A stretch of 64,000 nt of DNA, from contig NW_002060945.1 of the NCBI RefSeq assembly GCF_000150275.1, positions 2,627,172 through 2,691,171 of the forward strand. The letters are read 5' to 3'. Position 1 is the stretch's first letter; the number at the start of each line of letters is the position of its first letter. Positions 1 through 64,000 of this stretch are shown piece after piece. The position numbers were made by a program, and so were the translations under genes. The notes under the pieces were generated by a model. That model was given only the letters and a program-made list of their open reading frames with translations. It was not told where the DNA came from and ran no database searches. This DNA is from Trichoplax adhaerens (lineage: Eukaryota; Animalia; Placozoa).

Positions 1-73
1 TATAATAATTAGATTTGCTGATTTGAGATGCTACTTAAAGAATGGCAAACTAAACTATTTCATTAAAATATAG

Positions 74-3000
74 ATCAATGTAATCCCAATCCATGTCTTC
101 ATGATGGCAATTGTACGAGGGCAGGTAAAAGTTTTTCCTGCGCGTGCCATGAAAATTATAACGGAAGAAGTTGTGAAAATGGTATGTAAGCATGTATCAT
201 ATAACTCAATCACCAAAGCATCACTCATGATAATAAATTGATGATCAGTTTTATTCATAACAGTAATTAAACTTAAAAATACTCAATGTAAGTGGTAACT
301 TTTTCACTGCTAAAGTTTCAGGTATTGCAAAACAAATAACATTTATGCTAAACTCGTAGTAGGATCGTAACCTATTGTGTTAACGTCCAATATACGACAT
401 TTAGTTAAACTATAGCCTTTATCCTTGTAAACTACGATAGTATGATCATATACTAAAATCCGTCAAGGATAGAAATGTGCCACTGAGCAATGATATTTTA
501 AGAGCCGGCAATTCTACTTGTAATTACAGTAATGGTTTTATTAATCAAAGTAAGCATTAATTAGGTTATTTTTGTTGCGTTGTTTAAAATTTTATTATAT
601 CATAACTTAGATATGAAAGATTATTAAGCATAAGAATAAGTATTGATACTGAGAACAATGAGTAATAAGTACAGTAATATATATTTATACCATTTTTGGA
701 AACTCCTAAAGATACTGTACTCATTCTAAGATATTAGCTAAATAGTTATTTTTTCAATGAAAGTAAATATTGTTTCGGCTAGTTTTTATTATTATGATTA
801 AATTTTAATATCATATTACAACCAAGACATCAACGATTATTAAACATAAGAACAAGTACTGATATTGAGTACCATAAGAATGAATATACAGTACAGTAAT
901 GTATATTTATACCTTTTTTGGAAATTCCTAAAAGTACCATACGGTACTGATTCTAAAATATCAGATACGCATAAAATTCGAATATGAAACAAGTTAATTT
1001 TGAAAACATTAGGTACTTATATCCCTTCTTTAATTTTACAGTAAAGAACTAACTGTAATTTAAACCTGTTGTAAACTCAAGATAACTTGTTATCAAATTT
1101 TTCAGCAGAAAAGCATCAGTAATCATACTACAGCCATTACTTTTAACTTACATAGACAATATGAAGCCTTTAATAACTAAGAGCTCCATTTACAGATCTA
1201 AATTCTTGCCGAAGTAATCCTTGTATTCATGGAAGATGTCAAAATATAAATTATTCTTATCTATGCCAATGCCATGCTGGCTACACGGGGACAGATTGTG
1301 AATTAGGTATATTTATATCGCGTATGATAATTAACATACAAATGTAGCGATTCGTGTTTGCCTAAGTAAAAAAATTCTTTCATTTAGACATTGATGAGTG
1401 TACTGAGAATATAAAAAAATGCAAAGAATTATGCATTAACTCATATGGCAACTATTCTTGCGGTTGTCATCATGGCAGGGAATTATCAAATGACAAAATT
1501 TCTTGTTACGGTATTATTTGCTTACTATATAAGCCTTTCTCATAAGTTAAAAATATCCTTATTTAATGTTTTCAATATCAAAGCTCAAAGTTAAAACTAT
1601 TTGGCATTTCTTTATTTTTTCCGCCAATTGCAGATCCATGCAAAAATGCAATTATGATTAATGATTCTAGTCGATCAGTTTACACATTGAGCAATAATTT
1701 CCTCAAATGCGATAAAGAAGGCTGGAAGACGGCTTGGTATCGATTTAATGGCGGAGTCAATAGCCAGATGATGGCGACAGGATACGTCAAAATTACTTCA
1801 TGTGAGACGATATTCCCTGGATGGTTAAAGGGCAATCATCCTACAGGTAACGCTGCTAAAATATCATCTACTTAAAAGCAGCATTATCTAAGCTACTAAT
1901 ATATCAAATTAAGATTTTTTTGCTTTTAAAATTAACTAACTATCATCATAGTCATCAAGAATTCCACTACTGGATATTTTATCTTTAAGCTATGCTTGAA
2001 TAATAGTAAACATCTAAAACTGAAAGGCAGCATTAAAACTCATATCTCATTCATAAGTAATCTATGAAACGACATATATTTGACACGACTTTATTTCAGC
2101 TATAAAATCAATTTCTAATTTATTTCCAGTCAAGCAAGGCATCATCAATGGTACCGTATGCTTTACATCTGGTACTCTTCGCTGCCAAAAAAAGCAATAC
2201 ATTAAGATCAAAAATTGTCATTCCTACTTTGTTTATTATCTTCCACCTGTATCTGAATGTTATCAACGCTATTGCACAGATAGATATGGTAAAGTTTGCA
2301 TTGATTCACTAATAAATTAAGAGGTTTCACAGTAGTCATTTTAATGGATTAGTAGCATATATTAGTAATGCGCTACAACTTTATATTCAATCTGGTATAA
2401 AATAAATTTGAGTAACTTACAAGCAGCTATAATTTTGGTACCTTAGCACTATTTGTTACTAAAATCATCCAGCAACATGAGGATATACCAGGATGCTAGT
2501 GATATGCATACGTACGCAAACACAGCAGTTTTACAATACATACTTAGTATAGGATGAAATTAAAATCTTAGTTTGCTATGCATAGCAGTATATTTAGCGA
2601 GCATTTGCTCGATGTAAGATTGAATTTGGTGTATTTATCGTAGATACAGTTAGCTTTGATTTTACGACGGTGGTTTATACTTTTTCTTACAGATTTTTGT
2701 AGCTCTAACCCTTGTTTGAATGGTACATGCACTGATAGTCCTTCAGGATTTCGATGCCAATGTAATCATGGGTATACTGGATTATACTGTCATCAAGGTA
2801 GGCTTGGTAAAAATAAATTGTAGAGAACCGTCATCTTGACATAAAAGACGGTCATATTCCTGATTCAAAAGCTCTGATTTCATTACGAGTCGTACGGTCG
2901 CTATATTTGTATATATAGATTGACCTGATTTTCACTTATATATGGTATAATGCCTTTACGTAGCTATTGATATAGGGTGCTAAATTAATTAACATTCTAG

Positions 3001-6000
3001 AGTTGAGGGAATTTTTACCTTTATGGTTAATCCTAGTAATTTTCGTTATTACTCTAGTGATTTAGAATAGTCTGTGTATCTTCTGGACGTGGTATAAAAT
3101 GCTAATAAACCCATCTAAAGTATATTTTAAATCTAGTTACCTTGATTTTCTTTTGTATCGTACCAGTGAATTTACATAACTATTGACATGGAGATGCTAA
3201 ATTAATTAGCTCTCTAGAGTATAGGCTATTTTTTACCTCTACGCTTAATCCAAGTATCGTTCGTTATTATTCTAGGAATTTAAAATAGCTTGTGTATCTT
3301 CTATATATGATATAAAATGCTAATAAACCTACCTAAGACGCATTTAAACCAAGTTATATTCCAACCAATGCATTTAGCTCTGAAAGAATGCGATCGTAAA
3401 CCATGCGAAAACGGTATTTGCGTACAACATCAAAACAGTTATAAATGCCGATGTAATCCAGGTTTCAAAGGAATAAACTGCGAAAAAGGTTGAAAGAATT
3501 TAAAAAAATTCGTTTATAACATATAGATATTAAATAACTCTTACCTAGAGTATACGCGTGCGATAACATTGACCTAATGCGACACTTCAAATTAATGCAA
3601 CTTCTGAGCTATAATAAATTCTTTAGTAAGCTACTAATTATATACTATATTATTATTTCCCGTAGATACTGATGAATGTAAGAATAATAACGGTGGCTGT
3701 TCTAATGACTGTCATAATACATTCGGCAGTTATACATGCAAATGTCCTTCAGATCTAGTCTTAGCACAGAATGGCCACAATTGCTACGGTAAGTATCTAA
3801 GGAGTCAAGTGTTATTAAAACACATAACTGCTTCATTAGATGATAGCAATTATTTCCGATAGGTTAGCCAATATAAATGGTCTAAGCCAAATCTAGTTGA
3901 TTTTGATAAGACAATATTATATTTAGGATGCTACTAATGATGTTACGTAAGAACTTGGTTAATATGTTATACCCATTCCACCGCTAGATCCATGCAACAA
4001 CTACTTACAGTCCTTTGATCGATCACGGCATCTTTCTGATCGAATAAAGTTCCCTCTCCTCTGCGATAATCACTTCAGCAAAAACACTTGGTATCGCTTT
4101 AATATTAATTCGACATCAATGGTCCTTCCAACAGAATGTACTCCTATGCGACGTTGCCAAACTACATTGTCCGGTTGGATGAACGGATCACATCCTTCAA
4201 GTAATGTATCACTTTTCCATGAGCTTATAGAATTTACTTCAATGGTATTAAAGTTGAGCAAACAACTTAAAATGTTTTTTGACGATGTACTTTTGAAAGA
4301 GAATTGAAAGTGTTATTGCTTAGTAATATGTACTGCTAGCTTCTATCACAGCAATAAATATTCTTTCTTTATGTAATCATGATCGTTATCTAGAACAAGA
4401 AGGAATTGTTAGCAGAAAGGCTTGTTTTAGCTATGCAAATGACTGCTGTTATAAATCCAACAATATTAGGGTCAAAAATTGTTCTAATTACATAGTGTAC
4501 AACCTTCCCGAGGTGAATTGTAATCCACCTAGTAGATACTGCGTCGTAGAAAACAGTAAGTTCCTAATTGAATACCAGAACGGTGATGAGCAAATTCTGA
4601 TTCTAACATATTGATATATTTATATCGATTAATATAGACCTTAATTTGACAATATTTTGAATTTTTTTAGACATATGCAAGGCTGACACATGTTTGAATA
4701 ATGGTAAATGTTTTACAGTTAATGCTACACATTTTCATTGCCTGTGTCAAGCTGGCTATACAGGAAAGCAATGTGAGCTTGGTATGTAAAATTTATAACG
4801 ATCATTTTCCATCTTTAAATTTTTCACGATATATCATTGTGCAGTACCAATTAATTTTCTGAAAGATTAATTATAAACTCAAGTGATTTACGCTTGCAAT
4901 ATTATCTTCTTTGTTCTCAATATGAGCATTTCCTTTTCGCCTAACAGTTATTAATGCCTGCCAATCTAATCCATGCTACGAGGGAACTTGCATTAGTTAC
5001 ATCAATAAGTACGTTTGTAAATGCATGCCAGGGACAACGGGAGTAAATTGTAATCAAGGTAGTGCAATTTTCTAAATAAGCAATTAGTAATTGATTTCGG
5101 TGTTAAGTGCCGCTTTGCATAACATCAACTAGATCTTGATGAATGCTCAATTAACAACGGTGGCTGCAGCGATATCTGCGTTAACTTGTATGGAAGTTAC
5201 GATTGCGAGTGTCCGAAATATAAAATCCTCGCTGATGACAGACGTACCTGTAGAGGTATAATTATAAAATTCTATTGCTTTATAGTAATCAAAGGAATTC
5301 ACAATTTCAAGTACTTAAATATTTTATTGTTACAATGAACGAATCTCAAGTATCGATAATCATTTACACGATTAGATCCTTGCGAAATTCGAGCCATAAA
5401 ATTAAATAATACCGCATCACAGTCTTTAAGCTATAATCAGGCTATAAAACTCCATCAAGAATGTCAATCGCATAATTCATGGATTAGTTATTATCATTGG
5501 TACAGTGCTGATCAAACAAAACCCTGCACAAGCATAGCTAGAAGACTAGGTGTTAAGCAAACAGGTAAAATATTTTCCAAGTGTGAAACAATCACCTTTG
5601 GATTTCTCAATCAACCGTATATACAATCTGATTACGCGATTAATTTTCAAGCGCTTTCTGTAAGCTTCGTGTTAGGCAATAATGAAGTGTTTCTATAACC
5701 GCAAATAGAAGTTTGAAATAATGTTCTTACCGATCATATTTTAAAATCGGAAGTGTATTCTTATTATACATGTACTATTTATTTCACTGGCTAATGGAAT
5801 GCGGACAATCGTAATTTTTGGCCTAATTCTATATAGTGGTTGTTTTTCCCCAAGTAAAAATAGTTAATATCTAATTAATTGCGAGCTGACGCCTATACAA
5901 GTAATCGTTCTGCTTTTAGCAAAAGTTTACTAACGCAAATCAGCATAGGAACTGTAAAATCTTAATATTGATCTTACCCTAAATTAAGAACAGCATAATA

Positions 6001-8318
6001 GTAGCACTATTTCAGTTCACTAACTAGATATAATCATCTTTCTTAGACAATCAGAGTAATGAACAAATTGAGAGTTTTACGGTATGTATTAAAGCAAACT
6101 CTCATTCTTGTGCCCGCAAAGCGATAATTCATGCCAAAAAGTGTGCAGGTTACACAGTGTACGGAGCCAAGCCAGTGACTGCTTGCTATTTGAATGCTTG
6201 CAGCAAAATCCAAGGTAGTTACTAATACTTTATGATAACATACAGTAATGCTCCGCCTCATGATTTTTCCTAACTTACAATATTAAATGTTCTGCCGATT
6301 GTCAATGTAGACGACTGCTTATCAAATCCATGCCATCATGGAGTATGCATCATGAAAGAGACCAGCTTTCAATGCCACTGCGAAGATGGCTATTTTGGAC
6401 GCTATTGCCAATTAAGTAACCTAAATTACAATATTTTGAAATGATTGCTGTTTTTATTATTATTACAATTATTTAATCCATCAGTCTTTCATATAATTGT
6501 CAAATATAATCGCTAGTGTAGTAATCGATACAAATTTTAGCCTCTTGTTTTTCGAATATATCCTTGGGATAGGTGTCTGTCAATCAAATCCTTGCTACAG
6601 TGGCCTTTGTCAGCCTACAGCAAATGGATATCGATGCCAGTGTTTTAAAGGATTTTATGGAAAGCAATGCGAATTCGGTTAGCTATAGTAGTATAGAGCA
6701 AAAGATCAGCATAGAACTGTACCAGGCTGCATAATAATGCAGCTCCCTTGAAATTATTCTGTTCGAATATTAAATCTATAATAAAATCGAATAATGGTTA
6801 CATAGAGAAAAAGATCAAGTGTTCTAGCAAATACTATTATAGTAGAGTTTCATTTTTAAGCAATATAAATATCGATACGTGAGTACGATTTATATATGTA
6901 TTGAACAGACGTATGCAACTCTAATCCTTGCGTAAATGGCCATTGCTTATTAAGTCATGGTGGATACCAGTGCATTTGTAATAAAGGATATAACGGTACA
7001 AATTGTGAATTAAGTAAGTCTACTTGTTTTTCAATATAATTTACAACAATGACTAACACCCAATTAGACTTCTTGTCCAATTTTAATCTGCTATTTGTTC
7101 TTAATAGAAAAAAATTAAACATTTTGACATGACAATATATATGAACGTGACCGTATGCGAAATCGGTCATTTTGCAAACTGCCCATATTTTTCTATCATT
7201 TGCAGGTATATGTAACAGCCACAGGAATCCTTGCCTTCATGGAAGCTGCGTTATTAAGAGTGATGGCGGCTATCGATGCAACTGCTTTTCTCAATATACT
7301 GGAGCTCATTGTGAAATTGGTAGGTGGCTTTATGTTTCAATTTATGTAAAGATGTTAACTACGCAACTGGAAATGAACAACCGGTAGTAGTTTGTAATCA
7401 TTTTTTCACTTTCTAAATAATCCTTTAACCACTAATACTTGATGAAAGATGATATGGTATAAACTTCTTCTGATTTAAGGAAAATGTTCATCAATTATAC
7501 TAAATTTGATCAGTTCTATTACTGAGATCGCTTACCTAGCGCATAAGTAGCATCATTCTTTGCTAATCAATCACTACCTTTCTATTTTAGAACAATGTTC
7601 AATGAGCTTTAAATCTTGCTTAGATATAGCTAGAAATAAGACCGTAACGCCACGTAATGGATTATACCGTGTTTATTATACCAGAGCATGCTTAGTCGAC
7701 GCTTATTTGCCGAGGATTTGGTGGATTTATTGCGATTTTACGTCTGAGCCCGGTTATGCATGGACATTAATTGAATCATTTTCACGCTATCAACGATATA
7801 ACCCAAACATTAATCTTGCATTTCGATATAGCAGTGGTGTTAATAATGGAGCAAGGCGAGGTAGCAATTGGTCCTATTTTCGCCTAAGCTTAGCTCAAAT
7901 GCATTACAGCTATGAGCAAGATCGCCTATTAACTTCACCAATGTGGCGCGCAACTTGCAATTATAACCCTGAAAACCCACACCGATATTATTCAAATCAC
8001 CCTTTCGATTATATGCGTGGTTACTTTGATCAATTTAATATCTTAAGCTATACTGGCCAAGGCAAATGTCGTCTTGTTGATTACATTGATATTCATGGCC
8101 ATCAATGTAGTAACTGTTTACGAGCATTTTGGGCAGACAGCGGAACTCACCTCCACACTAAATATTCTACAAAATTATGTTGTATTGGCAGGCAATGCTA
8201 CAGCAGTACAACTGGAAATGAAGATAATTTTGGCTATTATCAATACTATAATCCCATATTTTCATGTAGCAGTAGCCCACAAAGTACTACCAATTGGTGG
8301 ATTGGTGGTAAAATTTAA
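74..8318 (+). CDS. Multi-exon extracellular protein, 5' end outside window: [EGF-EGF-cbEGF-D8C(UMOD/GP2/OIT3-type Cys-rich)]x3, EGFx4, C-terminal fibrinogen-like/lectin-like domain
   Basis: Hand-spliced GT-AG exons, essentially all phase 1: 74-181 ([17 protein letters not shown]), 1196-1306, 1388-1510 (cbEGF DIDEC), 1634-1846 + 2130-2288 (D8[16 protein letters not shown] / VCF..IKNC..YC), 2693-2797, 3378-3488, 3666-3788, 3988-4200 + 4394-4555 (D8C), 4671-4781, 4948-5058, 5133-5255, 5376-~5564/5659 + ~6047-6214 (degenerate D8C), 6311-6415, 6573-6677, 6909-7013, 7206-7319, 7591-8318 ([36 protein letters not shown]). AATAAA at 8733. Confidence 0.88.
619..962. repeat. Imperfect intronic direct repeat, two ~120-bp copies ~216 bp apart
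   Basis: 619-735 (gattattaagcataagaataag..tttggaaactcctaaa) vs 835-962 (gattattaaacataagaacaag..tttggaaattcctaaa). Confidence 0.75.
2978..3357. repeat. Imperfect intronic direct repeat, two ~160-bp copies 217 bp apart
   Basis: tgctaaattaatta..tataaaatgctaataaacc occurs starting at 2978 and at 3195. Confidence 0.8.
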
Positions 8319-8855
8319 TGGATCAAATAAGTGATTAATTTTATTGAACATTCTTCCACTCTATTAAATTGAAGCTATCAGTATTGCAGTTTATACTGAT
8401 GATCGTATATTCTGCGGTTCGAGGTAGCTTTAAGATTTCAAGAAGTTATCAGCTAAAACATTATCGAAATTTGAAACTTTTTTTAAATGTGACTTTATTT
8501 TCCTTACCTTGTCATTCGTGGTATTAAATTTAAATTCGAATTGCGATGATCTAAATATTATTCTACATTGTGAAACTCTTTGCGTCTAAAAGCTGTTTAG
8601 CTAATTATTTGTTAACTGGCAATTAATGCTAGCACCAAATAATGATAACTAATTTCTTTACGTTTCTGTTAACAGTTCTTAACTATAAACATAACTGTGA
8701 TTTTTAATGATGTACTAGTGAAATTAATTTCCAATAAAAAATAGACTTTGTTCGTATTTGTTATATTTTAAGAGTATATTGTTATCGCATCCTTAATCTA
8801 GGTTTCTATAAACTTAGTGTTACTAGGGTCTTAAAATTACGTTTAGATCAGTTCT

Positions 8856-9341
8856 AAAACTATCATCTTTTAATTTCTTGACACTAAATGGCAGGAAATA
8901 AATAATCTATTTCTACTTTTTGTAACTGATTTATTATTTTTAACTTATGTATTACGTAACTGCCAGATCACTAATACAAATTTAGCTTGCATGTCCAGCA
9001 ACTGATGGTAATAATCGCTTCCAAAAATTATCATCTTTTAATTTTTTGACATTAAATGGTAATAAATATATAATCTATTTATAATTTCTACGATCGGTCC
9101 GTTATTTTCACTTATATATTGCTTAACTACTAGATCAATGATGCAAACTCAACTTGCATGCTCAACGAGTGATGGTATTCATTGTATCCTAAAATTATCA
9201 TCATTCTATTTTTGACACTAAATGGTAGAATGCATATAATCTATTTATACTTCCTGCTATCGATTCATTATTTTTACTAATTTATTGGCTACAAGATCAA
9301 TGACATAAACTCGATTTTGTATGCCCAAAAACTGATAGTAA
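8856..9341. repeat. Diverged tandem repeat, three ~167-bp units, intergenic
   Basis: Units start at ~8856, ~9024 and ~9191 with aaaa(c/t)tatcatc..gaca(c/t)taaatgg..ataatctattt..agatca..tga(t)ggta. Confidence 0.8.
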
Positions 9342-12300
9342 CAGTAAAATCGCAAGTGATTAGTTATAATTGATTAAATAATACAGAATACTCTGATCTA
9401 TTATTACTTTTGAGAGGAGTATAGCAGACTATTATTGCTTCAGATATGCGCTAACAAATATTAGAACAGTACCGGTATATGATTTATATGAGTTTTAACT
9501 CAGAAGGAGCTGAGGTGTAAAGCATCTCAGTGTGACGGAAACAAGTTGCTTTATTAAACTTAATTTAATTCTCTAATATGTATTAGTGAACTAATTTGAT
9601 TGCTGTGATTTCGAATCCAGGTTCGAAACGGAGGAAGGAGTAGTATTACGGCTGGTGTTTTACCGTAAATAATATTTTGTCTATTAAGCTTTTATAAAAC
9701 TGGTTAATGGTAGAACTAAAGGATCAGCATAGAAAGTATGTGTTAAAATTAAGACGGAGAATTTAATACTTAAACTTGTTTCCTGTTAGACCTTAGTGTT
9801 AAGACCAAATAAATGGATGGTATCAGTTAGCGTAATATTTTAATTAACATTCTCTACAGCTTATGCTATATATTAAATGAATTGCTCTAGAAAATAATAT
9901 CTGACTTATTAATTTATTAATTAACTTTTCCTTACACATAAATCTGTAAATAGCGTACAAAAGTATATGAGCTCGTTCTACGTCCTGAGTTAGAGCAGCC
10001 GTTCCTTTATGATTTATTACTACTGCTAGATTTTACTATAGTAAAGTACATTTACTACAAGTTAACCGAGCAGTGGTATTACTGTGTAGAAGTAGTTGGT
10101 CTTTATTCAGTAAATCTACTAAGTTAGTTGGAGATAGTTAAACTACTGCCGTATTTTCTGAAGAAAATTTACACGTAGGAATTCAATAATTTAAATGAGC
10201 TGATTTCTACCTTAATATTCATTTTCTCTTTTATTGCTACAAAAGTTAACTGAGTCACGACAAAATTTTTACACCTTTTCATTTCATGTTAATTAGTCTT
10301 ACTTGCTTTTTGCCTAAAGTTAAGACAGGACCGTAAATTACTTATTTCTGAATCCATATCGTTATGATATAATTCAGACCTAATGCTTATATAGTAAAAA
10401 GTTTCTGAAATAACTTTGTAGGTGTTCGTTTGAAGACGGTATGAATAAGATTACTTCTACAGGACTATGATCAAAATATACGAAAGTTGTCATCAGATAT
10501 CCAAGCCTAAGTACCGTCGCTAATAATTAGGCTGTTGCAATAAAGATTCCTTTCCATCTCCCGCTGGCGATTCGATTAAATAAATAAATTAACACGCGTT
10601 TATTCAGAATTTAATTTTAATCTTTTTATAAGGTTAATGATAAATCTTCATCACTACGACTACAAAGTCAATTTTGCAACATCTTCCATAGTATGCCTTT
10701 GATTTAACACCTGCTACTCGTCTATGTATGCTATTCTTTTTATGTCGCTACTTTAAATATTATATGGCTACCATATTCTAAGTTGCCAAAGAGTAAAGTT
10801 TAGGGACTAACAATTATATTAAAGTCGATTTCTGCATATTAACTGCTTTAATGAATTTAACTCTAAATAGAAAGCAGCATCTACGGATACTGACTGTATT
10901 GCTGTTGCGATTGAGGCTGTATCCTATGTGTTAGGGTTATACTGCTGCAATGGGTTGTACATATCTTATTCTAAAATGGATTGTTAAAAATTATAATATT
11001 AGCATGCACATATTTCAAACGTATGCTCACTGAAGAAGACAAACAGAGAGTTCATTTTGAAAGATCATGAGTCGCGTTATGAACTTATTTTGTAAATGGA
11101 TAGCATATAAGTTTGCAGTATACCAGTAAATAACTGAAAAGTGAATTGAGCTAACTCGGTCATTAATCTGATCCAATCATTCTCTTAGTTCCACTGCATT
11201 CACAAATATCTTATAATAATATTAGAATCGAGTAAAAAACGACAAAAATGAAAAGTTCAAGGGTGACTTCGCTCTGAACGTATGAAATCTAGCTATAAGA
11301 AATTTCAGTTATAAAATTCTGACGCAAATCTGTTGATCACAGTAAATAAACATGTTGATTTATGTCAACAAGAAATCGATCAATGTCCAACTTTGATCGG
11401 GCTCCGCCACAAAGATTCCATTATTGCAACTTCTACTCGCTATTAGATTATGCTATATAATCTTACCTAAATTATTATCATATAAAATCACTCATCCAGC
11501 TTTCTGATATAGGTAAAACCAATACTATACCAGTAATTTCTAAATTTTTAGCTTTCAAAATTAACAAATAAGGCTAAATATCTCTAAAAAAATTTCGGTC
11601 AAGTAATCTGAGCTATTTGTATACCGGTGTTCAAAAATTTCTAATCACGGTACGGCTCTTATATGTGTTATTTATTCATTTTTTGCAATTGTTTCAGCAT
11701 GGAAGCATGTAGCAGATTCAACAAAGATACTTTATCTCAATTTATTTTTTATCCCAATAATAATAATATATCAAAAATGTCAATAAAAGGCCAATATTGG
11801 TCATATCAGTGAGATATTTAACAACGTCATAAGCTACTAATTTGAAATGCAGATTCATTAAGCAAACCAGCTAGCTCATAGTCCACAACCCCAGCTAATC
11901 GAACTGATTAAAAAATTTTGCTTGATCGCAGCAATATACCAATAGCGCTCTTCATCAGTTCAAGCTTGGTCATTTGAATTAAAGATCTTAGCAATTAATG
12001 TAATTCCAGAAAATGGCATCGTTAAGGCTAATGCAAGCTTTTACGCTTGTTTATATATTCACGGTAACGATCGAAGCGTTAAAACTCTTTTTATTGTCGT
12101 ATAAAGACCTAATAAATACATGATGAATTAAAGTTTGGCTTGCGATTGCTATCTAAAATGTACTAATCCACTTTGTAAATTTATGCGTAGATCCTTCATG
12201 TACTTGTCCTCGGCCAAGGTAAGATGCCTTATTAGCTTTGACCTTTATAGCTAGATATGATCCTGAAATTTGATACTATTTCCGTTATTATTTCCATCAC

Positions 12301-15017
12301 ATTAATAGTACACTTACCCTCATCGAAGGATTCCAATTAATCAAATAACTTAGTCTTCTACAACACGTACTATAGGAAAAAATGATGATGATTATACTCT
12401 TAATCAGAATTTATTGTTTTAATTCATTCTTATAATATAACCTAACACTAATGTAACGAATCAATTTCTACTTAATTATTAGTATTTCTTACCATTCAAT
12501 CTGCAATGTAGCTACTTATCGTTAACTACCTTAAAAAATATCCGACAGAAGGTTCTATCATCAGGTTAAAAGTTTTAATTGCTCTTAACTTGGGAGAACT
12601 AATAAATAGAGTTTCAAAGTCATTTTATCGCTGGCATCTGGATCATTTTCCTTATAGTTTACTTAATTCCTCGCTGGAATGAACTAAAATAGTTCGATTT
12701 CCGTTACTTTACTGAGATTTCTGCGATCTCATTGAATCAAAAAATGGCACACCTACATGCAATGATTATATGGTAGTTCACACGATGGTAGTTTGCCATT
12801 ATTAGAAATGTGATTCAGCTTTTCAATTGTTAGTCCAATTTTTAACCATAGTGTCAACTACTTGTTATAAGATTATATGTTAAAATCATTTATGAACACT
12901 CATATTTGAACAAAATAACTCGTTTCAGATTTGAATCACATTTAATCTACAATATTAATCCTTTCTAGACGAGATAATTTAATGATAAATTCTTTTTCTT
13001 TATAACTTCAATCATATCTTTAGTGTGGTATCGCAAATTCATGCGCCTGAGCTAAGATTAATTTTCCATTCAGCGTATCTCCTTTATAGTTTTGCAATTT
13101 TTAGTACTTTCTATGATCACTTTACGCTATTTAAGCAATTTCTATCGAGAACACTATCGGCTTGAAAATCATAATTACGCACTTATTACATCCTTTGAAA
13201 TTAATTTCATGCTTTAAAAGTATTTGACACTATGAAATTGCCGGACAAGAAATTTCAAAATTTGTGAAAAGAATTAGAACTTTGTAAGATCTCTATACAA
13301 AGATGATCTACACATTGCTCTACTTTAGCCGAATACAAATGCAAATATTAGAAAAATTTCTAGACAGAGCTACTAGAATAACCTAAAATTGTCTATCGAT
13401 GTACTTTTCGTAGCATATGGCAGCTACAATCAGTATAGCAATATCCTACCTAATTTTACAATTATACAGCGGATCATCTGTAATCCAAAATGTTAATTAC
13501 TACTGTACACTAGAGTGCAGTAGTTACGTAGAAGTTATTCTTCCTACCACACTACAGTACGATGATTTAATCATATCCTAATATATGAATTACATACTTG
13601 CACCTATTTTAAGCTTTGGCTTCAATAGTATGACCTAATACGGTACTGTATATGGTATATGGTCATCTGCACTCGAATAAGAATCCACAGTTACGTTCTA
13701 TGGCTATGGGGTACTAAATAAGAGTATACCTTAGGATAAATATAGAAATCTAAGCTGCCGTGCACCATTCTAATCATGACTAGTTAATAATTTGTAATCT
13801 AATACTAAGTTACAGATACTAAGACTCGTCCATCATTACTTAAGAGCTGAGTGCTCATTCCTGTACTAACAATTATAAGTAGTCATATCGAACTTAAGTA
13901 TCACCTTAATTTAAATTAATTTATTAGCTCATTTACATTAAATTTTCGAAGTTCAGTTTGTCCTAATCGTTATGTGACCATGATGCTCCTGACTCTGAAT
14001 TAGTTAGCTGCTACAATAACCTGATAAAGGAATTGATTTATTTCGGTGAGATTTGATAAAAAGATTTCTTTAAAATCAATATCATACATAATTCGTAAGG
14101 ATTCTTCCTTATAAAAATAGATCTTGTCAAAATAAATGAAATAGCTACGTATAAATAAGCAACAATCCAACTGATAGATCTATCTATGAGATATAAAGAA
14201 ACTTAAAAGAAGATAAATTTTGAGATGCAAATACAACATTAAAAATTAATGTTGGTATTTCTACCAACAAATTATCAGTATTGCATATCTGAACGAAAAA
14301 ATCAAAAGTCTAAGTATAGAGAGTTAAATTAAAAGCAGCTTTACTTTATGGGGAAGAGAAGTGGTGAAAACTGACAATCTTATCATACAGTCTTGTAGAC
14401 ATTATTAGAAGGATGTATTCATGGTCCTTGTTAACACTTTATAGAGAAAAACAATACAGTAGTGCCATTGCTCAATATCTACATTAAATATATGTTAAGA
14501 GATTTATTTCGGTCTAAATCAAGTTCAAATCGGAAATATTTGTCCAATCTATCTGTCACCTATTTCCATTTGTCATTAAAATAATTCAATCTATAAAGTT
14601 TCTTCATCTTTAGAAGAAATCTACACACAGTTTTGTTGAGATTCTATAAATTTTAACCGAAGGACGCAGCCACATCGATTAGGAATAGGCCTTGTACATT
14701 GTTCGATTCGAATTACTCTATTCCATAAGTAGAATTGCTTTTATATTAATTTCAGTATTTCGAAATCCTATACCATAACTAATAAAGTAGTATAACAATT
14801 TTTTTTCGGAATTTATTTTCTCTTATTATTGCTCCACTCCAGTATCATCTACTTAAATTTGAATACTTAAGGAGTATACAACTTTTTCTTTGAAAAGCCA
14901 AACTTAAAATAAAATCAGTACTTTTGTAGTTACAGTGATATCGCATTATTTGGATAGCATATGGTCTCTAAAATAAATACCGCTACTGATGATAAAGTGA
15001 TAAATCTATCTTGGTAG

Positions 15018-18000
15018 GTAATCCATGCGACTCTAATCCATGTGTTCATGGAGCGTGCCAACAATCCGGTAATAGCTTTCAATGTTCCTGCAATAAGAAT
15101 TACACCGGTTTGCTATGCGAAATAGGTAAAAATGAGCTAAAAAATGTTGATTCTGTGGCAAATTTGTAATAAGACTAGTTTTTAGATCGGAAATGATGTC
15201 AATTTCTATCTTACAGACGTTCAGTTTACGTTTAATAATATATATTCAACTTGTTTACTCATTCTATATCTTCTTTCCTACGAAAATATCCTAATTGGCG
15301 AAATCTTGCGATTGCACATCCATTTATATAGACCCCTGCCAACAATATACAGAGTTAAATGAACCCGATCGCTCTATCCACACAGAAAGAAATGTCATCG
15401 TTAAATGCGATCTATTAGTCGTTAGAAACGAATGGTATCGCTTTACTGGAGGAGAAAATAGTGCAATGTTGGCTAGCAATTACGTCGAACATGGCAGATG
15501 TGCTTCGCTTTCCTCGGGTTGGCTACAAGATATGCATCCAACAGGTATAACTTGCAACGTTCAAGATCTAGTCTGCACCAATTATAATTTTAGGTGGAAT
15601 GGCCTAAATATGAGTAAAATAGACGGTCGTGCAATTAATACACCTTGACGGATAAATTATAATTCATTGATTATTAATATCACTAAAAATCACTTGAATT
15701 TACACCGCCAACATAAAATTTTATAACAACTTATGATAGAAAAATATCGTATTATTAGAATCCGTTACTACTATTAAAGTAAAGATATACAGTACTGATT
15801 TATATAGCTTGCTGAAATGGAATAACGAGGGTTTTATTCATTGCTATATAATCAAAAAGTAATTTCTGATATTTCAGTTCATGATACTCATGAAATCTAA
15901 TCAAACTACCGCTATCAGTTTACCACGTTTACAGTATTGCCCTAAGCTTATCGTTTCCAAGCATTTCCATGTCATATAATTGAAAGCCATAATCCTGTCA
16001 CGTTATGACTATAGCCAACGCCTTCTGTACCGAAAATTAAATATTTAATCTTGATAAAAGATTTAAGATATTTTCATTTTTACCGAATAAAGCTTTGGTA
16101 TTTCATTTATGATTATTTTATGTCGCATGCAATGGCACAATTCAGCACCAGCTCATTACTCACTATTTGAATTCATTAGGTCCGCAAGGAATCATTGCGC
16201 GAAAAGTCTGTTACTCCTTCATTAATGAAAAATGTAAATGGTCCAGCAATATTCAAATTAGAAATTGCGGCACATTCTTCACTTATAAACTGCCTGCACC
16301 TCCTTTATGTTCTTTAAGATATTGTACAGAACGATTTTGTAAGTTCCCAGAATCATGATCATTGATATATGATTTACATTTTAAATTAAACGCTGAACGA
16401 TTAATTATATATATAACTATTAATCTGTTGCTATTTTCTTCGTTTAACAGCTTTTTGCCAACCTAATCCATGTCTTTATGGCACTTGCAACTCAGGAAAG
16501 GATAGCTACAATTGTATCTGTAATAATAATTATCATGGCAAGAACTGTGATCAAAGTAAGCTCTTACCAAGTGTTATTACAAATCATTATGTACATATAA
16601 ATACTGTACAATCAAATCAAATAACGGTAAATTGTAAGATTAATATTTAAGATTCCACTATATCAAAAATTAAATACCCAACATAAAATAAAAACGATAT
16701 TTGTATACTGATATACCCGAAGATTATCTTAGAATACAATTAAGGTTTAAAATCTTATAGTTTCTAAACTGATAAAATTGAAATAACACTTTAAATCCAT
16801 GATAGGTAATATACTGGAGCATTTCGGTTAAAATTTAACATTTATAAATAGAAATCGATTCATTTGAAGCAATATTTACCATATTATCTCTAATAATGAC
16901 GTTTTCTTATTATAGAAGATTATAATCTTACAGTGATTGACTACGCTTGAAAATTGTGTTTATAAAATATTGATATTTACCGTACATATTTGACAGTACT
17001 ATACTTATGTATAGTAGTACTGGATATCTACGTCTTCGCATTTGAATTCATCGAATATAAAGTAATACTGCTCTCGCATAAATGAAAAGTACCGATTGAT
17101 TTAAAAATACAGTAGTCGCAGAGTATTATAAATTAATGTTTATAAGGCTGTTTGTATGCACGAGTATATGATCTTAGCATTCACGTTTTAACTGCATTGA
17201 AGTTATTAAATAACTATTAATTGTACATCTGCTGCGCTACAATTTTTACGTGATATAAACTAATTCCTTAGTACTTACATAAAGTAGTTTATCCAAATGT
17301 ATCCTATTCACTTAACTGCTTAGTCGCCCCCTTTTTAGCTAATCTATAGTTAATAGTAATTTAGCAATATTTTATTTATTAACTATTTCTCTCTGGTGTA
17401 TTCAGAATTTGCAATTCCTTATTCTAAAACGTTTACTGCGTTACCTTCAGTATTCTCAACCTCTACAACACAAATTTTTTCGCTATCTAGTTTCTTGTCA
17501 TTTAGTTATCAGGAAATACTGTGATTTATGCATAATATCATATATTTATAAACGCTTATAACTACACTTTTACGAATGATATTGTAGGTTACTGCCAGCC
17601 CAATCCTTGTGAAAATCAAGGTCAATGTAAATCAAACGAAAGCGGTTATAATTGCACATGCCCTACAACATACTACGGAAAAACTTGCAGCCAACGTAAG
17701 ATGTATTACAATTAAACCTGTTAAGTCGAATTGTATATATCCCCTACCTTCTGTTATACAACTTAGTAATTAGCTACAATAGACTCTGTATATTTATTGA
17801 CCGCACATAATATGTAAATTTATGCTTTCAGAGTATTGCCAACCTAGTCCATGCGTTCAAGGCACTTGCAATGCTTTTAAGGACGGCTATAATTGTTCAT
17901 GTACTGGAGATTATCAAGGAAAACATTGCGATATAAGTAAATGTTTCATTGACCCCCACCACATTATATAATTGTTGGAAATTGATAAGAAACATATTTA

Positions 18001-21000
18001 TCTACTAGTTATTTATGTCATAACAAAACCAGTGAATGGGCAATAATATATTTCAAGTGCTGTTATGGTTATAAGTATTTAATGTACTGGTACTCTGTTG
18101 AATATTGCCGTTATGCGATAGATCGCATGATTGTAGCTGATCACGGCTAAAATAAAACTATCCGACATTTTCAGCAACTAAACATAAGAACTTATTTATC
18201 ATTTGGATTACTGATGCACTTACAACTCTCTTATCGGCTAGATTATTGCTCTCCTAATCCATGCAATCAAGGTAACTGCTCATCAATTGTAGGCGGATTC
18301 AAATGTACTTGTATTCCTGGATATACTGGACAAAAATGCGATGCTGGTAAAGTTGATTTTAAATATATACATTACTCTCTCTGCTCGTTTTCGATTCTGA
18401 ATATCTCAAACATAGAATTACATACACCGTCTTTAATGTCTGCAAATCTACTTTTAGTAACCCCTAGAGCTATAATTAGCCCATCAAGCAACACAACTAT
18501 TGCAGCTGGTGTTAATATCACCTATAGCTGTGCAGCTGCAACTATTCCTGCAACTGCAATTGTATGGAGTAGAGTTGGTCAAAGTTCTTTACCATCTAAT
18601 GCTGTCGTTAGCACAGTTGGTGTTAATAGCGTTCTAACTCTAATTAATGCCAGTAGTGTCGACAATGGTCGATATCAATGTGAAATCTTTATAAAAGACG
18701 GGAATGCTTCCTCCTCTATTCATATTTTCGTTGTTGGTATGCTATCAAATTCTATCAATTAATTTGATTAATTCTCTTTCCCTACTATGTGCTAACTTAA
18801 TCAGAGTTTGATTAAAATACTAAGATTGATACAGTAGTAAACGATCGATCGATTATATTAAATCGTATGATACAATTAAACATCATCTATTTTCATAAAT
18901 TAACTCATATTTTAGACCCCCCTGTACCGAGAGTATTGCCATCGGCTTTAACTCTTTTACGCGGAGGTACCGCAAGATTTACGTGCGATCCAGGAACTTC
19001 AGTTTATTCTAGTGTAAGCTGGTCAAGCACTACTGGTTCTTTTCCAGCTAATCGTCATACCATCAATGGAACACAATTAACAATTAGCAAACTTGAAAAT
19101 ATCGATAGAAGTATAACTTGCTCCGTTAGCAATCTTGCTGCTACTGCCAGCGGTGTATCTTATCTAACCGTACAAGGTTAATTTGCATAGAATGGTCAAG
19201 CTGTAGGACTAATTTGATTCCGTTATCGGATAGGAAAATTTTAATTTATTAAAGATTAAATATATTGGGATTAATGCTTTGTAACTTCTTGAAATGGACT
19301 TTTGTATTTAGAACTACCTAGAGCAAAGCTGAATCCCAATTCATCCTTGGTTATATACAAAGTGGATGAAAATGTTGGTGTTCATCTTTGTCTAGCGGAT
19401 GGAGATCCGGTAGTAGTTAGTCCTCGATGGACTCGCTCTGATGGTGTTTCTCTTACTTTTGCTGATACCTTAGCTAATCGTTTAACTCTCCGTCGAATTA
19501 CTGCAGCTAAGCAGGCTACGTATATCTGCACAGGAACTTCTAGCATTGGTTCATCAACAACAACGTTAGACGTTCAAGTAGCATGTAAGTACAGTCCTTC
19601 GCCAGCCTTTGTGTGTATTTTCAATTCATTGACCATGCCTCTTATTCTAATTTTGATCGTTGCTAGCCCAAGCATATGTCAGGCGTTTTGCTAATTCACC
19701 GGGATCTACTGTCTCTTACCAAGCTTTCTCTACAAAAAATTCAGTTAATGAAACGTCATCCAGCACTCATTATTTAAATATCCGTCTGAAACTCGATTCA
19801 CTCAATGATAGCTTAATCTTTTTCCAAGGCAATGGCTTCGAAGATCATACACCTGACACGATAAATTTCTTAGCCTTAGCCCTTACTGACCAACATCTCG
19901 GTTTTATGTATTCTAGTGGACCAGATGTCGCTAATAATCCAGGTATCATTGGTTGGATCATAATTCCAGATACTATGAAAACAAATACATGGTATTCAAT
20001 CGCAGCTACCTATGAGTATGGCAATGCAACAATACAGATTAATGATGGACCAGTCTATCGCAATTACAGCCGAGAGAGTGGTCGATCAACTGTAATTACC
20101 CTAACTGACTGGTTGTATATTGGAAGTTTAAATAATATGAATTCAAATCCTATTCCTAACATCACTGTTGGCTTCTCCGGTTGTATATCTTATCTTTCTG
20201 TTGACAATCATACCTATGATTTATCCAATAATAAACTTGAAGAGAGTAACACATTGGCTTGTGGCGATCCTTGCCAATTGAATAAATGTCAAAATCAAGC
20301 AACGTGCAAAAGCCATCCTACAGATAATAAATATTACTATTGCGATTGTCAATCGGGATATTACGATTACCTATGCAGCAGTAGCTTTGCTTCGTTAGCT
20401 GATCCTTGCTACAGTGCGCCATGCAGAAATGGCGGTACTTGTGTAAGTACGGGTGGTAGTAACTATATCTGCCAATGTGCTTTACCTTATTCAGGAATAA
20501 CAAACTGTGATTCAAGTAAGTATATGATGGCAATTACTAACTGGTATACTTCACTAATAAAAATTATCCTCTAAATTCAATTCTGTTGCAATTGTGATCC
20601 ATTTTTACAGCTATATCTCTCCAAGCTGACGATGCTGCTAATTTTGATCGATATGGATATCTTCGCTACAGCATCAATTCAGTTAATAAGTAAGCAAAAC
20701 AACAAGTGTAATAGATAAAATTCGTCAAGCTCAGCAGAGGATTAGATTAAAATTACAGCTTAAGCTTTTTATAAACATCCATTTATTTAATATCGCAGTT
20801 AACCAATATTTGCTGTTATATAGCATTTACATTACTTTAAATTTTATAATCCTAATTGAATTCTTATTTTTTATGTAGTCAACAAGATATACAATTCCAA
20901 TTTAAAACAACAGAAGCAAATACTTTGCTTTACTGGCAAGGCGATGTAAGTTTTGTCCTGATAATATCATCGAAATTTATTTAATATACAAATCAATCTG

Positions 21001-23555
21001 GAATATTTCATGAAACAGTATTATTCGCTAATTTATAATAAAGTATTAAGACAAATAGATCACTTTATAGAAGTATAAATTCTTATAATACAGTACAGGT
21101 ATTTGAGATTGTTCTAAGTTATCTGTATCTAAAAATAACAGTGTAGATCGCATGAAAATTGTATATACGCATAAATGAAATATGAAACACAATACATACG
21201 AAAAGTTTTACGAACGAGAAAGAGCATTTAAAATTTACTGTATCCTAAGAGTAGACATACGCGAAACATCGTGAATTGAATTAAATAAATAATAGTATAT
21301 AGAACAGGTGTCAAATTTAATTTTTGATCTACTATTACCAATCGCTAAGTTTAGGTTCCATCTATATTTTGAAATTCAACTCGTTTTAACCTCGTGTAGT
21401 GTAGAATAAGATCTCAAATTTAATTTTACTCTACCATTAACAATCGATATGATTATGCTGTAATTTTAATACCGTATGTAGAAACAAAAATTAATAACAT
21501 GAAATTTCAATAAAATATCAGATTGAACTCTATTCTACAGTTTCATATCGACACTATGTTCTCATTCGTAATGAAAACAAGCTTCACGAAAGCGCAAGAA
21601 CCATTTACTCTTGTCCATACTAATTATTAACCACTAAATTTGTTTAAGCCTAACATAAAAATTAGTTTAAAAATTACTAAAAAATATTTCATTGTTTGCA
21701 GCTGGATATTATAAGCGAATAAAAAGCATGTTTGTTTTATTTTGAAAATTTATTCTCTACAAGAATAGAAGCTATGAAAATACATGTTTCAGTTAATTGA
21801 GACTAATTTCACATTTGAAACTGTACTCGATTATAGATTAATTTTAATGCCAACCAATACATGTATATAAGGTTAAGCAGCGGTGTCGTGCAGTTAAGGT
21901 GAGCAGTCGTTAAGGGCTTTATGCTCTCCATATATATGTATATATATATATATATTTAATCAATCGAACACTACATCGATTAACTTTGCTTCGTAAATTT
22001 ATTGGCAGATTCAACTTAGGTAGTGGCGAGGCAGTCCTAAATACAGCAGCTACTGTTAATGACAACCAAAAGCACACTGTTCATGTTATGAGGTTTATAC
22101 ACTTATTTATATGATTATCTACTTGATGTTACTACCAGGAATGAAACCTAGCAATTATTGGTTAAAAGATATTTTTGAAGGGTCTTGTCAATACGGGTAT
22201 AAACAGAGTTAAATTAACGAATTATAAATTATAGGAGCGGTAGACAAGGCTATCTAGCAGTTGATGGAGTGATTGCAACTGGCCTTGATGAAGCACCTGG
22301 TCAAAATGAATCTTTGGCAGATTTCTCAAATGTTTATTTTGGTATGTACATCTATTTTATGTCGATTCAGCTAGGTTCCACTACATATATCCTTTGCCAG
22401 AATAGGAGCTTGTCTCTGTATTAAGCTGTTATAAATGTTTAAATGTAACTAGATTGCAAAGTATATCTATTTTTAGAATATCTCCTGTTGATCCTAGTGT
22501 ATGTAAAGCATTGCTTCAATTATATATTATAGAACAGTGAAATAAACGGGCACATCAGATTAGTTGATCTAACCCATAAGTTACCAGGCAAATTGCGTTT
22601 ACCTTGATAATAACTTCTGTATACATATGGCTCATATATCCGTATATATTAGCCTATAGATCAGCCTAAATCTGCTCGAATTATGCTGCCTACTTCTCAA
22701 ACAATTTAATGTTAATTTAGTATATTGATAGCCGGCCATAAAATTATACTACGGGATCAGAGCAATTATATAACGATAGATAAAGTTTCAAAGCACAAAA
22801 TATTCATCATAGACCATTTAATAGTCATCCATTGTTAAAATGATTCTTTATAAAGATATACACAATATAGTATGATCTTCTCTATCGTTAGTAATGGCAA
22901 ATAGTAGATAGTAATAGCCATCCTGTAATCATTTTTAGCTAGATACTAGTGTACCTAGGCGTATATAAATACACCCGTTGGAGACGTCTAGTTCACTCAT
23001 CATTTGTAATACTCGTCGTAACTAATTTTTAATTTATGTACTCGCACAATTCACAGTACAGTTTAAGTAGATATAGGTATCAAACATGCATTTCAATTCC
23101 AGTTAAAATCCTTGTATTTTATAATACTATGCACTGTAGTGTGAGCACATACGCAAAATTTTTTATATAGTAAGATTACATACAAGTCTTATAGCTACTT
23201 CCTAAAATTGAATAAACCTACTTATTTTTAGTTTTAGAGCTGATTAACAGTACCTAAAAATCCGTAAAATCATTGCCTATAAGAAATTCATATTGACTGA
23301 CAAGTTTATCCCAATTTTAGGAGCTAAAATGGATTTTGTTTCTGTACATAACTTTAAATAAGAGTGATAATGCATTTGACCTATTGAATTCATTCGATTT
23401 CTGTAGGTGGTGCAGAGAATATTGCCTTTAAAACTGGAAATCGATTCTCTGTTGGAATGATTGGATGTATTGGTAATATCAAAATTTTCAATACTCCATT
23501 ATCAATTTCCGATAGCGTAACAGCCGTTGGGGTTACCAAGTGTAATGGATTTTAA
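15018..23555 (+). CDS. Extracellular matrix-type protein EGF-D8C-EGFx4-Igx3-LamG-EGF-EGF-LamG with a perlecan domain IV/V-like C-terminus; first (signal-peptide) exon not located
   Basis: Exons: 15018-15125 (EGF), 15332-15544 + 16180-16338 (D8C), 16451-16555, 17588-17695, 17832-17936, 18242-18346 (EGFs), 18458-18736, 18916-19176, 19312-19584 (Ig; C..W..DNGRYQC), 19667-20515 (LamG + 2 EGF), 20611-20689, 20879-20945, 21837-21898, 22009-22092, 22235-22341, 23407-23555 (LamG RFNLGSGEAVL..VNDNQKHTV..RSGRQGYLAVDG..YFGG..TGNRFSVGMIGCI). Intron phases are consistent throughout. AATAAA at 23589. Confidence 0.87.
21930..21955. repeat. (TA)n microsatellite in intron
   Basis: atatatatgtatatatatatatatat. 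Confidence 0.7.
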
Positions 23556-25771
23556 TTTAATAATTCGAAGTAAGCATTCATACTTTGGAATAAATAATAA
23601 TGCAGCAATTTAATATTATTTTTTCTGACGCATTAAATAAAGTTTTATCTTTGATACTTTTATAATTAATGATACAAATGAAAGATTGTAATGGCTCCGA
23701 AATACTTTGTAAGACTATGTGTTCTAACGAAAATACAAATGTACTGTATTAGTTTAGTCTTGATATCATTAATAGGACACAACTTGCTGATTGTGATTAT
23801 AAAACTTTCCGTGATTAAAATGCAATATCATACGAAAAAATTTGAACTGCTTCAAGAATAAATTTATTTTTGATTATAATTACTGCAAATATGAATTATA
23901 AACAAAACCTAGATAGTATAATTTAGTTTTGATCATCTTTCTATCGCATATGATGGCCAATGAGAGTCAAGAACTGAAGCTGTTTAATAGCATTGTACGA
24001 TAAATTTGCTCTTCCCCTACCTCTTGATGTAATCGAATGGAAACTGGAATGAAAAGTAGTATCAGTACGAGAAAATACTCAGATGTCCAAGTATTCTTCC
24101 AGATAACACAGCTACGCTATTTCTTAATTAATTATCAGCAAGATTACGATTTCTTGCAGTAGAATCTCAAAAATTTGAATCTTTAACAAACATTTAGCTT
24201 ACTCATTTCTAGAATATAATTAATTAGCCTTTTTAAGATGCGATAGAATAATCCCGCGACTACATCATTTTCAGAATTAAATCTATTTCATGCAATATTG
24301 CTAATTTAAAAAGTGTGAATGATCGGCTCTAGCAGTAATATATAATTCAATCGAAATGATAATTTATTTATAAATTATGGAAATACACAATAAATATTCG
24401 ATATAATTAGCAACAAGTTAGACAAATCCTGTTTCTGCCAAGTTAAATCGGCATTTATTACCATATTTTGAGGGCAATACTGCCCTTTCAAATATCACAT
24501 TGAGCTATCTTGATTTTAATTTCTGTAATAAAGTATTTTGCATTTATCTAATAGTATTTAGCCATTAATAACAAGCTCCATGTTATGATTTTGATCTTAG
24601 ATTATATTAGCATAAGAATACTATTATATAGTGCATAGTACAAAATAAAGAAATTTCTAAATTTAATCCTAAATTGAGATAATTATCTGTGATCCTTCAC
24701 AATAACAGTTGGAGTATCTATGATTCCCTTATCCAGAAACTAAGCTAGCATACAAGAGAATTATAACATTACGATCTCATAAGTGGAATGCTTTATTCAA
24801 AATTAATCCTACATTGCAATACAAATACTGCAGTATCTTCTAAGATAGAAGAATAAAAGATATTTCTCCAATTTATTAAACTAAGCTGATTCTAAACTTT
24901 TCAAGAGCATCCATTAGCAGCTCGATGCATTAGCTTCAATTTAATTCATCATTTTTTGAATTTAAATTCAAACCTGGAGTAACTAGAGTACCAAAATTTG
25001 TGTTAAACTAAAAATAGGATTTTATTAACCATGATTAAATTAAGCGCCGTTAAATAAGACCCTATTCTATTGACGGCGAGGGCAAATTTCGCTATCCAAA
25101 TATACATAATCTTAAATATTAGCCGAGTAGAGCATACTATTGAGATAAACACTTATTGTAGTTTCGGAAGATTGAGAGTTCGTCATAACAGCAAGTAATT
25201 ACACCAGATTAATAGAAGAAAATAGTAATATTTATAGTATGTGTTTGAAGAAACCGAATTTTGGCTACAATAATTAATAAACGACATGAAATACTGGAGT
25301 AGCTTAAGTAAAGTAGAAGACGTAAAGTGCACAAACTACAGCTCAGTTAAATACAACTAGCTAATGAAATTGATGCTTAAGAATTGTTATATTGTGGAAA
25401 GCACAACACGGGAGAATTAATTGTAAACGTGAAAGAATTTATTAGAAGAACTTACTTTTACGATAAGGTATTTCTACAATACAATCAAGCTAGAGCATAA
25501 ATAGAATTCCGCGAATAAATTTAATAAAGATAAATCACGAATACTTGGAATTACGCTACAATTTAGTGTAAGTTAGTTTTATTATTAATAGAATGTACCT
25601 GGTATACCATATGTGTTTACTATTAACTACTACCTCATAATGAATAATATATACTTTTCATTACTAAAAAACAATTTGTTATTCAAATATATATATAATA
25701 TAAAATAGAAATAAAATATACAGCATCCTAGCAATGTTAAAGCTTATTGCGATTTAACAATTCGCAATTTA

Positions 25772-28700
25772 TCAGGCTTCAGAATTGATGCAATTAAGAT
25801 GTTTCGCCAATGCTCGTTTTAGTTTATCTAAGTAATAAATATCTACTGATCTTGTTTTCGCTTTATATTCATGTAATGTTTCCATAATTTTAAATTCATC
25901 ATCCTCTGTTAGTAAATCACCTTCATTATTTCGCTTGTACGGAAATATATATCTTTTATCTTTGATTAATTCGTTATACTCGTGTATAACTTGTAATGCG
26001 GAGAATTCTTCAGCAAAAATATCCTTCTGAACCAAGACTTCATTCATTGTATTAAAATACTTTCGACATATAATATGAGCATCGAGACTCTTCATCAAGA
26101 AGTGATATTGTTTTTCTTGTTTATCGCCGTACCATATAGCAATACAATTTTGTTTCTTCGTTACATCGTATGCTAATCTTTCGTAATAACTATCTGATGT
26201 TATAACATCTCCAATATAATATAATTCTAATATAGATCGCGCCATTTTTCCATGTGCTGTAGGAAATTGATTAAATAACTCCGTTGCATCTGTACCCAAT
26301 ACGAATTTTAACATTTCGTCGCCTCCTGGATGAAGATCAATATATTCACCGATATCGTATACACGACGGTCTATAACAATCCAACAACCGTTACGTCCTC
26401 CATTATGAGTAACAATATCGTATATCGATATATTCATTTTACAATCGTTTGTTATAGGCTTATATACTTCGATTTTAATTCGATCAGTTGTTAACATTCT
26501 AATTAATTCTTTAATACCTATAGCCGATTTGAATATTCTAATCATATCTCTATACAAAGTTGTAGGACCGCATATATAGATCAATGCATCTTCTTTACAT
26601 AATTCGATTAATTTATTTTGACCTTCGCTCGATGAAAAGTAACTCGTAACTCGACCGTTGTAAATATACGAATATTGCGATCCTTTCCACTTTTGTATAT
26701 TATCAGCTGATAGACATAGCTTCGTATAATTTACTGTGTCTGGAGCATCTTCTATAGTTCTACAACCAAAGTATAACAACATACGACGATTTTCATTCAT
26801 CTTCTTATTACGATCGATAAACGATTGATATGGAGCTATACCCGAACCTATACCAATCATCACAATTGGTTTAGAACTATCTTGCGGAAGTCGGAAAGAA
26901 GAATTAATAGGGAATACATCAATTACTTGATGTTGATCGAATAGATTATCGATAGGCGCAAGTATCGGCGATACTTTACCGTTATCGATACGTTCGACAA
27001 GTAATTTAATATTATCGTTATCGAACGAGGCGATGTTATACGTACGTGGCAGTTGCGGAGGAACTATAGATGGAGAGCCATGAGGTTTATTATTTGTAAA
27101 ATCGGCGTATTTAATAAATATTTCTTTAGATACTTTTCCGTTAGATATTCCAAAATGATTATGTACGAATTTTATCCACTCTTTTTCAGTAGTATCTTTA
27201 GTATGAATATCTAATACAAAATATTGGGGCGCACTGTCATAATTTGTAATAGTATTCGGTATAAGTACACCAAGTTTATCACCCTCTTGATACGAAAATT
27301 TCTTATCGTAAATAGAAATGGTTACATATTGTAGAGTATTGCGCTGATTGAGATTAGCAGGAGTAGAATGAATCGTTGCACTAAATAATCGGTTAGTAAA
27401 TTGGCGATCATCGATTGATTCGTTAAATTCTGTATTAAGTTGTATATGAGCGCTCTTCGATTCTGTCTCTTGGTTAGTTACAGTAACAGTTCTATCTAGC
27501 TGAGTTACAAGAGATAAAACTCCTAATGCCTTGTTACGATGTATATCCAACATTCTATGATAAGAACGTTCAAATAAATCAAAAGTCTTATTTAATTGTG
27601 AATCGTTCAATGCTTTTATAAACTGTTTAGGACTTCCAGTTTTCTCAAATCCTAATTTAAACGCTGTTAAAAATTGCCTATAAGATTTAGGTATTAGCCT
27701 ATATCCATTACTGAACATTTTTCCAATGAGAGACTTACGTATTCGATCAATAATTATATCGAAAACAGCGAAAATGGGATCAAATAACCCGCTAGTAGAA
27801 TTTCCAATTAAGCTATTTTCTTCCGCTATAGCGAATAATTCTTCATCTTTAGCAGTGTACCAATCCAGGTTCGCTTCAGTTAAAAGATGAGATGTTTTCT
27901 CCTTTGATGGATCTAAAAGACAATTTGGAGCTATAGGTCCAGTTTGACCTATATGTCTCCAGTGTGAAGGAATAATACTTATTTCAGCATAAGAATTAAA
28001 TTTTGGCTCCGATAGTGTTTCGGATCCTCGGTTAGCTATTTCTATTAATTTGTTAAGATGGATTATAATTTCATCTTTATCGCCATTGTACATTGCAGAT
28101 TGAAGATCTAATGCTGCATCGACGATATCATAGCATGCGTATCTAAGAGATGCAAGTGAGTATCCATGAAATGAAATTTCTGTACATGAACCTAAATCTT
28201 CGACATTAAAGAATGGAAATCTCATTTTTAAATTATTAAATGAGAATCCTTCTTCGGGCCTTTTTAAATCAATATTATCTATATTTTGAGTATCATTTGT
28301 ATTTGAAGGAATTCGATCTAATATTCTACAACAATGTACCCAAGATTTTTGTAGATTATCCGGTAATTTAGGAATATCAAATCCATTAACCTTTCCATAG
28401 TAATTCCAATAAATTAAGGCTATATTAACAGCGGCTGAATGTAGAATAGTAATTATACTCTTAGGTAAACTTTCGATTTCGTCACCAATATTAGGTAACT
28501 GGCGTACCTTTTCTCGGAAACGCGGTGAATAACTATTGGGAAGGTTTTTTGCAAATAGAAACAACGCTCTACATTTATCAGGTAATTGATCAGGATGTGG
28601 ATCAGTAATTAATTTAGGCGGATAAAATCCATGATAATATACATGACCTTCTGGTCTTGTTTCGGGATTTTGATCCCACATTTCTAGTAATTCTCTGGCA

Positions 28701-29056
28701 GGACTTGTTCTTGGGCTATGTTGATCATCGTTGCTAGATAAAATAGATTGTAATCGATGTCTATTGATAAGTAACCGAGAATTAATTGAATGTTGTAATT
28801 CTTGAGTATAAGCTTGTGCTTGAGTTTGATTTTTTGCTGTGTAGAATTGTGATTTACCTACTCTTATTAATACTTGTTGAGTTGATAATGCCTTGATTTG
28901 TTGACCGCATAATTTAGTGATAGCAGAGTGTAATTGATTTCTATTCGAGTTTTGTGTAATGAGATAAATTTTGACTTTATTTCGATGTGAATCAAGGCTT
29001 TGTTGTACTGCTTTACTTCCAATAGCCTGAGCAATGGTTCCTAATGTCTGTTCCAT
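25772..29056 (-). CDS. Uninterrupted ~1094-aa fusion: IDO/PrnB-like heme oxygenase domain + FNR-type FAD/NAD(P)H reductase + cytochrome b5 heme-binding domain + C-terminal helical region
   Basis: ORF track 25772-29089 starts at TTG; the first ATG is at 29056 (MEQTLG). Numbering follows the ORF track. IDO-like motifs: HGFYPP (~153), LPDNLQKSW..CRILDRIP, SGLFDPIFAVFDIII, IPKSYRQFL, LDIH517RNKALG (candidate proximal His). FNR motifs: R682TYNIAS, GKVS, G746IGSGIAPY, FGCR, YICG. b5 motifs: WIVIDRRVYDI..H920PGG..GTDATELF..AH946..L.LYYIG. Candidate polyA signal at 25578-25583 (- strand). Confidence 0.85.
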   Translation of the reverse strand: MEQTLGTIAQAIGSKAVQQSLDSHRNKVKIYLITQNSNRNQLHSAITKLCGQQIKALSTQQVLIRVGKSQFYTAKNQTQAQAYTQELQHSINSRLLINRHRLQSILSSNDDQHSPRTSPARELLEMWDQNPETRPEGHVYYHGFYPPKLITDPHPDQLPDKCRALFLFAKNLPNSYSPRFREKVRQLPNIGDEIESLPKSIITILHSAAVNIALIYWNYYGKVNGFDIPKLPDNLQKSWVHCCRILDRIPSNTNDTQNIDNIDLKRPEEGFSFNNLKMRFPFFNVEDLGSCTEISFHGYSLASLRYACYDIVDAALDLQSAMYNGDKDEIIIHLNKLIEIANRGSETLSEPKFNSYAEISIIPSHWRHIGQTGPIAPNCLLDPSKEKTSHLLTEANLDWYTAKDEELFAIAEENSLIGNSTSGLFDPIFAVFDIIIDRIRKSLIGKMFSNGYRLIPKSYRQFLTAFKLGFEKTGSPKQFIKALNDSQLNKTFDLFERSYHRMLDIHRNKALGVLSLVTQLDRTVTVTNQETESKSAHIQLNTEFNESIDDRQFTNRLFSATIHSTPANLNQRNTLQYVTISIYDKKFSYQEGDKLGVLIPNTITNYDSAPQYFVLDIHTKDTTEKEWIKFVHNHFGISNGKVSKEIFIKYADFTNNKPHGSPSIVPPQLPRTYNIASFDNDNIKLLVERIDNGKVSPILAPIDNLFDQHQVIDVFPINSSFRLPQDSSKPIVMIGIGSGIAPYQSFIDRNKKMNENRRMLLYFGCRTIEDAPDTVNYTKLCLSADNIQKWKGSQYSYIYNGRVTSYFSSSEGQNKLIELCKEDALIYICGPTTLYRDMIRIFKSAIGIKELIRMLTTDRIKIEVYKPITNDCKMNISIYDIVTHNGGRNGCWIVIDRRVYDIGEYIDLHPGGDEMLKFVLGTDATELFNQFPTAHGKMARSILELYYIGDVITSDSYYERLAYDVTKKQNCIAIWYGDKQEKQYHFLMKSLDAHIICRKYFNTMNEVLVQKDIFAEEFSALQVIHEYNELIKDKRYIFPYKRNNEGDLLTEDDEFKIMETLHEYKAKTRSVDIYYLDKLKRALAKHLNCINSEA

Positions 29057-29854
29057 GATGGAAATTTCTTCCGCTTTGGCAGTCTCCAATGATGTTGATG
29101 AATACTTTGAATTAGTAGTTAAAAAGGTTTCAAGATTGATTTCTCTATCTACAGAATACTTTACGGTTTACAGTAAGTTTTGAAAATATCAATGATTCAT
29201 TATTCCAGTACGGTATATTTCAAAACTTTTGAATATATATATAATAATATTAGTTGACTATCTATCAAATGTGCTTCAAGTTACTTTATTCAAATTAGAC
29301 TATAGTATGTTCATTAAGCATGTTTATTTTGAAAGATTTAAATGTGTCAAGAGTTGTGAAATTTTCTTAGTATAGTGTAGCAAACCCTTGATGTCTGCTA
29401 GTAGTAAACGTATACAATCGCCATACGAAACAAAATTGTATGGTACAGCGGGAGTCGTACTTGCAAAAGCGAATAACCTACAACTCTTTCATCTACCACT
29501 GACTAATAGTTTGTATTCGAAATTTCAAAGAAATCAAGTTACTCAATACTGCAATAAAAACATCAACAGCCAATTGCTCAACGTTGTACTGATCTGTCTG
29601 CGTGTTATTGGAGCTCAATTTAAAGTTGATGGGATGAAACGGGGTACCCGGGGAACTAATTTGCCAAGAGTTGCAATTAGACCTGAGAAATACGGTGGCT
29701 CACAATGTGCATCCTGGCCTAGGATGGGACGGACGATCGTTTGACCGCCTGAAAAGTGGCGCAGGTGCAGTTACGAGCATCGCAGCAGAGTCACATGACA
29801 GCTGTGTCATGGTTATTCGTTAAGTAAGTAAAAATGGCCGACCCTCCCGACACT

Positions 29855-30065
29855 GGTTTAGAACTTCAAGTCTGATTAGGCAGCTACTGTACGAGTGCCG
29901 GACTGATCATTGGTTTACTATATCTATTCCTGAAAAATTCTTCCTAGTAGAAGCTTGAATGCTGTGCGAGTACTTGTGTAGTGCATCTCTTCTTCTACGA
30001 AGAGGTTTTCAGGAACAGTAAACGACTGATCAGTCCGCCACCAATCCGAGCTGAAGTTCTAAACC
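29855..30065. repeat. Long imperfect inverted repeat / foldback (~210 nt)
   Basis: Nested perfect arms: 29855-29868/30052-30065 (14 bp), 29899-29909/30027-30037 (11 bp), 29913-29919/30017-30023, 29927-29936/30006-30015 (10 bp), 29947-29953/29992-29998. Confidence 0.8.
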
Positions 30066-30227
30066 CAAAGCATGGAACTGCATGGTAGTGAAAGCAGTAC
30101 AGTGTACGGTTTGAAATGGACACACCAGTTAAAATGACCAGAGAAATAGTCAGCCTCCATATTTTCGGCTAAAGAAAATCGTGGATGGTCCTTCTGTCAT
30201 TCTTTCTGTAGCACACACACGTGACAG

Positions 30228-30482
30228 GACTGTACAGTGTACAGTGTACACTCAGTACAGTACAGGAATGCGAGTGTACGTGTACAGTACTACTGTACTG
30301 TACTATCCGGTACCATTTTTACAGTACTGTACACTGTACAGTACAAGGGACTACTGTGAAAGAGTACAGTACTATACAGTTTACACTGTACTGTACTGAA
30401 CACTACTGGAACTACTATACTGTACACTGTACAGTATAGCTATCGCTACATTTACTGACCTATCCCTAGTTAATACAGTATA
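30228..30482. repeat. Cluster of (ACAGT/ACTGT)-based palindromic simple repeats upstream of RPL10A
   Basis: Dense tacagtac/gtactgta/tgtacactgtacagt words across ~250 bp. Confidence 0.85.
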
Positions 30483-30578
30483 ATAAAAGGTCCAATCCAC
30501 GCGTGCGTATTTCACTCCCTTCGATACTGAGTCATTGACTTTCGGCAAGGTACTTGACTTGCTGTACCACGACTGTCG

Positions 30579-30596
30579 TTCCCTTCTTTCTTCTCC
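30579..30596 (+). promoter_or_regulatory. Polypyrimidine (5'TOP/TCT-like) tract at the probable RPL10A transcription start
   Basis: ttcccttctttcttctcc lies ~25-45 nt upstream of the ATG of a ribosomal protein gene, the usual arrangement in metazoans. Confidence 0.6.
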
Positions 30597-30621
30597 GTCG
30601 TTTTGGCGACCGTGTGGCAAC

Positions 30622-32458
30622 ATGAGGTAAGAAATCTTTCCTTCATCTCCTTCATCCTAATGAAATTAAATAGTTTAAGCCTAATTTTGAAGCAATTATT
30701 GGTTCATCTTGGCTTAAAATCCATTTTTTCTGTCATCAGATCGATTTAAGTTGATTTTGGATGTGATTGTAGTTGGCATTGCTGCATTCCATTAAGGGTG
30801 TTAGACTGCTAGCTCATATATTACTATACTGTACAGTAGATCATGGGTTTCTTGATCCAATAGCTGGGTAGATGGATCAATTTTTTCACTTACTCTTGCA
30901 AGTTACAACATGTTGTTATCCATAAGATAGACATCAACTGCAGAATAAACTTATCTATGTGTCCTATTTTTCTTGACTAATGTTCTATTGGCCTTGATGT
31001 TTCCTGTAGTAAAATTTCGCGCGATACGTTGTACGACTGTGTTCGTGATGTCCTTCAGGGCTCACAAGATAAGAAAAGAAATTTCTTGGAAACGGTGGAA
31101 TTACAAGTTGCCTTGAAGAACTACGATCCACAAAAGGACAAGCGTTTTAGCGGTACTGTCAAGTATGTATCGTAAATTACTTAACAGTTGTTGATCGCCT
31201 CGATCTTGCACAAAATAACGGTACAAGTCGATCATCGTGACCAATCAAATTGGTCATACGTTACTTGACTATCATCCTATCGATCAGTTTTTGTTTTTTA
31301 TCCATGCGTTCCATGTTGTATATTCGAGTATAGCCTATGGAATCCTTCTGGTCCAATATCGATTAGTTTATGAACACAAGAGCAGTTTGATGAGGACAGT
31401 GCTTAAACTAGAAACTAAAATAATAGTCTTGATATATACATGTAGAGTAGCAGCATGTGATGTCACTTGCAATTTAATACTCGTCAATCTTTATCCTAAG
31501 TGAATGTACTCGAATGGAAGACATTTCCACGTTGTCATTGTAATTTAAGTTGAAGCCATGAAATCCTAGTAGTTTGTCCAGTTTTCTGCGACCAATCTAT
31601 ATAGATAAACTACAGGCTACGATAATCCGTTGTCGAACAGAATCGATGATTGTATTGAACACAATAAACGCAATACATTTGATACTTCCTATCAATCATG
31701 ATGGTTGGCATTACTCGTCTGTCTTTGCAAATCTTAGTCTCAATCTTGAAGGAGTTAGGAATTGACGCCATCATGGTTTACGATCCATGTGTGCTATAAT
31801 TGTGCAAGGCATAATTAGATTCTTAATTTCGTCAGAGAAACATGTATTACTGTACAGTACTTTTATTCTTTCTAAAGGCAGTATTCTTACGTAAATGTGG
31901 CAAAGCTCATTTTTCAATTTTAAGAATCATCGATCTGATGCAATGTTACCTTTAATCTTCTTTAGATTGAGACATACGCCTCGGCCAAATCAAAAAGTAT
32001 GTGTCTTTGGCGATGCTCACCATTGTGATGAAGCTAAGTCAAATAATGTACCATCGATGGATGTCGACGCTTTGAAAAAATTGAATAAGAACAGAAAATT
32101 GATTAAAAAATTGGCTAAAAAATACGATGCATTTATTGCTTCTGAGAGTTTAATCAAACAAATACCTCGTATCATGGGACCTCAATTAAACAAGATTGGT
32201 AAATTTCCTACCATGTTGACTCACAACGATAACATGAATGCCAAGATTGAAGATGTCAAATGTACTATCAAGTTCCAAATGAAAAAAGTGTTATGTCTTG
32301 GTGTTGCCATTGGTAATGTTAGTATGTCGGAAGATGAATTGGCTGCCAATATCCATTTAGCCGTTAACTTTTTGGTATCATTATTGAAGAAAAATTGGCA
32401 AAACGTTCGCGCATTGTATATTAAAAGTTCGATGGGTAAATCCTATCGCTTATATTAG
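30622..32458 (+). CDS. RPL10A: 60S ribosomal protein L10a (uL1)
   Basis: Exons 30622-30626 (ATG AG), 31010-31162 ([39 protein letters not shown]), 31966-32458 ([39 protein letters not shown]). AATAAA at 32578. Confidence 0.98.
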
Positions 32459-33477
32459 ATGGGTAGCTAATCCTTTTGCACTGTGTACTGCAGTATGCAA
32501 TGCGTATCTCTCTACCTTGATTGAAACATCGTCATTGTTGGAAATATATATGTACAGGCAGTGAGACTAAGCACTAAAATAAAAGAATTTTATGGTAATC
32601 TAGGGTGCATTTTCCTGTGATTGTTAGATCCTGTAGTAGAGTTTCTCTAGCGTGGGATTTACTCGTCTACGTATAGGGTAGCATACAACTTGTTACGTAT
32701 TAGTATTCTAGTGTAAAGCTGCTACCGTTAAAATTGATTGCTAAGTTGATTAAAGCGCTGGTGTACCATGCAGCAATTAGGTCAAGACGCTTCAAATTTT
32801 CATCATTTAAACATTGACTGCATGTTGATGATATAGCAAATCGGCGATAGGTGTCAAGCTTAGCTATCAATACTAATATATCATATACTGTCACTTTCAT
32901 AGCTATTCGAATAGAATTAAGAAAGTTACTTACAGTATAAAAGTTTTCCAACAGTAATACTGTTGTGCATAATCAGTTACTATCTTGATCCGTTTATAGT
33001 TGAAAAAGTGAATCTTAATTCATTTGATGTGGCGTTAAAGGTGCATACCGCCCTTTCTGTTTGTAGTATAAATGACGGTGCAGGCCGCATGATAGTTTAC
33101 TAGCAAACAATTTCATCAAATATCATGATAACTTACGATCAGGACAAATTACGTATGATTAAATACTATAAATTTTAACGATTAAGTTTATTATGATCGA
33201 TTCTTGCTGCTGAGTATTTCTACAGTAAATATATGGTGCGAACAAGTTGTTATATTGACGTAGCAGTCGAGAGTTGGAGCAAATGCAATAGGAATTCTTC
33301 GTGCATTGGTAATATCTCTGTTAATACGAATGTGTAGGTGCAAAAATAGCAATTGTTGGTTACTAGCATTAGTAAAAAGTAAGGATAGATAAGGTATAAA
33401 TACTCACGGCTCTGATGAGCTGTGAACCCGTGATTTAATATCGGTTGAAATTTGCTTGATATTGAATACTTTGCAAA

Positions 33478-35732
33478 ATGTTTTCCATTCTAAGTATTAG
33501 TAGATTCGTAGCGCTACTATCTTGCACAAATTTACTATATGGCCTAATTCCTTTAGTCATCTTGCAGCAAGCTATAGGCGATGATTCTTGCTATGATAAA
33601 GAAACCTTAGGACGAAATTACAATGGCAACGTCAATTTTACCAAGACTGGAGCTAGATGTCAATCTTGGAGTCAAGTTTCCTACTACAACTTCGATCACA
33701 ACTATTGTCGAAATCCTGATCTCAAGGATGGAGGACCTTGGTGTTATTATAGCAATGCTATCAGCAGGTATAATAACAGTTGGGATTATTGCCCAATTCC
33801 TCCTTGTAAATGGAAAGGTTAGCGCTATTCCTCCACAAGGTTTTATTTCTTTACCGAAGTAGAACGCTGTGTTTATGTGGTATATAATGATTTGTTATAG
33901 GTTGCTAACGCAGTAAAATATGTAATGTCTTTTATAGATATTGATCGATGCAGTAATAGTAACGGCGGTTGCAGTCATATTTGTCTAACCACACAAAGTT
34001 CCTACTACTGCAGCTGCCCAAAGGGGTTAAGATTGGCTAGCGATGATAAGCAATGTGAAGACATCAATGAATGCGATTATGATGATGTTTGTGAATTTCT
34101 ATGCCTAAATACTTATGGATCTTATAAGTGCAGCTGTCCCAAAGGATACTCGATAAATGCTAACCAATGCCTTGATATAGATGAATGCAAATCTGATCGT
34201 AATATTTGCAGTCACAATTGTCATAATATACATGGATCATTTCTGTGTTATTGTCCTAGCAACTTAACACTCGGTAGCGACAAAAGAACTTGCATTAATC
34301 AGACTCAGATAGGTAAAATAAAATTGCTTATAATTTGATAGTTTTTATGAGCAGCTATTATCCTTGTTTTATGATTATTTATAATAGCATTTTAAAGCCT
34401 TATTTACCTATATTTCTAACAAATGAATTTCTCTTTTGATTAAATCAATACGTATTGCCTTATTTTTAAATTTAATAACTTCTAGCCAATTTTAAACCCA
34501 AGCTAAGAATTGAATGCAACCATGACTATATCAAGGTAGTAATTCCACGGTCATCATTGCCCGATATCGATAGACGAGACATCCAGCTTATAGATCCTTC
34601 ATGCTCTCCAACCCTCAACGGGACTCATTTCCTAATCACGATTCAGCCTTTACACAGCTGTGGCACAATAATTAAACATTATTCCAATTCTATCATTTAC
34701 AAGAATCGACTTCGAAATCGACCTGATCACCCATCTGGTCTCATCACTCGGAAAAAAATATTACGGTTAGCTTTCCTATGCTCCTATTCTAATCAAGGTT
34801 GGATAGGAATTGCTTATAATCCTGATAATAAGCCTCTAATATCCCATAATTGGCATAAAGGATATGGCAATTTTTCCTATTTTGCTAAAATTTATCCAAC
34901 AGCAAGATATTTTAATGCGTTCCCGCCTAGTGCGTATCCACTGCCATTGAAATTAAATCAACGAGCATATCTCGAATTTGGTGTACACGCTGGTGATGCG
35001 AATTTGCGAGTAGCTGTCGAGAATTGCTTAGCTACACCTGATACGAATATAAGCGATCCTATTCACTACTGGATTATCAGAAACGGGTAAAATTTTCACT
35101 ATACTCGTAAAGACTAAATACATTTGTAGTACCCTGTATTCAAGCGTACAATCTTAAATATAGTCTCACTGGATCTATTTAGGTGTAATGAAGATAAGAC
35201 TATTAAGAAGCATTATTCAAAAATCTCTAAAACTGTTCGGTTTAGCATCAAGGCATTTTCATTCTTATTTAATCAACCTTTCATATTCATACATTGCCAA
35301 CTTATGGTTTGTCCTCTGCATGATAACCTAAGTCGTTGTGCTCAAGGTTGTCAAAGAACAGTAACTTCCGGAAACCGTATTAGACGGGAACTTGGTCAAG
35401 ATGAAAAAGTTTTCTCTAGTATCGTTTCAGTTGGTCCATTGTTTAAACTTGGTAATTAATACTTACCTATAATATATGAGATAGTATTAGAATCAATGAC
35501 CAGGTAAAAACGATTGACGAATAATTTTGTTCATTCCGTAATAGATCACATTAAATATGAAAATTCTAACGGCTCTGAAAATAAGAACAACGTAGATATC
35601 CTGACAGTTTGGACAGTAGTACTTTTCCTGATTTTACTGTTTGTAATTATGTATAATATTTTTCTTTTCATTCGAAGAAATATCAATAAAAGAATTCTAG
35701 ATACAGGTTATGCGCTAATCAGAAATAGATAA
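33478..35732 (+). CDS. Kringle-EGF/cbEGFx3-ZP domain type I membrane protein (uromodulin/OIT3-like ZP family)
   Basis: Exons 33478-33817 (signal peptide + kringle CQSW..HNYCRNPD..GPWCY..WDYC), 33938-34312 (3 EGF), 34486-35086 + 35183-35451 (ZP-N/ZP-C; C..TP..WII.NGC..D..RFSI.AF.F..IHCQL.VC..CAQGC; furin site RIRR), 35545-35732 (TM VWTVVLFLILLFVIMYNIFLFI, short tail with YALI). Confidence 0.9.
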
Positions 35733-36495
35733 AGCTGGGTAACAAGTTGCGAGATAAATGTTTAACTGTATCTGTATCTGGATTTACTTCCTAGTTACGA
35801 TCATCTACGTCTTGTTTGTGGACGACTATCAAAGATTTATTAAAATGAGCTTTATTTGTTAATTTCTAATTACAATTCAATCGATAACGTAGTCTATGGA
35901 CTCAGTTGATATAATATATCTAGATAAATATGATAAAATAGATAATAATAGAGCAATAATCGATTACAATGTATTTTAATACCTCTTGATATACTCTGTA
36001 ATAATAAATGTAAGTAATATTTTTCATTGAAGTGCGACCATTGTATTTAGGATATCTCGAATGCACAACATTTACCATTATATAATAACTTTACCTTTGA
36101 ATAACATACAACATTATTAGAAAGATATAGCAATAAAAGTCTGAAACTAAATTTTTAGATTGCATGATAATACATTCAAGATTTTTATACTTACAGCACA
36201 ACACTTTGTATAAAATTCACATACAACGTGTCCCGCATTCTCTACTAAAATTTTCATACACTGGAAGAAATATTCACAATTTGTAAAATTTGAATAACTA
36301 AATATCACGGTATTGCTTTAACGAGCTACCACCATTTTAAAATAACTATACAATTATGATACAGTAAATGTTATACCCAGTTAACTAGTTATTAAAATTT
36401 CGACAATACAAATCAGATCCACTAAATTTTTTACACCATCTAGACAATTCTGGAGTAACTTTAATCCAAAGGCGTTACTTCTTTACAATGCCAAT

Positions 36496-39400
36496 TTAGA
36501 AGCTGCGCGTAACGAATAGTGATATTAATGCAACATGCAATAAAGCAAAATAAATAACAACCCAGATTCTATTCGTTGGTAAGTGCCGCAATTGCCGTCG
36601 GATATTACTAAAGCGATTAAAGCAAAATTCGCAAAGTCAATTACAATTTTCTAGCATATTTAAAGGCTTAAAAAAATCAACATGTGCATAATATTAATGC
36701 AATAGTTACCGTTTCAATCGTGGCCAAGAGTTATATTTCATTTGTTTCGTAACTTTTTGCACTGACATTAAAAGCAAGAATTGCTTAGGACTAAAAATCT
36801 TAATTGCATGATCATAATCTACAAAAGAAAACCAAAACAAAAGCATACATAGGCTTGCTTCAGGTGAGTCAATGATTTCCATTTCATTGTCATCTTCTTC
36901 ATCCATGTTAATAAATACCTATAAAATTTCATAAAATTTCTGGTTTATTACCTCGTAAAATTGAATTATCAAATTTTGATATTGAGCGGTATAAATCAAC
37001 GCGGAAACATCGCATTTAAAACTTTGTTCCGAGAGCGCTCACCTCTCGATTCTCAAATGAAGGCGTAACATAAACAGCCAGCTCATCCTTAGTTTTCTGA
37101 AGTGATTCTTCAGCATTTATCCTTCTATCTTGTTCCATCTGTAAACGTTCCTAAAATAATTTGATAGATTAAAGAATATAGCACATACACCTTAATTAAT
37201 TTTTAGAATGGAGCTTATTACTTGTAGTTCATCCATCTTCCTTAGCAGATCATTCTGCATTTCTGTATACTGAAGCCTATGCAAGTATAGTGCAATTCAA
37301 AGGGAATCAGCGACTGAATCACAACAAGTTAAGCAAGGCATATGCCATGGTACGATAGAATGTTCTACCTTTCATTTACTATTGACGCATCTGGTAATAG
37401 TTTAACTTGACCATCAATTATATCTGTTAGAGAAAAAGTATAGAAATTTTAATAGACTATCGCATTAGGACATTTCTTGTTACTAAGTCACCTTACATGT
37501 GAAGAGGCTAGTCAAGTAACACTTAAAGAACGAACCTTTAGCAGCAGAGTTTCTTGGCTCTCCACTGTCTAACGGGCTCAAGGATCCTTCCTAACGTTTA
37601 CAGAAATTTCAAATAACAATCAGTTTGTAGGAAGCTAAAGTATAACAGTATATTAATATAGGAAAAACAAATATTATTTTAACTTACAACACTTTTTGAA
37701 GTTATAATAGCTTCATTAATCATAATAGAGTTATCAGGCTCGCTGCTTCCATTCAAGTTACCAAAAAGAGCATATTTAATTCATTAATAACAAAATTATG
37801 TTGAAAGTTTAATGAAGAACTCTACCTTAACTTCTGTTGACTTTTAGCACTTTCATAATTCTTTAATAACGATAGAGCCTAGATAAAGATTTAAATCGAA
37901 CTAGAATTAAAGATCTATATCTACAGCACCTAAAAATGGCAAATACTTACCTCAATCTCAGCTACTAATCCTTCAATTCTTTCATTTTGATAATCAACAA
38001 TTCCTTGCATACGATCGCATTCGTCAATTTTCTGCTTGCAAATCTCTTCAGCGTCAACTAGCTGCTTCTTGAGGTCTTCGTTTGATTGATTCAATGAAGC
38101 CAAATTACTACGATGTTGATCTTTACCAATTTCTTGGTTACTCTCAATATGAGCCATAACCGTATTAACCTGCTGCTGTAAGTGGTCTCGTTCTTCTAAT
38201 ACAAGTTGATAATCATTCTGCAATACATCATATCGATCTATATGTGAAACATTATTAGAGTTTTCCTGCTCTAGTAAGAACTTTAGAGATGAAATTTCCC
38301 TACGTAGTCCGGACTCAACAGCAGCTTTCTGATGTAGCTGTGTTATCATTTCTTCCCTTTCCATAACATTCTGACGGAGATTTTCGTTAAGCTCTTGAAA
38401 CTGATTATGCAAATTCTCTACTTCCTTTTGTAATAACTTGTTTTCTGACAAGTAATCATTAATTTTAACCATATATTCATCTCTTTCTAAAAGAATTCTT
38501 GATTTTTCATCAACATGAAAGGCATTTTCTTGTTGAACAGTTTCAAAAGAATTCTCTAATAGCGAATACTTAGATTGTTCGTCTTGTAATTGACTTAATA
38601 ATCTGGAATTCTCTTCCAAAATTCGTTCACAGCTGGCATTTAGTACCTCTAGATCGCACCTTTGCTGTACTAGCTCATCCGTGAGTGTTTTATTTTCTTT
38701 GTAATACTTATCATTGGAAACTCCTATTTTGCTAATCTCAGAATTCTTACCGTCAACCTCCGATTTTAATGTCTCCGATAAGTCTCGATAATTACTTATT
38801 TGATCCTCTAGATTATTAATTTTATTATCTTTTATAGAAAGCTCGTCGACTACACTATCATATCTGGCACTTAAGCTTCGATAGTTATTTTCTAACTTCT
38901 TCATTTTATCCTGGCATTCATTATAGCGATTATCAAGTTCCGTATATTGCAACTTAAAACGTTTTTCGGATTCATCAACATCCTTTTTTAGATTTTGGTA
39001 CGAATTCTTCGAGTCAGACATCTCCTTTTGGTATTTATCTCTATCTTTACGAATAGAATTCAATTCTTGTAGCAATTCGTTATTGGATTCAACAAGTACC
39101 TGAAGTTTAGGTAACAAACTTTTCTCATTTGCTGTAATTTCAGCTTTTGCTTCACTGATATGATCGTAACATTCATCATCCTTCTTTGTCAATTGGTTAC
39201 TATCCGAAGTTGTCTGAATTAATTCCCGTTCTAACATACAATCTTGCATAGCTGGATTGTGAATATCATTGGTGTACTCTGATTTCGACTTTCGTGACTC
39301 ATACCAGCTTTCTAGAACAGCTCTTGCTTCAGTAAGTGATGCGTCCGTCTCTTTAGTGGAAGAAAGTTGAGCGGCTAATCCTTCATTTTGGGACCGAAGG

Positions 39401-42400
39401 TGTTGAATTTCTTTTTTACATTCTTTTAAATCAGTTGATAATGCAATAAATTTTTGCTTAGCAGTATTCAGTCTTGAGGATAGTCGTTTATTCTCGTTAC
39501 CTAAGTAATTATTTTCCTCCTGTATTTCATTTAACTGACACAATTTAGCCCGCTTATCTTCAATCTCTACTGCTAATGATTCTTGATCCTTCAGTCCTTT
39601 TTCAACTTGTTGCTCATAAGAAATTAATTTGTCGGAGTAACTAGATGACTGATCTTGCAGTCTTTGCAAGTCGGTACGACATTCTTCCAACTCTAATAGA
39701 GTGTTATTGTGATTTTTACGCAGCGCTGCCATCTCGCTATCATACTTAGACCGTATTTCATCATAATCTTTTCCCAACATATGATACGTCATTGACAAAT
39801 TTTGAATGTCGTCTACCTTAGCACTTAGTTCCAATTTCAACTCTTCAATAACCAGATCTCTTCCATTAACTACTTCATTCAATTTAATGATTTCTTCTTT
39901 ATAATTTTCAACTTCATTACGATATTCCTCTAAATTGCTATCGTGTTTGGCTTTAAGTAATTGTATTTCGGACACAACGCTGTCATAATCTGTGTGTACA
40001 GCCTGTAATTCAGCATCCTTTAATTGCATTAATTTGGTCATATTGGCTTGTTCTTCTTTTATCTCACATATTATATCTTTTAAATTGGTATTCTCAGCAT
40101 TTCTCTCTACTAAATCATTAGCAATCGCATCTCGTTCTGTAGACGTTTTTTCTAATAAACTGTCTTTTTCTTTCATCATGCTATCAAATTGACCCTTTTC
40201 TATTTGGAACATTTCTATTTGTTTATCCTGAGTTTCGGTTAGATGAGCACGGCCATTTTCTAATTCATCTATCTTCATTTGTAAATTGCTATTCTTATTT
40301 TTAAATTCTTCAGCTTTAGCTTTATGTAGCTGCAATTCCTCCTTGAGAGAACTAAACATTTGCTTAGCTTTACGAAGTTTAATCGCTAACTGCTCCTTTT
40401 CGTTGGTTATTCCTTCTATTTTAGCTTCATATTCTTTACACTGAAGTAGTTTTTCTTGTAAGGCATCAATTTCTCTAGCTACTAACTCTTTTTGTTGATG
40501 CTGTACCTCTAATTCACTTTGCAAATTGCGAACATTGTCCTGTTGTTCATTACGCTCTCTAACAGTATCGTTTACTTGTTTCTGTAATCCAGATACCTCA
40601 TCCATTGAAGCTGACAACTGTGCTTCTAATTCTGTTACCTTATTTTGGAAACTTGATGACATATCATTAAACGAACATTCGAAATCAGCTTTTGAAAGTT
40701 CTAATCGAGATATAACGCTATCATAGTCTTTACGCAGAACTTCAAGTTCTGAAACTTTTGCATTTATTTCGTGGACCGTACTATTTTGTTTCTCTTCCAA
40801 TTTATGTATCATATTTGTCAAACTTTTATTCTCAAGCTCCTTTTCTTCCAAACTTTTCGCCACACTGCTTCGCTCCACTAGAGAGCTTTCTAATAATTCA
40901 TCTTTTTCTTTTATTACACTCTCAATTTGACCCTTTTCGTTTTCAAATTCTTCCAGTTGCTTTGCTTGAGTATCAATAACTTGAGTATATTTACTTTCCA
41001 AGACGTCTACTCTAGATTGTAGATCAATGTTTTCCTTCCTATATCCTTCAGTTTCAGATTTTTGATGTATTAACTCTTTCTTAAGATTACTGAGGACTTG
41101 CTTAGCCTTATTTAATTTATTGACTAACTGCTCATTTTCTTTGGTTAAATTATCAAACTTTTCTGTGTGATCTTTATATTCTAGCAATTTCTCCTGAAAT
41201 AAATCGTTTTCTTTGGCCAGCAATTCCTTTTCATTACGTTCTATTTCGATTCCTCTTTCTAAATTTAATATTTGCTCATGCAAGCATTTGCGACTTGCAA
41301 CAACATCATCTGCCTCCTGTCGTAATTTAGATATTTCGGATACTGAATCGTGTAACTGATTTTGCAATTCTGCTACCTGAATTTGCAAACTGGACGACAT
41401 ATTTTCCAATGAAGTTTCATGAGCACTTTTTGATAACTCAAACTGAGATAAAACATTTTTGTAATCGACACGTAGAGCTTCCAGTTCCGAATCTTTCACT
41501 TTTATTTGATTTGTCGTAGTCTTTTGCTCTTCTTCCAATCCTTGCAGCGTAGTTGTCAAACGAGCACTTTCTGTACATTTCTCAGCTAGATCGTTAGTAA
41601 TTCTATCACGTTCTAATATAGATTTTTCCAACAAGTCGTCCTTTTCCTTTAAAAGACAATCTAAACAGGCCTTTTCATTTTGAAACTCATCTGCTTGCTT
41701 ATTTTGAGTATCAATAAGACGTGCGCAATCTGATTCCAAGAAATCTATCCTAGATTGTAGACTAGTATTCTTGTCTTTAAATTCTTCCAACTCAGATTTC
41801 TTATGTTGCAACTCCTTCTTTAGGGAATTAAGCATTTGTTTGGCTTTACTTAATTTAATAACTAGTTGTTCATTTTCACTAGTCGTATGAGCTAATTTTG
41901 CTTCATAGTCTTTATACTCTAGTAATTTAATTTGAAAAATATCATTTTCCTTTGCTAACAATTCCTTTTCTTGACATTCAGCTTCTATCTCTTTGTGTAG
42001 AATACAATTTCGATCTTGTAGCTCGTCACGCTCTCTTACAGTATCATCTAGTTTCTGACGTAATGTAGATATTTCATCCACTGATTCCGATAGTTGGTTT
42101 TCTACTTTAGCTAGTTTATGTTGAAGGTCAGCAGATAAATTCTTTATCGAAGAATCATAATCAGCTTGTGACAATTCCAATGACTGCAAAGCGTGACGAT
42201 AGTTTGATTGTACAGTGTCAAGTTCAGAATCCTTATGCTCTAATCTCACTCTCATATCTTCCAATTCTTCTTCCATCTTTCTTAGCGAATGCTCTAGATT
42301 ACCATTCGCTATACGATTCTCTTCCAAAGTAGTATTAATATTGTCTCTTTCAGTCATAGATTTTTCGAGCAAATTATCTTTTTCTCTAATGATGCCATTA

Positions 42401-45400
42401 AGATGTTCTTTTTCATTTTCAAACTCTAGCATCCGATTACGTTTATCATCACTAATGCTAGCACATTCATCTTCTAGGCATTTAATCTTATGATTAAACT
42501 TTATATTTTCATCTTTGTATTCTTCGACTTCAGATTTCTGATGTTGTAGCTCTTTTTTAAGAGAGTTTATCAATTGTTTAGCTTTGTTAAATTTACTTAA
42601 TACTACTTCCTTCTCATTAGTTACTTCATTCAGTTTTATTTCGTACTCTTCTTGTTTCACTAATTTTTCTTGTAGAGAGTTTGTTTTTTCCACCAACAAC
42701 TTATTGTTGTCAAGTTGTGCTTTTAGCTTGTCCTCGAAATTACAAATATCTTCTTGTAATGCATCATGTCGCACACGAGTCTGTAGAAATTGTTCTTTAG
42801 TGTCAAGTAATTCATCTATAGTGGTGAAGAGCAGAACTTCCAACCGCATTACTCCAGACTCAAGTTTACCAGCTTGGTAAGTGTCCGCATGTGAATGTGT
42901 CTTTTCCTCTGTTATCTTTGAATCACTAGCATTTGCAGCTGGCAATACGTCCTCAGCAGCATCTAAATCTGCCGCAGTCTTTGCAACGGATAGAAATTGG
43001 TTGCCTTCCGTTACTGATTCATTGTCACTGGATTTGGACACAAAGTTTGCTATCTTAACCTTGTGATTATCGAGTTTAGAAAATATTACATCGATTTTTT
43101 CCTCAGCTATTGTAATAACTTTTTGAAATATCTCCAGTTGCTGCGTTTGTTCTGATAAATGTCCTTCCAAAACAGCGATCTTTTCATCTTTTAATATGAT
43201 ATCATCCTTGTATTTAGTTAATTTTTTATTTATAACTTTCAACGCATTATCAAGTACTTTTTTCTCTTCTATTATCTCACTCGTTTCAATGATTTGTTCT
43301 TTTATCTTATTGCTATCATTTTCAGCTGCTTCCAGTTGGTGGTTTAAGTAAATAATCTTGTCATCTTTTTCCTTCAACAAGTTAACATTTTCATTCAATA
43401 GTCTTTCTTTTTCTTCAAGTGCATCTTGAGCTCTCAGTAATTCTAAATTTCCAGCTTCATTCTCCTTTGCTAAAATATTACGTTCATTTCTTAACTTAGA
43501 TTTTAAGCCTTCAACTTCCGAAGTTTTCTCCTTCAATTCTACTTTCAAGCATGTGATAATATCATCAGCTTGTGAAATCGTTTTTATCTTTTCATCAGCT
43601 TCATGTCCTAATGTAATAACTTCATACGTCTTCGCGCTTAATTCTTTCTCTATATCCTTCAGTCGTTCCTTTAGACTTTCAATATGCTCTGTCGAATGGC
43701 GATCCCGCTCGTCTAATTCCTTGTTTACTTTACTTATTTTTACAAGTTCAGAAGATATCTTTTCAAAATCATCCCTGACACTTGGTAACTCGATATTAGC
43801 TTTCTGGTCTAGCTCAGCGAGTAAATCATTCTTTGAGCGTAATTCGACTGTTAGTAATTCTTGTTCCTTGATACTATTAAAAATGGAATTATTCCTTTCA
43901 GCTAATACTGACTCAAATTCAGCCCTTTTATCAATCAATTCTTGCTTCATGGAGGTGATCAATTCTTTCGCAGATTGAAGTTCTTCCAAAGCCTTTAATT
44001 CAGCTGTATTACTATTTTCTAACGCTTTTTTGATTTCAGAATGTTTCTGTCGTAAAGAACTTAATTCAGATTTAGTATCACTTAGTTGCTGCTGCGTTGT
44101 GACTAATAATGATTCTTTAATGGACAAAGTATCTGTTACTTCATATTGGTAACTTGAATAACGTAATTTAACGCTTTCAAGTTCTTTTAATTGAAGGGTG
44201 AGATCATCTTCTAATGCGAAAATTCTTTCATTACGCTTTTCTAGCTGTTGTTGTAACGATGCCACTTCCTCTTCCATATCATTCAGTTGTTCAAAAAGTG
44301 ATTGCATTCTTTCTGTTGACACTTTCTTTTCCATCATGTAGTTGTCTTTCAAAGAAAACAACTTATCATCAGCTTTCCTAAGGTTGATTTCTTTTTCGTC
44401 AACTGCAACACTCAGTTCATGGATAGAAATCTCATTTTTAGTTATTTCTGATTTTAACATTTCAATAGACTCTTCTTGAACTTTTACTTGGGTAGTTAAG
44501 CGTTCAATTTCAGTGTTTAAATTATTTCTTTCCGTTATAAGAACTTCAAGTTCAGATAGCTTGCCAGAATTATCTGAAGTTAGTAGAGCAATTTGGTCTG
44601 ATAACGATGAAATTTTATACTCTCTTTCCTTACATGTCTCAGCCATTCTCAACAACTCATTCTCTAACTTAGTTATTACTCCTTGTTTTTCATTTACTTC
44701 CACTGTTAGTACATTTAATTTCTGCAAGTTTTGCTCAAATTTTTCTTTTAAAGCACATAAACTTTGATTGGATGTATCTAATTCCAATCTTAACTCTTCT
44801 AACACTCCCGAGTTGCTATCATTGTCATGCTTTAAAGAGTCTATCTCACAATTAAGTTCTTGCTTTGATAATACCAACTTATTGATTTCATCCTCGCAAA
44901 CATTAATACGCTGTTTCCGCGCATTCAATTCGGTTAGTCTTTCCTCGGCCAGAGTTTTTAAATCGCGAACCAGTTTTGAATTTTCATCGTTTAAGTTGTC
45001 GGCGGATGCTAGACTACTTTGCAAAGTTGAGATGATGCTATCTTTCTCAGACACAATTAAAATTTTATCATTCAATTCATTTTCTAGAAGGTTGAATTTT
45101 TCTTTCATGGACGATAAATCAGATCTTACTACTGACTCTTGCTGATTAATTCTCTCATGTTCTCGTAGTAACTGATCAATACGCGACTTCTGTTCAACCT
45201 CTACTTCTCCTAATTTCTCTATTTTCCGTTCTAAAATAATTTTCTCTTGATAATTGCTATCTATGACATCATTTAATCTTTTTACTTCAGTACATTGCTT
45301 TTCGATATCATTTTTATATTCCTTTGATTTTTCTTCCAATTCACAGATATATTCATTTTTGTCTAAAAGCTCTCTTGATAATTCGGATAGTTCATGCTTA

Positions 45401-48400
45401 TAGTTATCAGCTTCTGTCTTAAATTTGTTTTGTTTTAGATTTATATCTTTCCTTACATTTGTCAATAAAGTATTAACATTTTCGTAATTAAGTCGGAGAC
45501 TCTCAGCATCTTGTTCAACATCGAAAATCTTCTGTCGCAACTGAGATATTGTCGTGTCTTTCAGATTCATCTCTTCCTTGAATTTATTCCTTTCCGCAAC
45601 AATTTCATCTTTCGTCTTGATAATTGATTCTATCTTGCTGCTACTATCTTCACTAAGAGAATCAATCTGTACTTGAAATGCCTTAATTTCTAAATTTTTG
45701 TCTTCGATCTCTTGACTTAATTCGTTTATTTCAGCATTTTTCTGTTTTAAGGAGCCCTGCAATCGTTGAATTATGCTGTCTTTATCCACACTTGCAGCTT
45801 CAAGCGCTTCTAATTTAATTGTAATTTCCTTTAGTTGAACTTGCAATTCTTCACCTTTTTCAACAGATGATTTTAGTTCATGCTTTAACTGTTTCACCGA
45901 GTCTTCCTTTGTTTTCATTACATCAGCAAGTATGTCGTTTTTTTCGCTCAAATTTTTTTCCAATGAAGCAATTATAACACTTTTTTCGTCCAACGATTTA
46001 TCCATTTTAGTTTGCAATTCATTGAGTTGGCACTTTAATAAGCCAGATTCGGCGAAAGATTCTTCAATAGAACACTGCAATTTCTCGCAATCGCCTTCCT
46101 TTACTTGAAGGGCTTCTGTTATCTGAACCACTAAGCTATCTTTCGATTCTAATAATTGATGTAAATTCGAAATTTCACTTTCTTTTTCCTCATTCTGATC
46201 GCATAAATCTAATACAGCCTGTTCTTTTTCAGCAATTTTCTGCTGGTAATCTTGAATAGCTAACTCACTTTCAGCAAGGGCAGTATTTCCACTTTGTAAC
46301 TGATCATTAATTGAATTGACTGTTAGAGTTAATTCTTCGATTACGTTATCCTTTTGTATTAATTTCTCTTCGCACTCTTGCAATCTTTGCTCAAGTTGAT
46401 AACGACGATCTTTGGAGCTCTCTATATCTAACCGTGACGATGCTAACTGACTGTCGAGATTATTCTTTGCTTCGTAAAGAGAATTTATTTCCTCCTTTAA
46501 CTTATCTCTTTCGTTTGATAAAGCCCTCAAACTTTCCTCTAAATTACGATTTTTTTCCTCCAACATACTAATCTTATCTGTTAAGAGATGATTACAAGAT
46601 TCTGCACCGGCTATACTTTGCTTATAGCTGGAGATAGCGCTAGATAATTCCTTAATTGTTGCAAGTCCTTGATTTCGTTCGTCAATAAGTGATCTTACTT
46701 TTATATTCCAATCATCCAGCTTTCGAGAGTCTAGATCTTTTTCATATTCTAATTCGGAAACTTTTTCCTTTAATTTAGACATCTCTTCTTGATAACCCAA
46801 TAATCTCTCATCAAGAAGTGTTAAACTACTTTTAGCCTTCTGAAATTGACTTTCTAAAGATGTCTTATTTGATTCAATATTTTGTAGTTTACTATCTCGT
46901 TCAATCAGTAGCATTTTTGTTTCTTCATAATTATTCTTAATATTATCCATCTCCGCCGCAATCGCTATATTTTTCTTTTTATATGCTTCGTTTTCAGCTG
47001 ATAATTTATCTAGCGCTTCGTCAGTTGACACTATCTTAGCTTTTGCGTCTTGTAGACTATTTTGTGAAGTTTCTATATTCCCCTTTAAATCATCGCGTTC
47101 AGCACAAAGTTCATTGTACTTTTGTTGCAGGATCATTTTATCGTCATAATTTTTTGAAAGATCGCCCTGAATATTATCTAATCGAGAACGATTATCTCGA
47201 TACTCTGTATCAAGTGAGTGATAAGAGCGCTCAAGATTTTCATATTTATTTTCTAATAATGATAAATTAGAATTTACTCTCCTGCGTTCTTCTTGTTCTT
47301 GCAATAAAATGTCTTGGTGTTGCTGGAGTTGTTGCTTAAGATTTTGATTACCTTCAACTAAGGCGTTATTTTCCCTAACAAAATACTCGTATTCATCTTT
47401 AAGTCGTTCATTTTCATCAATGGCATTATCCCTCTGCTCTTGCATCAACATTAAGGAATTATTCCACTCGTTTATATCGGATGCAGTTATTTGTTCATTT
47501 GGATTTGTAGAGAATTCATTTTGCAAACTTTCAATTTCCTCTCTTAATTGAGTAACTTGTGATCTAAGAAACAAATTTTCTTCTAGAGCAGCACTTCTTT
47601 CTTCAGTAACTTCATCCAGTTGACCAGTAATTTCAACAATTTTACTGCTAAATTCACGAATTATGGCATCTGCTGTAGCATCAAAATAAAGTGAATCTTC
47701 ACGTGATTTTGTTTTTAAATTCATATCATCATCTTCTTCTTTCGTACTATCACCACGATCTTTAGATATTAAAGTATCATGAAGTTTAGATAATTCTGTA
47801 ACTAATCGCTTTCGTTCATCTTCGCTATTTACTAAATTATCAGTAATTTCGTGATTGGCCAATTCTAAATCAGCTATTTTCTGTTTCAATCCTTCAAATT
47901 CCGAATTAATGTCGTTTTCATCGTTCGCTGATTTTGCTAAACTACTAGTAACCTTTTCATTTTCAGACTGTAAATCTTTAATTTTATTTTGTAGCTCTTC
48001 GTTCTATAAATATTGAGAATGTATTAGCTAAAATTTTTCCAACGTCATTTTATGGTATTAATATTATTATAACTTACTTTTGATTTCGCTTGTGCTCGGA
48101 GCTTGATAAACTTCGCATTACCCCTTTTAACTTCTAATTCTAATTCTGCAATTTTTTCTTTAAACGTTAATATGTCAGCATTATCTTTCGTACCGTCGTT
48201 AATATTTTCAGGCTGATCTATAATAAATATATGATCCATAGATTTATTAGCTTGAAAGGTATGCTTCCAGCTTGATACTACTATACGGAAAGTATTTTCT
48301 ATACCATTATTTTTTGAATTGGAGGTCGAATTATCCGCTTCCATCTTACTCATCTTCATATCATTTAGTTCTTTCTGTAGCATTTCAATGATTTTATCTT

Positions 48401-51400
48401 TAGCATTAAGCATTTCAGACAATTCAACAGTTCGATCTTCAAGTTGCTTGGCTAGTCTTAGTTGATCCTCAATCATTTCGGACTTTCCTATCTCTTGTCT
48501 GAAAAGCTGTAACGCTTCGTCTTTAGCTTTAATTAAATTCTCCTTTTCCTCCAATTCTTCATTAAATCGTCGTTGTTTTTCATGCAAAGTCGCTTCTAAG
48601 TCTGCTAATTCATTTCGAAAAGTATCTTCGCTGGCTTGCATCTAAATTTAGCAAAATTGAATTTAAATTTTTTATTCAGTTTTATAAGTGTTACATAACT
48701 CGCGATATACAACACTAGTTGGCAGCAACCTAGAGCGTTAAATGCTAGAGTACGGTAGAGAACTTAGGCTATAATTAGCATTTGTTCCAATTAATGATTG
48801 ATATACCTTACTAAGTACCATATTGTATGCTTCAGTTTTATCTTCTACTTCTTTTTTAAGGAGCCCAATAACGTCTAAAAGTTCCTTCGTTGAACTGTCT
48901 TTCTTTATACTTTCTTCTCGTAAATTTTCTATTAGTTCAAAATTTGCTGTGATTGCCTATTATGGGCGATAAATAAAGTAAAAATAATCGCCTCAAAGTT
49001 GTTGCAACTAAGTTTCAATATGAAATATCATAGCAAAAGCAATACAGTATAAAATTGCTAAATCACCTCTTCTTTTTCGGAAAGTAGCTGCTCAGCAGCA
49101 GATAACTGCTCTCCTACATCAGCGACACGCATTGTGCGATCAGATAATAGCGTTGCCACCTCTTCAAGCCTAAGATCCTTTTCATGGATTGATTGCTCCA
49201 GCCCAGATACCCTTGATTCTAGAGTCCGATATTCTGTTTCTGCGCAACGAACGGACATCGGCATTTGGTACTTAGTAATTCAACTAATTTATGTTAAACG
49301 AGTATATGTCTATGGACATAAGCCGGAAGTAAAATAATACATTTAAGGATATTTAGAAAAAGTACCTTTCGATAATAGCTGATCCCTTAATTCAAGAATG
49401 GTATTTTCGTTGTTAACTTTAGTATCGGTATCAATTTTTACTCCCTGTCCTTGAGATTGCATCTCATTTTGCTTCTTTCTTTTCTCTAACATTTTTTGTT
49501 TCAAATTTGCAAACATTTTACCTTGGCCGCTAGTATTGCTATCATTCTGCATTGTCTTATCAGATTCTTTACCATTTGGATCAGTATTTGCGCTCTAAAA
49601 TAAATAGTTAAAAATCTTACATCATTAACGTGAGATATTTGTTACTGAAAGCAATGACATATTCATAGCATATAACTGTAATTGATAATAAATAATTAAT
49701 GGTAAAACAGCAGTAATAATTATGAACTGACATCATCATTCGGTAGCTTTTCCTTAAGCTTTGTTAGCTCGTTATTTAATCGAGTAATTTTCGCCTTTGC
49801 TTGCAGTGTTACAGTCTTAAGTTTTTCTTCACGGCTCTGGAGTACAAAAAAGTAATGCCATTACCATTTTAAACTACTAAGAATTCTTAATATCCGTAAA
49901 TTTTTTATCCATCCTATTTTAGCTTTGACTACATAGGTAACTACCTCAAGAGTTTTATCTCGCTCTCGTATTATGTTTTTTAACTGCTCAATTTCTTGCT
50001 TGTAATATTCTTCATTCGGCTCCGAGATAGCTAATGCTACATCCTGGAAATTCTGTGACGGTAGCTAAGAAAAGATATTGTATAAGTAATAAATGCATTA
50101 CATTAACATTATCGGCGAAAACTTTTAATACCAATCGATCAAATTGAATACTTCTACACAGTATTTTTCATATTGAAATAATCATAGTAAATAATTACTG
50201 TTGTATTCCTGATGAGAGATTTCTAAGGGACGTTTAGCCATTAAAGTTAGATATCAGGATATATTATATTGCATACAGAAATTTTAAGTTATGTTTTGAC
50301 GACCGTTGAATTGGATAAAATTTGTCGGTAGAATTCTAACATACTGTATATATAGCAATATATCCTGGTTAATTGAGCTCGTTAGAGTCTAATTGTTACT
50401 GCGTTTGAATGGTAAATTTAGCTAAAGGTAACTATTGAGACGAAAACTATAACAATGTATGCTGTTGATTTAACGTGCCTCACAGATAAAGCATTCATTG
50501 AGGGAGCCGCCGTAAATAAGCGCACACATATTGCGCCGTGTTACTAACACCAACAAAGTGTAATCTGTATTTCTTGACGAACACTAAGGTGTTGTATACA
50601 TAATTCTATAAAATTATCGAAATTCTAAACACCATTGATTGTTTATATTCGTAATCATGATAGCGTCGATATTACGATTTGGTCCAATTTGATAAAATCA
50701 ATTAAGTTTGAGATCTTAAAAGCATAGATTTGAGATAACTAGACAAAGAGAGGCTGAATTTAAAAAATAAGCGAAGTAAATAGCTTAGCGTCATCATTTA
50801 TTCGACTGAATTTTTGAGCATTTCTACGATAAATACATCTCTTTGCTCGATTATTACGGTCCATTTATGGATACGCTACCACATTATCTAATTGAATCTA
50901 TTGAGCTTATAATATTTTAAAAGAGCGTCTGATTTATCATGTTTCAAATAAATTCTGTAGTTATATAAGGATAATCAGTCTGTAATATACGGCCGGTACA
51001 TAGTTTCAAAAATAAAGTGATGATTATTATGCATTAAGCATTTTTTATGTACGCGTATGTGTGCGATTGTCCGGTATTCATCTAAGTTCTGTATTGTAGT
51101 ATACGAACTAGTGTACACTATATTACTAAAATTATATTGCTAAAACTTGAGTCATGTAGATATTACTCGTAGGTGTTTAATTATCAGATATCTAATTCAG
51201 ATTAAGTGTATGATGATTGAGATTTTGTATAGGAGTTTTATATTCTAGCATGAGTCAATGCACAGTATCCAATTTTACTAACAATCCATAAAATTACGTC
51301 GAATTTTTAAGTAATAATTTATCATAACGTATATCTAGTATAGAAGACTGTCCTTAAAAAGTGTTCAACTATCCGATTTCATAAGCTCGAAGATATAATA

Positions 51401-52235
51401 GAAAATAATATTATGTACCTTAAATATTTATGCATAGGTACTGGATCAGAATGGAAGTCATAACTAATTAGCTTACACCAAGCAAAGGCCTTGGGATTGC
51501 TTTACTACAAGTGCATGACTATCCGATCTCATCTGGGTTGTGTATGATACTACGTCAAAGTTGTATCTTGTAATATTATACTGCCTAGTACAAGAAATTC
51601 AGTTTTTCACCCATCAAGCACAGAATAAGGGACTGACGTAATTACATATGATTCAATCAACATGAGTAATATCTATTTATTAATAGTACAATATCAATGA
51701 CAATAACTTCTCGTTCATTCATTGCTTAGTTTGATTTTTGATTTTATTCCAAGCAAATACACGATCAAGCAAGATGATGGACTACAAAACGAGTAGAGAG
51801 ACTAATCTTTTGAATTACAGTATCGTATTATCTAGACTACATAATATCATCAATCATGAGACTTTGAAGTATTCGCAAACTATGACATCAAGCATCATCG
51901 TATGACTTGTTTAAGTCATTGCAATAAGTACAACTTACAGGATCTATTCCAACCTGTTTAAGTATTTATCCTTTATTACTTTCACTAAGACTGTAGTACT
52001 GATCGTCAGTTTAAACTCATGTTGTAGTTAAGTAGTCATCTGAATAAGAAGACTATTCCAGCTATCCAACTAGTTATCTTATCCTATACAGTATCTATCC
52101 GTCTACCTTTTGCGGCGTACTGGCCATATGAGCACCAGACTCGATATCCGCTAGAGACGAATTATCAGGAGGACGAGTATAATCTTCCACAATCTCACGA
52201 GCATTTTTAGCAGCTTCACTAATTCGATTCCACAT
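36496..52235 (-). CDS. GOLGB1: Giant tail-anchored coiled-coil golgin, giantin-like (~4,000 aa)
   Basis: First coding exon 52107-52235 (MWNRISEAAKNAREIV). Next exons encode QLKNIIRERDKTLE and KLKTVTLQAKAKITRLN, resembling the giantin N-terminus (ELKDIIRQKD..KLKLHAKAKLTSLN, from memory). One 10,053-bp E/K/L-rich exon (37951-48003). Several small 3' exons; last exon 36496-36607 encodes TM RIWVVIYFALLHVALISLFVTRSF*, with the Y....H motif of the giantin/golgin-84/CASP anchors. Confidence 0.8.
39900..42700 (-). repeat. Four tandem 738-bp (246-aa) coding repeats inside the golgin rod
   Basis: KAKQ-encoding words at 42574, 41836, 41098 and 40360, exactly 738 bp apart; a fifth degenerate copy (TAKQ) at 39454. 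Confidence 0.85.
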
Positions 52236-52651
52236 CTTGTACTACGCTTAGCTAATCTATATCATGGAGAATTATGGTAAAGAAGGAAGAATCGCAGACT
52301 TAATTCATAGTACGATTGATTACGTTGATTCACAGTCATTAATAATTACTATTCATAATAATATCCAGTTATGGTAAGTACGCTTACCTACTATTGAACA
52401 CGCGTACCAACACGTCAAGAACTTGAGCGACTTTTTAGGCCTATCCACCCATATGATTTAGTCAAGCGTCGTAGTAAAGTAGAATTCAATCAACACTCAC
52501 TCGTGGTGCTATCAATTCTAATCAAACTAGGTGTGGAGACGACTAAATTTCAAGAATATTTTAAAGACGTTATAAGCTTGTTAATGAATAAATGACGAGA
52601 ATATTTTCATCCAGTTAGGACAGAGTCCCTTGACCTGCGGCCATTTACTAC

Positions 52652-55468
52652 GTGGCCACTGGTGTTGTTCAAGCAGTACTTTACGCTACTATCCACTGTC
52701 CACTGCCCACTGTACACTGTACGTACAGAGACCACACAGTGTACAGTACTTTACACTCGTCATTTATGCAGTACTTTGCATCCTACACTGTACAGTGAAG
52801 TTCTGGCAAGAGAGAAGGAGAGACGGACATCTACGATACGGTAGGGTCTTGGACTGTCTACTGTGCAGACGGACAGACTGGCTACTAGAAAGACACCGAC
52901 AACCAGCGGCAAGGCCATTGGAAATTTCCAATCGGACTCCAAATAAAAAGAGATCGATGGTGCTGTGCCTCAGAACATACCTACGCCTCAAGTCTAAAAG
53001 TAGTGTGTGTAATGGAGTCTCTTCTAGTTGGCTGCTAAGTGGCCACCGGTGTTGTTCAAGCAGTACTTTACACTACTATCCACTGTCCACTGCCCACTGT
53101 ACACTGTACAGAGACCACACAGTGTACAGTACTTTACACTCGTCATTTATGCAGTACTTTACATCCTACACTGTACAGTACAGTGAAGTTCTGGCAAGAG
53201 AGAAGGAGAGACGGACATCTACGATGCGGTAGGGTCTTGGACTGTCTACTGTGCAGACGGACAGACTGGCTACTAGAAAGACACCGACAACCAGCGGCAA
53301 GGCCATTGGAAATTTCCAATCGGACTCCAAATAAAAAGAGATCGATGGCGCTGTGCCTCAGAACATACCTACGCCTCAACTCTAAAAGTAGTGTGTGTAA
53401 TGGAGTCTCTTCTAGTTGGCTGCTAAGTGGCCACCGGTATTGTTCAAGCAGTACTTTACACTACTATCCACTGTCCACTGCCCACTGTACACTGTACAGC
53501 AGTGTTTAAAATACTGTACTGTACATGGCGGGATGGGCGTGACTCGTACTGTACAGTACAGTACACTGTACTGTGAAGTTCTGGCAAGAGAGAAGGAGAG
53601 ACGCGGGCATCTACGATACGGTAGGGTCTTGGACTGTCTACTGTGCAGACGGACAGACTGGCTACTAGAAAGACACCGACAACCAGCGGCAAGGCCATGG
53701 AAATTTCCAATCGGACTCCAAATGAAAAGAGNNNNNNNNNNNNNNNNNNNNNNNNNNNNNNNNNNNNNNNNNNNNNNNNNNGCTTAGTTTGATTTTTGAT
53801 TTTATTCCAAGCAAATACACGATCAAGCAAGATGATGGACTGCAAAACGAGTAGAGAGACTAATCTTTTGAATTACAGTATCGTATTATCTAGACTACAT
53901 AATATCATCAATCATGAGACTTTGTAGTATTCGCAAACTATGACATCAAGCATCATCGTATGACTTGTTTAAGTCATTGCAATAAGTACAACTTACTGGA
54001 TCTATTCCAACCTGTTTTAGTATTTATCCTTCATTGCTTTCACTAAGACTATAGTACTGATCGTCAGTTTAAACTCATGTTGTAGTTATGTAGTCATCTG
54101 AATAAGAAGACTATTCCAGCTATCCAACTAGTTATCTTATCCTATACAGTATCTATCCGTCTACCTTTTGCGGCGTACTGGCCATATGAGCACCAGACTC
54201 GATATCCGCTAGAGACGAATTATCAGGAGGACGAGTATAATCTTCCACAATCCCACGAGCATTTTTAGCAGCTTCACTAATTCGATTCCACATCTTGTAC
54301 TACGCTTAGCTAATCTATATCGTGGAGAATTATGGTAAAGAAGGAAGAATCGCTGACTTAATTCATAGTACGATTGATTACGTTGATTCACAGTCATTAA
54401 TAATTACTATTCATAATAATATCCAGTTATGGTAAGTACGCTTACCTACTATTGAACACGCGTACCAACACGTCAAGAACTTGAGCGACTTTTTAGGCCT
54501 ATCCACCCATATGATTTAGTCAAGCGTCGTAGTAAAATAGAATTCAATCAACACTCACTCGTGGTGCTATCAATTCTAATCAAACTAGGCGTGGAGACGA
54601 CCAAGTTTCAAGAATATTTTAAAGACGTTATAAGCTTGTTAATGAATAAATGACGAGAATATTTTCATCCAGTTAGGACAGAGTCCCTTGACCTGCGGCC
54701 ATTTACTACGTGGCCACTGGTGTTGTTCAAGCAGTACTTTACGCTACTATCCACTGTCCACTGCCCACTGTACACTGTACGTACGAGACCACACAGTGTA
54801 CAGTACTTTACACTCGTCATTTATGCAGTACTTTGCATCCTACACTGTACAGCGAAGTTCTGGCAAGAGAGAAAGAGAGACGGACATCTACGATACGGTA
54901 GGGTCTTGGACTGTCTACTGTGCAGACAGACAGACTGGCTACTAGAAAGACACCGACAACCAGCGGCAAGGCCATTGGAAATTTCCAATCGGACTCCAAA
55001 TAAAAAGAGATCGATGGCGCTGTGCCTCAGAACATACCTACGCCTCAAGTCTAAAAGTAGTGTGTGTAATGGAGTCTCTTCTAGTTGGCTGCTAAGTGGC
55101 CACCGGTGTTGTTCAAGCAAAACTTTACACTGCTATCCACTGTCCACTGCCCACTGTACTGTACTGTACACTGTACAGAGACCACACAGTGTACAGTACT
55201 TTACACTCGTCATTTATGCAGTACTTTGCATCCTACACTGTACTGTACAGTGTTCTGTGAAGTTCTGGCAAGAGAGAAAGAGAGACGGACATCTACGATA
55301 CGGTAGGATCTTGGACTGTCTACTGTGCAGACGGACAGACTGGCTACTAGAAAGACACCGACAACCAGCGGCAAGGCCATTGGAAATTTCCAATCGGACT
55401 TCAAATAAAAAGAGATCGATGGCGCTGTGCTTCAGAACATACCTACGCCTTAAGTCTAAAAGTAGTGA
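52652..55468. repeat. ~387-bp tandem repeat units in the divergent golgin/LARP6 upstream region
   Basis: Units start at 52652, 53039, 53427 (cut by the gap), 54710 and 55096 with gtggccac(t/c)ggt(g/a)ttgttcaagca. Confidence 0.9.
53732..53781. other. Assembly gap (50 N)
   Basis: Run of n characters. Confidence 0.99.
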
Positions 55469-56564
55469 AATGGAGTCCGTAGAGTGCAATCGCCCTATGG
55501 TGTCTTGTAGTTGGCTGCTACATAAAAAGAGACAAGGTGCAACAACAGAGAAAACCTTGTATCTACAGTACTGTATATATCACAATATACCCAATTGGTT
55601 GTTATGACAGTAACTAGACTAGTGGATATGACTACAAGGGGGCTTTGACCGCTTTTCTATCCAGACAAAACAAAACCGCACGTTCGCATCTTTTGACTTG
55701 TCAACCAAGCTTGAAGCAAGCATCCACGGGACCACCAGCGCTTGCAGAGGAATGGTTGATAACGCCAGCGATTGCTAGAGCTTCCCCTATTGGTTTCTAT
55801 TTTAATCGTAGGTAAGATGTTCTCCTCTATCTGCAAGCTTAAATACCCATCATGGATTGGAAGAATGTTGTGATCGTAAAATACTCCATTCAGTGCTACA
55901 AGTACATTGCATTCGTTTCCAGATCTTGTTTTTCCCCAATCTCAATATTCGAAGCGTCCAATTTCAACTCGCGAGCAAGCTTATTCAGTGTAATACACTA
56001 TCACCATCACATGCATGATACTGTAGAGTAGAGGACAGGCTGACATCCAACCAGTCCAATGGCCCAATCAATAATCAACAGTCGAGGATGGATAAAATCC
56101 AACACCTCCAACTTGATCAATAAATTCCTCTTCTAAGCTAGTCATCCTGCGATTATTAGCAATCACCAAGTGGGACATAGAAATGGACATGTTTGCTAAT
56201 GACTGTAGTCTATCCATGACTACGCACAAATTAATGTGACATCGTTGACAGAATGTAGAAATTGATCATTGGTGTCACTGCATCTGTTCTAGCCAATACT
56301 GTATCCATAACTCTACCATAGTTGCACGTCGAGTAAACGTAGCACCCGGTCGGTATGATGTCTTTTCCAAGTTTGATTAGTTGATTTAATTAAATGGTTT
56401 ACATGGCTGTTTACTCATTCCTTGAAATTCTATTTATGTTCTTGCCGTTGTAGGCTTGTTGATAGCTTCTCGTTGGCCGTTGAGCAAGTTAGTGTAGGCA
56501 ACGTCAAAAGTAGACTCAAAATCAACCTCCCCCCCCCCCCAAAAAAAACAATCATTGAAGCACA

Positions 56565-58594
56565 ATGAGCGTGGATAATTTTGGTAACGACTCGGTTGAT
56601 GAGTTAATCAGCGATATGGAACTACTATCGGCTGAAATGGATAAATCGATTCAATGATGATAAAAGTGGTGCAGACAGTGGAAGAGAAGGGAGTGAATTG
56701 ACCAATACAAATAGCGGTAGACAAATGCAACTAACACGTGATCGAATTATCGAACGTATCGAATTCTATTTTAGTAACGAATATTTGATGGGAAATTCCT
56801 TTTTTAACCAAGCACATTAAAAAAAATCGTGAAGGTTATGTTAGTATAACCTTGATCACCTCATTTAAAAAAGTCAAATGTCTCACGCGTGATTGGAATA
56901 TTGTTGCCGAGGCGTTAAAATATTCCCAAAAGTTAGAAGTAAATCAAGAAGGGAAAAAAGTCAAGCGTAAAGATCCATTACCCGAATACTTAAAAATTGC
57001 TGCCGAAAATAAAGGCATTAAAACAGTGGTAGCCTACAATTTACCACCCAAATATAGTAATATTAGCGGAGTAAGCAATTTATTCTCAACTTATGGTGAG
57101 ATTTTGTTGGCAAGAATTATTCGACCCAATGATAACATCCCCGACGATTTAAAACCTGCTAAAGCTTATCATTCACAATTAGGGCAAGAAACTTGCGCCT
57201 TTGTTGAATTTGATAAGCCTGAACACGCATTGCGATGTATCGAAGGCCTAACTCAAGCGGATAGGCAAGATTTGGATGGAATTGGTGTTACTTTATTAAA
57301 CTTAAAAATAAAACAATCAACTCTTGATAAAATTAAGGAAATGGAAGCTAAAGCCAAAAGTGATTCAGCCTCACAAGATGAGAAAGAGAAAAAATCCAAA
57401 CGAAAAAAGAAGAAAAATAAACGACTGGATGAATTGCTCAATGTTCGTGATGACGTTAGCACATGCAGTTCTGACGATGCTGAAGGTGCACCAAGACGAA
57501 GAAGTGCTCCAATTCCTATAGGTAAGAACCTCCATTTGAAGGTTATTTCCAAATTGCCCTACGTTGTTCGACTGTATTTCTCCATTGTTCCCGCATATTG
57601 CGCCGTACATGCATCTAAAGTAATAAATGTTACGCTTTCAAAAGAGTTCAACAAAGTTTCTTTACTAGCAGACGATCTGAACGATAAAATTCTTTTCCTT
57701 GAACTTGATCCTTATTCCGATTTCAATAAGATAATCAACGTCAAATTTCTTCTTATTATAGCTTACTTAACGTACATGCTTTGAAATACATCTCTCCTTC
57801 TAATTGATCACCAAAAGTAATGAATCAACTTTTTATATTATCTTCATTAAGAGATACACGGTAGTATACGAAGCGCCTGTCTATGTTTCCATTTGGTACA
57901 TGCAATTGCTGTAGTTAGTATATAAAATATGATCGGAGACAATTAATTGGTATAATGCAATTTTATAAAACGTGATTACATGATCTATAGAGAACATAAA
58001 TTGATTGTAGATGTGAACTTAGCACATCGTCGAGCACATTTTTCGCTATAATCGGTATACCCCCAATGTACCGTATAAAATGGTAAAATCTGCTACCGTT
58101 GCTTTAGTTCAAAGTTGCATGATCGTCTTTAGATTGTAAATCTGCCATAGCGTTATCACCTCTAGGCTTATAATTTAATAATTATGAAACACAATAGATT
58201 ATTTACATTGAGATACTGATCAACTACGCTTAATAATACTGATGCTTATTACATCTATATGGTTCGATGATTTCTTGTAGGTAAGGACTCTAGTAAAGGT
58301 ACCCTTGGACCTGATAGAGGTCGTCGTTTTGACTCTCCCCGAGGCAATAGTCCTAGAAATAGCTCTGATTCATGGAAAAGGAGCGATTATTCATCAGACA
58401 GTTGTGCTCATAGTCCATGGTCTAGACGACCACGCAGTGATGGCGGTAGTCCACGAGCTAGTCCCTTGCCGCCTCGTCGAAGCTTCTCGCGTACTAATAA
58501 AATTCAAATGGAAGGCGTTATCCGCCCGCCTATCGGACCTGATGGCACAAGAGGCTTTAAAATTGGTCGAGGTACCAGACCTATACTTAACTAA
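56565..58594 (+). CDS. LARP6: La-related protein 6 (La motif + RRM + C-terminal SUZ-C/LSA motif), with apparent +1 frameshift(s) near the 5' end
   Basis: RIEFYFSNEYL..FLTKHIKKNREGYVSITLITSFKKVKCLTRDW..ALKYSQKLEVN..KVKRKDPLP (La motif); RRM with CAFVEF; donor at 57521/57522; last exon 58281-58594 ends VIRPPIGPDGTRGFKIGRG. A 6-T run at 56800-56805 breaks the frame. Confidence 0.9.
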
Positions 58595-61510
58595 TGTTCG
58601 ATCTTTAAGCGGAAAGAGGACTATGATACTATGATTGCTTAATTTTATAGCTACCTATGTACTCATTGTTAAACCCTTACTGTATTTTCTGGTACACTTT
58701 TGAAGGTATAAACATCACTATCAGTAAACTAACATTTTTGGCGATATCCTATACTGTAGATGCTATTGTAAGTAGCATATACTACATCGCCATTTATGAT
58801 TGTACTAATACAAAATATGGATTCATAATACAGTACAGTTAATTACGAATCCCAAGCAAACGCTTAATGAAAAAGATTTTTGCATGAATAACCTATGGCA
58901 GTAAATGTACGTGTATGTGTGTGCGTGGATAAAAGCATTACATCTCGTTTAAGTTGCCAATGTTATCATGTAACCTCTCACTGGCAGTGACCTTAACTAA
59001 TTTTTAAAATCACAGCTATCGAAGAGATTGTGTACATAGATATCGAATGTAAAGTATGTAAAATACGCCAAAAAAATTATAATAGGTGCATGAGAGCAAT
59101 AGTCGCCATAAGTATCCACTATATTCAGTATTATACTATCAAATTTTCACTACAACGCTGAAAATTTATCTCTAAGATATAAATTTTGTTATCATAATCG
59201 GTAATGTTGTTCTTCAAAATTCACTTTATTAACCTAATTGCGAAACAATTATTACCGCAACTTTGCTTCGCTTCGTTTTTCAATGTAAGATAGTGTATTA
59301 TTATTCTTATATCTTCCTATGAATGATCTACTCATTTTTGTCATGTTTTGGTTGCTAAAGCCTATTTCGGTTATAATGTCTCGTATAAAATCATCAAATC
59401 AGTATGACTGCTGCAAAAATTTTTGTGTATAATTGTCGGTTATTATATATTGTATAGTTTTATATCAATGCATATGCATATATAGACATACATATACATA
59501 TTTCAAGATATATTTAAGTTATAGTATTCTTGTGAAGTCCGATTATAATAGTTAATATTCCATATTACGGAGCTTCACCAGGCTCTGTCGTTATCAATTT
59601 ATATTAAGCAAAAGTGCTTCTGTAAGCTCTACAGATTTTTTATTAATAATTTCAACCTCTTATAGGCGCTTTTCCTAGCTAATAAATTACAATCTGAAAT
59701 TGCTCTATTGACTACTTTTGTTATCCTTAACCTTGACTGACCTGGTCGGAAAATCTATCCATAAATCGACTATTTATTGATTCTATCGACATATGTGTTA
59801 TAATATGCAGTAATTCATCCGGAAAGCCATACATTTTTAAACTGAGAGTAAGATGACTACTTTCAGCCTACGCTGCTTGTAATTAAAAGCGCTTATCTAA
59901 TATTGTTTATACTGAGTAGCAAGCTGATCAGTGTAGTGATTGATTATGTAGACACTACAGTCTTATACCAATTTTCTACTATGTTTTATAAAATTTTGAA
60001 TCAGTTCGTTCAATGTGAATGGCCGATGCTACTACTATAGTACTCGCCATTATCAGGATTAATAGCAGAATTGCATATTCATTTCAGATCTAAAGCCAAT
60101 GTAATGTCCTTAATATACTGTATATGATGATATTATAATTTATTATACAACAATTAAGAAAAGCTTTAGTGTAAATCTTTTCATCATTTACATCGTGTCG
60201 TAGTTTCGCAGCTAATAACAGAATTAGTCAGCCAATTGCCTAAGGAGCAAACATCACTGTGCTATACAGTAGATTGGACATCGTGATGAGTAAATAACAG
60301 ACTCATATGACCTTTTATTAGTGTATAAAACGTTTTAAAAGCTTAAGGATACATGCTATATAGTAGAACAAGAAATAAAAAGCAGATACAGATCTTGAGG
60401 ACGTAAAAATGAGTTTACAGTTAAAGAAAACACTTCAATCAGTTTGCCAAAATTGTTGCCAACGGATATACTGTACACATGCAGAATATAATTGAAAGAC
60501 TTAAAGTACTATTATACACTGTACAGTATTCTTGAAAATCAATGCCATTTAAAAAATATGCAGGTTTTACGTGTACGATCTGAGAGATTATCCGAAAATA
60601 GGCCCTCCGAATATTGTATTATTATGCAATAGATTAAAATCAATTTCTAAGCAATCCTAAAATAGAGTATAATAACACATAGATGTACAGATGTTATATT
60701 GTAACATCGAAATAACTTCAACTCAGGATTAACATTTGTAATTTATCTTTAACCATCCTACCGTATATAGCAGAATATCCTCCACTATTTTTATAACAGG
60801 ATGCTATAAAGAATGCAGTGAAATTTAGGGTATCCCTACACAGGTATCTTAAAATTGCAGTAATTAAACAAAATATCACAGAATTGGTGATAGAGTTTAT
60901 GGATAAACTATAAGAAATTCTATTACACACTTGTAATGCGGTAATCATAGTGAATATTGTGCTATTTCACTCTATTTTATTCAATGTTGGTCAGGCTTTC
61001 ATCCTTCAGAATTTGCGTAAGTTCCGTTTTTCATCCAGTTCTCATTGATTCAATGCAATAACAACGTACTAAATATTGCACGACTGATGTAATACGTAGA
61101 AATACATCGAGTCATATAATTAATTCTTTAATTTAGCTATCAGGATGTTTCGGTTTCTATACTTCAATTTTAGGATTTATCAATACGAGATGTTGCTAAT
61201 TTATTTCATATCATGCATTGCAGCATATCAAAAGTAATAATTTGAGTTCGCGCATTCTTTCGGTATGGGAAAATAGTGATTGCCCATCTATTCTAATTTC
61301 CAATATCGTGTCCCTATGTATTGTACGTCTGCAGTATCTACTGTAGAGTACATATAGGCCTTTTCAGTTAGCATAGTGAGAATAGCCCAGTGCAAGAGCA
61401 CAACATATCAAGATGGCCTAACTTGAAGATTCAACGACCACTTTGAAAGGCAAAGACTCGAATGTTATTACCCAGCCTTTAATGGATAGGCCTAGATGCA
61501 ATCATTACCA

Positions 61511-62029
61511 TTAATAAAGAGCATTATTATCTTCTTTGTTTAGGAAGAAAATTTTAACGAATCCGTCTGATGTTGGCACTTGTTCGTAAAACTGAATCAG
61601 GGGCAGTGATATTAAACCGTAGGCTAAAGTAGGGATGCCTAAATTCATCGCCTTTAAAAGGGTGAATATCTTATTCTCGGTATCCAACATTTGGTACGTT
61701 CTACGCGTACAATGATATTTTATTAAAGGATAACAACCAGTTCTAAGTATATGATAATTAACGCCATCAACCTGCCAGTTAAAATGAGAAAGGGCTAACT
61801 GATCATTGTAGACGTGCTTATACTGGACAAAATAAGACGTCCAAGCCGGTTTCCCACGTTGGCGCAAGTGGGACGTCAAAACCTCAGATGCCATCGGTTT
61901 GCTCCGGATATTGCTCTTGCATACTTTACTTTGAATCCGATGGTAGCAAGACATCAATACTCCTAAGGTGGCGAAACACTTTAATCCAAGATCACGCCCA
62001 AATAAAACCGGAAATTGCTTTATGAGCAT
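61511..62029 (-). CDS. C15orf61: C15orf61-like / DUF4528 protein (true start uncertain)
   Basis: KPMASEVLTSHLRQR..WTSYFV.Y..VYNDQ..LSHFNWQVDGVNYHILRTGCYPLIKYHCTRR..LKAMNLGIPTLAYG matches the conserved DUF4528 sequence. Confidence 0.88.
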   Translation of the reverse strand: MLIKQFPVLFGRDLGLKCFATLGVLMSCYHRIQSKVCKSNIRSKPMASEVLTSHLRQRGKPAWTSYFVQYKHVYNDQLALSHFNWQVDGVNYHILRTGCYPLIKYHCTRRTYQMLDTENKIFTLLKAMNLGIPTLAYGLISLPLIQFYEQVPTSDGFVKIFFLNKEDNNALY

Positions 62030-63649
62030 TTTTGCATGAGTTTCTTTCCTGGTTCTGGTTGGCTAATGGCTACGAGTGGCAAGCTCTGTAAAGCGATGCA
62101 ATCTTAGCCGCCGTGAAGACGTTGATTGGATCAATATGTTATTTCTCCGTAGCTTTCATCAATAAATATGTCAAGCTATTCAACCATTTATTATTATCCT
62201 GGTAATCATTTATAATAGGTCTCATGCTTTGACTAAAGAAAAAGATGAAACATTTCTATATCAACAAGGGTTTTGGAACAAGGTGATTGTGAATAAAATT
62301 AGCCAATGTGGCGTAAAATGATTGCTTTTATTCCACATTACCCTTATTGGCGCAGCCAATCTCACCTAGCTCATTCATTCTCGTACCACATTTCAACTGC
62401 AGTATAAGACTGTATGTATAGACCCTGTAGTCAATGGATTTGCCTTCAAATTAAAAAGTGAGATGTAAAGCCATCCATGTATACAGAAGAACCAAACTAA
62501 TTAAATATCGTTTTCTCAAAATGATGTCGAGATGATAGAAAAGAGACATGGTGGATAAAGTTCATTCGTGCAAACATCATCTGAACGCTAATCTGCGATT
62601 TCAGTGGAATGGATCTCAGGTACTGGTTACAGCAGTACACACTGAGTATACACTCTACAGTACAGTCTGTTAACGACTGCGCATTTACCCAATACCAATC
62701 CATTCATGTTGCTAACATACTAATTAATGCTGTACTATAAAATAATTATTTCCACAGTCCATCTTCGCCTCGCAGTCAGTCAAACTTGTCGCCGAATCGT
62801 GTCTAGTATCTAGGTGTACAGATTGTAAATAGAGTCATAGAGTAGTCTTCCTGACTCTTCCGTATACGAGGACACGAACGGAGAGAGACAGTGATGCTTA
62901 AGGTCTTTAACCTTATGGTGCATGATAAGCTGAATTAAAGTATGGCTTTGTCGAAAGTATACTGAAGATAGAGGTCGAAGAAAAGCATTTTCTTTTCAAT
63001 TTACAGTACTGTAACTGAATGAAAGAAACAACCAACTGACTAAAATCACCCTGCTGATACGCTTCTCCATCGTTCAACCGCAGCACCCATAAAGGTAATT
63101 ACGGTGGCTCACAAGGCTCATATACCATCGATACTCGTGCAATAAAAAGAAAAACGCCAGATCCAACTACTGTACATTCGTAACTGCAATACAGTAATTC
63201 TTTCATCCCATTCAATGGGTCGTAAAACAAATTTTTATTCGTGCTACCAACTGTCCATACCCGCATGCACCCGAGGACATATCTAAGGTACTGCAGAAAT
63301 GTGCTGAAAGCTCGACCACCTCTGTCGATAAAAATATCCTGTACAGTACAGGAATCGGGCAGAAAGTAGTGAATGACTTCTACGATACTGTACAATTTAG
63401 ACCATACGAGTATAGCAAAGGTTGTTTGAATCATTGTTTACCGCTCTCAACTGAGATGTTAACTATTATTTTACACACCAATAATATTGAAAAATTTTGT
63501 CAATTTACTGTACGATTGTGTGTAAAAAACTTCGAATTTGCCTTCTACACTACCTACGACAATTGCTGTAGACAAACGAATAGTTTGGGTTCCTAATTAG
63601 TGTTACCGACATAAAATATTGTTCTAGAGGTCTGGAATTTGATATGCTG

Positions 63650-63755
63650 TCAGTACAGTACAGTACAGTACTGTACTGTACAGTACGTACTGTACGTACT
63701 GTACTGTAAGTGGTCAAACTTCCTGCACACGTACTGTACAGTACAGTACTGTAAA
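63650..63755. repeat. (ACAGT/ACTGT)n simple-repeat cluster
   Basis: cagtacagtacagtacagtactgtactgtacagtacgtactgtacgtactgtactgta. Confidence 0.85.
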
Positions 63756-63848
63756 CTTTCAATTCTTTACCACTGTAATCTATACCTTCCCAAAAAATAC
63801 TTTCAAATAAAAAACTGCAATATATTGATATTGTCAATTATTAATGAA

Positions 63849-63947
63849 TTATTCAATATTTTCAAGTCTGCTGTTAGTCCTCTCATAATCATATGCAATC
63901 GAAGTGAGCACAGCCTGATTTCCATCATCTTTGCGATCGAATGATAC
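63849..63947 (-). CDS. Possible terminal exon of a minus-strand gene continuing beyond the window
   Basis: ttcttag acceptor followed by an open 32-codon frame VSFDRKDDGNQAVLTSIAYDYERTNSRLENIE*; no recognisable motif. Confidence 0.25.
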   Translation of the reverse strand, partial: VSFDRKDDGNQAVLTSIAYDYERTNSRLENIE

Positions 63948-64000
63948 CTAAGAATGCTATTTAAACTACTTCGACAATCATACTGGAAATCGTCATCTCA

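Follow-up and report, generated by a model that had tools for sequence, protein, structure and literature searches.

The window, a stretch of 64,000 nucleotides from Trichoplax adhaerens, carries a single-exon gene that joins an IDO-fold domain, an NAD(P)H-FAD reductase module, a cytochrome b5 domain, and a conserved tail in one chain. We read its product as a four-part flavocytochrome that came from a Coxiellaceae-like bacterium, was duplicated, and would oxygenate an aromatic substrate with electrons passed from NAD(P)H over FAD and b5 to an IDO-type heme. We give this explanation as a whole a probability of about 0.6. The coordinates of all features are listed in Table 1.

The fusion ORF is a single uninterrupted frame (25772..29089, minus strand), as the first-pass annotation had described. 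Counted from an in-frame TTG, it has 1105 codons, and the first ATG at 29056 yields 1094 aa. Residue numbers in that annotation start at the TTG at 29089 and are higher by 11 than the Met1 numbering used here. Hence, its His517, H920, and H946 are H506, H909, and H935. An open frame of ~1100 codons in DNA of 33% GC is far beyond chance, and only one other ORF of more than 310 aa is present in the window. The IDO, FNR, and b5 motifs quoted earlier were all found in the order given. In the N-terminal half, these are HGF (142), DPIFAVFD (426), IPKSYRQFL (455), and DIHRN (504); in the reductase, RTYNIAS (671), GKVS (693), GIGSGIAPY (735), FGCR (763), and YICG (827); and in the b5 part, HPGG (909) and TAHG (933).

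Table 1 Features of the fusion gene (positions in the window; residues counted from Met1)
Feature	Position	Strand	Basis
Complete CDS, single exon, 1094 aa + stop	25772..29056	-	ORF scan; collinear 4572-nt contig
Transcribed unit, approximate	25034..29732	-	Contigs of RNA-labelled and other runs
N-terminal extension, aa 1-114, Q/N/S-rich	28715..29056	-	Absent from all relatives
IDO-fold heme oxygenase domain (predicted), aa 115-555	27392..28714	-	phmmer, BLASTP, profile, AF2, Foldseek, VIA
Candidate proximal heme ligand His506, codon	27539..27541	-	Invariant; codon checked
FAD-binding part (predicted), aa 560-725, with RTYNIAS, GKVS	26882..27379	-	NCBIfam partial matches; P0003 alignment
NAD(P)H-binding domain, aa 733-866, GIGSGIAPY/FGCR/YICG	26459..26860	-	PF00175; motifs
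Cytochrome b5 domain, aa 883-951	26204..26410	-	PF00173
Candidate axial His H909 (HPGG), codon	26330-26332	-	Invariant in 14 family b5 domains
Candidate axial His H935, codon	26252-26254	-	Codon checked
Conserved C-terminal tail, aa 952-1094	25775..26203	-	BLASTP collinearity to aa 1086; alignment

The ORF is a real single-exon gene and is covered by unspliced contigs from RNA runs. A contig of 4572 nt (run X4) covers 25034-29605, is collinear with the gene, and has no splice junction. Pieces from the RNA-labelled runs X11 and X12 are confined to 25253-29732, with none in 24500-25250 or 29733-30212. The RNA evidence takes the form of assembled contigs, without strand, transcript ends, or expression level, and from these the 5' leader is estimated at ~0.55-0.68 kb with 7 short uORF ATGs. 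The 3' UTR is estimated at ~0.74 kb, and an AATAAA hexamer is found at 25026-25021. Transcripts that split the ORF into separate products had been named as what would speak against a fusion. This found no support, as the contigs examined run across the ORF without a splice junction, although contigs can miss rare isoforms.

The N-terminal half is, by transitive homology and predicted structure, a divergent IDO-fold domain. Direct searches gave no link. PF01231 did not match the window protein or its paralogue at E ≤ 1 (Pfam), and a six-frame genome search with this model did not recover the fusion gene. A PDB sequence search with the animal N-domain returned only 14-3-3 noise (E 1.4), and in a word-indexed protein search the window protein matched only itself. 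A search with alignment A2 gave no match either. The link runs through intermediates. Among 1.84 billion representatives, aa 100-580 found two matches (1.6e-8 and 3.8e-8), both bacterial and both carrying PF01231 (7e-31 and 1.5e-23). PF01231 matches relatives with this architecture at 1e-23 to 1e-35, and a profile of 7 family sequences reaches human IDO1 with E 2e-38.

The structure predictions point the same way. An AF2 model built on a 15-sequence alignment (pLDDT 74, pTM 0.77) superseded a single-sequence AlphaFold model (pLDDT 37), and the two-domain IDO fold was recovered in it. Foldseek has IDO1 alone among its top matches (probability 1.00, target-based TM ~0.75), and VIA gives Z 32.0 for IDO2 and Z 31.1 for IDO1 (338 residues, rmsd 2.7). 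In the Atlas, the N-domain model matches an IDO2 cluster (TM 0.71/0.77). TDO (Z 10.5) is a weaker VIA match, and so is PrnB (Z 20); PrnB and the IDO-like proteins of the Shewanella SO4414 type share the superfamily fold (Z 20-21) but are clearly further away than IDO1 and IDO2. The assignment to the IDO superfamily thus holds by way of intermediates and fold, but the label "IDO/PrnB-like" of the first-pass annotation should read "IDO-like." With human IDO1 and IDO2, the predicted domain has in common the two-domain all-helical fold over ~340 residues and, as a candidate, a histidine in the matching helix. It differs by an identity of only ~15-17%, by a lineage-specific insertion of ~37 residues (aa ~385-421) immediately N-terminal to the S422-G423 loop, and by the lack of conservation at the L-Trp residues.

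H506 is a candidate counterpart of IDO1 His346. H506, K509, G512, and 21 other columns are invariant in 15 family members. In the model, H506 sits in a long helix inside the range of the structural alignment (model 10-409 vs IDO1 12-374), and when the relatives are aligned to IDO with Pfam and HMMER, the match ends before the proximal-His helix. A gapless spacing of 22 residues from the GD..L...[YF]D motif appears to match that in IDO1. The late-helix histidine noted earlier stands as an invariant residue and, by invariance, alignment range, and spacing, as a candidate equivalent of His346.

Further positions of the pocket were compared by eye. IDO1 S263-A264, D274, and F163 have counterparts in S422-G423, D433, and F296. 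The positions of IDO1 Y126, C129, V130, F226, F227, and R231 are not conserved in the profile and the family alignment. R231 aligns to a Pro that is nearly conserved across the family, and the other L-Trp positions are polar or variable. As the tryptophan-binding residues of IDO1 are not conserved, the substrate is probably not free L-tryptophan bound in the manner of IDO1.

By its profile matches, the module in the middle is of the CPR/CysJ type, with FAD and NAD(P)H parts but no FMN domain. PF00175 (NAD_binding_1) matches aa 733-837 with 2.6e-7 (31.7 bits, cut-off 22), and partial NCBIfam matches to CysJ, flavohemoprotein, and BenC start at aa 668-670. The earlier assignment as an NAD(P)H-FAD reductase holds on these matches. 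The predicted FAD subdomain is shorter than in the bacterial relatives and aligns to the PF00667 (FAD_binding_1) region of the Coxiellaceae protein P0003; the Pfam FAD-binding model has no match in the animal fusion protein. The NAD(P)H-binding domain ends in an aromatic residue (..IEVY). Because Pfam and NCBIfam gave no flavodoxin-type or FMN match, the fusion protein is not a diflavin reductase, and the reported absence of a flavodoxin domain is borne out.

The cytochrome b5 domain matches PF00173 (Cyt-b5) with 1e-17 (64 bits, cut-off 23.7). Of the Pfam models proposed for the protein, NAD_binding_1 and Cyt-b5 are thus above cut-off, whereas PF01231 has no direct match. Both candidate axial histidines proposed earlier are present, the second slightly displaced. 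H935 is found in both paralogues and is shifted by ~2 residues relative to the bacterial relatives. It lies 26 residues past HPGG, where ~24 residues are usual.

The architecture is that of a rare bacterial family plus one charophyte alga and is not an animal invention. The order IDO, FAD/NAD, b5, and tail also occurs in Coxiellales, Chloroflexota, a Polyangiaceae genome, and the alga Klebsormidium. Members include proteins encoded on a Coxiellaceae MAG contig (CAYVBZ010000012.1), on an Anaerolineae contig (DAOUCB010000067.1), and in Klebsormidium nitens (KFL_002940010), the last with an EF-hand insert. Related loci were searched across genomes with a 3-sequence alignment as query, and loci L023-L025 were excluded from alignments and trees for frameshifts or masked letters in their matches. 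With the Coxiellaceae protein P0003, BLASTP aligns aa 136-551 (2e-16) and aa 664-1086 (2e-33), and the identity to any bacterial relative is only ~24%. Atlas clusters likewise pair IDO with Cyt-b5 and IDO with FAD_binding_1.

The animal protein belongs to this family, with identical domain order including the tail and full-length collinearity. The animal proteins differ from the bacterial and algal ones by the shortened FAD subdomain and the lineage-specific insertion. The 114-aa N-terminal extension belongs to the window copy only; the equivalent region of the paralogue contains stop codons. The first-pass annotation had stated that no characterised animal enzyme of this architecture was known. 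None was found, but the design itself is not unique to the animal. No characterised enzyme of the fusion design was found, and the family is uncharacterised: our literature search returned no paper on an IDO-reductase or IDO-b5 fusion or on IDO in Trichoplax, and no experimental study of any family member.

What keeps the heme of IDO-type enzymes ferrous in the cell has long been asked. IDO assays in vitro depend on methylene blue and ascorbate, which are artificial; the natural role has been proposed for cytochrome b5. For the fusion protein, we infer an electron path from NAD(P)H over FAD and b5 to the IDO heme. NAD(P)H would reduce FAD, which would pass electrons singly to the b5 heme, and from b5 the ferric IDO-type heme would receive the electron that makes it ferrous. 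In this state, it could bind O2 and oxygenate an aromatic substrate, probably of the indole type, with no reductant from outside. Electrons would be needed for reactivation only in a dioxygenase, or for every turnover in a monooxygenase. A complex prediction for the IDO-like and b5 domains with two hemes, run without family alignments, scored 0.01 and speaks neither for nor against docking. PMC4191572, citing Vottero 2006 and Maghzal 2008, describes cytochrome b5 as a physiological reductant of IDO.

Human IDO1 and IDO2 each stand alone and receive their electrons in trans, whereas the fusion protein has its own reductase and b5. In its working design, it would be analogous to P450 BM3 (CYP102A1) and other self-sufficient P450s, which also hold a heme oxygenase and its NAD(P)H electron supply in one chain, with an FAD/NADPH module of the CPR/CysJ type. 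It is not a member of that group, as it has no P450 and no FMN domain, and the b5 heme replaces FMN as the proposed one-electron shuttle. Direct transfer of electrons from NAD(P)H over FAD to b5 or heme, as in b5 reductase/b5 systems, their natural fusions NCB5OR and assimilatory nitrate reductase, and flavohemoglobin, would be shared by the fusion protein. Unlike in b5-reductase systems, its flavin module is of the CysJ/CPR type by NCBIfam matches, and the electrons are proposed to end on an IDO-fold heme of the same polypeptide.

The same architecture could instead serve an NAD(P)H-consuming monooxygenase or hydroxylase that, in the logic of P450 BM3, draws two electrons per turnover via b5. 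A dioxygenase has no strict need for a complete reductase chain, yet this chain has been kept fused across phyla. The replaced L-Trp-binding residues would also suit such an enzyme, as would the appearance of MarE, SfmD, and PrnB among the weaker structural matches; the superfamily of heme-dependent aromatic oxygenases includes these non-dioxygenase chemistries. However, the predicted fold is nearest to bona fide dioxygenases, IDO1 and IDO2, and a dedicated reductant would be useful to a dioxygenase too, as IDO1 autoxidises readily. The chemistry cannot be read from sequence. We hold obligate monooxygenation to be unlikely, although it is the foremost of the alternatives. That the animal has a self-sufficient flavocytochrome of the IDO family, derived from bacteria, which runs on NAD(P)H alone and oxidises a substrate other than free L-Trp, possibly by monooxygenation, is proposed tentatively.

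It is improbable that the heme serves no organic oxygenation at all, with the protein acting like flavohemoglobin as an NO dioxygenase, or as a flavocytochrome with some other task in detoxification or redox sensing, or with electrons going to an external acceptor and the N-domain being regulatory. The IDO heme pocket has kept its S-G loop, Asp, Phe, and proximal-side His, even though the substrate-pocket residues of IDO1 are replaced, and the N-domain is under purifying selection. The domain logic is akin to that of flavohemoglobin, and aa 670-844 partially match the reductase part of an NO-inducible flavohemoprotein (NCBIfam, 3e-7). Bacterial gene neighbourhoods bear on this in two ways. No kynurenine-pathway genes were found in those examined, which would fit a role outside organic oxygenation. 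In Chloroflexota, however, the fusion gene is the last of an operon that also encodes an HpcH/HpaI aldolase and a RidA-type protein, a setting that suggests catabolism more than stress defence.

The history of the gene was followed through a second copy and through trees. An intact paralogue of 996 aa lies on another scaffold of the same genome. Between the two copies, dN/dS is 0.25 overall and 0.19-0.29 in the four segments (tail 0.29), and by this measure all four are under purifying selection. In three quick trees, rooted and unrooted, the placozoan pair is sister to the Coxiellaceae proteins P0003 and P0004 (SH-aLRT 98-99). Three near-duplicate Chloroflexota rows (L015, L019, and L020) were omitted from the second and third trees; the third, rooted on stand-alone IDO-like proteins, also omits the N-terminally truncated L039. 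In the rooted tree, the placozoan pair is nested in the family among its 13 other members, 12 of them bacterial and one algal. With 2-4.6 substitutions per site, the stem branch of the placozoan pair is very long, and the sister grouping could reflect long-branch or compositional artefacts. The pair groups as sister with a Coxiellaceae subclade whether or not the tree is rooted, and the animal gene was therefore likely acquired from bacteria. The donor would have been a Coxiellaceae-like bacterium, and the duplication would have followed in the placozoan lineage.

A gene ancestral to eukaryotes or animals with near-universal loss, or one that Coxiellaceae took from a eukaryotic host, is a very improbable origin. 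A eukaryotic alga has the fusion too, but its protein groups apart: the AU test rejects a clade of the animal and algal proteins (p 2.5e-6). Legionellales and Coxiellales gather eukaryote-like genes, and the long placozoan branch makes the placement uncertain; against this stand the nesting of the pair in the rooted tree and the 1.84 billion representatives, which gave only bacterial matches for the animal domain. The fusion gene is, moreover, intronless in the contigs, whereas its neighbours are split into exons.

Contamination with bacterial DNA, an artefact of assembly, and a dead pseudogene were rejected as practically negligible, despite bacterial closest relatives and a gene without introns, given the low identity to any bacterial protein, the second copy on a different scaffold with its dN/dS, and the following context. 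The gene is placed mid-scaffold within 9.66 Mb, with animal genes on either side (intron-bearing LamG/EGF/Ig, ribosomal L1, and ZP genes), and its GC content (32.7%) equals that of the flanks (33.3%). Independent runs from several studies contain the stretch, and a 7.9-kb contig from another run bridges the gene and both flanks.

In bacteria of several phyla, in an alga, and in an animal, an IDO fold has been welded to b5 and a flavin reductase and the weld has been kept, which is independent genetic support for the b5 pathway. If the tentative proposal of a self-sufficient enzyme for a substrate other than free L-Trp is true, the heme-dependent aromatic oxygenase superfamily would have its first natural "BM3-like" member, and b5 as the cognate reductant of IDO-type hemes would have direct Rosetta-stone evidence. 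As a single chain, the protein would also make b5-to-IDO electron transfer easier to measure, and it might become a biocatalyst, cheap in cofactors, for the oxidation of indole or aromatic compounds. The gene is also a clean candidate for an expressed, duplicated, and selectively maintained animal gene from intracellular-type (Coxiellaceae-like) bacteria. The host lineage possesses a canonical, intron-bearing TDO; therefore, the fusion protein probably serves another purpose.

The conserved C-terminal tail is a fourth part that is absent from the first-pass annotation. It has no Pfam match, and the Atlas feature search gave no lead. A short FPY..R...G motif within its ~140 aa recurs in the relatives from Coxiellaceae.

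The minus strand of the window carries a single long ORF. The window is otherwise poor in ORFs, with a GC content of 30-35%, and this ORF and one of 3319 aa are its only standouts. The first-pass annotation had described one continuous reading frame, which is borne out, and all motifs it quoted were located in the protein in the same order. Its residue numbers are higher by 11 because they were counted from the TTG codon; hence, its His517, H920, and H946 are H506, H909, and H935 when numbered from Met1. The observation is thus confirmed, and its interpretation as an oxygenase-reductase-b5 fusion is supported as far as computation reaches, with four amendments.

N-terminal half: A Pfam scan of the window protein gave no IDO match. 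With residues 100-580, a direct search of PDB sequences was blank, and a word-indexed protein collection returned only the window protein itself. An exhaustive phmmer search with the same residues against 1.84 billion representatives matched exactly two proteins (1.6e-8 and 3.8e-8). Both have a clear IDO domain: P0002 contains PF01231 IDO (7e-31) and Cyt-b5, and P0003 contains PF01231 IDO (1.5e-23), FAD_binding_1, NAD_binding_1, and Cyt-b5. Two stretches of the window protein, one in each half, run collinear with P0003: aa 136-551 (P0003 21-393, E 2e-16) and aa 664-1086 (P0003 545-1018, E 2e-33). A profile of seven such N-terminal domains matches human IDO1 (~2e-38) and IDO2 (8e-33).

An AlphaFold2 model made with a 15-sequence alignment was usable (pLDDT 74, pTM 0.77). 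Its top Foldseek matches in the PDB were solely human IDO1 chains (probability 1.00, E ~1e-8, TM by target ~0.75, ~400 columns aligned). The VIA structure search, which is independent of Foldseek, gave IDO2 (Z 32.0) and IDO1 (Z 31.1; 338 residues, rmsd 2.7), and more weakly Shewanella SO4414 (Z 21), PrnB (Z 20), TDO (Z 10.5), MarE (Z 8.5), and SfmD (Z 6.4). Together, these results place the predicted structure as a full two-domain IDO fold, for which IDO proper is a closer match than PrnB. Of the proposed "IDO/PrnB-like" assignment, the IDO part therefore stands and the PrnB part does not; among IDO1, PrnB, and SfmD, which had been named for this comparison, IDO1 was the best match. In the ESM Atlas, searches by language-model features and by shape both also point to IDO, and sizeable bacterial clusters there pair IDO with Cyt-b5 or with FAD_binding_1.

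Reductase: Of the three Pfam families anticipated for the protein, NAD_binding_1 (aa 733-837, 2.6e-7) and Cyt-b5 (PF00173, aa 883-951, 1e-17) were matched over the cut-off, and PF01231 was not matched directly. Pfam found neither a flavodoxin/FMN domain nor an FAD-binding model in the window protein, in agreement with the earlier statement that a flavodoxin domain is missing. In NCBIfam, aa ~670-845 partially match the reductase portions of proteins such as CysJ, flavohemoprotein, and BenC. This assigns the putative flavin module to the ferredoxin-reductase superfamily, with CPR/CysJ as the closest type. At aa ~560-725, the FAD region can be aligned with the PF00667 domain of P0003. It lacks much of the helical connecting subdomain and is therefore the shorter of the two. 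It retains the R-x-Y-x-x-S and G-x-x-S motifs, and the NAD(P)H domain retains the GxGxGxAP, GCR, and CG motifs. The terminal residue of the latter is aromatic, at the position from which, in this superfamily, a residue stacks against the flavin.

Cytochrome b5 and tail: Both candidate axial histidines proposed for the b5 domain were located. H909 of the HPGG motif is invariant; H935 is present in both placozoan paralogues and is offset by ~2 residues relative to the bacterial homologues. The ~140-aa tail after b5 is conserved across the family, with a short FPY..R...G motif that the window protein shares with the Coxiellaceae relatives, and is a fourth conserved segment to be added to the three-part description. 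Neither Pfam nor the ESM Atlas feature search gave a fold lead for it.

H506: This residue is invariant in 15/15 aligned members, as are K509, G512, and 21 further positions. In the model, it lies in a long predicted helix inside the range structurally aligned to IDO1. When family members are aligned to IDO by HMMER or Pfam, every alignment ends just short of this helix; hence, the case for equivalence to IDO1 His346 is made by invariance, by the range of the structural alignment, and by spacing. The distance from the conserved GD..L...[YF]D motif to the histidine is 22 residues in the animal sequence, which we take to be the same in IDO1. That H506 is the counterpart of His346 is strongly suggested, not proven, and the residue is a candidate proximal heme ligand.

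Pocket: The printed profile-to-IDO1 alignment was compared by eye with the 15-sequence alignment. By this comparison, IDO1 S263-A264, D274, and F163 have kept counterparts (S422-G423, D433, and F296), and those of Y126, C129, V130, F226, F227, and R231 are not kept; the carboxylate-binding R231 aligns with a Pro that is nearly conserved. The core that would hold the heme looks intact. The substrate site appears to differ from that of a tryptophan dioxygenase, and the substrate is probably not L-Trp in the binding mode of IDO1.

Proteins of 1026-1314 aa with the domain order of the window protein occur in bacteria and one charophyte (see table). The family is uncharacterised and mainly bacterial; the architecture is not an animal invention. 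Literature searches for IDO-reductase or IDO-b5 fusions found no paper; cytochrome b5 has been proposed as a physiological reductant of IDO (PMC4191572, citing Vottero 2006 and Maghzal 2008). In the order of the Coxiellaceae MAG, an IDO-like gene is present in 10/86 genomes; in five cases it is a long fused ORF, and these five fall into at least three divergent subgroups. Stand-alone IDO-like ORFs were also seen in this order, one of them in the MAG of P0004.

Features and their coordinates in the window, the host assembly (G000), and related loci (L-numbers)
Feature	Location	Strand	Description
Fusion ORF	window 25772..29089	minus	1105 codons from in-frame TTG; first ATG at 29056 gives 1094 aa
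5' leader	window 29057-29732	minus	at least 550 nt by contigs; seven upstream ATGs, ORFs of 3-11 codons
Likely repeat	window 30230-30400		highly repeated; likely dispersed or tandem; just upstream of leader
Neighbouring ORF	window 31895-32458		187 aa, Ribosomal_L1 7.5e-43
Neighbouring ORF	window 34557-35090		ZP-N/ZP-C
Long ORF	window 37930-47889	minus	3319 aa, uninterrupted; region of strong GC and AT skew
Paralogue	G000:C1414:356161-359325 (L005:1681-4671)	plus	intact, intronless, 996 aa
TDO matches	G000:C1410:829052-840619 and 538590-538676		PF03301, exon-sized
P0004	Coxiellaceae MAG		family member
P0003	second bacterial contig		gene adjoins pnp, rpsO, and a CBU_0592-family gene
Several proteins	Anaerolineae and Aggregatilineales MAGs		family members
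One protein	Polyangiaceae MAG		family member
One protein	Klebsormidium nitens (charophyte)		family member with EF-hand insert
Operons	L011:3969-9026; L016:4257-9441; L019:3832-9423; L021:3542-9103		Anaerolineae/Aggregatilineales MAGs; fusion last of conserved set
Stand-alone IDO-like ORF	G001:C78:5290-5754		384 aa, MAG of P0004
Stand-alone IDO-like ORFs	L030-L033		375-420 aa, other genomes of P0004's order
M20-family peptidase/amidohydrolase	L018:4564-5985; L022:9807-11210 (minus)		just downstream of fusion, Polyangiaceae-type clade, both loci
P0002 locus	L003:181-13318		P0002: 753 aa, IDO + Cyt-b5, without flavin module

In Chloroflexota, the fusion gene is the last of a tight operon, after genes for an HpcH/HpaI aldolase, a 150-aa RidA/YjgF-type protein (missing from L016 and L011), and a protein of ~275 aa that has a CBS pair at its C-terminal end. 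This Anaerolineae/Aggregatilineales operon may point to the family's pathway. Near P0002 are encoded a 1882-aa NRPS-like AMP-binding/thioesterase/NB-ARC/TPR protein, an O-methyltransferase, an ATP-grasp enzyme, a GST, and a PAS-LuxR regulator, so that the locus resembles a secondary-metabolite cluster. Gene neighbourhoods in the bacteria give a hint of catabolism or secondary metabolism, more than of the kynurenine pathway.

Three trees were computed: two of full-length proteins, one with a mixture model and one with LG+G4 and added Coxiellales, and one of the N-terminal domain alone, with the stand-alone IDO-like ORFs as outgroup. Each of them shows the placozoan pair as sister to Coxiellaceae P0003/P0004 (SH-aLRT 98-99) and nested in the fused family. 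The Klebsormidium protein lies elsewhere, and a tree constrained to unite it with the placozoan genes, a group named post hoc, is worse by 62 log-likelihood units (AU p 2.5e-6). Given the great length of the placozoan stem and its deviating amino acid composition, the exact sister group is uncertain. Because the genes are nested in the family, apparently lack introns, and have no animal homologue that we found, the most economical reading of the sequences would be that a Coxiellaceae-like bacterium was the donor and that the gene was then duplicated and fully ameliorated. The animal gene is thus probably a horizontally acquired, duplicated family member.

The gene lies inside a 9.66-Mb scaffold among exon-sized ORFs with LamG, EGF, Ig, ribosomal L1, and ZP domains, and its GC content is 32.7% vs 33.3% in the flanks. 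The paralogue lies on a different scaffold and shares 62% identity and equal Pfam matches. It starts at the equivalent of window aa ~97, and the in-frame region upstream is faintly similar to the N-terminal extension of the window protein and contains stop codons; hence, the extension is either decaying there or not essential. Between the paralogues, dN/dS is 0.25 overall (IDO-like 0.24, reductase 0.19, b5 0.26, tail 0.29) at dS ~1. A six-frame search of the host genome found no canonical IDO, and the TDO matches suggest the presence of at least one canonical TDO gene with introns.

To the parts, their order, conservation, and selection, and the IDO fold found here, we add an inferred electron path. 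NAD(P)H would reduce FAD, which would hand single electrons to the b5 heme, by analogy with b5 reductase/b5 and nitrate reductase, where FAD-to-b5 transfer proceeds in single-electron steps. The b5 domain would then reduce the IDO-type heme to the ferrous state, in which it would bind O2 and oxygenate an aromatic substrate. The enzyme would be either a dioxygenase whose reactivation system is built in or a monooxygenase spending NAD(P)H at each turnover.

All or part of the gene stretch is present in 19 public runs from eight studies. A 4572-nt contig of run X4 is collinear on 25034-29605 with nothing on either side, and in two RNA-recorded runs the pieces are confined to 25253-29732; a 7955-nt contig of another run spans the gene and both flanks. 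Transcripts splitting the ORF, named earlier as evidence that would count against the fusion, were not seen, and the contigs examined have no splice junction inside it. Hence, the ORF appears to be transcribed in one piece, so far as assembled contigs show. RNA-labelled contigs of "organism B" and one X4 contig differ from the window at eight CDS sites (26031-28746), three synonymous and five replacing (S104F, D263V, D326N, M874I, V1009A), with no stops, which suggests that the ORF stays open in a strain or species closely related to this one.

At the likely repeat, depth exceeds 2000 in run X1, and dozens of contigs join or diverge at 30250 and 30320-30326. At 28395-28539, each of the four runs compared has a short contig (611 nt in X4) that matches only 23 nt on either side of a 97-nt stretch, in place of which it carries diverged sequence of equal length; its loose ends are unrelated. 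This is not a splice; these contigs possibly come from a diverged copy, or a fragment, at another place in the genome.
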